This document shows positions 1 through 32,000 of a stretch of DNA of 32,000 nt, piece after piece (positions within the stretch are counted from its first letter, which is position 1; every line of letters begins with the position of its first letter). The DNA is from Akkermansia muciniphila ATCC BAA-835. GTDB taxonomy: Bacteria > Verrucomicrobiota > Verrucomicrobiia > Verrucomicrobiales > Akkermansiaceae. A program made the position numbers and the translations under genes. A model generated the notes under the pieces. It did not search any database and had not been told where the DNA came from. It saw only the letters and a list, made by a program, of their open reading frames with translations. The stretch covers positions 720,001 through 752,000 of the forward strand of contig NC_010655.1 in NCBI RefSeq assembly GCF_000020225.1, given 5' to 3'.

Positions 1-328
1 AGCAGCCCAGGGTACGGACGCCTCCGACTGGGAGGCCCGCAATAAGGACGCGAACGCCGCCCAGATAGAGACGGAATATCTGGAACAGCGCAATCAGGCC
101 CTGGAACTGCTCATCAGCTGGTTTGGCCAGGCAGCCCTGATTGCCTCCGGAGCCCCGGAAGTCGCTCCGATTCATCCGGAGGTGCGCACGCTGGCCGCCC
201 AGATGCCCGTGAACGAATTGCTGAAACGCATGGAGGCCCTCAACAGGCTCCGTGATGATTTGAATTTCAATATTCACGAAGCCCTGGCCCTGGATGTCCA
301 CCTGCTGGCGGCCGTCGGGTCCTGCTGA
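1..328 (+). CDS. C-terminal fragment of a hypothetical protein (5' end lies outside the window)
   Basis: The frame starting at nt 2 is open from the window edge to TGA at 326-328. Own translation: ...DASDWEARNKDANAAQIETEYLEQRNQALELLISWFGQ...LNFNIHEALALDVHLLAAVGSC*. It is missing from the ORF track only because it has no start codon in the window. No family recognised. Confidence 0.5.
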   Translation, partial: AAQGTDASDWEARNKDANAAQIETEYLEQRNQALELLISWFGQAALIASGAPEVAPIHPEVRTLAAQMPVNELLKRMEALNRLRDDLNFNIHEALALDVHLLAAVGSC

Positions 329-389
329 CGAACAACCCCGCCTGTTACCGTCGGGCCGCGCACGGCATTGGAAAAGGCGCAGAAGGTCT

Positions 390-905
390 CTATTTTTCCC
401 TTTCCTTCCGGAGCAGGGGCGCCATGATTTCCTCATAGGCGCGGAATTTCTGCTCATACGTCAGCCGCGCCGCCGCCGGACTGGTGGAAGGCATTTGAAT
501 GACGGAAAGCGTTTCCCGAAGGAACAGTTCGGGAAAATACCGTTTAAGGTATTTATGGGAAGCGGTGCCGTTGCAGCAGACCACGCCGATGCCCGGGAAG
601 CGATCCAGCAGGGCCGCAATGTCATTGGGCCGTTCCTGGGAGATGTGCTGGTCCAGGCTGCCGGGCCTGACGCCGGAGGCCACCACGTCCCACAGCCCCA
701 CCCCGCCCCGGTTGAGCAGGGACAGGCGTTCCCCATATGGCAGGGAGGGATCGAACCCCAGAAGGGACCCCATGATTTTCCAGAACGCGTTGCGGGGATG
801 GGCATAATACTGGGCCTGACGCAGGGATTCGTCTCCCGGCAGGGAACCGAGCACCAGCACGGAACAGTCCGGGGTGACGGAAGGAGGGAAGGAGCATTTT
901 TTCAC
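390..905 (-). CDS. DNA-deoxyinosine (hypoxanthine) glycosylase, uracil-DNA glycosylase superfamily
   Basis: 171-aa ORF. VLVLGSLPGDESL...YYAHPRNAFW near the N-terminus and MPSTSPAAA near the C-terminus resemble UDG-superfamily motifs A and B. It lies 12 nt downstream of ORF 918..1724 on the same strand. Confidence 0.8.
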   Translation of the reverse strand: MKKCSFPPSVTPDCSVLVLGSLPGDESLRQAQYYAHPRNAFWKIMGSLLGFDPSLPYGERLSLLNRGGVGLWDVVASGVRPGSLDQHISQERPNDIAALLDRFPGIGVVCCNGTASHKYLKRYFPELFLRETLSVIQMPSTSPAAARLTYEQKFRAYEEIMAPLLRKEREK

Positions 906-917
906 GGCGGGAAACGG

Positions 918-1724
918 TCAGGGGTTCTGCATGCCGGAATGCCTGCGCACTTCCTTCATGCCCACTTCCTGCCGAAGCAGGGAGGACAGCCACGAGTGGC
1001 TTCCCACGGAGGGGGCCAGGTTGAACCGTTCCGGCCTGGTGATGCGCGTGAAAATGACGCGCCTGATCCGCGATTTGGGCACCGTCCTGGCTCCGTAACC
1101 GTCCGGAATGTTGGAGGACCAGAACGTTACCTGATCCCCTCCATCCTTCACCAGGACGGTCAGATGGCCGGATTCCCGGCGCCCGATGCGGTCCGTCCAG
1201 AAAATTTTCATGAAGTCGCCGGGGCGGGCCTTCCTCCAGTCCTCAAAGTTGATGCCGGCTCCCAGCCTGTGCACCAGGACGGCCAGGCCGGGGCCATTGG
1301 CGTTCGCCCATCCCCACGGCCCTTCCCCGTCATGCTGGCCGAAGCGGGGGATGAGGGCCAGCCACGCGCGTTCGGAAATAACGGGCCGCGGCTGTGCAGA
1401 GTCCCATATCTGCAGGGATTTCAAAAGGAGCAGGTAGCAGGCGGAGGAACAGAAGGAGGGCGTGGCGTTACGGAGAAGAAAAACGGGACGGCGCGTGCGG
1501 GGGTCCCAGCGGCAGGCTTTCTCCGCAAGGGCCTGCATGGCTTCCCTGCTGGTTTCGTAGCCGCCGCCGTTCCGGAACTGGGAAAGTCCGGTCCGCAGGG
1601 CCTGGTACCAAGAAGCCGCCCCCGAAGGCACAACGCTCCCCCGCCCCGTGGAAGAAAGGTCCGCAGCCGATGCTGCGGAGCACAGCAATCCAAGACAGCA
1701 AATTAATGTCAGGGCGTTCCTCAT
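918..1724 (-). CDS. secreted hypothetical protein (possible papain-like Cys/His hydrolase fold)
   Basis: Track ORF 918..1763. I prefer the internal ATG at 1724 (MRNALTLICCLGLLCSAASA), which gives a signal peptide. SFCSSACYLL ... RPGDFMKIFW ... SGHLTVLV is reminiscent of NlpC/P60- or CHAP-type enzymes. The family call is tentative. Confidence 0.65.
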   Translation of the reverse strand: MRNALTLICCLGLLCSAASAADLSSTGRGSVVPSGAASWYQALRTGLSQFRNGGGYETSREAMQALAEKACRWDPRTRRPVFLLRNATPSFCSSACYLLLLKSLQIWDSAQPRPVISERAWLALIPRFGQHDGEGPWGWANANGPGLAVLVHRLGAGINFEDWRKARPGDFMKIFWTDRIGRRESGHLTVLVKDGGDQVTFWSSNIPDGYGARTVPKSRIRRVIFTRITRPERFNLAPSVGSHSWLSSLLRQEVGMKEVRRHSGMQNP

Positions 1725-1978
1725 CCTTGCTCCGCAGGGTATACGGACGGTGGAAAATATCAAGGGCGGATTGCGTGCGGCACTGTACGAAAAGGAAAGA
1801 AGGCCATAGCCTTTTCCCCGGAATTCCTGTTGTTTTGTCTGGACTTATCGCCCGGCGTCCCGTACTGTGCGTCAGGTCACGCGCCGGGTATGCGGAGCGG
1901 AGAGGCAACGCACCTTGGGCGGACCTTGTTTCCGGCATTTATTTTTAACCACCACGGACCACATAGAGGCATCATACC

Positions 1979-5173
<3,195 letters not shown>

Positions 5174-5196
5174 ACGGGAAATACGCCGGCTATTTC

Positions 5197-5237
5197 AATA
5201 AAACCCCGCATGCCTGAAACGCATGCGGGGTTTTATT
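5197..5237. terminator. bidirectional rho-independent terminator between convergent carB and the PP2C gene
   Basis: Perfect 17-bp stem: aataaaaccccgcatgc (5197-5213) pairs with gcatgcggggttttatt (5221-5237). The loop is 7 nt (ctgaaac). The A/T-rich outer stem supplies a U-tract on both strands. Confidence 0.75.
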
Positions 5238-5314
5238 CATCGTCCGGCAGACGGAGGATGTGAATCTCAAAAATCGCCTGTCCGCAAATTACCTCCTTGC
5301 CGCACTAATGCAGA

Positions 5315-6094
5315 TCAAGCCCCTGGTATCTCCACACAAATCAGTGTAGCGTTATCCTGGTTGGGATCGCCGCCGCGGCTGATGCCATCCAACACGGAAC
5401 GCACCAGTTCCTCCGCGGAAAGCATGGACAAATACCGTATCCGTGCCGGCCCCATGGAATTCAGATAAGATTCTACCCCGTCACTGGCAACCAGAAGACG
5501 GTCTCCCGGAACCAGAGGGAAGCATTCCTCCTGCAAATTCACCAAAAAAATTTCCCTCCCCATCAGGGCAGAGGTCAAAAAATGCCGGGAAGGATGGTTC
5601 AAAGCCTCATCCCGGCTGATGACTCCTTCATCCGCCATACGGTCCAATTCCTCGGAATACTGATGCAATTCATTAAGCAGAAACATTTTTTCTTTCCTAA
5701 TAAGAAGCAGGAGGGAATCCCCCACGCTGACCCAGCGCAATCCTTCCCTCCCTATCCAGGCCGCTACCAGCGTCGTTCCCATTTCCTCATCCTTTCCTTC
5801 TTTTTTCCGGACAGCGAGCACCTGTTCATTTGCGGCGGCTAATGCAGCCTTCATTTTTTCTCCGGGCGAGACGGATTCCCGCTCAAAAGCCCGGGAAAAA
5901 CCTTCTACAGCCGCGCGACTGGCCAGTTCTCCGCCAGTGTACCCTCCCATGCCGTCCGCCAGAACCAGTAGCAGGGCATCCTCTTCAGCCAGAATGGAAA
6001 AGGTATCCTGCTGATTATCGCGCCCCCCCTGAATCTGGTCTCCATACAATCCGGAAGCCAGAACAGTATCTTGGTAAAAAGACTGCTGCATCAT
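5315..6094 (-). CDS. PP2C-family Ser/Thr protein phosphatase
   Basis: 259-aa ORF with GGRDNQQD, VLADGMGG and ASDGV motifs, the metal-binding Asp signatures of PP2C/PPM phosphatases. Confidence 0.9.
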   Translation of the reverse strand: MMQQSFYQDTVLASGLYGDQIQGGRDNQQDTFSILAEEDALLLVLADGMGGYTGGELASRAAVEGFSRAFERESVSPGEKMKAALAAANEQVLAVRKKEGKDEEMGTTLVAAWIGREGLRWVSVGDSLLLLIRKEKMFLLNELHQYSEELDRMADEGVISRDEALNHPSRHFLTSALMGREIFLVNLQEECFPLVPGDRLLVASDGVESYLNSMGPARIRYLSMLSAEELVRSVLDGISRGGDPNQDNATLICVEIPGA

Positions 6095-6106
6095 GCTAAT
6101 AAAACA

Positions 6107-6343
6107 CTATACCACAGCAGGATTGACTAAATAAAGCAAAAATAGCGGGAGGAAAAAGCCATTCCTGAAGTCCTGGGATGTTTTTTCCAAAGGGGCGGAC
6201 ACGGCATAGGCAAAGAAATGCGAAGGGAACGCCCCGGCAGAAAGAACCCATACAAAACCGGAATGATAAGCGGAAAACAGCCATTGAATGCCCCAACCCG
6301 CAAGCGCTCCCAGCGCTCTCCGGAGTGTTGCGCCAGGGAACAC
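6107..6343 (-). CDS. possible small membrane protein upstream of the PP2C gene
   Basis: 78-codon ORF with a GTG start, ending 12 nt before the PP2C start. It has three hydrophobic stretches (ALGALAGWGIQWLFSAY, GFVWVLSAGAFPSHFFAYAV, GFFLPLFLLYLVNPAVV). No homology recognised, and competing ORFs overlap it. Confidence 0.3.
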   Translation of the reverse strand: MFPGATLRRALGALAGWGIQWLFSAYHSGFVWVLSAGAFPSHFFAYAVSAPLEKTSQDFRNGFFLPLFLLYLVNPAVV

Positions 6344-6427
6344 TTTCCGCCCAGGAAGAAGAAAGGAAAGTTTTTACTGGTGGCAGAAAAAATAATTCTC
6401 TACTATATTTTTCTGATTTTTTATTCC

Positions 6428-6823
6428 ATGAGCCTTCATTCCGCCCCCTCCATCGTTTGGGAACTTTCCGGAGAGCCCTGTGAAACGCGGGATCAAGCCC
6501 TGTCCGGCATTAAAAATAACACGGAAGCTTTCATTATCTGCAGCCGTGGTGACGAATTCCTCCAGGCCACCTGCAATAGTCCGGAAAATTACCATTGCGA
6601 AATTTCGTTTGCCGGCGGAAAGGACAGGGAGCTTTACATGACGCCCAAAGACCTGGACTACTCCCGGCTCCATGACCTTTTTTCACGCTATGCGGCAGGG
6701 GAGGATCTTTCCCATCTCAAAAAGGAGTGGACTCTTGATGCCCACAAACCCGGCTATATTACCGCCATCGTTGTCGTTCTGGCAATCATTGCCGTCCTTG
6801 CCGTCATCATCTTCAGTTCCTGA
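6428..6823 (+). CDS. hypothetical protein with a C-terminal transmembrane anchor
   Basis: Track ORF 6218..6823. The region upstream of the ATG at 6428 is Arg/Lys-rich junk, so I start at MSLHSAPSIVWEL. The C-terminus ITAIVVVLAIIAVLAVIIF is a single TM helix. No family recognised. Confidence 0.55.
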   Translation: MSLHSAPSIVWELSGEPCETRDQALSGIKNNTEAFIICSRGDEFLQATCNSPENYHCEISFAGGKDRELYMTPKDLDYSRLHDLFSRYAAGEDLSHLKKEWTLDAHKPGYITAIVVVLAIIAVLAVIIFSS

Positions 6824-6874
6824 ACCGAAAAGAGGCCTTTCCTTTTCCGGAGGCCATGCATGAACGCCGCATCC

Positions 6875-7624
6875 TCAGCACTTCCCCAGATACACCACAG
6901 TTTCATTCGGAACCGTAACGCGCCCCTCCGTTTCAAACCGGTCAAACAGCTTTTCCAGGGCGTCCAGCCAGGAGGACCGCTCTTCTCCGCCCTCCGTCAA
7001 GGCATAGGAGGTGGACATCATGCGGCGGAGATACTGCTCCCGCGTGTAGGACAAATCATTTGGAAAGCGGAATATCTGGAAACGGTGGTTGAAAAACGCT
7101 CCAATGCTGTCCGTCAACTTCGCCAGCCCTCCGCTGAATCCATAAAAACACGGACAGTAAAGACGGTGGATATTTCCTTCTTCCCGGACAACGGGACTGT
7201 CTTCCACCCTGGAGTTCCAAATCAGTGCGACCTTGCCTCCTCCGGACAGAATACGGCGGCATTCCCTCTTGAACGCGGCGGCGTCAAACCAGTGGAATGA
7301 CTGCGCCGCCGTCACCAGATCCACCGAAGATCCGGGAAGCCCGGTCCGCTCCGCCGTTCCCGCCACGGAATGAAAACGGGGAAAAGCGGACAGCCGTTTC
7401 TCCGCTTCCTTCCGCATGTCATCATTGGGCTCCACGCCATACACGGTCCAGCCGCGCTCCAGCATGGCGCGGGAAAGAATGCCCGTTCCGGAACCTATAT
7501 CCGCCAGACGGGGATTCTCCCGGCGGCTCTCCCGCGTCAGAAGCCCAACAACGGAGGAGGGATAATCGGGTCTGCCCTGGGCATAAGCCCGGGCTTTTCC
7601 AGTAAATCGGTCAGTATTATTCAT
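6875..7624 (-). CDS. class I SAM-dependent methyltransferase
   Basis: 249-aa ORF. LADIGSGTGILS is SAM-binding motif I, followed by VYGVEPNDDM (motif II-like). Confidence 0.9.
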   Translation of the reverse strand: MNNTDRFTGKARAYAQGRPDYPSSVVGLLTRESRRENPRLADIGSGTGILSRAMLERGWTVYGVEPNDDMRKEAEKRLSAFPRFHSVAGTAERTGLPGSSVDLVTAAQSFHWFDAAAFKRECRRILSGGGKVALIWNSRVEDSPVVREEGNIHRLYCPCFYGFSGGLAKLTDSIGAFFNHRFQIFRFPNDLSYTREQYLRRMMSTSYALTEGGEERSSWLDALEKLFDRFETEGRVTVPNETVVYLGKC

Positions 7625-7942
7625 TAGTTTTCAGGATATGGTTTACTCCTTTTCTCCCGCTGTTCCAGCCTCAATGCCGTACCCGGCTCAAGAAAAGCCG
7701 CCATGCTGCGGGAGCCCGGGAAAAAACGGATTTGCCCGGTGACCGTCATGCAGAAAGGCATGCGGGAAAGATTGCGTTCCTTGCCCATTTCCCGGCAACA
7801 TGGACGGAGCAGTCCCTACAGATGGCTTTACAAGTCCTTCATGAACTTTTAGTATCCGGCTCAGGCCCGCCTTTCCCGGATTGTGTCCTGACTACGGGAA
7901 AAACGAACATCTGCGGGTTCCATTTTTCAGACTGCGCCGCCC

Positions 7943-9877
7943 ATGTTCGGATATTACAGACTTGCCTCCGCCGTCCCCCAGCTCCGCGTGGCTGAAGTGG
8001 ACTACAATGTCGACCAACTTACGGAGGGATTCCGGAAAGCCGCAGAACAGCAGGCGGCGGCCGTCGTTTTCCCGGAACTGTGCATTACGGGCTATTCCTG
8101 CGGAGACCTTTTCTTCCAGCCGAACCTGAGGAAAGCAGCCCTGAACGGCCTGCTCCGCTTTACGGAAGCCACGGAAGGCTCCGGCACGATTGCCGTGGTG
8201 GGCCTGCCCTTCCTTCATGAAGACGCTCTGTATAATACGGCGGCGGTAGTGCAGTCCGGCCGCATTCTGGCTCTGGTGCCCAAAACCGTGCTCCCCAACT
8301 ACCGGGAATTCTACGAAAAGCGGCAATTCACCTCCGGCAGGGAATTGGGTACAGGAGTGAAGGAAGTCACAGTCAATGGGGTGCATATCCCGTTCGGGAC
8401 GGAAATCGTTTTTCATGAAGAATCGTCTCCCTTCAGTTTTGGCGTGGAAATATGTGAAGACCTGTGGAGCGTCATTCCTCCCAGTTCCAAACTGGCTCTT
8501 CTGGGTGCCAGAGCCATTCTCAACCCTTCCGCAGGAACGGAACTCACCGGTAAGGCCGCATACAGGAGGGAACTGGTCAGACAGCAGAGCGGCAGATGCC
8601 TCTGCGCCTATGTCCTTTCCTCCGCAGGTGTGCATGAATCCACCACAGACACCGTATTCGGCGGCCATTCCCTCATTGCGGACAACGGCAGGCCAGCAGC
8701 GGAGGGGGAACGGTTCTGCAGGGAAAGCACCCTCATCTTTGCGGACGTGGATTTTGAACGGCTGGAGGCGGCGCGCCTCTCTGAAAGCTCCTTCAATGAC
8801 AGCAAATCCCTTTTCCCTGCCGGGAATGCCCTGCATCTGGCCCTGCCGGAACAGGTTCCCGGAGCGCCCGGCCTGGAATACGCTTTCAACCCGGCACTGC
8901 CCTTTCTGCCTTCTCCGTCCCGCCGCCGGGAACGGTGTGAAGAAATCATCTCCATCCAAACGGCAGGTCTGGCCAAAAGAATGGAACATACCCGCGCGCA
9001 ACGGCTCGTCATCGGCATCTCCGGCGGGCTGGACTCCACGCTGGCTCTGCTCATCTGCTCCCGCGCCTGCCGTGCGCTGAAGCGCCCTGCCTCGGACATT
9101 CTGGCCGTGACAATGCCCGGTTTCGGCACCACGGACAGAACCCATGACAATGCCGTAACCATGTGCCGCCTTCTGGGCGTGGAACTTCGTGAAATCCCCA
9201 TCTCGGAATGCTGCCTCCGGCACTTCGCCGACATCGGGCACGATCCTGCCGAACGAACCACCACTTATGAAAACGTCCAGGCCCGCGAACGCACGCAAAT
9301 TCTGATGGATTTGGCCAATAAAACCGGGGGGCTGGTCGTGGGAACAGGGGACTTGTCGGAAATTGCCCTGGGATGGAGCACCTACAATGGGGACCACATG
9401 TCCATGTACGCGGTCAACTGCTCCATTCCGAAAACGCTGATACGCTGCCTCATTGAACACATCGCGGAAGAATCATCCCCGGAACTGGCAGCCACCCTCG
9501 CGGACATCAACAACACTCCCGTCAGCCCGGAACTCCTGCCGCCGTCGGACGACGGCACCATTGAGCAGAAAACGGAAGATGTGCTTGGGCCTTACGACCT
9601 GCACGACTTTTTCCTCTTCCACTTCATTAAATACGGTGCGGAACCGGATAAAATCCTGCACCTGGCGGAACATGCCTTCCGCGGCGAATTTCAGCCGGAC
9701 TTCATCCGCCGCTGCCTCGGCATCTTCATCCGCCGTTTCTTCCGTCAGCAATTCAAGCGCAGCTGCATGCCGGACGGCCCCAAGGTGGGCACCATTTCCC
9801 TTTCCCCGCGCGGGGACTGGCGCATGCCTTCCGACGCCTGCGGAACCGTGTGGGAAAAAGCCATCCCCCACTACTGA
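7943..9877 (+). CDS. nadE: glutamine-dependent NAD(+) synthetase
   Basis: 644-aa ORF. The N-terminal nitrilase/CN-hydrolase domain has FPELCITGY and GVEICEDLW. The C-terminal NAD synthetase domain has the PP-loop GISGGLDST. Confidence 0.95.
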   Translation: MFGYYRLASAVPQLRVAEVDYNVDQLTEGFRKAAEQQAAAVVFPELCITGYSCGDLFFQPNLRKAALNGLLRFTEATEGSGTIAVVGLPFLHEDALYNTAAVVQSGRILALVPKTVLPNYREFYEKRQFTSGRELGTGVKEVTVNGVHIPFGTEIVFHEESSPFSFGVEICEDLWSVIPPSSKLALLGARAILNPSAGTELTGKAAYRRELVRQQSGRCLCAYVLSSAGVHESTTDTVFGGHSLIADNGRPAAEGERFCRESTLIFADVDFERLEAARLSESSFNDSKSLFPAGNALHLALPEQVPGAPGLEYAFNPALPFLPSPSRRRERCEEIISIQTAGLAKRMEHTRAQRLVIGISGGLDSTLALLICSRACRALKRPASDILAVTMPGFGTTDRTHDNAVTMCRLLGVELREIPISECCLRHFADIGHDPAERTTTYENVQARERTQILMDLANKTGGLVVGTGDLSEIALGWSTYNGDHMSMYAVNCSIPKTLIRCLIEHIAEESSPELAATLADINNTPVSPELLPPSDDGTIEQKTEDVLGPYDLHDFFLFHFIKYGAEPDKILHLAEHAFRGEFQPDFIRRCLGIFIRRFFRQQFKRSCMPDGPKVGTISLSPRGDWRMPSDACGTVWEKAIPHY

Positions 9878-9944
9878 GACCTCCTATCCGGAAAGTTGCG
9901 GAGACGGCTTTTCCCGGAACCCGGCAAGGATGCCGAAGACCGCA

Positions 9945-10280
9945 TCAATGCCCGGGGGCCAACTTCAGCCCGATAATGCCTATCAGCAGGAAGGATGCCG
10001 CCAGCATGCGCCAGATATTGGAAGAATCCCCGAACCACAGAATACCAACCAGGAACGTGCCCAACGCGCCAATGCCGGTCCATACCGCATAAGCGGTGCC
10101 GATGGGGATGTTCCGCTGGGCAAGCCACAAAAGAAAACCGCTCAGAACCATGCTGAAAACGGAGCAGGCGATACAGGCGGCGAATTTGCCGGGCCCAGTG
10201 CCGGGCGTTTGAGAAAGTTTGAAACCCAGAGGCCATCCGATCTCGCAGAGACCGGCCAACACCAGATAAATCCAGGACAT
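9945..10280 (-). CDS. sugE: SMR-family small multidrug resistance protein / guanidinium exporter (SugE/Gdx-like)
   Basis: 111-aa ORF with four TM segments. MSWIYLVLAGLCEIGW contains the conserved membrane Glu, and GTAYAVWTGIGA is typical of SugE/Gdx. Confidence 0.9.
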   Translation of the reverse strand: MSWIYLVLAGLCEIGWPLGFKLSQTPGTGPGKFAACIACSVFSMVLSGFLLWLAQRNIPIGTAYAVWTGIGALGTFLVGILWFGDSSNIWRMLAASFLLIGIIGLKLAPGH

Positions 10281-10592
10281 ATATCGAAACGGGGAATCAC
10301 CTTCCGCTCACCGGCCTTCCCAAACGGAAAAAGCTCCAAGGGCAACGGATGCCCTGCAGAATATCTGCCCGGCGTTTCCGATCAAGGCAATAATTTTTTA
10401 TGAACCCGTATAAAATGGGATACACACTGTTTCACCGGCTTCGGAAAAATGGTTCTTTCAAACATGAAATCTACAAAAACATATTTACCATAAGTCACAT
10501 ACCTGTTCTTTTTAATTAAAAAACGGTCTTATTTCAAGCCTTCTCGAATATCCTTGAGCCGGAAGCCTCCGCCCTGTGATATTGGTTCCGTT

Positions 10593-11306
10593 ATGGCTAT
10601 TCATTATTCACTTACCGCCATCATTCTGACCGGAAGCATGGCTTCCACGGGAATCGCGGCTACTACATGGACAAGCGCCACCCCCGATCTCTCCCCCACA
10701 TCCCAGTACCTGTGCACCGGATGGTCTTTCTGCCTGGGAGAAGCAGGGTCAAGGCTTATCACGACCAGCACGCCGCATTCCCAGCCAATGGATGCAGAAG
10801 TACGTCTAACGTCCATTGATTTCAATTTGAGAGAGGCCAGAAAGAACGGAACAGGCCTGCTCATCGTGCAACATTCAGGCGGTATCCAAACCATTATCGG
10901 CAAATCGGACAATACCATTTCTACTGGAAACTATGTTTCCGGAACATGGACTTTTACCAACGGGCCAATTTTAAACACAGGCACTACTTATTACGCCATG
11001 TTTACTGAAACGGATCTGTCCGCCATCAGCATAGGAGACTGCTGGGACAACGATTTCTTCTCCATCAACGGTTCCCGGCGTATCGACAATTCCATGGATA
11101 ACGCAGCCGGAACGGGGCCGTCTGTCAACCAGCTCGCTTTAGTCGGCTCCAATTGGCAAAAGGACTTTATTGCCCGTAACGATAACATGGTTCCCACAGG
11201 TCTTCAAATCCATACACAGGCCGTACCGGAACCGGCAAGCGCATTGCTGCTTACGTTTGGCATGGCGCTTCTGCCCTTCAGACGCCGCAAATCTCCCACA
11301 CTTTAA
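10593..11306 (+). CDS. PEP-CTERM sorting-domain secreted protein, function unknown
   Basis: Track ORF starts at a TTG (10554). I prefer the ATG at 10593 (MAIHYSLTAIILTGSMASTGIAA, a signal peptide). The C-terminus VPEPASALLLTFGMALLPFRRRK is a canonical PEP-CTERM anchor: PEP, a TM helix, then a basic tail. Confidence 0.8.
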   Translation: MAIHYSLTAIILTGSMASTGIAATTWTSATPDLSPTSQYLCTGWSFCLGEAGSRLITTSTPHSQPMDAEVRLTSIDFNLREARKNGTGLLIVQHSGGIQTIIGKSDNTISTGNYVSGTWTFTNGPILNTGTTYYAMFTETDLSAISIGDCWDNDFFSINGSRRIDNSMDNAAGTGPSVNQLALVGSNWQKDFIARNDNMVPTGLQIHTQAVPEPASALLLTFGMALLPFRRRKSPTL

Positions 11307-11324
11307 TTACAACATCCATTTCCC

Positions 11325-12635
11325 ATGAATCTGCACCTATCATCCCTGGCAGCGTTGCTCCTGGCATCATACCTTCCGGCGCAGGCCACCGTACCGGCCC
11401 ATTCCCCTTCCACAGCGTTCATCCGGAGCGGCCTCCCGATCGTTGATCTGGATCAATGGACAGAAGCCCAGGTAGTAGTCGACAAGGAAAAAGGAAAATA
11501 CCTGGGACATCCAACGACGCTATTGCTGAAAGACGGAAAAACCATTCTGTGCGTTTATCCTAAAGGGCACGGCTCCGGGGAAATCATCCTGAAGAAATCC
11601 ACGGACGGAGGCAAAACATGGAGCGAAAGGCTGCCGGTTCCAGAATCATGGAAAACCAGCAGGGAAGTACCCACACTATATGAAACGGAAGACTCCCGGG
11701 GCAAGCGCCGCATTCTGCTTTTCAGCGGCATTCAGGGGGGAAACAGAAACACAGCCCCCAGAAACCGGATGGCGGTCAGTGAAGACAACGGAACAACATG
11801 GTCCGAGCTGACCCCCATTCCCAACCAGGTCGGAGGCATTGTTGTCATGAGTGACCTGATTCCTCTAAAAACGGGAAAAGGGCATTATATGGCCTCCTAC
11901 CATGCCAATGCCCGGGGCAAAGACGGACATGGAGAGTTTCACACCATTGAACAATATGTCACCTTTACGGAAGACGGTGGGCTGACCTGGACCTCCCCCC
12001 AGGTCATTTTCCCAGGGACAAGGGACATGCACCTGTGTGAGGGAGGTTTTGTCCGCAGCCCGGACGGAAAAACAATCGCGCTGCTGTTACGGGAAAACAG
12101 CAGGCACCATAACTCCCAGATCATGTTTTCCGAAGATGAAGGTAAAACATGGACTCCCCCCAAAGAACTGCCGGCAGCCCTGTGCGGAGACCGCCACCAG
12201 ATTCTTCCCCTGCCTGACGGAAGGCTTCTGGTTCAATTCAGGGATGCTCCCCCGACCAGGAAGAAAGGGCAGGCCGCCAGCCCGACGGAAGGAGACTGGG
12301 TAGCATGGATAGGCCGGTGGGAAGACCTGAAAAACGGCACGGAAGGCTCATATAAAATCCGTTTTAAGGACAACCGCAACGGTTGGGACTGCGCCTACCC
12401 GGCCGCCGAACTATTGCCGGACCATACCCTGGTATGCACTACCTACGGACACTTTGACAAAGGGGAATTGCCATACATCCTCTCCGTCAGATTTAAAATC
12501 AGCGATACGGACAAGATGGTCAAACAATATGCGGGGAACAATCACCCCAAGATCAAAAATGACACAGGAGCGGGAGAAACCGTTTTTGACCCCAATGAGC
12601 CGGACTCCGTTAATCGCCTTCTGAAACGTCCCTGA
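11325..12635 (+). CDS. BNR/Asp-box repeat, sialidase-like beta-propeller protein (GH33-like)
   Basis: 436-aa ORF with a signal peptide and four Asp-boxes (STDGGKTWS, SEDNGTTWS, TEDGGLTWT, SEDEGKTWT). It starts 18 nt after the PEP-CTERM gene. Confidence 0.85.
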   Translation: MNLHLSSLAALLLASYLPAQATVPAHSPSTAFIRSGLPIVDLDQWTEAQVVVDKEKGKYLGHPTTLLLKDGKTILCVYPKGHGSGEIILKKSTDGGKTWSERLPVPESWKTSREVPTLYETEDSRGKRRILLFSGIQGGNRNTAPRNRMAVSEDNGTTWSELTPIPNQVGGIVVMSDLIPLKTGKGHYMASYHANARGKDGHGEFHTIEQYVTFTEDGGLTWTSPQVIFPGTRDMHLCEGGFVRSPDGKTIALLLRENSRHHNSQIMFSEDEGKTWTPPKELPAALCGDRHQILPLPDGRLLVQFRDAPPTRKKGQAASPTEGDWVAWIGRWEDLKNGTEGSYKIRFKDNRNGWDCAYPAAELLPDHTLVCTTYGHFDKGELPYILSVRFKISDTDKMVKQYAGNNHPKIKNDTGAGETVFDPNEPDSVNRLLKRP

Positions 12636-12650
12636 ACATCATATTCCTCC

Positions 12651-13838
12651 ATGCTCCCGAAAAACGCGGAACGGAAAAAACACAACCGGCAAGACCGCTT
12701 GCCATCAGAAGTAACCAGAAAGTATGATTCCCCCATGGATACACAGCCTGGGGAAACGGCCCAGTCAAGAACCGTTGCCAAATTAAAGCACCGCCTCCGG
12801 TCCGGGCAATTCATAAACGCCATGCCCGGAGAACGGGAACTAAGCAAAGCGCTCGCCGCCGGCAGGGGAACCATCCGGAAAGCCCTCGCGCAGCTGCAGG
12901 AAGAGGGCTTCATAGCGGCTCCGGATAAAAACAGGGCCAGGAAAATCATCAGGACTTCTACAAGCCCTGTGCAGCCTCTGCCCCTGCTGGAAAAACGCGT
13001 TTGCTTCCTCTCCTCCGTTCCTATCCGGGACATCCCCCAAAGCATTTGGGTGGAACTTTACCAACTGGAAAAAGCGTTGCGAATCGAAGGTATGGCGCTT
13101 CAGCTGGTTGAAGCCACATGGGCAGAAAAAAACAATCCGGACATGCGGCTGGAAAAACTGGAAACAGAACATCCCGGCTCCTGCTGGATACTCTACCGTA
13201 CCACGGAAGAAGTACAACTGTGGTTTAAGCGGAAAAGCATCCCCTGCCTGGTCCGGGGAGTTTCCTACCCTTCCTCCAATCTGCCGTATCTGGATACGCA
13301 TTGGGAAGTGCTGGCCGGTCACGCGGCCGGCTACCTGTACCAGAAAGGACACCGTCGGATCGCGCTCTGCATACCGGATTCCAAGCTGAGAGGCAACAGG
13401 CTCATGGAACAGGGGTTCCTCTCCTTCCAGGGGGAACATTATACCCCCTATGTCATCCGCATGCCGTCGGATGCCATTAAGGCAGCCCAGGAACTCAACC
13501 GAATTGACCTGGCGGATACGGGTATCACCGCCTTAATTTCTACCCGGAGCAGAATGCTGATATCCATCATCTCCTGGGCGGCCACCATGGCTAAAAGCAT
13601 CCCGGAGGAAATAAGCCTGCTCAGCCTGGTTCATGAACCTTACCTGAACCATGTCACTCCCCCCATTACCTCCTACCGCTCCCCTGCAGAAAAAACGACG
13701 CGCAGGCTTATCCGGATGATTGAAGCCCTGCTGGAACATCGCCGTATCTCCAATAGCCTCATCCTCCCGGAGTTATGCCCCGGCCAATCCATCAGTACGT
13801 TGAATTCCCCCCCTCCTGCCTTTGAATCCATCAAGTAA
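12651..13838 (+). CDS. transcriptional regulator with a GntR-type winged HTH and a LacI/PBP1-type sugar-binding domain
   Basis: 395-aa ORF. MPGERELSKALAAGRGTIRKALAQLQEEGFI is a GntR-like HTH. The C-terminal part (HRRIALCIP..., ITALISTRSRMLISII..., IPEEISLLSL) resembles periplasmic-binding-fold effector domains. The start could instead be the ATG at 12735. Confidence 0.8.
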   Translation: MLPKNAERKKHNRQDRLPSEVTRKYDSPMDTQPGETAQSRTVAKLKHRLRSGQFINAMPGERELSKALAAGRGTIRKALAQLQEEGFIAAPDKNRARKIIRTSTSPVQPLPLLEKRVCFLSSVPIRDIPQSIWVELYQLEKALRIEGMALQLVEATWAEKNNPDMRLEKLETEHPGSCWILYRTTEEVQLWFKRKSIPCLVRGVSYPSSNLPYLDTHWEVLAGHAAGYLYQKGHRRIALCIPDSKLRGNRLMEQGFLSFQGEHYTPYVIRMPSDAIKAAQELNRIDLADTGITALISTRSRMLISIISWAATMAKSIPEEISLLSLVHEPYLNHVTPPITSYRSPAEKTTRRLIRMIEALLEHRRISNSLILPELCPGQSISTLNSPPPAFESIK

Positions 13839-13897
13839 TAAGGCCTGATCTGCCTTCTTCCATAACGCTCCGCTACGGAGGAAAGCATTCAATCTCC

Positions 13898-13923
13898 CCC
13901 TCCCGGAGACACCTCCGGAAGGG
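13898..13923. terminator. hairpin between the convergent regulator and sialidase genes
   Basis: ccctcccggag / acac / ctccggaaggg forms 10 bp with one C-A mismatch. There is no clear U-tract on either strand, so a terminator function is uncertain. Confidence 0.3.
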
Positions 13924-13947
13924 AAAAACGTATTAGCCGGCTTTCCT

Positions 13948-15159
13948 CTACTTGAGAACAGGAGCTTTTTTGCCGGGAGCCAGCCCTGTGTCTTCTCCGT
14001 CCGTCAGCCATTCCATGGTAATGGGAACAAACTTCAGCTTTTTAATATGCTCCTGGTTCTCCTCATAAAGCACCCCAACGATGCCGGGTTCCACCATGGC
14101 AAGGCTGGAATAGGCAAAACCGCCCTCGCCCAGCAATTTCTTCACCGGCCAGGTCTTGCCGTTGTCATAGCTCATGGCCACCTGTCCCTTAATGCGCCGG
14201 CCCGCACTGGGCCCGGAAAACAGAATGCGGCTTTTGCCGCCATAGGCAGGCTGGTCGCTCAGGGAATACGTCATCAGGGAATTCTGGGTACTGTCGCAAA
14301 ACAGCTCCGGAGCGTCCTCCACCTGTCCCCAGGTCTCCCCGCCATCCTGGGACCACGCAATACGGCGGCAATTGCCTGCGCCCCAATGGCGCGCAACCAT
14401 CACAACGCCGCCGTTATCCGTTTCCGCAATGGACGTCTCGTTCACCATGCCCTTCATATTGGCAGTCGGCTGGCCCAGCTTCCAGCTCTTGCCGCCGTCA
14501 TCGCTGTAAATGCAGGAAATCACCCATTTGCCGAACGGCCCTTCATTCATCGGAATCACCAGGCGGCCCTTGTGGGCGCCGCTCTTCAGCTGGGTTCCCG
14601 CATTCGGGCCGGACGCCATAATATCCACTCCGGAAGGACGCTTGGTCGTCTTCGTGATCTCCTGCGGCTTCGTCCAGGAAGAACCTCCGTTCCTGCTCTG
14701 AATCATGAAATTGCGGATGCACTTTTCATCATCCCATCCGTCCGGGATATTGGGCTGCCGCTCCTTGACCCCGGCAGGGTAACGCTGGAATACGACAGTC
14801 ACGGTCCTGGTTTTGGCATCATAAACGGGGCACGGATTATTGAACGTGGCGCCATGGGCCTTGGCTATCGCCCGGGGACGGGACCAGGTCTTCCCGCCAT
14901 TCTTGCTGACGCTCATGATAATATCGTTCTCCCCCTGGTCGGTATTTTTGTACCGTCCTTCGGCGAATGCCAGAAGCTGGCCCTTGCCGATACTGAGCAG
15001 GGCGGGAATACGGATGGACGCATAGGGATTACCCTCCCCGGCGCTGAATACGGTCACAGCCCTGTCCGTAGGGAAACCGGTTTTCTCTTCCTGCCCGAAC
15101 GCCGGCAATGCCACGGCGCATACGGCACTCATCAAACACTTGAATACGGAATTCATCAT
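13948..15159 (-). CDS. nanH: exo-alpha-sialidase (GH33)
   Basis: Track ORF extends to 15435, but the signal peptide begins at the ATG at 15159 (MMNSVFKCLMSAVCAVALPAFGQ). The protein has the RIP motif (ASIRIPALL), five Asp-boxes (SKNGGKTWS, SRNGGSSWT, SDDGGKSWK, SQDGGETWG, SYDNGKTWP) and the C-terminal AYSSL...LYEE. It matches my recollection of A. muciniphila Amuc_0625. Confidence 0.95.
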   Translation of the reverse strand: MMNSVFKCLMSAVCAVALPAFGQEEKTGFPTDRAVTVFSAGEGNPYASIRIPALLSIGKGQLLAFAEGRYKNTDQGENDIIMSVSKNGGKTWSRPRAIAKAHGATFNNPCPVYDAKTRTVTVVFQRYPAGVKERQPNIPDGWDDEKCIRNFMIQSRNGGSSWTKPQEITKTTKRPSGVDIMASGPNAGTQLKSGAHKGRLVIPMNEGPFGKWVISCIYSDDGGKSWKLGQPTANMKGMVNETSIAETDNGGVVMVARHWGAGNCRRIAWSQDGGETWGQVEDAPELFCDSTQNSLMTYSLSDQPAYGGKSRILFSGPSAGRRIKGQVAMSYDNGKTWPVKKLLGEGGFAYSSLAMVEPGIVGVLYEENQEHIKKLKFVPITMEWLTDGEDTGLAPGKKAPVLK

Positions 15160-15566
15160 CCTCTTCACCTTATTCCATTTTCCCCTGCCGCACAACAACC
15201 ATGTCATGCATGTGCGCCAAGACCAGAGAAAAAGGAACACTAAAGAGGAACGCGCGGCAGGAACGCGATACCGCCGCCGGGCAGCCCGGAAGGCTTCGGC
15301 CCAAAATTCAAACCAGCAAGAAACGTGCCCATCCGAATACGGATCCCCGGAAAAGCGCCCGCCGGAACCGGGGAAAATATCCGGAAACGCGAAATCGTCT
15401 GAAAAATCCCTGCCGCACCGCCAAAGCCATTCCACACATCAACCGCCCGGCCTCTCTTCTGACGAACTACCTGCCTATTTATTCATCAAGAGAAAAATAG
15501 TGAAAGAAGAAGAAAACGGAACCTGTATCTTGTAACATCACAGAATCACCTGCTTCCCGTACTGTC

Positions 15567-17087
15567 ATGAACCGAATCCTTCCATTACTATCCCTTCCCC
15601 TGCTGTCGCTCGCAGCGGTATTTGCCGCTAATACGCCGGAACACATCGGCAACGACCTCAAACTGTTCAAAGACTCCTCCTGCACCTCCCTGAAGCCGGA
15701 TGTGAAAAACACCTCCGCCTTCCAGTCTGACGCGATGAAGGAACTCGCGACCAAAATCCTGGCAGGCCATTACAAGCCGGACTACCTGTATGCCGAATAC
15801 CGGGCCCTCCCCTCACCGCGCCAGACGGGGAAAAATCTCAGAATCGGCGACGGATTCAGCAAATACGACAACATGACGGGCGTCTATCTGGAAAAGGGGA
15901 GGCATGTCGTCCTGGTCGGCAAGACGGAGGGGCAGGAAATCAGCCTCCTTCTGCCGAACCTGATGCGCAAGCCGGCCGAAGGAGTGCAGCCCACAAAAGA
16001 CCCCAACGGCTGGGGATTGCATAAAAAGCAGATTCCGCTCAAGGAAGGAATCAACATCATTGACGTGGAAACGCCCGCCAACGCCTATATCAGCTATTTC
16101 ACCGAAGACGCCGGCAAGGCGCCGAAAATCCCCGTCCATTTCGTAACCGGCAAAGCCAACGGCTACTTTGACACCACCCGGGGCGACACCAACAAGGACT
16201 GGGTTCGCCTGCTTGACCAGGCCGTCTCTCCGATCATGGATGCCCGGGGAAAATACATCCAGGTTGCCTACCCCGTAGAATTCCTGAAAAAATTCACCAA
16301 AGACCGCGGAACCGAACTCATCAACGCCTACGACAAGCTCATCGGCATCCAATACCAGCTGATGGGCCTGGATAAATACGGCAAAATCCCGGAAAACCGC
16401 GTCCTGGCCCGCGTGAACTTCAACTACTACATGTTCCGCGACGGAGACGGAGTCGCCTACCTCGGAAACGACGGGACAATGCGCATGGTAACCGACCCTG
16501 AAAACGTTCTCAAGGGCGATGCCTGCTGGGGATTCTCCCACGAAGTCGGACACGTCATGCAAATGCGCCCGATGACCTGGGGCGGCATGACGGAAGTCAG
16601 CAACAACATCTTTTCCCTGCAGGCCGCAGCCAAAACAGGCAATGAAAGCCGCCTGAAGCGCCAGGGCAGCTACGACAAGGCGCGCAAGGAAATCATCGAA
16701 GGGGAAATCGCCTACCTGCAATCTAAGGATGTCTTCAATAAGCTGGTTCCCCTGTGGCAGCTCCATCTTTACTTTACCAAAAACGGACACCCCGACTTCT
16801 ATCCTGACGTCATGGAGTACCTGCGCAACAACGCGGGAAACTACGGAGGGAACGACACCGTCAAATACCAGTTCGAATTCGTCAAGGCATGCTGTGACGT
16901 CACAAAAACCGACCTGACAGACTTCTTTGAGAAATGGGGATTCTTCAAACCCGGAAAATTCCACATCGGCGACTATGCCCAGTACGACTTTAACGTCACC
17001 CCTGAAATGGTGGAGGAAACGAAAAAGTGGATTGCCGGCAAAGGCTACCCGAAACCCGAAACCGACATCACCGAACTAAGCGAGTAA
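15567..17087 (+). CDS. M60-like zinc metallopeptidase (mucin O-glycopeptidase)
   Basis: 506-aa ORF with a signal peptide (MNRILPLLSLPLLSLAAVFA) and an HEXXH zinc site (GFSHEVGHVMQ). It matches my recollection of the characterised Amuc_0627 mucinase. Confidence 0.9.
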   Translation: MNRILPLLSLPLLSLAAVFAANTPEHIGNDLKLFKDSSCTSLKPDVKNTSAFQSDAMKELATKILAGHYKPDYLYAEYRALPSPRQTGKNLRIGDGFSKYDNMTGVYLEKGRHVVLVGKTEGQEISLLLPNLMRKPAEGVQPTKDPNGWGLHKKQIPLKEGINIIDVETPANAYISYFTEDAGKAPKIPVHFVTGKANGYFDTTRGDTNKDWVRLLDQAVSPIMDARGKYIQVAYPVEFLKKFTKDRGTELINAYDKLIGIQYQLMGLDKYGKIPENRVLARVNFNYYMFRDGDGVAYLGNDGTMRMVTDPENVLKGDACWGFSHEVGHVMQMRPMTWGGMTEVSNNIFSLQAAAKTGNESRLKRQGSYDKARKEIIEGEIAYLQSKDVFNKLVPLWQLHLYFTKNGHPDFYPDVMEYLRNNAGNYGGNDTVKYQFEFVKACCDVTKTDLTDFFEKWGFFKPGKFHIGDYAQYDFNVTPEMVEETKKWIAGKGYPKPETDITELSE

Positions 17088-17143
17088 CGTGATTCGGCAA
17101 TCCCGACGGTTCCCTTTAAATATCAAATATATCTGAAACTGGT

Positions 17144-17257
17144 AAAAAAGACTAACTATAGAGATTACAGATAAGGTTTCTCAAAAGATTTAGCTCGAGA
17201 TAATAAAATGTGCATAATCATTCAAAAAAGACTAAATACGAACATGTTGAGAGATTA
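17144..17257 (+). repeat. direct repeat aaaaaagactaa (two copies 80 nt apart), each followed by gagatta
   Basis: Exact 12-mers at 17144-17155 and 17224-17235. gagatta follows at 17161-17167 and 17251-17257. My rough estimate for a chance 12-mer repeat in 600 nt of AT-rich DNA is below 0.1. Confidence 0.35.
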
Positions 17258-17470
17258 TATTCTTATTTCAAATGATTCCTATAAATTTAGAAAATATGTG
17301 GATGGTTTAGTGAGCTTATTAGTAAATCCAAGGATATATTTTCTCCCATAAAGAAAGCTACTACCAAATCCTTGGATACAACTATTCAAGAACAAAAACT
17401 TCATGACTCTTTTAACTTCCTTATGTATTTATTACAAAGTATCAAAAGATTTGAAAACTCAAATTTTTAA
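17208..17470 (+). pseudogene. possible decayed ORF remnants inside the islet
   Basis: A 47-codon ATG ORF runs 17208-17351 (MCIIIQKRLNTNMLRDYILISNDSYKFRKYVDGLVSLLVNPRIYFLP*). It is overlapped by a start-less 59-codon open frame at 17291-17470 (...KKATTKSLDTTIQEQKLHDSFNFLMYLLQSIKRFENSNF*). One frameshift would join them. No homology recognised. Confidence 0.2.
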
Positions 17471-17528
17471 ACCAAGAAATAAAGAGATTCCGCACAGCAA
17501 CTATTGAATTCAATCTGACGAATTAATT

Positions 17529-17546
17529 AAATTTATTAATAAATTT
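17529..17546. repeat. perfect 18-bp palindrome AAATTTATTAATAAATTT (candidate operator)
   Basis: Read directly: aaatttatt pairs with aataaattt with no mismatch. It lies about 180 nt upstream of the islet ORF. The palindrome is certain; any function is speculative. Confidence 0.5.
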
Positions 17547-17727
17547 GAAATAACGATAGATTTTTATATCAAAAATTTACCATTGTCATGAATTATTAAC
17601 CGAGCAGAATTTCGTGACAATTTTTTGTTGAAAAACTAAATATTATAAGAACATATTTGAATAAAACTCGAAAAGAAATAGATAACTGATTTTTCTAACG
17701 TTTCATCTTTCCTTGAAATCATTGTTG

Positions 17728-18453
17728 ATGAACAAGAGATATAAGCAAATTTGTTATTTATGTGGAAAGAAACTATCTAGAGGTTCTTCTAATAGAACTG
17801 TGGATCATATTCCACCAAGAGGATTTTTTCCTGAAAATTTTGATCGAAAAGTTAATTTACCAACTGTTTTATGTTGTAGAAAATGTAATAACTCATACGC
17901 TAGGCTTGATGAAGAATTCCGATTCTTGCTCTCTAGTGGCAATTATCGTTCAAAAGCAGGAGATTGGATTTGGAACAACAAATCCGAACCTAAAATTGGA
18001 AAAAGTCTAATTAATTTTTGTGCAGACCTAGTAAGAGGTTTCAGGGGATATGAGATTCTTCAAATGGAAGATTCTTTTTCACAAGCGGTCAACATAACAG
18101 TTTCTTACACAGAAAAAATACTTCCTTTTTTTAGCAGACTAGCAAAAGGATTTTTAGTGTATGATTCACATAATTATAAAAATTATGACTTTGTTGTATT
18201 TCCCTTGTATAATTATCCAGAAATATACAATATAATGATGAAATATCCTGATAAAAGATCATTTTTAGATGATAACGGGGAACATATATTTTCTTATGTT
18301 TATCAACATGATCAAAAATTCGATAAAGGATTCTTTTTCTTTTCTTTTTATAAAGATCAGCATTTTGGTGTTCTTTTTGAAAGGTCAATTTACACTTCTA
18401 CTTCAGAAAAGAAAATTTTGGATGATATAATTAAGAAATGGAATATTTATTAA
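17728..18453 (+). CDS. HNH (H-N-N variant) zinc-finger nuclease-domain protein with an uncharacterised C-terminal domain
   Basis: Track ORF starts at TTG 17713. The first ATG is at 17728, giving 241 aa. Motif: C9-x2-C12 ... D26-H27 ... N43 ... C50-x2-C53-N54 (ICYLCGKKL...TVDHIPPRGFF...VNLPTVLCCRKCNNSY), a classic bba-Me/HNH finger with two CxxC zinc knuckles. I recognise no motif in residues ~60-241. Confidence 0.8.
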   Translation: MNKRYKQICYLCGKKLSRGSSNRTVDHIPPRGFFPENFDRKVNLPTVLCCRKCNNSYARLDEEFRFLLSSGNYRSKAGDWIWNNKSEPKIGKSLINFCADLVRGFRGYEILQMEDSFSQAVNITVSYTEKILPFFSRLAKGFLVYDSHNYKNYDFVVFPLYNYPEIYNIMMKYPDKRSFLDDNGEHIFSYVYQHDQKFDKGFFFFSFYKDQHFGVLFERSIYTSTSEKKILDDIIKKWNIY

Positions 18454-18498
18454 TCTAAACAAAACAACTTATTTCCCCATTTCTTCCTTATAGCCTTG

Positions 18499-18540
18499 CA
18501 AACAAAAAACCGCAATATACTCATCACGAGTATATTGCGG
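18499..18540 (-). terminator. rho-independent terminator of tRNA-Ser
   Basis: Perfect 13-bp stem: ccgcaatatactc (18510-18522) pairs with gagtatattgcgg (18528-18540), with a 5-nt loop. On the minus strand it is followed by UUUUUUGUUUG (the complement of 18499-18509). It begins 12 nt after the tRNA 3' end. Confidence 0.75.
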
Positions 18541-18551
18541 CAGAAAATTGA

Positions 18552-18642
18552 TGGCGGACAGGGAGGGATTCGAACCCTCGGTACCGGTTTGCGGTACACA
18601 CACTTTCCAGGCGTGCTCATTCGACCACTCTGACACCTGCCC
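18552..18642 (-). tRNA. tRNA-Ser (anticodon GGA), type II with a long variable arm and encoded CCA
   Basis: Hand fold of the reverse complement: GGGCAGG UG UCA GAGUGGUCGAA UGA G CACGC CU-GGA-AA GUGUG U-GUACCG-CAAAC-CGGUAC-C GAGGG UUCGAAU CCCUC CCUGUCC G CCA. It has a 7-bp acceptor stem, a 3-bp D-stem, a 5-bp anticodon stem, a 6-bp variable-arm stem, a T-loop UUCGAAU and G73. It closely resembles E. coli tRNA-Ser(GGA) as I remember it. Confidence 0.93.
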
Positions 18643-18675
18643 GTTGGAGATTGTGCTAGATAGGAAAGCAGGGAT

Positions 18676-18704
18676 AGAATAACGGCAGAAGAGAGGTTTG
18701 GCAA
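18676..18704 (-). promoter_or_regulatory. candidate sigma70-type promoter for tRNA-Ser
   Basis: On the minus strand: TTGCCA (18704-18699), a 17-nt spacer, then TATTCT (18681-18676). The -10 element ends 33 nt upstream of tRNA position 1. This rests on a motif match only. Confidence 0.3.
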
Positions 18705-19339
18705 TCTTTTTTTCATCCGGAAGGTATTTCCCCGTTTTCCCCGAGTTTTTTCACGTTTCCGGCGGTTGCGCGAAGAGGATGAAAAGTGCCCCGACAGCGC
18801 GAGAAAATCTTCAACGGGCATAAACAGCAACGAAGCGTATTTTCAGAAGTTTTGAAAGGAACAGGTTTCCGTGGTTCACAAAAATTATCCATGAGGGCAT
18901 GGCAGATTTTCGCCCTCCCTGCCCTGTTTTTCCCACGGGGCAAATAAGAATTTTTCTCTTTCTCCACCTTTACGGCTTCCGGGTAATCGGGGAAGGTTCA
19001 AGCAAAAACCTCTATTGATAAGCTTGCTTCCGTCCGGGCTCCAGGATTGACCAGCAGCCGTTTGAGAAGTTTCAGGAGCGAGACGGGAAGAGAAGACTGA
19101 AGGATCCCGGAAGCCCAGGGTTCCGAGAGTTCCGGGAAGGCGCGGCAGGAATGGGAATCCATGCTGTAAGAAGAGAAGGCGGAACATGCCGTTTCACCGC
19201 GTATCATCATTTCCGCGGCTCCGCATTCCTCCCGTCCTCAAAAAAGGGCAAAGGCTTCCGGCATGTCCCGGAAAAGGCGTTTCCCGACCGCACTTCCCCC
19301 TTGACGGATGCCCCAAAGACGGGTTTGCTAGTCCTGCGC

Positions 19340-20359
19340 ATGGGAGAGTCCTTTTACACACGCACCACGGAGGCCCCCTCCTCCGCCTTCGATTTGTCCC
19401 TCAGACCGCCCGCTTTCAGCGAGTTCTGCGGCCAGGAAAAGATTAAGGACCGCCTGATGCTGATGGTGGAAGCCGCCAGACAGCGCGACGACGTGCTGGA
19501 CCATATCCTGTTGAGCGGCCCGCCGGGCCTGGGGAAGACGACGCTTGCTAATATTATCGCGAATGCCGTCGGCTGCCGCATTCATACGACTTCCGGCCCC
19601 CAGATTGAAAAGGCGGGAGACCTGGCCGGCGTGCTGACCAATCTGGAAAAGGGGGATATTCTGTTTATTGACGAGATCCACCGCCTGCACCCGGCCATTG
19701 AGGAGTATCTGTACCCGGCCATGGAGGATTTCCGGCTGGATATTATCATCGACCAGGGGCCGAACGCCCGCTCCATCCAGCTCAACCTGCCCAAGTTCAC
19801 CCTGGTGGGGGCCACCACCCGCGCCGGGATGCTGACCAGCCCGCTGCGTTCCCGCTTCGGCCTGGTGAACCGGCTGGATTATTATACGCGGGAGGAGCTG
19901 TGCGCCATTATCGAACGGTCCGCGGGGCTGCTGAACGTGCCCGTGGACCCGGAGGGCGCCCTGCAGATCGCGCTGCGCTCCCGCGGCACGCCCCGCGTGG
20001 CCAATTCCCTGCTGCGCTGGGTGCGGGATTACGCCCAGGTGCGCGGCGACGGCGTGATTACGGAGCAGTTGGCGCACGATGCCCTGACCATGATTGAGAT
20101 TGACGACGACGGCCTGGACGAGATGGACAAGCGCCTGCTGGAAGCGATGATTTACAAGTTCAACGGCGGCCCGGTGGGCCTTTCCTCCCTGGCGGTGGCC
20201 GTAGGGGAGGACGCTTCCACGCTGGAGGACGTGCACGAGCCTTTCCTGATTATGCAGGGGTATATCAGCCGCACCCCCAGGGGGCGCGTGGCGATGCCCT
20301 CCGCCTATCTCAAGATGGGAGCCGCGCCGCCCGCCAACGGCCAGGGGTGGCTGTTGTAA
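19340..20359 (+). CDS. ruvB: Holliday junction branch migration DNA helicase RuvB
   Basis: Track ORF starts at 19151, but alignment by eye to RuvB begins at the ATG at 19340 (MGESFYTRT...[19 protein letters not shown]). Walker A is [11 protein letters not shown] and Walker B is LFIDEIHRL. The protein is 339 aa. Confidence 0.95.
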
Positions 20360-20480
20360 GCCATTCATTTACGACATGAAAGGAGTCCTGCGTTTTATGC
20401 TGGTCATCAGGCCCTCTTTCTTTTAGACTGTTTCCACATAAAACGTCAGGACGTTTTCTGTTCATCATACGCCCAAAGCT

Positions 20481-21500
20481 ATGGCCGCACATTCTGATAT
20501 TCCCTTTAAAAGACTGCCCGTCAAGATTATCGGTACGGGTTCCTATGTTCCGGAACGCCGCCTGACCAATGCGGATCTGGAGAAGATGGTGGACACTTCC
20601 CACGAATGGATTATTGAACGCACGGGCATTGTGGAACGCCGCATCGCCGCCCCTGACGAGTACACTTCCCATATGGGGACGAAGGCCGCCCAGCGCGCTC
20701 TGGAATCCTGCGGGCTGAAGCCGGAGGATATTGACCTGATTATCGTCGCCACCATCACGCCGGATACGTTCACCCCTTCCACTTCCTGCTATATCCAGGA
20801 TGCCCTTGGCGCCAAGAATGCCGCCGCCTTTGACATTTCCGCCGCCTGCTCCGGCTTCCTGTTCGCCATGAAGACCGCCGTCCAGTACATCGGCACCGGC
20901 CAGATGAAAACGGCGCTCATCATCGCCGCTGAAAAACTTTCCACCGTCGTCAACTGGGAGGACCGCAGCACCTGCGTCCTGTTCGGGGACGGCGCCGGGG
21001 CAGCCGTGCTCCAGGCTTCCACAGGGGAAGAGGGAGAAGGTTCCGTCCTTGCCACGGATATCGGTTCGGACGGCTCCCTGCATGACCTGCTCCAGATTCC
21101 GGGCGGCGGCTCCCGCTGCCCCACCACAGCGGAAAACGCCCATGAACGCCTGGCTACCCTGGCCATGCGCGGCAATGAGACCTTCCGCCATGCCGTCACG
21201 CGCATGAAGGCTTCCGCCGCCAGCGTCATTGAACGCGCCGGCCTCACGGCGGACGATATCCAGCTGATTATTCCCCACCAGGCCAATCTCCGCATCATTA
21301 ACGCCGTAGCGCAGCGCCTTTCCATTCCTGAAGATAAGGTGTTCGTGAACATTGAGAAGTACGGCAACACGTCCGCGGCCGCCGTCGCCATCGCTTTTGA
21401 CGAAGCGCGCCGTTCCGGCAGATTCGGCAAGGGAGACAACGTCGTCCTGGTCACATTCGGCGCCGGGCTTACCTGGTCCGCCGCCGTTATCCGCTGGTAA
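20481..21500 (+). CDS. fabH: beta-ketoacyl-ACP synthase III
   Basis: 339-aa ORF with the active-site Cys in DISAACSGF, then HQAN and GNTSAA motifs. Typical FabH. Confidence 0.95.
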   Translation: MAAHSDIPFKRLPVKIIGTGSYVPERRLTNADLEKMVDTSHEWIIERTGIVERRIAAPDEYTSHMGTKAAQRALESCGLKPEDIDLIIVATITPDTFTPSTSCYIQDALGAKNAAAFDISAACSGFLFAMKTAVQYIGTGQMKTALIIAAEKLSTVVNWEDRSTCVLFGDGAGAAVLQASTGEEGEGSVLATDIGSDGSLHDLLQIPGGGSRCPTTAENAHERLATLAMRGNETFRHAVTRMKASAASVIERAGLTADDIQLIIPHQANLRIINAVAQRLSIPEDKVFVNIEKYGNTSAAAVAIAFDEARRSGRFGKGDNVVLVTFGAGLTWSAAVIRW

Positions 21501-21528
21501 TATTCTTTTTCACCCCCCCTCCATCATC

Positions 21529-22659
21529 ATGACCACTGAACCATACGGCAAAAAAAATCCGTTTCCCGCTCCCGTCCTCTCCGTCAGGCATATCACCGGG
21601 GAAGGCAGCCCCAAGGAAACCATCCACATTGAATACAGCCTGGACGGTTCCGGGATGAATTATATTGCCGGGGACGCCCTGGCCGTCATTCCCGCCAATG
21701 ACCCCTCCCTGGCGGACGCCCTGATTGACAAGCTCGGCCTCAGCCCGGATTCCCAGGTTCCCACGCCCGAAGGGGAAACCGCAAGCCTGAAAGACGCCCT
21801 GGTTCACTGCTATGACATTACCAATGTCAACAAAGCCCTGCTGACCAAGTGGGCCGCCGCCTCCGGCAGCCAGGAGCTGGACACGCTTCTGGCCGGGGAT
21901 AAGGACGCCCTCAGCGATTTCCTGTGGGGCCGGGACGTGCTGGATCTGGCCACGGAATACCCCGCTTCCTTCGAATCCGCGGAGGCTTTTGTCGGCATCC
22001 TGAAAAAGATCATGCCGCGCCTTTATTCCATCGCCTCCAGCCCGAACGCCCATCCCGAACAGGTTCACCTGTGCGTGGGCGCGGTACGCTATACGGCCCG
22101 TGACCGCAAGCGCGGCGGCGTTTGCTCCACCTATATGGCGGACCGCCTCCAGCCGGGCCATACGGCCAGGGTATTCGTACATACCAACAAGAATTTCCGC
22201 CTTCCGGAAGACGGGGACACCCCCATCATCATGGTGGGCCCCGGCACCGGCATCGCCCCTTTCCGGGCATTCTGGGAGGAACGCGCCGCTTCCGGCGCCA
22301 AGGGCGGCAACTGGCTGTTCTTCGGCAATCCGTACAAGGCCACCGACTTCTGTTATGAAGACGAGCTGAACCAGTTGACCGGCACCGGCAAACTGAAGTT
22401 GTCCGTGGCCTGGTCCCGAGACCAGGAAAAGAAGGTGTATGTGCAGCACCTCATGGTCCAGGAAGGCGAAGAGCTCTGGAAATGGCTGGAAGCCGGCGCC
22501 TGCTTCTACGTCTGCGGGGACGCCTCCCGCATGGCGAAGGATGTGGACAACGCCCTTCATGAAGTCATCCAGACCTGGGGCCATAAAACTCCGGAGGAAG
22601 CCGCGGCATATGTGGCGGACATGAAACAGCACCGCCGTTACCAGCGGGACGTGTACTAA
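21529..22659 (+). CDS. CysJ/CPR-family FAD- and NADPH-binding flavoprotein reductase lacking the FMN (flavodoxin) domain
   Basis: Track ORF starts at 21352 and overlaps fabH. The ATG at 21529 (MTTEPYGKKNPF) sits 28 nt after the fabH stop. Motifs: RLYSIASSP (FAD), GPGTGIAPFR (NADPH), and a C-terminal YVCGDASRMAKDV...YQRDVY. Confidence 0.85.
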   Translation: MTTEPYGKKNPFPAPVLSVRHITGEGSPKETIHIEYSLDGSGMNYIAGDALAVIPANDPSLADALIDKLGLSPDSQVPTPEGETASLKDALVHCYDITNVNKALLTKWAAASGSQELDTLLAGDKDALSDFLWGRDVLDLATEYPASFESAEAFVGILKKIMPRLYSIASSPNAHPEQVHLCVGAVRYTARDRKRGGVCSTYMADRLQPGHTARVFVHTNKNFRLPEDGDTPIIMVGPGTGIAPFRAFWEERAASGAKGGNWLFFGNPYKATDFCYEDELNQLTGTGKLKLSVAWSRDQEKKVYVQHLMVQEGEELWKWLEAGACFYVCGDASRMAKDVDNALHEVIQTWGHKTPEEAAAYVADMKQHRRYQRDVY

Positions 22660-22688
22660 TTCAGGATCTCCCCCTTGAACCTGTCACC

Positions 22689-22729
22689 GCGCCTTTCCAT
22701 TTTTTCTGGAAAGGCGCTTTTTCTTTTTC
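22689..22729 (+). terminator. rho-independent terminator after the flavoprotein gene
   Basis: gcgcctttcc (22689-22698) pairs with ggaaaggcgc (22708-22717), giving a 10-bp perfect stem with a 9-nt loop. It is followed by tttttcttttt. Confidence 0.8.
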
Positions 22730-22966
22730 CGGAGAAAACCCGCCACGCATCATCACTCCGGCTCCCCCTCCCGGCTTCCCTCATGACGGTTCCAGCTGTT
22801 TTCCCGTCAATCCCAGCCGGAACAGGCCACCTTCCCAGTCCGCACGCCGGCTTCTTTCGAGCCGGAGAAGCCATCTTCCGCCCCCCTCTCCATCAAAAAC
22901 AACACCGAACCGGGGAGAACCCGTCCGAGCAAAAGTTCCCCTCCTTCTTCAAGCGTTTCCTTACCC

Positions 22967-24031
22967 TTATTCCAAATCCTGCCGGGCACCGCAAACGGCC
23001 CGTTTCACTTTCCTGAGCTTGAAAAAGAAAACCATGCAGAATAAATACAGCTTTTGCGGCAGGCAGTGGACGATACCCATCCATCCCGGCCGCCTCAACG
23101 CCCATCTCCGCCGAAAGGGATAACTCCACCAATTCTGCTGCCGGTCAATGCTGTCTATGATTTTTCTCCTCTCCTCCATTTCGGCAAGCAGTTCTTCCCG
23201 CGAGCGAAAAACCGGAGCAAGGCCCTCCAGCAATTCCCCGCACAGTTCCAACCCCGCCTCCTTGCTTTTTTTCAACTGGCTTTTCATTTCCAGCTCCCTT
23301 TTTTCAAAGGCCGCCGCCGCCCGCATGTCGGCAAACCGGAACGCGCTGTTGACAGCGCAAATATTTTTAAGCGCAAACCGGTAATAATATAAGGATATGC
23401 CCGGCATTTCATAAATGTTGCCCTGAAGCCATGCGTGGAACCCCATCAAGTCGTCTTCAAAACTGGCCGTCATCCGCAGGGAGCTACCCCATTCGCAGGC
23501 GCTCTTCCTGATCATCATGCTTCCTCCGTAATGGGCGGAAGAAGAAAAAGCTCCCGCCTGAAGCACAACAGCCGGCCTTTCCCGCGGAGCAGCAGGAAAG
23601 GCCGGGAATTCAAACGCAATGCCCGGTTCCTCATAGACGCTGGTCATCTGGCTGACCACAGCCACGGCATCCGGGCGTTCCATCACTGCCCAGGCAAAAA
23701 GCCTGCATCTCCAGGGGAAGGAACAATCGTCCCCATCCTGACGGAGAATCCATTCATGGGAAGCCAGACCAACCGCCTGCCGGATATGAGGCCCGCGCCC
23801 CAGCGGCGTTTCATTCCGGTTTAAGATTACCCGGTACGGCCCCCTGTATTGAGCCGCCATTTCCTGCATGACGGAGAAGGTTCCGTCGGAAGAGCCGTCG
23901 TCCGAAAGGATGATTTCCACCGGCCCTTCATAATCCTGCCCGAATACGCTCCGGATAGCATCCCTGATGCTGCTCTCCTCATTATGCCCGGTCAGGATAA
24001 TGCTGATGGAAGGGAGTTCCGAAGGGTTCAT
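22967..24031 (-). CDS. family 2 glycosyltransferase with a C-terminal coiled-coil/TM extension
   Basis: Track ORF uses TTG 24061. I prefer the ATG at 24031 (MNPSELPSISIILTGHNEE). SDDGSSDGT and the DGDD motif are typical of GT2. The C-terminus is charged and helical (EKRELEMKSQLKKSKE...) and ends in a hydrophobic segment. Confidence 0.85.
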   Translation of the reverse strand: MNPSELPSISIILTGHNEESSIRDAIRSVFGQDYEGPVEIILSDDGSSDGTFSVMQEMAAQYRGPYRVILNRNETPLGRGPHIRQAVGLASHEWILRQDGDDCSFPWRCRLFAWAVMERPDAVAVVSQMTSVYEEPGIAFEFPAFPAAPRERPAVVLQAGAFSSSAHYGGSMMIRKSACEWGSSLRMTASFEDDLMGFHAWLQGNIYEMPGISLYYYRFALKNICAVNSAFRFADMRAAAAFEKRELEMKSQLKKSKEAGLELCGELLEGLAPVFRSREELLAEMEERRKIIDSIDRQQNWWSYPFRRRWALRRPGWMGIVHCLPQKLYLFCMVFFFKLRKVKRAVCGARQDLE

Positions 24032-24586
24032 GAAGAAAAAGCACGGAAAAGAAAGCGTCAAACATGAAGAGGACCATGTCCTTTTCTGTTTATTAATAAG
24101 GCATCACGTTCATACCGGATTCCAAATCCGGGGTCAAGGGTTGATTTTTATACCAAGGAACTTATGTTGCGCGGACGTTTTGTCATCAAGAATCTCCCCC
24201 TTGCGGGCAGGGAGTCCGAAGCCGGGAAAACAGGACGAAAGATTCTGCTTTCCCTTACTGCTCCCAACATACACATTTTTTCATAAGCAATTATTTTTTA
24301 GAATCATAGAACTCTTAGAACCAGACCTAGCCGGAATACCTCCATACCCCACCGGTTCCATGAGGTCTTGGGACAATTCTCTGTTCATTCATGCTGAATC
24401 CGGAATTTCCCAATCGAATTTGGAATTCGCTATGACAGGTTCATTCGCGCACTGATGAATCATGGGAGGAACGATGGATTCGTCCCCTGCCATTCACCGG
24501 TTGCAATGGTTACAGCCCCATCAGAATCATGTCCTCCATATCCTGATTCCCGTTCCACTCACGAAGCAGTTCATCATTCCCCTTGT

Positions 24587-25624
24587 ATGCAGAAACCGTT
24601 CTTCAGCATTATTATCCCGGCCTATAATCTGGAGAATTATATTGCTGCCACCCTTCAGTCAGTACTGGTTCAAACATTTCAGGATTTTGAGATCATCATC
24701 GTGGATGACGGTTCTTCCGATGAGACTGTTTCCATCATCCAATCTTTTCATGACCCCAGAATTCGCCTGGTTTCCCAAGTTAACGGCGGCGTATCGCGAG
24801 CGCGAAACGCAGGGATGAAGAAGGCCGTGGGGGCTTACATCGCTTTCCTGGACGGAGACGATTACTGGTATCCCGAGCATCTGGAGCTGGCAGCCGATTT
24901 TTTCAACCGTCATCCGGAGATATTGGCCTATGCCAACCGCTACATGAGGGATGAACTGGAGGCCATCCCGCCGCGCCCTCCATCTTATCCCGAATCTATC
25001 CGGAGATTGGGGATACGGGGAGTGCTTTTCATGAATTCCAGCAGCGTAATCCTGAATTCGTCTCTTGCGTCCCGGCTTCCCCCCTGGGAAGAAGCGATGC
25101 CCTATGGGGAAGACGGCCTGTACTGGACACGGTGCATGCGGGGGACAGGCCTGATCGGGCTGGGAGGCTCCGTCACCTCCATCTACAGGCAGAGAGCTTC
25201 TTCCGCCATGCATGACGAGCATTACCAGCATGTCTCCCTCCACTCGCTCATTGCGCCTCTGCTGAATGAGCTTGAAGCCATGAAAAATCCCAAATGGCAA
25301 TTTGCCGTCCATTATCTGGTCATCAGGGAATTGCATCCCAAAAGACTGTTATCGCTCAACGCAGAGGAGCGGATTTCCCTGACGGGCAGGATCAGGAAAA
25401 TCATGCACCCATGCCTGAACCGGCCGTTTTTGGACTCCTATATGAAAGCGTGTTCCGCAAGGGCAGGCATGGAACAGTCATTTTCCGCGCTCATGGACAG
25501 AACCATGTTCTCCTGCAAATGGCTGGACCGCCTGGAAAGGATGGGCCGCTCCCTGTTTTTCCGGCTGCAAACCAATAACGGAATGGGGGGCAAACACCAA
25601 GATCCAGTCCGTTCACGCTCATGA
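24587..25624 (+). CDS. family 2 glycosyltransferase
   Basis: Track ORF starts at 24455. The canonical GT2 N-terminus begins at the ATG at 24587 (MQKPFFSIIIPAYNLENYI...VDDGSSDET...FLDGDDYW). Confidence 0.85.
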   Translation: MQKPFFSIIIPAYNLENYIAATLQSVLVQTFQDFEIIIVDDGSSDETVSIIQSFHDPRIRLVSQVNGGVSRARNAGMKKAVGAYIAFLDGDDYWYPEHLELAADFFNRHPEILAYANRYMRDELEAIPPRPPSYPESIRRLGIRGVLFMNSSSVILNSSLASRLPPWEEAMPYGEDGLYWTRCMRGTGLIGLGGSVTSIYRQRASSAMHDEHYQHVSLHSLIAPLLNELEAMKNPKWQFAVHYLVIRELHPKRLLSLNAEERISLTGRIRKIMHPCLNRPFLDSYMKACSARAGMEQSFSALMDRTMFSCKWLDRLERMGRSLFFRLQTNNGMGGKHQDPVRSRS

Positions 25625-26568
25625 ATATCGTATACGCTACAGACGATAACGGCGCGCTGGGAACGGGCGTGAGCATTGTGTCCCTCATGGAGAATTTGCC
25701 GCCCGGCGTTCATGCCGATATTTACATCATGACTGGCGGGTTAAGCGGGGATAATACGGCCCGTTTCCATTCCCTGCAACAGGGCTACAATCTCCATTTG
25801 CACTTCATTGACATGAAGGATAAATATACGGATTTCCCCGTCGGTTCCAAATGGTCGGCGGCGACGTATTACCGCCTTGGCCTCGCAGGGGAACTTCCCG
25901 CCACGGTAGAACGCGCCCTTTACGTGGATATTGATACCATTTTCAACAGGGACATAAGCCCCATGTATGAATCCGAATTCGGAGATTGCCTCATTGCCGG
26001 CGTTTTCACCACGGAAGATTTATCCGAGGAGTCTTTTTCACGCTGGAAGAGAGAAATGAATCTGGGCCGGGACTCCATTTACATCAATGCCGGCGTCATT
26101 CTTTACCATATCGGAAGAATACGTGAAGAATGTTTTGAATCCCAGGTTTTATCCTGGGCGAAAAACAATATTCACCGCCTTTCCTGGCAGGATCAGGATA
26201 TTTTGAATGTATGCTATCAGCAGCGTATCTTGTTGCTTCACCCCATGTGGAACATTTGCGACGGGGCTATCTGGTCCATTCGCTGGGAAGGCGTGACAAG
26301 CTTCAGGAATAATCCCCTAAAGCCGGCAGACCTGCTGGAAGCCGCCAGGCGGCCGGGCATTATCCACTACTGGGGCCATCCCAAACCCTGGCATCCCAAC
26401 AGCATTCGCCAGGATTACGGATTGTTCTACAAGTATTGGAAGAAATCTCCGTGGAAAGATGACATCAGGGATTTCCGGAAGCAAAACGATCCCGGCCGGA
26501 TGTTCATCTCCAAAATGAGATGCCTCCTGGGAAAGGGTAAACGGCTTTTACAAGGCAGGCATCAGTAG
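25621..26568 (+). CDS. family 8 glycosyltransferase (LPS/glycan alpha-hexosyltransferase-like)
   Basis: 315-aa ORF with NIVYATDDN, YYRLGL and YVDIDTIF (a DxD motif), typical of GT8. Its start overlaps the upstream stop in an ATGA arrangement, which suggests translational coupling. Confidence 0.9.
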   Translation: MNIVYATDDNGALGTGVSIVSLMENLPPGVHADIYIMTGGLSGDNTARFHSLQQGYNLHLHFIDMKDKYTDFPVGSKWSAATYYRLGLAGELPATVERALYVDIDTIFNRDISPMYESEFGDCLIAGVFTTEDLSEESFSRWKREMNLGRDSIYINAGVILYHIGRIREECFESQVLSWAKNNIHRLSWQDQDILNVCYQQRILLLHPMWNICDGAIWSIRWEGVTSFRNNPLKPADLLEAARRPGIIHYWGHPKPWHPNSIRQDYGLFYKYWKKSPWKDDIRDFRKQNDPGRMFISKMRCLLGKGKRLLQGRHQ

Positions 26569-26796
26569 AAATACGGAGGAAGGCCTTATTTTTCTGACAT
26601 CCGGCCATTTACAAAACCGCCTTTTATGGGGAAATACCGGAGCTGGCTATTTTTTTTAACAAGCCGGCTCAGCTTCATTCCGGAATTTTCCCGAATCCGG
26701 AAAGAACCGCCCGCATACTTCTTCAGAAACGTCTCAACGTTTTATGCCTGATGATCTTTCCGGAGTTTTATCAATAGTTAAAAAAATAATTTATTT

Positions 26797-28044
26797 ATGA
26801 AAGTTGATACTATTAAGGGAAGTTCCTATGTCATGACCTGTACAAAAGCTTGTACTGTAAGCGCCATCTTCAATTCCGGAGAGACGTCCATGCTTATTCT
26901 GGAAGCAGAGAAAAAAGGGCAATACGGTTTTGCAGCCCCGACGGACGCCGTCGAAGTATCCGATGAAGACGCCCTGATCACCCAGGTTTTCAAAACAGCC
27001 GTTCCAGGGTTGCCAGGCCAGAACGGCATCAGGCAAGGAGAAAATGCCGAATTAAAAAACCTGACGGCTGAGTCCGGGACTTTTGCAGGGGCCGTCAACG
27101 CCAACGGAGGCATCAACATCCCGCTGGCCGTGGGGGCGGCAACGGATACGTCAGCGGTCAACCGCCTGTACGCCGCCGGGCTGGCTGCCGTCACTGACGC
27201 TTTTTCCGTCAGGTGTTATCCGCTCCTGGCGGATTGCTCGTCTTCCAATGGGACGGTTTTCAAAACGGACAAGGAACCCAATTCCCTTTATTTCAATGTC
27301 CCTCCCAATTCCGCCTTTACCGTGAAATGCGGCCTCGCGACCAACGCGAGGCCCATGCACAATTATTCCAGCATCCGGGGTTGGGTGGCCCCGCTGCGAC
27401 TGCCGTCTGTCAGCACGAAATTCACGGCCAGGTTCGGCCAGATGACAACGGTTGCGCGCATGGGGCGGGACAGGGACGCGTTTACGCTGGTGCCGGATCA
27501 GGCGGCTGGCGGCTACAAGATTGGGGAGATTATCGATATTACGTTTGATCATGTCCGGGACGCGGACGCGGGAGGGTATCATATTCGCGTCCGGGAGATC
27601 TATTATTCCAATGCCGAGCAGAAATGGAAGATGAAGACGACGCAGGCCTTCGCGCAAGAGACGTCTTCCAATAACGGTTATCCCGTCTGCGTGTACGCGG
27701 TGGTTTACGAACAATACCAGGACGGAGGATATGATACTGAAGACAGGGGTGCGCTGTGGCTGCTGCATGGCGGGAATTCCTCCCGCAGCTGCGTCAAAAT
27801 CGCCACGGTGAAGGGAGTCCATTGCTTTGAGAGTATTTATCCATTTTCCGGGTACTATCTTGATATGGAGAATACCAACAGCTGGGCGTTGGCCGGAGCT
27901 TTCCTACCTGCGACGATGCACTTGCATTGCAATAACGTCAATCCGGCGTATTACGGTTTTTCCTCCATGGAGAGCAATATCATTGTCTCCGAGGCGGTGG
28001 AGGATTTTGTTGACCCGGAAGCCGAAACAATTACCGAAGATTGA
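26797..28044 (+). CDS. hypothetical protein whose N-terminal region resembles phage tail-fibre / trimeric-adhesin stalks
   Basis: 415-aa ORF with no signal peptide or TM segment visible. Residues ~70-130 read PGLPGQNGIRQGENAELKNLTAESGTFAGAVNANGGINIPLAVGAATDTSAVNRLYAAG. An AT-rich promoter-like tract precedes it. No enzymatic motif recognised. Confidence 0.7.
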   Translation: MKVDTIKGSSYVMTCTKACTVSAIFNSGETSMLILEAEKKGQYGFAAPTDAVEVSDEDALITQVFKTAVPGLPGQNGIRQGENAELKNLTAESGTFAGAVNANGGINIPLAVGAATDTSAVNRLYAAGLAAVTDAFSVRCYPLLADCSSSNGTVFKTDKEPNSLYFNVPPNSAFTVKCGLATNARPMHNYSSIRGWVAPLRLPSVSTKFTARFGQMTTVARMGRDRDAFTLVPDQAAGGYKIGEIIDITFDHVRDADAGGYHIRVREIYYSNAEQKWKMKTTQAFAQETSSNNGYPVCVYAVVYEQYQDGGYDTEDRGALWLLHGGNSSRSCVKIATVKGVHCFESIYPFSGYYLDMENTNSWALAGAFLPATMHLHCNNVNPAYYGFSSMESNIIVSEAVEDFVDPEAETITED

Positions 28045-28097
28045 GCATGAATGACGCAGCCTCCCCATTCCCGATACCCAGCAACACCTCTGCGTCC

Positions 28098-29660
28098 CTA
28101 TTCAGTTTTTTTCCGCCACGGCAACCGGGTTCCCGCCATCTCCAGCGCACGGCGCACCATTCCGCGCATGCCCTGCGTACCGCAATACATTAAAAGAACC
28201 GTCACACCTCCATAAGAAGCGGCCATGAGGAAGGCGCATAAAAACCAGGAAAAGAAAGACGCGGAAGGCTGCAGAGGAACAAATTTCCAGATCCAGCCCA
28301 TGAACACGGCCGAAATCAAAATCAGCGCCAGCTGGTAACCGAATTGGAACCAGTAGTTCATCACATTTTTCCTGAATCCCCAGTTATACAGCATGAAAGG
28401 CTTCCATATGCCCACAATAAGTATCAGGCTGGAGATGCCCCCCAGCAAAACGCCGGGCAATCCCCATAAATAACCTCCGATGATCGCCACGGAAATGTTG
28501 ATCACGCTTTCCGCAAGAGGAGCCCATACATCCCAGAACAAACCGTAACCGTATAAAAACTGATCCACAACCCCCCGCGTAATGGTGATGAACAGCCTGA
28601 TAACGAGCAGCAGCATGATTTCCCGGGGAAGGATATAGCCCGCTCCCAGCCAAAGCGTGATGAATGGCTCCAAAAGCTGGTAAAGGGGGAAACATACCGT
28701 CCCGGCAATCAGCATGCGCAGGGAAAACAATTCACTGAACACCTTGCGGATTTTTCCCGCATTTCCCTCCGCAATCAAGTTGCCCACACTGGCTTCCGTA
28801 CTGCCGAGCAGGTTATTGACCAGAAGGTGCAGTTTCTCCACAATGGTGGAATAGTTGCCGAAGTAGGCCGCCATCTGGAGGGAAACAAAGGCATATACCA
28901 GAAACGGCGTCACCTGGAACTGGAAAAAGCTTCCCAGCCGATGCATAAACAACTGCTTGGTGTATTTAGTGACTTCAGGATATTTTTTGAACAGCTCCTT
29001 TCCCAGGGCCACATTGCTCTTCAGCCAGGGATAGACCTGATTGATCTTCCAATTCAGGATGAAGGAATAAATAATGCCGAAGAACAGCTCTATCCCTATC
29101 CATAAATAATAGCTTCCCGTATACCATGCAGACAGCATCTGGCATATGATTTTGATGATGGATGCCGTCTGGAAATAAAACGCCACTACGTAATTCCTCT
29201 GGTCCGCTCCCAAAAGGGTCTGCCTGTAGTTGGCAAAATACCCGATCAGGGAAGAGGCCAGAAAGGAATAATAAGCAAAATAGATGATTCCATAGGAAAA
29301 ACCTGTGGAAGGGAAAATAACCGGCAGGAAACAGGAAAGCGCTACTCCAGCCGCAATGATTATCCGCCCTATCCACCGGTACATGTATCCCAGCACGGAG
29401 ATAATTTCATTAATCCTGGTCTCATCATGCTCAAAGATCGGCTTGTAAAGCACATACCCGATAGCCGTGCTTATACCAAGTTCCGCCAAATTGAGGAAAT
29501 TCAGCAGACTCATTAATGTTCCCGTCAAACCGACAAAATCGGCACCCAGGCAATTCAAGAATATCTTTCTTGAAAAAAAGGAAATGAGAAGAATCAAAAC
29601 ATAAAAAATGAGATTGACCCTGGCGTTCAACAGGCTTTTCTTTACGCGGGATTCTTCCAT
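28098..29660 (-). CDS. polysaccharide/oligosaccharide flippase (Wzx-like, MOP superfamily)
   Basis: 520-aa polytopic membrane ORF. The N-terminus KKSLLNARVNLIFYVLILLISFFSRKIFLNCLGADFVGLTG is typical of Polysacc_synt-type flippases. Confidence 0.9.
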   Translation of the reverse strand: MEESRVKKSLLNARVNLIFYVLILLISFFSRKIFLNCLGADFVGLTGTLMSLLNFLNLAELGISTAIGYVLYKPIFEHDETRINEIISVLGYMYRWIGRIIIAAGVALSCFLPVIFPSTGFSYGIIYFAYYSFLASSLIGYFANYRQTLLGADQRNYVVAFYFQTASIIKIICQMLSAWYTGSYYLWIGIELFFGIIYSFILNWKINQVYPWLKSNVALGKELFKKYPEVTKYTKQLFMHRLGSFFQFQVTPFLVYAFVSLQMAAYFGNYSTIVEKLHLLVNNLLGSTEASVGNLIAEGNAGKIRKVFSELFSLRMLIAGTVCFPLYQLLEPFITLWLGAGYILPREIMLLLVIRLFITITRGVVDQFLYGYGLFWDVWAPLAESVINISVAIIGGYLWGLPGVLLGGISSLILIVGIWKPFMLYNWGFRKNVMNYWFQFGYQLALILISAVFMGWIWKFVPLQPSASFFSWFLCAFLMAASYGGVTVLLMYCGTQGMRGMVRRALEMAGTRLPWRKKTE

Positions 29661-30015
29661 GTTATTTATTCCATCAACCTTATCCTTTCCCGGGAGAAGT
29701 TAAAAATATCTGTTTTATTAATAACCGGATTATTTATTCAACCGGCAATATACCAACGGCATATTGCGGCTATACGGGTACGGAAAGCGGTGCCAATCTA
29801 GCACAACATCCTGCCGCATCAATATCTTTTTATGAAGCCTCAGCCAACAGGCTTCCACAGGGGATAGAAACCTGGCAGAATCGCCTGTTCCCATGACGCC
29901 TCCTTATCGCTCACCGGATAAAAAACAAATTCCTCATTTTTACAGGTTCCATGGACCGGAACAGTTCCATAAAGTGTCCTTGTTTTATTTTTTCTTTTCA
30001 TCTACATTACCGCCC

Positions 30016-31239
30016 GTGAGCAAGGGCAGGGTTCTCATCGTTACATATGTTTTTCCTCCGGAGGAAGGAGGCGTAGGCATGGCTGCCTATGAAATGGCCT
30101 GCAGCCTGAGCTCCCTGGACTGGGATATCCACGTCCTCACCCGCCCGCTGGATTCACCGGATGAGTCCTTCCGCTCCCACCAATACAGCCCTCTCACAAC
30201 CCTGCCGGACACCCTGACGAAGGACAGTGCCCGTTTAAGGGAATACCTGGACGGGTTTCTGAAAGATTTCCGGCCGGATGTTATTATCTACCACTCCTGG
30301 GCGGACTGGTGCCGGGAAGAATTGCTGGACGCGGCACGGGATTCAGGCATTCCGTTTTTCCTCCGCTCCCATGGTGCAGCTACCAATTTCCGCTCTTTTT
30401 TCCGCTTCAATTACCCTCCTTTCTTCGGCCTGAAAAAATGGCTCTGCTCCTTTTTTCAAGTACGCAGGGATATCCTCAACGTATGCCGGAAATCACCGTT
30501 AAACCGTCTCGTTTTTCTCGATCCTTACGGGACACTGTTCAAGAGCTTTGATTATTACTGCGCATCCAGAAGCAAACTTGCCCATTACTCCTGCATTCCC
30601 AACACATTCCCGGCTCTGAAAAGAACCGCTCCTTTTTTCCGGGAAAAATACGGACTTTCCTCCGCCCCCGTTTTTACCTGCCCTGCCGGCGCCAGCATGA
30701 GGAAACGGCAGCTTCTCTTCATCCGCCATGTGAAACGCTCCCGTCTGCGGCATATCATTTTTCTTTTTCTGATTCCCCAGCACAATGCCTACGCGGAACA
30801 AATGGAACAAGCCATCGGGGATGACCCCAGATTCAGGATTCTCTACAGGCTCCCCCGTTTGGAAGTAGAAGCCGCCATTATGGAAAGCGATGCCGTTTTC
30901 CTTTACTCTTATCAGGAACAGCAGCCCCTCTCCATTCTGGAGGCGATGTCATGCGGCGTTCCCTGGTTCGCTCCGGACGCAGGAGCTCTTTCCACCCTGG
31001 AGGGGGGAATCGTCCTGAAAAACACTTCCCCCTCCGTGCTGGAAAAAGCCGTGGAATCGTTGACGGACGAAAAAACACGCAAACTACTGGGGAGTAAAGG
31101 CCGCCGGCAATGGGAAGCCTGTTTCGCCCCCGACGCAGTAAACCAGGAATGGGAGCAACTGCTTTTTTCCTCCATCCGCCCGGAAGGAAAGCCTCCGTTC
31201 GCGTCTTCCATCGTCCGGGAGCATTTACCCACCTGCTAA
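30016..31239 (+). CDS. family 4 (GT-B) glycosyltransferase
   Basis: Track ORF starts at ATG 29893, but its first 41 codons cross a T-rich tract (FYFFFSS) and look non-coding. The GTG at 30016 gives (M)SKGRVLIVTYVFPPEEGGVG, a canonical GT4 N-terminus. EAMSCGVPWFAP is the GT4 C-terminal motif. The start is uncertain and the stop is firm. Confidence 0.8.
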   Translation: MSKGRVLIVTYVFPPEEGGVGMAAYEMACSLSSLDWDIHVLTRPLDSPDESFRSHQYSPLTTLPDTLTKDSARLREYLDGFLKDFRPDVIIYHSWADWCREELLDAARDSGIPFFLRSHGAATNFRSFFRFNYPPFFGLKKWLCSFFQVRRDILNVCRKSPLNRLVFLDPYGTLFKSFDYYCASRSKLAHYSCIPNTFPALKRTAPFFREKYGLSSAPVFTCPAGASMRKRQLLFIRHVKRSRLRHIIFLFLIPQHNAYAEQMEQAIGDDPRFRILYRLPRLEVEAAIMESDAVFLYSYQEQQPLSILEAMSCGVPWFAPDAGALSTLEGGIVLKNTSPSVLEKAVESLTDEKTRKLLGSKGRRQWEACFAPDAVNQEWEQLLFSSIRPEGKPPFASSIVREHLPTC

Positions 31240-31261
31240 CCTTGCCTCCTCTTTCCAATCC

Positions 31262-32000
31262 ATGCCGATCAAACGCCTCCGTCCCGTATTAGCCATAGCA
31301 GCGGACCTCCCTCTGGGCCGGCTGCTGACGTCTTTCCGTAATAAGGACCGGCGTACGATTCCCTGGATTTTTTCCCTTTTTCATGCTCTGGAATCTCAGG
31401 AAGATTTTGACATCCACTGGATCACCCTCAGCAAAGCCGTTTCTGCCCCGGAAACCATCCGGATGCGCAACCAGACCATCCACATTCTTCCCCTGGGCAG
31501 CATGGGCAGGAATATCCTGACGGCCCATTTCCTGACCGTCCGGAGAATACGCAAGACCCTGAACGATATCCAGCCGGACCTCCTGCACGTATGGGGCGTG
31601 GAGCAGGCTTACGCTCTGGCGGGGATTGCCTTCCGGGGAAAGAAGCTCCTTTCCTACCAGGGAGCCCTCACCGCCTACTGCCAGCGCGCTCCGCAGGCCT
31701 TCCTCCTCCATATGCAGGCCCTCTGGGAACGGATGGCCGTCAAACATTATGATCTTATCACGTGCGAATCCCCCTGGGCGTGCGGCCGCGTTGCGGAAAT
31801 TGCCCCCCATGCCCGTCTATCCTGCATGGAATACGGCGTGGAACCTTCCTTTTACCATCTTGCCAGAAAACCTTCCCCGGAACCTTCCTGCCTCTTTGCC
31901 GGAACCATTTACGAGTTGAAGGGCATTTCCTACCTGGTGGAGGCCTTTACGCATCCGTCCCTTTCCCATGTCCAGCTGTTCATTGCGGGCAACGGAGCCC
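31262..32000 (+). CDS. family 4 glycosyltransferase, 3'-truncated by the window edge
   Basis: Own translation from the ATG at 31262 is open to the window end: MPIKRLRPVLAIAADLPLGRLL...LLHVWGVEQAYALAG...CLFAGTIYELKGISYLVEAF. It is absent from the track because it has no stop in the window. It begins 22 nt after the preceding GT4 gene. The antisense track ORF 31289..31810 is a shadow. Confidence 0.75.
   Translation, partial: MPIKRLRPVLAIAADLPLGRLLTSFRNKDRRTIPWIFSLFHALESQEDFDIHWITLSKAVSAPETIRMRNQTIHILPLGSMGRNILTAHFLTVRRIRKTLNDIQPDLLHVWGVEQAYALAGIAFRGKKLLSYQGALTAYCQRAPQAFLLHMQALWERMAVKHYDLITCESPWACGRVAEIAPHARLSCMEYGVEPSFYHLARKPSPEPSCLFAGTIYELKGISYLVEAFTHPSLSHVQLFIAGNGA

Follow-up and report, generated by a model that had tools for sequence, protein, structure and literature searches.

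What occupies the short, strongly AT-rich gap between the M60 gene and tRNA-Ser(GGA) of Akkermansia muciniphila ATCC BAA-835, and how did it come to lie there? Within the 32,000-nucleotide stretch of the chromosome analysed here (hereafter the window), one segment stands apart: GC is 0.274 over 17153-18471 (1,319 nt, a segment defined by genome comparison), against a mean of 0.554 +/- 0.041 for 555 other stretches of the same length, none of which falls below 0.446 (islet z = -6.8). The tetranucleotide distance between this segment and the rest of the 32-kb window gives z = 19.4, and successive 400-nt steps across 17201-18400 have GC of 0.247, 0.307 and 0.275, compared with 0.54-0.65 in the flanks. 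The islet segment is compositionally foreign. An initial annotation, made from the letters of the window, had drawn attention to it through four hand counts of G+C, all of which were reproduced exactly: 6/60 at 17521-17580, 17/60 over the first 60 nt of the ORF starting from the ATG at 17728, and 29/60 and 37/60 in the flanks at 16981-17040 and 19441-19500. The sharp islet is where that annotation placed it; the limits it gave (17113-18498) do not hold, as comparison with other loci moves the start to 17153 and the end to 18471. On the right, the variable segment ends at 18471|18472, and homology restarts exactly at 18472 in 66 of 116 loci. On the left, comparison with the closest lineage puts the edge at 17152|17153, the homology of 14 loci stopping at 17152; in other lineages it stops at 17104 or 17086. 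Homologous recombination between conserved flanks would produce equally sharp boundaries. Complete Akkermansia muciniphila genomes match the window at 100% identity. The features of the locus are collected in Table 1.

Table 1. Features between the M60 gene and tRNA-Ser(GGA), in window coordinates.
Feature	Position	Strand	Evidence
M60-like O-glycopeptidase gene, 506 aa, left core flank	15567..17087	+	Pfam Peptidase_M60, E = 3.8e-50
Conserved 3' flank of M60, common to the closest lineage, up to the left junction	17088..17152	+	homology to 14 loci
Vestige, 3' part of a 0.8-1.2 kb non-coding element	17153..17315	+	nhmmer profile match, E = 1.1e-7
Degenerate 47-aa ORF	17208..17351	+	translations of aligned element copies
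Orphan AT-rich spacer upstream of the HNH gene	17352..17727	+	without blastn, tblastx or Rfam relative
IS1595-borne insertion site in strain L229	17524..17531	.	8-bp target duplication
HNH gene, 241 aa, sole intact cargo gene; ACD04465.1, UniProt B2UPI8	17728..18453	+	Pfam/PHROG/alignment
Conserved 80-nt arm between cargo and tRNA, with intrinsic terminator	18472..18551	-	66/116 loci, terminator scan
tRNA-Ser(GGA)	18552..18642	-	ARAGORN; Rfam tRNA 51.8 bits

Comparison with related loci answers the first part of the question: the islet is the current occupant of an Akkermansia defence-gene hotspot, a slot with the M60 gene on one side and the 3' end of tRNA-Ser(GGA) on the other. Its flanks are fixed. 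The M60 gene, a well-studied mucinase gene whose product is near-identical to the solved structures PDB 7SCI and 7YX8, adjoins the slot on the left, and the terminator arm (hairpin 18509-18541, then a U-run, by terminator scan), tRNA-Ser and RuvB follow on the right, in the window, in loci L001-L018 and in 26 metagenome loci that include both flanks, the metagenome loci being the matches listed, selected for one type of terminator arm. The content of the slot varies: when 99 related loci are compared over the 1 kb next to the right boundary, 56 classes emerge, all of them AT-rich (mean GC 0.32). PADLOC and Pfam searches of the cargo in other Akkermansia returned ThsA of Thoeris (1e-194), SIR2-APAZ-pAgo (E = 0), SIR2 (1e-135), MTase_II (1e-142), Hp1, AbiH, TIR, Vsr, PDC-S31, PDC-M36A, an OLD/AriA/GajA-like ATPase, and a 5mC methyltransferase with an HNH restriction enzyme; judged from this list of named cargo genes, the slot is rich in recognised defence systems. 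The initial annotation had foreseen a defence or addiction module in a small discrete insertion for which an empty-site allele should exist. The defence context is borne out by the ThsA, SIR2-pAgo, SIR2, OLD/AriA-like, TIR, AbiH and R-M genes that occupy the same slot elsewhere; an addiction module is not, as there is no conserved partner gene. The empty site, too, failed to appear: none of the 143 related loci listed is empty, the slot being filled throughout and its cargo differing, and such a site may have been missed because the metagenome sample was selected for one terminator-arm type. An exact-match search of species-representative genomes with the M60/islet junction returned no match, in a collection apparently without the window's own genome.

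The slot is a locus of known kind, here with uncharacterised cargo. Core defence hotspots flanked by conserved genes have been described in Pseudomonas aeruginosa (PMC10250203), and at the integration hotspots for defence islands in E. coli (PMC10121019) mobile elements that target dedicated sites carry the cargo. Both cDHS1/cDHS2 of P. aeruginosa and the E. coli hotspots resemble the slot in their fixed position and conserved bounding genes, in being filled in nearly all strains, and in holding many alternative defence systems together with genes of unknown function; delivery by mobile elements, as in E. coli, is also what we infer for Akkermansia. The slot differs from them in belonging to a member of the Verrucomicrobiota, in being bounded on one side by a tRNA terminator arm with a nucleotide-exact edge, in the diverged 0.8-1.2 kb non-coding element that accompanies many of its alleles, and in the window allele itself, a 1.3-kb single-gene relic.

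The relic is best understood by its size and by what remains of that element. The M60 stop and the tRNA junction lie 1,456 nt apart in the window, compared with 2.0-12.6 kb in every other listed locus with both flanks, which makes the window's allele the smallest found among them. The shared non-coding element occurs in 59 of 116 loci, and when the window was searched by nhmmer with a profile of 24 copies, the 163 nt at 17153-17315 corresponded to profile positions 599-765 (E = 1.1e-7); the vestige is detected by profile search only, blastn and tblastx being blind to it. Because these 163 nt are the 3' part of a longer shared element, the left junction is the scar of a deletion in an ancestral islet that was larger. 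Akkermansia muciniphila of the type-strain kind carries a reduced allele, from which most of the shared element has been deleted, leaving an orphan spacer and one gene. The element was also considered as a protein-coding gene and rejected as such, having neither a period-3 signal nor any stop-free stretch of more than 100 aa, and Rfam searches of islet and element returned the tRNA alone above threshold. A small acidic ORF (61-73 aa) within it survives whole in about 5 of 19 copies, most of the remainder having it broken; the 47-aa ORF of the window (17208-17351) is homologous to this ORF and is probably a pseudogene.

Between vestige and gene, the spacer has no relative by blastn or tblastx against all loci, or in Rfam, and the 640 nt upstream of the HNH gene, searched against all loci by the same two programs, gave no match past the first 66 nt. 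The spacer sequence itself recurs in L092, L168 and L223-L228, and its most AT-rich tract is the one at 17521-17580. It presumably holds the promoter of the HNH gene; promoter-like sites within it are no commoner than in shuffled sequence. In one strain, L229, the spacer has received an IS1595-borne insertion of 2,647 nt with HTH, NYN-domain and transposase genes: L229 1-1149 corresponds to window 16383-17531 and L229 3797-8726 to window 17524-22447, the overlap being the 8-bp target duplication.

The gene that remains is old. The HNH gene, found at a single locus in Akkermansia, is as diverged as the flanking core genes, and for this reason is not a recent landing: against the allele of another Akkermansia lineage its dS is 0.275, a value matched by the 0.317 of the neighbouring RuvB, and at least 1000 contigs, as well as complete genomes, encode exactly this 241-aa protein. 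With a dN/dS of 0.17 in the same comparison, the gene is under purifying selection. It is also dispensable, since some strains carry a split copy.

How, then, did the cargo reach the slot? The 3' flanks of tRNA genes had been named in the initial annotation as landing sites for foreign DNA, and this tRNA is indeed a real integration target in sister genomes, where truncated and duplicated copies are found. In L002, L014, L017, L111, L220 and L230 the tRNA breaks off after 19-28 nt and foreign DNA takes its place, and the attachment core of the element family in sister genomes is the 3'-terminal 19-28 nt of tRNA-Ser(GGA). The family, p369-HTH-Int405, is present in 13 of 143 loci; Int405 (405 aa) carries tyrosine-recombinase motifs and is a likely integrase, identified by motifs only. 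Genes of 366-371 aa beside the truncated tRNA were also examined as integrases and set aside, being unrecognisable by phmmer against PDB. Two loci place the cargo within such elements. L113 has a complete 11.5-kb element with tRNA-end copies 11.5 kb apart (one a duplicate), its AT-rich cargo and the same terminator arm lying next to the intact tRNA; the 80-nt arm lies on the element-derived side of that tRNA, and the displaced tRNA fragment is flanked by a different terminator. L186 has the same right arm, and there an integrase-like gene, the backbone, the cargo arm and an intact tRNA form a single block. In L111 and L220, too, the integrated elements include copies of the non-coding element.

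On this comparison of sequences, the islet probably represents what erosion has left of the cargo arm of an integrase-bearing element, because an element in a sister genome uses this tRNA and has AT-rich cargo at the same position. As in tRNA-targeting integrative islands, the sister-genome element has a 19-28-nt repeat of the 3' end of tRNA-Ser on either side, with its cargo beside the reconstituted tRNA; in contrast to such islands, the window has neither integrase nor distal repeat, only a partly deleted cargo arm being left. The case for an integrative origin rests on other genomes for precisely this reason: no integrase or transposase was found in the window islet (ORF list and Pfam, 17088-18551), no second copy of the tRNA 3' end in the window when 3 mismatches were allowed in 28 nt, and no direct or inverted repeats flanking the islet beyond chance, so that the earlier description of one intact gene lacking integrase, transposase and att duplication is confirmed by the ORF, Pfam and repeat searches of the window. 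The sequence of events would be as follows. A tyrosine-integrase element would integrate into the last 19-28 nt of tRNA-Ser(GGA); most likely the AT-rich cargo and the 80-nt terminator arm arrived as its tRNA-proximal arm; and the element backbone and the distal att copy would have been lost afterwards, though long ago. In the product of that gene, an N-terminal zinc-stabilised HNH module would cut DNA, and the C-terminal domain would serve either target recognition or restraint of the nuclease. Taken as one explanation (hotspot occupant, reduced allele, cargo arm of an integrase element, predicted nuclease against invaders), this is the account we favour, and with moderate confidence.

The strongest competitor holds that the hotspot is purely chromosomal, a native intergenic space in which cargo is swapped by homologous recombination in the M60 and tRNA/terminator flanks, with elements playing no role. 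It would explain why all 26 loci in which both M60 and tRNA are visible lack an integrase backbone in between, and why the boundaries fall where conserved sequence ends, and the P. aeruginosa core hotspots with their conserved flanking genes (PMC10250203) offer a precedent. It fits poorly, however, with L113, where cargo and terminator arm stand on the element-derived side and a different terminator flanks the displaced tRNA fragment, with L186, whose single block comprises the backbone and cargo arm together with an integrase-like gene and the intact tRNA, and with the copies of the non-coding element inside integrated elements; we regard it as a possible but doubtful reading. A bolder extension of the favoured account would make the slot, beyond a passive landing site, a cargo platform of a family of tRNA-Ser-specific integrative elements with integron-like exchange of defence cassettes, and the HNH protein a new stand-alone anti-phage nuclease whose C-terminal sensor fold is new as well, which strikes us as rather improbable. 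On such a platform the 80-nt terminator arm would bracket one side and the diverged 0.8-1.2 kb non-coding element, with its small acidic ORF, the other.

What the slot delivers in the type strain is a single protein of 241 aa, with an N-terminal HNH (beta-beta-alpha-metal) motif and a C-terminal alpha/beta domain of ~175 aa. The motif is matched by PHROG HNH families (E = 4e-6); a PDB profile match to the HNH endonuclease 4H9D has E = 0.004, and the Pfam HNH_5 score, 24.7 bits, stays below the curated cut-off of 27.5, while HNH_5 is matched by 64 of 86 family members (E <= 0.01). The wider family comprises 208 representatives at E <= 1e-10. In the 86-sequence alignment the Cys4 cluster is conserved: C9 and C12 are invariant, and C50 and C53, like D26 and H27, reach 90% conservation or more. 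The closest family members also share N43 and N54, and the HNH signature CxxC...DH...N...CxxCN is complete in the window protein. An AF2 model built from the 86 sequences reaches pLDDT 85, with strand-strand-helix at residues 23-56 (pLDDT > 89); it was used in place of a three-sequence prediction that was unusable (pLDDT 47). The model found no match with TM > 0.25 by Foldseek against PDB and BFVD. The C-terminal domain matched nothing when its profile was run against PDB sequences, and is without conserved catalytic-type residues. Relatives occur, for example, near HEPN_AbiV together with a trypsin-like protease, or near a type IIG restriction-modification gene. Origin in a phage or plasmid was considered and rejected, with no relative in 50,697 phage records or IMG/VR contigs and one weak match among plasmids. 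The protein is most likely a stand-alone DNA nuclease directed against phages or other invading DNA, a function predicted from motif and context.

Known HNH defence proteins offer partial parallels. Septu PtuB and the PADLOC candidate PDC-M01B are likewise small HNH proteins (200-290 aa) of two-gene defence systems in defence islands, and when the ~45-residue HNH core is aligned PDC-M01B matches 46 of 86 family members and PtuB 21 of 86. Membership of either was rejected: the likeness is limited to the HNH core, beyond whose 45 residues none of the PADLOC models covers the window protein; its best PtuB E-value is 0.012, with the alignment confined to residues ~3-55, and the core lies at residues 3-55 here but at ~95-150 of 285 in the PDC-M01B profiles. 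Nor was a PtuA-type ATPase partner found beside the HNH gene, the window having no upstream gene and the 414-aa neighbour of the sister allele no PADLOC or Pfam match. Type IV HNH restriction enzymes (McrA, ScoMcrA) also join HNH and an extra domain in a single polypeptide, occur in defence islands and need no methyltransferase; the window protein reverses their order, with HNH first, and its C-terminal domain has no similarity by sequence or fold to SRA and other known reader domains; the resemblance is one of principle only.

The HNH protein may need a partner that the window lacks, because in a sister lineage the HNH gene directly follows the 414-aa gene. Pressed further, the nuclease would be the leftover effector of a two-gene system, now inert or decaying: in L001-L010 a gap of 5 nt separates the end of the 414-aa gene from the HNH start, or, with an alternative start, the two genes share 4 nt, homology between the window and the sister allele begins exactly at the HNH ATG, and the gene is split in some strains. 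That it is neither inert nor decaying in the window is argued by the intact ORF with all motif residues present, the low dN/dS and the retention of the exact sequence on so many contigs; moreover, HNH relatives occur without a 414-like neighbour, and relatives of the 414-aa protein adjoin a retron RT or a HEPN-like gene or sit in a conjugative element. As a conserved two-gene system the pair was rejected at the family level, linkage of the two families not being general, and an orphaned effector is in our judgement unlikely. A toxin-antitoxin or addiction module, in which a small protein or RNA from the AT-rich upstream stretch would check a nuclease toxin, is very unlikely: a lone nuclease needs some control, small ORFs do exist in the upstream 575 nt, and the initial annotation had proposed this context, but the upstream stretch is unlike the sister allele, where an unrelated 414-aa gene stands, its only recognisable content is a decayed remnant, it is without Rfam match and tolerates a 2.6-kb insertion in L229, and the wider HNH family has no consistent small neighbour. 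A selfish, self-inserted gene, whether a free-standing HNH homing endonuclease or phage-derived, is hardly credible, for although PHROG HNH families match the N-terminal motif, those matches are confined to the generic HNH core, the 50,697 phage records and the IMG/VR contigs searched gave no relative, and the gene keeps a single fixed location with divergence equal to that of its flanking genes.

Read as the eroded occupant of a defence hotspot, the islet carries several implications. Firstly, at least 56 alternative cargo sets were met in a modest sample, many of their genes without annotation, and, as with the Pseudomonas core hotspots, the two conserved flanks could serve as anchors for collecting candidate defence systems in genomes and metagenomes of Akkermansia. 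Secondly, the type-strain allele is a minimal test case: a single HNH protein, with several hundred uncharacterised relatives and a C-terminal domain that matches nothing solved. Finally, Akkermansia muciniphila is a gut commensal that is being developed as a live therapeutic and whose phage-defence repertoire has been little described, and the slot also marks differences between its strains.

In the Akkermansia muciniphila window, the interval between the gene of an M60-like O-glycopeptidase (structures PDB 7SCI and 7YX8) and tRNA-Ser(GGA), here called the slot, holds an AT-rich islet whose limits were set by comparison with other genomes. The sharp compositional break described in the initial annotation is real: GC in 400-nt windows lies at 0.25-0.31 across 17201-18400 and at 0.54-0.65 in the flanks, and the four G+C hand counts were exact on recount. 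Over its 1,319 nt the islet has a GC of 0.274, against a mean of 0.554 +/- 0.041 and a minimum of 0.446 for the remaining windows of that size in the 32 kb (z = -6.8); in tetranucleotide usage it departs from the remainder of the window with z = 19, and no region of comparably low GC was found elsewhere within the window. Milder GC dips (0.42-0.48; window mean 0.54) are far weaker than the islet. Two complete A. muciniphila genomes (CP174100.1 and CP071807.1, each 2.664 Mb) are 100% identical to 13728-22453.

Features of the slot and of related Akkermansia loci (handles beginning with L denote genomes or metagenome contigs)
Feature	Sequence	Position	Strand
Islet	window	17153-18471	
47-aa ORF	window	17208-17351	
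HNH gene, sole long ORF of the islet	window	17728-18453	plus
80-nt arm	window	18472-18551	
tRNA-Ser(GGA) terminator hairpin, strong	window	18509-18541	
tRNA-Ser(GGA)	window	18552-18642	minus
Second presence/absence polymorphism	window; L001	18790-19220; 7063-8771	
Milder GC dips	window	10401-11200; 24001-24800; 26401-26800; 28801-30000	
tRNA-Ser element family	L113	996-12463	
tRNA-Ser element family, further loci	L111, L220, L230, L014, L154, L166, L174, L215		
Additional defence-laden element	L002, L003, L004, L007	7281-12726	
414-aa gene	L001-L010	4751-5995	
Non-coding element copies	L012; L001; L014	7655-8890; 3565-4486; 7583-8504	
IS1595-borne insertion	L229	1150-3796	

In other Akkermansia genomes, different AT-rich genes fill the same interval: AbiH, Vsr, a receiver-like protein and a histidine-kinase-type ATPase in L012; PDC-S31 and PDC-M36A in L014; a 5mC methyltransferase, an HNH restriction enzyme and Vsr in L017. 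Scanning metagenome contigs with the terminator/tRNA-end junction yielded at least 116 further loci. Slot boundaries are common to the loci at nucleotide precision, homology to the window stopping after 17152 in at least 14 loci of the closest lineage and restarting at 18472 in at least 66. The 1 kb adjoining the right boundary falls into at least 56 classes among the 99 loci listed, with a mean GC of 0.32 and 99% of stretches below 0.40. Ten representative cargo proteins scanned with PADLOC gave matches that included Thoeris ThsA (1e-194), a SIR2-APAZ-pAgo fusion (E = 0), SIR2 (1e-135), an OLD/AriA/GajA-like ATPase, a TIR protein, a type II methyltransferase (1e-142) and Hp1. Defence genes in the same slot of other genomes thus bear out the defence context proposed earlier. 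The accompanying idea that a small insertion with one cargo gene arrived recently and has an empty-site allele is not supported: no empty site occurs among the listed metagenome loci showing both flanks, and the gene predates a lineage split. From the M60 stop codon to the junction, listed loci with both flanks visible span 2.0-12.6 kb and the window 1,456 nt. We found no published account of this hotspot for Akkermansia.

Integrative elements occupy the same tRNA. Foreign DNA follows a tRNA cut 19-28 nt from its 3' end in L002, L014, L017, L111, L220 and L230, and p369 together with an HTH protein and a 405-aa protein bearing tyrosine-recombinase motifs (GVRLSE, YRHSY and MGNSIQMIRKHYY) recurs as a gene set in 13 of the 143 loci listed. 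The attachment core of this element family is the final 19-28 nt of tRNA-Ser(GGA); the genes carried encode a 369-aa, an HTH and a 405-aa tyrosine-recombinase-like protein. The one complete copy seen, in L113, has tRNA-end copies 11.5 kb apart and comprises, from left to right, a tRNA fragment (with a different terminator flank), a backbone (GC ~0.43), AT-rich cargo, the 80-nt arm and the intact tRNA. L186 shares this right arm. Site-specific recombination implies that in L113 the sequence left of the intact tRNA arrived with the element, and AT-rich cargo plus 80-nt arm would have been delivered as its tRNA-adjoining end. A serious alternative is that cargo was exchanged through homologous recombination in the flanks. 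The islet lies exactly in the position of the L113 cargo, and is therefore best read as the eroded cargo arm of such a tRNA-Ser integrative element.

Some L001-type strains carry, after the cut tRNA-Ser, an additional defence-laden element with AbiEii, DUF932, SRA-HNH (ScoMcrA-like) and Vsr. Opposite the slot, the tRNA is flanked by a second presence/absence polymorphism: a 493-aa GH20 hexosaminidase gene separates tRNA-Ser from RuvB in the L001-type lineage, and 430 nt take its place in the window. The window's arrangement occurs in 63 of the 116 metagenome loci listed, and in ~16 of those listed homology breaks at 18784-18789 and restarts at 19221.

The window allele is the smallest of those listed. 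An AT-rich non-coding element of 0.8-1.2 kb, partially duplicated in some cases, is present in 59 of the 116 listed alleles, mostly on the M60 side, and in L111 and L220 copies of it also sit 8.5-9.5 kb within the integrated element. Its copies are ~72% identical to one another (median 72%) and have diverged beyond the core flanks; codon periodicity is absent, no stop-free run exceeds 100 aa, and an Rfam search gave no match. Positions 599-765 of its profile match 17153-17315 of the window (E = 1e-7), and because this match begins precisely at the left junction, the left boundary of the islet is a deletion scar. The 3' part of the element (e.g. in L152, L142, L217, L200 and L180) includes a small, very acidic, Trp-rich ORF of 61-73 aa containing EENPDWNRFWGYNPNPDDPHEFGECMEDWHDYEWRKEQ, intact in ~5 of 19 copies, while most others have it disrupted by stop codons or frameshifts; the 47-aa ORF overlapping the retained piece is its degraded counterpart. 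For the adjoining 376 nt (17352-17727), relatives were found only in this allele. One strain (L229) has a 2.6-kb insertion with an IS1595-family transposase, an HTH gene and an NYN-domain gene at 17524-17531, the islet's most AT-rich tract, flanked by an 8-bp target duplication.

In a second Akkermansia lineage (L001-L010), a copy of the HNH gene with 90% identity sits in the same place, homology to the window beginning precisely at its ATG. Between the lineages the gene shows a dN/dS of 0.17 and a dS of 0.275 (RuvB dS 0.317, M60 dS 0.53), values which indicate that it was already at this site before the lineages split and has been maintained as functional; its GC3 is still 0.20, that of its neighbours 0.73-0.84. 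A minority of A. muciniphila strains have a split HNH gene, and it is therefore dispensable. Split products occur as cluster members P0275 and P0276 (genomes of ~2.80 Mb, 22 contigs), one comprising residues 1-146 plus 8 unrelated residues and the second residues 170-241. In L001-L010 the 414-aa gene ends 5 nt upstream of the HNH gene. Its family (>460 clusters, Bacteroidota in the main) has members matching Pfam PF26900 (Phage_lambda_Ea47), and relatives lie beside a retron RT (type I-C), within a conjugative element and ahead of a HEPN_Cthe2314-like gene; it is a candidate defence component. General linkage of the two families was ruled out, 414-aa genes elsewhere having other neighbours.

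The 241-aa HNH protein (ACD04465.1; UniProt B2UPI8_AKKM8), found as an exact sequence in at least 1000 contigs, is publicly named only 'HNH endonuclease' or 'hypothetical protein', and a literature search found no mention of its presumed locus tag, guessed from gene order. Its N-terminus bears a CxxC...DH..P...N...CxxCN motif, scores 24.7 bits against Pfam HNH_5 (slightly below the 27.5-bit cut-off) and matches PHROG HNH families at 4e-6. Word-indexed search found three relatives, exhaustive profile search 1,680 at E <= 1e-3 and 208 at E <= 1e-10, mostly of 210-240 aa and aligning near end to end; phage records and IMG/VR yielded none. Across an alignment of 86 members, C9 and C12 never vary, and conservation reaches at least 90% at D26, H27, P29, P30, C50, C53 and D61. 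The AlphaFold2 model built with this alignment (pLDDT 85, pTM 0.82) combines a strand-strand-helix core with a helical linker and a C-terminal alpha/beta domain; a fold search of PDB and BFVD returned no match with TM > 0.25, nor did the C-terminal profile match PDB. With glycines, phenylalanines and one arginine as its conserved positions, the C-terminal domain looks binding or regulatory in nature, not enzymatic. Matches to the PADLOC models PDC-M01B and PtuB are confined to the ~45-residue HNH core; PDC-M01 overlaps Septu (PMC11811056). Relatives, named only 'hypothetical' or 'HNH endonuclease', occur in Verrucomicrobia, Planctomycetes, Desulfobacterota, Bacteroidetes and Zixibacteria beside SecA, a type IIG restriction-modification gene, or HEPN_AbiV with a trypsin-like protease, one locus each, with no consistent partner found. 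A function for the HNH protein is suggested solely by its conserved motif, by purifying selection and by its genomic neighbourhood. The cargo is a member of an uncharacterised family of putative nucleases, and the locus is of a known kind, a defence hotspot supplied by mobile elements, whose variable content and shared boundaries follow the pattern reported from Pseudomonas for core defence hotspots (PMC10250203) and from E. coli for integration hotspots (PMC10121019).

Follow-up and report, generated by a model that had tools for sequence, protein, structure and literature searches.

A solitary HNH-family nuclease gene, possibly a restriction-like defence factor, beside a tRNA-Ser island hotspot in Akkermansia muciniphila

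A 32,000-nucleotide stretch of the Akkermansia muciniphila ATCC BAA-835 chromosome (hereafter, the window) contains a complete coding sequence for a stand-alone protein of the HNH nuclease family at positions 17728-18453 of the plus strand, as established from the ORF list, an exact-sequence look-up, and a family profile. The best explanation of this gene is that it encodes a self-sufficient, single-polypeptide HNH nuclease, probably for restriction-like defence, and adjoins a tRNA-Ser gene that is a hotspot for islands; our judgement of this reading as a whole is evenly balanced. The evidence for it, and the alternatives that were weighed, are set out below.

Identification of the gene

The open reading frame at 17728-18453 is intact, starts with ATG, and encodes 241 residues followed by a stop codon, based on the ORF list and the sequence. 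An upstream TTG at 17713 would yield a protein of 246 residues; the start was assigned to the ATG at 17728 because this codon is shared by the orthologues. The predicted protein is identical to A. muciniphila ATCC BAA-835 ACD04465.1 (UniProt B2UPI8; exact-sequence look-up), which already carries the database names "HNH endonuclease" or "hypothetical", and it matched the profile of its family at 3e-53. The literature searched contained no functional study of Amuc_0628 (the probable locus tag, deduced from the neighbouring Amuc_0627), PF14279, or HNH_5.

The HNH finger

Residues 9-57 (17752-17898, plus strand) correspond to an HNH, or His-Me finger, core according to Pfam HNH_5, conservation counts, and an AlphaFold model. 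A preliminary description of this DNA had located the motif at C9-x2-C12, D26-H27, N43, and C50-x2-C53-N54, and all of these positions were confirmed (nucleotides 17752-17763, 17803-17808, 17854-17856, and 17875-17889, respectively). The end of the finger is followed by L60-D61-E62-x-F64-R65. The protein had also been described as HNH_5-like; HNH_5 was the best Pfam match, covering residues 9-65 (E 2.3e-5). The score of the window protein, 24.7 bits, fell slightly short of the gathering score of 27.5 bits, which counts against the preferred reading, and relatives pass it. PHROG HNH families matched with E as low as 4e-6. Together with the conservation and the model described next, these matches place the motif above chance.

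Conservation was evaluated using an alignment of 102 family sequences. D26, H27, P29, L44, and C50 were invariant (D26 and H27 each 102/102), and C9, C12, and C53 were kept in at least 98% of sequences. Position 54 was Asn in 92/102 and His in 10/102. The AlphaFold model, with a pLDDT of ~87-96 across residues 11-60, contains a β-strand at 23-27 that ends in D26-H27, a second β-strand at 46-50, and a helix at 51-56, corresponding to a ββα finger. Sequence and model thus predict that the protein has a His-Me finger (HNH, H-N-N) nuclease fold with two Cys pairs. The predicted roles are structural zinc binding for C9, C12, C50, and C53, general base for the D26-H27 pair, and metal ligand for N54.

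The C-terminal domain

The rest of the protein had been described as an unplaceable domain of ~180 residues, and no family or fold could be assigned to residues 66-241. Pfam, NCBIfam, and PADLOC gave no meaningful match to this segment, PHROGs gave just a chance-level match (residues 185-235, E 0.069), and a PDB sequence search did likewise (3e8v, residues 143-214, E 0.71). Structure prediction yielded a confident model of the whole protein (pLDDT 82, pTM 0.80), for which Foldseek found nothing at E ≤ 1e-3 in the PDB or BFVD; the best matches, at E 1e-2, were lipocalin-like sheets, regarded as noise. Using Pfam, NCBIfam, the PDB, and Foldseek, no SRA, DUF262, Mrr-N, or similar modified-base reader was recognised in residues 58-241.

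Residues 58-216 (17899-18375, plus strand) are conserved in the family, based on full-length family matches, conservation, and the model. Specifically, residues 58-104 are helical and open with the invariant D61-E62-x2-R65; these helices are followed by a helix carrying R137-x2-K140-G141 and then by a five-stranded β-sheet containing G184, F188, and F207-Y208. In the model, the finger and the helical/β-sheet domain are packed as one globule. Alignment and model further delimit an Akkermansia-specific C-terminal tail, residues 217-241 (18376-18450, plus strand), with a predicted helix at 227-237, a pLDDT of 37-58, and no family conservation; family matches stop near residue 215-220.

The AT-rich islet and the tRNA-Ser site

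The gene lies in an islet, 17088-18551, with a GC content of 0.28 versus 0.55-0.61 in the flanks and 55-60% in the genome. The remaining ORFs within this GC drop encode just 47 and 41 residues, in agreement with the original view of the gene as the sole intact one of the islet. Between the stop codon of an M60 peptidase gene and the HNH start is an AT-rich non-coding spacer (17088-17727, 27% GC). This 640-bp spacer sits where other Akkermansia lineages have a 1.25-kb spacer and a gene encoding 414 residues, and is homologous to neither by alignment, blastn, or tblastn. Between two orphan-type lineages, in which the HNH gene is solitary, the spacer is 87.5% identical, a conservation no greater than that of synonymous sites. 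The spacer had no plasmid match. A promoter scan yielded 10 sigma-70-like sites versus 7.7 ± 2.4 in shuffled sequence, i.e., no excess. The islet contained no Rfam family and no tandem array. The idea that it encodes a non-coding RNA or an RNA antitoxin was considered and rejected, as the Rfam and repeat scans found the adjacent tRNA alone.

The tRNA is a tRNA-Ser(GGA), identified using ARAGORN and Rfam at 18552-18642 of the minus strand, with its 3' end towards the HNH gene. Its terminator, a perfect 13-15-bp hairpin with a minus-strand T run (18509-18541, minus strand), falls between the HNH stop codon and the tRNA. In four Akkermansia strains (L003, L004, L005, and L008), the segment homologous to the window ends at 18570, 19 nt inside the tRNA 3' end, and is followed by a defence island that adjoins the HNH gene and carries AbiEii, SRA-HNH, Dcm, and AIPR, to which Vsr is added in L004 and L008. 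An intact tRNA-Ser is absent from the stretch compared in L003, L004, and L019. For the genomic islands of related strains, the tRNA-Ser(GGA) gene serves as an integration hotspot. The M60 side of the islet was examined for an att-site remnant, but it lacked any copy of the 3' end of the tRNA.

The upstream gene of other lineages

In P0001- and P0384-type strains, 5 nt separate the end of the 414-residue gene from the start of the HNH gene downstream; the two share their strand and an equally low GC. When the orphan and paired configurations are compared, homology starts exactly at the HNH ATG. This arrangement is what would be expected if the nuclease worked with, or were controlled by, the 414-residue protein and the window gene were one half of a two-gene system that had lost the other. 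A minority of the 414-residue homologues carry a precomputed lambda Ea47-like Pfam tag, which points in the same direction. However, the tag was not reproduced when 114 members of that family were scanned directly against Pfam, and no function for lambda Ea47 was given in the literature searched.

Several further results argue against a lost partner. Searches of the window using tblastn and HMMs detected no remnant of the 414-residue gene. Its family, 460 homologues from Bacteroidota, occurs without any HNH relative at Apibacter, Dysgonomonas, and Chryseobacterium loci, and no relative of it was found beside 50 other loci of the HNH family. Moreover, comparison of the two orphan-type lineages shows purifying selection on the orphan allele (dN/dS 0.15, p 8e-5), and the collection lists the exact protein of the orphan type in 1683 blocks. 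By direct scan, the 414-residue protein had no Pfam or PADLOC match; visual inspection showed no Walker A motif, and its confident model (pLDDT 87) had no PDB neighbour. The 414-residue gene is an independent Bacteroidota module and not a decayed partner of the HNH gene. The earlier suggestion that the HNH gene survives from a decayed two-gene system is accordingly not supported, and we regard dependence on a lost partner as unlikely. The neighbours of the HNH gene at L001 were not common to other loci, and tblastn and HMM searches revealed no trace of them in the window.

Selection and residence in Akkermansia

The composition of the HNH gene (GC 0.29, GC3 0.20) differs from that of the neighbouring M60 gene (0.55 and 0.73). 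Compared with its paired-type orthologue, the HNH gene had a dN/dS of 0.17 (dS 0.275, p 7e-10). Together with the value between the orphan-type lineages, this establishes purifying selection on the gene, even where it is solitary. It has been at the same locus since before the split of the compared Akkermansia lineages, and its synonymous divergence resembles that of core genes. Every long contig with the neighbouring M60 allele also has the HNH protein, with no empty allele seen among them. Disrupted alleles occur in some strains, as fragments of 154 and 72 residues in one 2.8-Mb genome and as a 129-residue form; naturally IS-disrupted strains are of the P0379/P0380 type. As these strains are viable, the gene is dispensable, which counts against the preferred reading.

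Purifying selection and the long stay beside ruvB could indicate a housekeeping or accessory nuclease of DNA metabolism, acting in repair, resolution of recombination intermediates, or nicking, without involvement in mobile-element conflict. A weak Pfam similarity of the window protein to endonuclease VII (E 0.032) and the many family members found amid core metabolic genes would fit such a role. Nevertheless, the strongly foreign composition, the sparse and patchy spread of the family described below, and the disrupted alleles argue against it. The adjacency to ruvB is likewise not conserved, with GH20 or whole islands intervening in other strains. We consider a housekeeping role improbable.

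Distribution of the family

The family consists of full-length proteins of ~200-250 residues and comprises 1680 clusters at 50% identity (E ≤ 1e-3). At E ≤ 1e-5 there were 983 clusters, all unnamed; 208 of the representatives reached E ≤ 1e-10, most covering query residues 7-217. Members occur in Verrucomicrobiota, Patescibacteria, Planctomycetota, Acidobacteriota, Cyanobacteria, and other phyla, and their distribution is sparse, patchy, and mostly of singletons.

The window protein shares the C-x2-C ... DH ... N ... C-x2-C-N finger of HNH_5 (PF14279). One relative, P0003, passes the model at 29.0 bits, and about one quarter of the listed family members carry a precomputed HNH_5 tag. With the window protein at 24.7 bits and P0003 at 29.0, the family straddles the border of the model. 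PF14279 covers only ~56 residues; thus, the conserved remainder of the family, ~160 residues, is outside any Pfam model. Judged by sequence, the family is a peripheral branch of HNH_5, and all of its members are uncharacterised. In the classification of His-Me finger proteins by Jablonska et al. 2017 (PMC5714182), HNH_5 is listed under group 1 and as group 8, the latter comprising 158 bacterial proteins, one archaeal protein, no viral protein, and no assigned function. Like group 8, the present family had no viral members in the searches made: no confirmed relative was found in the 2.9 million viral contigs of IMG/VR, none was detected by tblastn in 50,697 phage genomes, and 72,556 plasmids gave one weak partial match only. 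The family gene was chromosomal and intergenic at all loci seen, and its GC was more than 3 points under that of the distal flank at 32 of 45 loci.

These data were also used to weigh whether the gene is a selfish, free-standing endonuclease, a chromosomal analogue of free-standing phage homing endonucleases that would spread by cutting empty alleles when strains recombine, without benefit to the host. Its solitary state, with neither partner nor recombinase, is consistent with this, as are its placement between unrelated housekeeping genes in many phyla, its GC below that of the flanks, and its patchy spread. In addition, HNH is a classic homing-endonuclease fold (PMC5714182). However, the near absence of relatives from the viral, phage, and plasmid sets is contrary to expectation, no intron or intein context was seen, and no empty allele was present among contigs with the adjacent M60 allele. 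Residence at one locus, core-like synonymous divergence, and a dN/dS of about 0.16 are at odds with a homing cycle after fixation. The variant raised at the outset, a degenerate homing endonuclease, is further weakened by the invariant catalytic residues. A selfish element therefore has a low probability in our estimation.

Genomic neighbourhood of family members

Genomic context was evaluated at 50 GTDB loci. Their retrieval used a 12-sequence subset of a family alignment, and the sample is therefore biased towards the DH[IV]PP motif of that subset. All-vs-all BLASTP of the flanking genes yielded 216 singletons and no shared partner gene. Using Pfam and PADLOC on the neighbours at ±1 to ±3, no family recurred beyond 2-3 members. 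The family has no conserved neighbour gene, and the window protein stands alone, as had been proposed. The tightly linked upstream genes encode a type I S subunit, DUF6161, an AAA ATPase, a Rep protein, and unknowns; AAA-type ATPase models matched 2 of the 88 immediate neighbours, one of them the upstream gene at L044.

Neighbours from conflict systems were in the minority. They included HEPN_AbiV plus Trypsin_2, ApeA-HEPN, RlaP, Sacsin/NOV_C (twice), and Hypoth_Ymh (twice, overlapping the HNH stop). Type I S and M subunits, N6_N4 methylases, and resolvases were also near family genes. Housekeeping neighbours, such as transketolase, IlvD, starch synthase, and tRNA synthetase, were frequent. 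Across the family, the association with defence islands is weak, which counts against a defence role: conflict genes are present at a minority of loci, and many of the neighbours are housekeeping genes.

The methylases bear on a further possibility, namely a type II-like restriction enzyme with a distant methyltransferase or a toxin with an unlinked or RNA antidote. HNH type II restriction enzymes exist (group listing, PMC5714182), two family loci are within type I restriction-modification operons, and two are near N6_N4 methylases. On the other hand, no methylase is conserved beside family members. According to the preliminary description, the gene has no methyltransferase, ATPase, immunity gene, or antitoxin gene beside it, and this is true of the window and of ±10 kb in identical strains; in A. 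muciniphila ATCC BAA-835, no methyltransferase lies within ±10 kb. The islet has no adjacent same-strand small ORF that could encode an antitoxin or immunity protein, the 47- and 41-residue ORFs being in the non-conserved spacer. It also lacks a tandem-repeat RNA or an Rfam match, and conservation of the spacer is not above the neutral level. As the finger begins at residue 9, the protein has no N-terminal delivery domain. We judge a type II-like enzyme or toxin to be quite improbable.

Comparison with known systems

The Septu defence system consists of PtuA, an ABC-type ATPase, and PtuB, an HNH nuclease. PtuB is similar to the window protein in size (~220-270 residues), has a PF14279-type finger, and was its sole PADLOC family match. 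PF14279 is listed as the finger type of AAA15/21-associated defence nucleases (PMC11464382). The finger is at ~48-108 in the PtuB profiles but N-terminal in the window protein, and no PtuA-like ATPase is present within ±10 kb of the window gene or conserved in the family. The PADLOC matches to PtuB were marginal (E 0.012-0.035) and limited to the finger (best E 0.012, residues 7-62), an observation that counts against a defence role.

Stand-alone type IV (modification-dependent) HNH restriction enzymes, such as McrA and ScoMcrA (SRA-HNH), resemble the window protein in that one polypeptide contains HNH and a second domain and has no cognate methyltransferase. An SRA_ScoMcrA-HNH gene is present in the island adjoining the orthologue of the window gene at L003, L004, L005, and L008. 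In contrast to these enzymes, the window protein has its HNH domain first, reversing the domain order, and its second domain is unlike SRA or other known readers in sequence or fold. An HNH protein of Geobacter metallireducens (PDB 4H9D), the best PDB sequence match, shares the H-N-N finger and Cys4 zinc site, but the match is weak (E 0.23, PDB profile search). Free-standing phage HNH homing endonucleases also have an H-N-N Cys4 finger, and the best PHROG matches were HNH endonucleases. The small phage-type HNH matches span ~45-80 residues, whereas the present family has a large extra domain and went undetected in the phage genomes and viral contigs that were searched.

Proposed function and significance

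Under the preferred reading, a self-sufficient nuclease, the HNH finger (ββα-metal) would be the catalytic part that cuts DNA, without a fixed partner gene. The C-terminal domain may provide DNA binding and discrimination of the target by a modified base, DNA structure, or sequence; with such discrimination, the nuclease would leave the host chromosome intact and need neither a methyltransferase nor an immunity protein. We infer that the role is a type IV-like, restriction-like innate defence against incoming DNA. The gene was probably acquired horizontally from a low-GC donor, beside a tRNA-Ser(GGA) gene where other strains gather defence islands. A modification-dependent or defence nuclease, as proposed initially, thus stands as the best reading on circumstantial evidence (the tRNA-Ser hotspot, the minority of conflict neighbours, and the foreign composition), but the part that requires a modified-base reader found no recognised domain to match. 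A role as an infection-triggered (abortive-infection) effector is less likely.

More tentatively, and with considerable doubt, the family could represent a previously unrecognised single-gene system against foreign DNA, in which an HNH_5-like finger is joined to a new sensor or reader fold for a feature of phage or plasmid DNA. If so, stand-alone restriction factors would gain a new class, with a member in the type strain of a major human gut commensal. If the nuclease were ordinary or inactive, the rest of the locus would hold nothing unusual.

The MucT strain of A. muciniphila is a next-generation probiotic under intensive study. If the family is such a system, the HNH gene may be part of the barrier to genetic manipulation of this species, and if the nuclease restricts incoming DNA, the gene would be a deletion target for better genetic tractability. 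Finally, a functional assignment would annotate many genes of the ~1,700 clusters and add a compact nuclease scaffold.

The HNH gene and its low-GC islet

The HNH gene (window positions 17728-18453, plus strand) is an intact ORF of 241 codons with an ATG start. It lies in an islet (17088-18551; GC = 0.28) bounded on one side by the stop codon of the M60 peptidase gene (15567-17087) and on the other by the 3′ end of a minus-strand tRNA-Ser(GGA) (18552-18642). The GC and GC3 values of the gene were 0.29 and 0.20, respectively, against 0.55 and 0.73 for the adjoining M60 gene. The preliminary description of this gene as the only intact one in the islet was upheld: apart from ORFs nested within it, no islet ORF exceeded 47 aa. 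A search of the islet's M60 end for a tRNA-derived repeat found none. Elsewhere in the window, milder low-GC dips at 10001-11000 (0.50), 24001-25000 (0.48), 26001-27000 (0.47), and 29001-30000 (0.43) could mark further acquired DNA. The ruvB ORF (19151-20359) can be read with 402 aa, starting at an upstream ATG, or with 339 aa, and both versions occur in public gene calls; the 63 extra residues, encoded in the GC-rich spacer past the tRNA, are probably not translated.

The protein exactly matched ACD04465.1 (UniProt B2UPI8) of A. muciniphila ATCC BAA-835, which the sources name "HNH endonuclease" or "hypothetical protein". The adjoining M60 gene is Amuc_0627, a characterised O-glycopeptidase, and the HNH gene is therefore probably Amuc_0628, a tag not mentioned in the literature searched for it. 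In the assembly collection, 1683 blocks list exactly this protein, complete 2.66-Mb genomes among them, in the constant order M60 peptidase, 640-bp spacer, HNH gene, tRNA-Ser, and ruvB. Wherever the window's M60 allele occurred on a contig of sufficient length, the HNH gene was also there, without exception.

Conservation and predicted structure

The HNH motif was located at the residues read initially, namely C9-x2-C12, D26-H27, N43, and C50-x2-C53-N54, and is followed by L60-D61-E62-x-F64-R65. The suggested likeness to HNH_5 stood in part: PF14279 was the top Pfam match (residues 9-65, E = 2.3e-5), with a score of 24.7 bits, slightly under the gathering score of 27.5 bits. HNH families in PHROG matched with E values as low as 4e-6, NCBIfam yielded no match, and PADLOC yielded only marginal PtuB matches on the finger (E = 0.012).

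A word-indexed search returned only three relatives. When 1.84 billion representative proteins were searched exhaustively with a profile, the yield was 1680 at E ≤ 1e-3, 208 at E ≤ 1e-10, and 7 at E ≤ 1e-30, almost all of them 200-250 aa long and aligned over query residues ~7-217; the Akkermansia-specific part is residues ~217-241 only. A second search using a 61-sequence profile identified 983 clusters at E ≤ 1e-5, none of them named. The majority were singletons from environmental metagenomes, and approximately one quarter carried a precomputed PF14279 tag. In an alignment of 102 sequences, D26, H27, P29, L44, and C50 were invariant, and C9, C12, T24, I28, P30, F34, C53, N54, D61, E62, R65, R137, G141, G184, and F207 were at least 90% conserved. 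Position 54 was Asn in 92 sequences and His in 10. Also at least 90% conserved in the family were I, T, and V at positions 45-47; the window protein has Pro at 45. Based on these conserved residues, the whole protein is one conserved unit, not a finger joined to a random tail.

From the same alignment, AlphaFold2 confidently predicted that the protein folds into one globule (mean pLDDT 82, pTM 0.80). In the model, strands 23-27 and 46-50 and helix 51-56 form the beta-beta-alpha finger. Beyond it are helices within 58-104, a poorly modelled hairpin (108-122), a helix bearing R137, K140, and G141 (128-145), and a five-stranded sheet (153-219). Foldseek searches of PDB and BFVD with this model revealed no neighbour at E ≤ 1e-3, and the sole match in a PDB sequence profile search was the small HNH protein 4H9D (E = 0.23), confined to the finger. 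The part beyond the finger, first described as an unplaceable domain, is thus confirmed as such.

Variation at the Akkermansia locus

The tRNA-Ser adjoining the HNH gene is an integration hotspot for islands. In four loci, L003, L004, L005, and L008, homology to the window ends 19 nt into the 3′ end of the tRNA, and an island of >8 kb (from ~8842) lies beside the HNH gene. Its genes include AbiEii, DUF932, SRA_ScoMcrA-HNH, Dcm, and AIPR, with Vsr also present in L004 and L008. The insert in L019 (from ~10830) differs, carrying HTH genes, an Ea47-like 227-aa gene, and a 996-aa autotransporter. An intact tRNA-Ser was absent from the available stretch of L003, L004, and L019. In lineages with a 414-aa gene upstream of the HNH gene (paired-type), a GH20 (beta-hexosaminidase-like) gene lies between tRNA-Ser and ruvB (L002, L006, L007, L009, L010, L011:9270-10751). 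The corresponding stretch of the window, 18643-19150, lacks it, so the intergenic region is variable on either side of the tRNA. In one 2.87-Mb genome (L018:6706-10000), an insert of ~2.6 kb splits the 640-bp spacer near window positions 17524-17531. It contains an IS1595-family transposase, an NYN-domain gene, and an HTH gene, and eight bases repeated at both sides resemble a target-site duplication; the M60 gene of this locus is likewise split (258 aa + 241 aa).

Disrupted HNH alleles (P0379, P0380, P0002, P0385) also occur. In one 2.8-Mb genome, a 154-aa piece with foreign GC-rich sequence past residue 145 and the C-terminal 72 aa are called separately, a structure that suggests insertion of a mobile element. 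A 129-aa form starting at M112 was found on 54 contigs. Since disrupted and 129-aa alleles exist in some strains, the gene is not essential.

Selection was evaluated as dN/dS (Nei-Gojobori), with binomial p values against neutrality. Compared with a paired-type orthologue, the window gene had a dN/dS of 0.17 (dS 0.275, p = 7e-10); compared with L105, a locus lacking the 414-aa gene (orphan-type), the value was 0.15 (dS 0.091, 12 synonymous and 8 non-synonymous changes, p = 8e-5). In the paired-type comparison, the core neighbours M60, RuvB, and FabH had dS values of 0.32-0.53 and dN/dS values of 0.05-0.09; in the L105 comparison, dS was 0.09-0.11 for M60 and FabH. The non-coding spacer diverged by 12.5% over the orphan-type interval. 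Based on these dN/dS and dS values, the HNH gene has resided here since before the compared lineages split and is maintained by selection, with or without the 414-aa neighbour.

The 414-aa neighbour

In other Akkermansia lineages, this locus is occupied by the orthologues P0001 and P0384 (88-90% identity), 5 nt downstream of the 414-aa gene, whose GC is similarly low (0.26). Homology of these loci to the window begins precisely at the HNH ATG and runs through the tRNA; the 640-bp spacer is unrelated to the 414-aa gene and to the DNA upstream of it. A second orphan-type lineage (P0378; 97% aa identity, 302 blocks) has the same spacer, 87.5% identical to that of the window.

An orphaned two-gene system is a reading we consider improbable. 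The 414-aa gene (L002:6751-7995; homologues P0257-P0376, loci L101-L104) is absent from the window. Its product has 460 homologues of 42-70% identity, nearly all from Bacteroidota, where the family is highly conserved, with 31 invariant columns. In Apibacter, Dysgonomonas, and Chryseobacterium, the gene lies beside a 579-aa reverse transcriptase, in a conjugative element with ArdA, a relaxase, and a T4 coupling protein, or among hypothetical genes in an island; HEPN_AbiU2 is one of its island neighbours. An HMM of the HNH family detected no relative in these loci, nor did an HMM of the 414-aa family match any ORF of 80 GTDB loci holding HNH-family members. Each family thus being found without the other, the HNH gene was rejected as the stranded half of a pair: the two genes are independent modules, adjoining by chance in some Akkermansia lineages. 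Direct Pfam and PADLOC scans of the 414-aa family gave no match; the "Phage_lambda_Ea47" tag precomputed for a few members was not reproduced in the Pfam scan. Its AlphaFold model was confident (pLDDT 87, pTM 0.84) and had no neighbour in a PDB structure search. The family may represent a further uncharacterised module of one gene, with an accessory or defence role.

Family context outside Akkermansia

Across the 50 GTDB loci analysed, all with full-length matches, there was hardly any similarity among the flanking genes (216 singletons). In about half, a same-strand upstream gene was tightly linked, its identity varying among type I S subunit, DUF6161, AAA ATPase, Rep protein, and unknowns. 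The closest non-Akkermansia relative adjoins HEPN_AbiV and Trypsin_2. Other conflict-system neighbours were ApeA-HEPN, RlaP, giant Sacsin/NOV_C proteins, type I R-M subunits, N6_N4 methylases, resolvases, an integrase, and Hypoth_Ymh. The last (TIGR02391-type) is downstream and overlaps the HNH stop by 4-13 nt in two genera, in an Akkermansiaceae MAG (L041:5983-7547) and Prosthecobacter debontii (L065:5983-7523), whose upstream genes differ (DUF6161 and type I S subunit); it was the sole recurrent pairing noticed. Many other neighbours were plainly housekeeping genes (transketolase, IlvD, starch synthase, tRNA synthetase). In 32 of 45 loci, the GC of the HNH-family gene was more than 3 points lower than that of its distal flank (mean difference -6.5 points), and tRNA adjacency was not general. 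Among 2.9 million viral contigs, no relative could be confirmed, tblastn against 50,697 phage genomes gave no match, and 72,556 plasmids yielded a single weak N-terminal match. The picture is of a solitary chromosomal gene, moving horizontally and partly associated with defence loci.

Proposed function

Our data show a His-Me finger stabilised by four Cys residues, in which the Asp-His pair is invariant and the metal ligand is Asn or His. This finger is part of a conserved globular protein without an obligate partner. The roles given to His27 and Asn54 follow established knowledge of HNH enzymes: His27 would activate water, and a divalent metal for phosphodiester cleavage would be held by Asn54 together with D26 and perhaps D61/E62. 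The conserved basic and aromatic residues of the C-terminal domain, R65, R137, K140, F188, F207, and Y208, together with position 203 (Trp in the family, Phe here), are candidates for DNA binding or for the core of a recognition module.

Because no methyltransferase, immunity protein, or antitoxin is present, we favour a restriction-like role, type IV style or structure-specific, at roughly even odds. Host DNA would have to be spared by the nuclease's own specificity or by regulation. A repair or recombination nuclease seems unlikely, about as unlikely as a selfish free-standing endonuclease. The least probable reading is a nuclease of the type II or toxin-antitoxin kind whose antidote is unlinked. 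The gene qualifies neither as a homing endonuclease nor as a toxin-antitoxin nuclease. Type IV membership is not claimable, as no reader domain was recognised. The finger resembles HNH_5, also "group 8" of the 2017 His-Me classification, which is small, virus-free, and unannotated (PMC5714182). The PF14279 model also serves for the HNH proteins that accompany AAA15/21 ATPases, Septu PtuB among them (PMC11464382); the HNH gene is not a Septu member, having neither an ATPase nor a full-length PtuB match.

Nothing unusual is demonstrated in the function of the protein, and the gene fits best among the HNH nucleases as a further, uncharacterised member, the label that public records already give it. 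It represents a clean single-gene "dark" nuclease family, under selection in an important gut bacterium.
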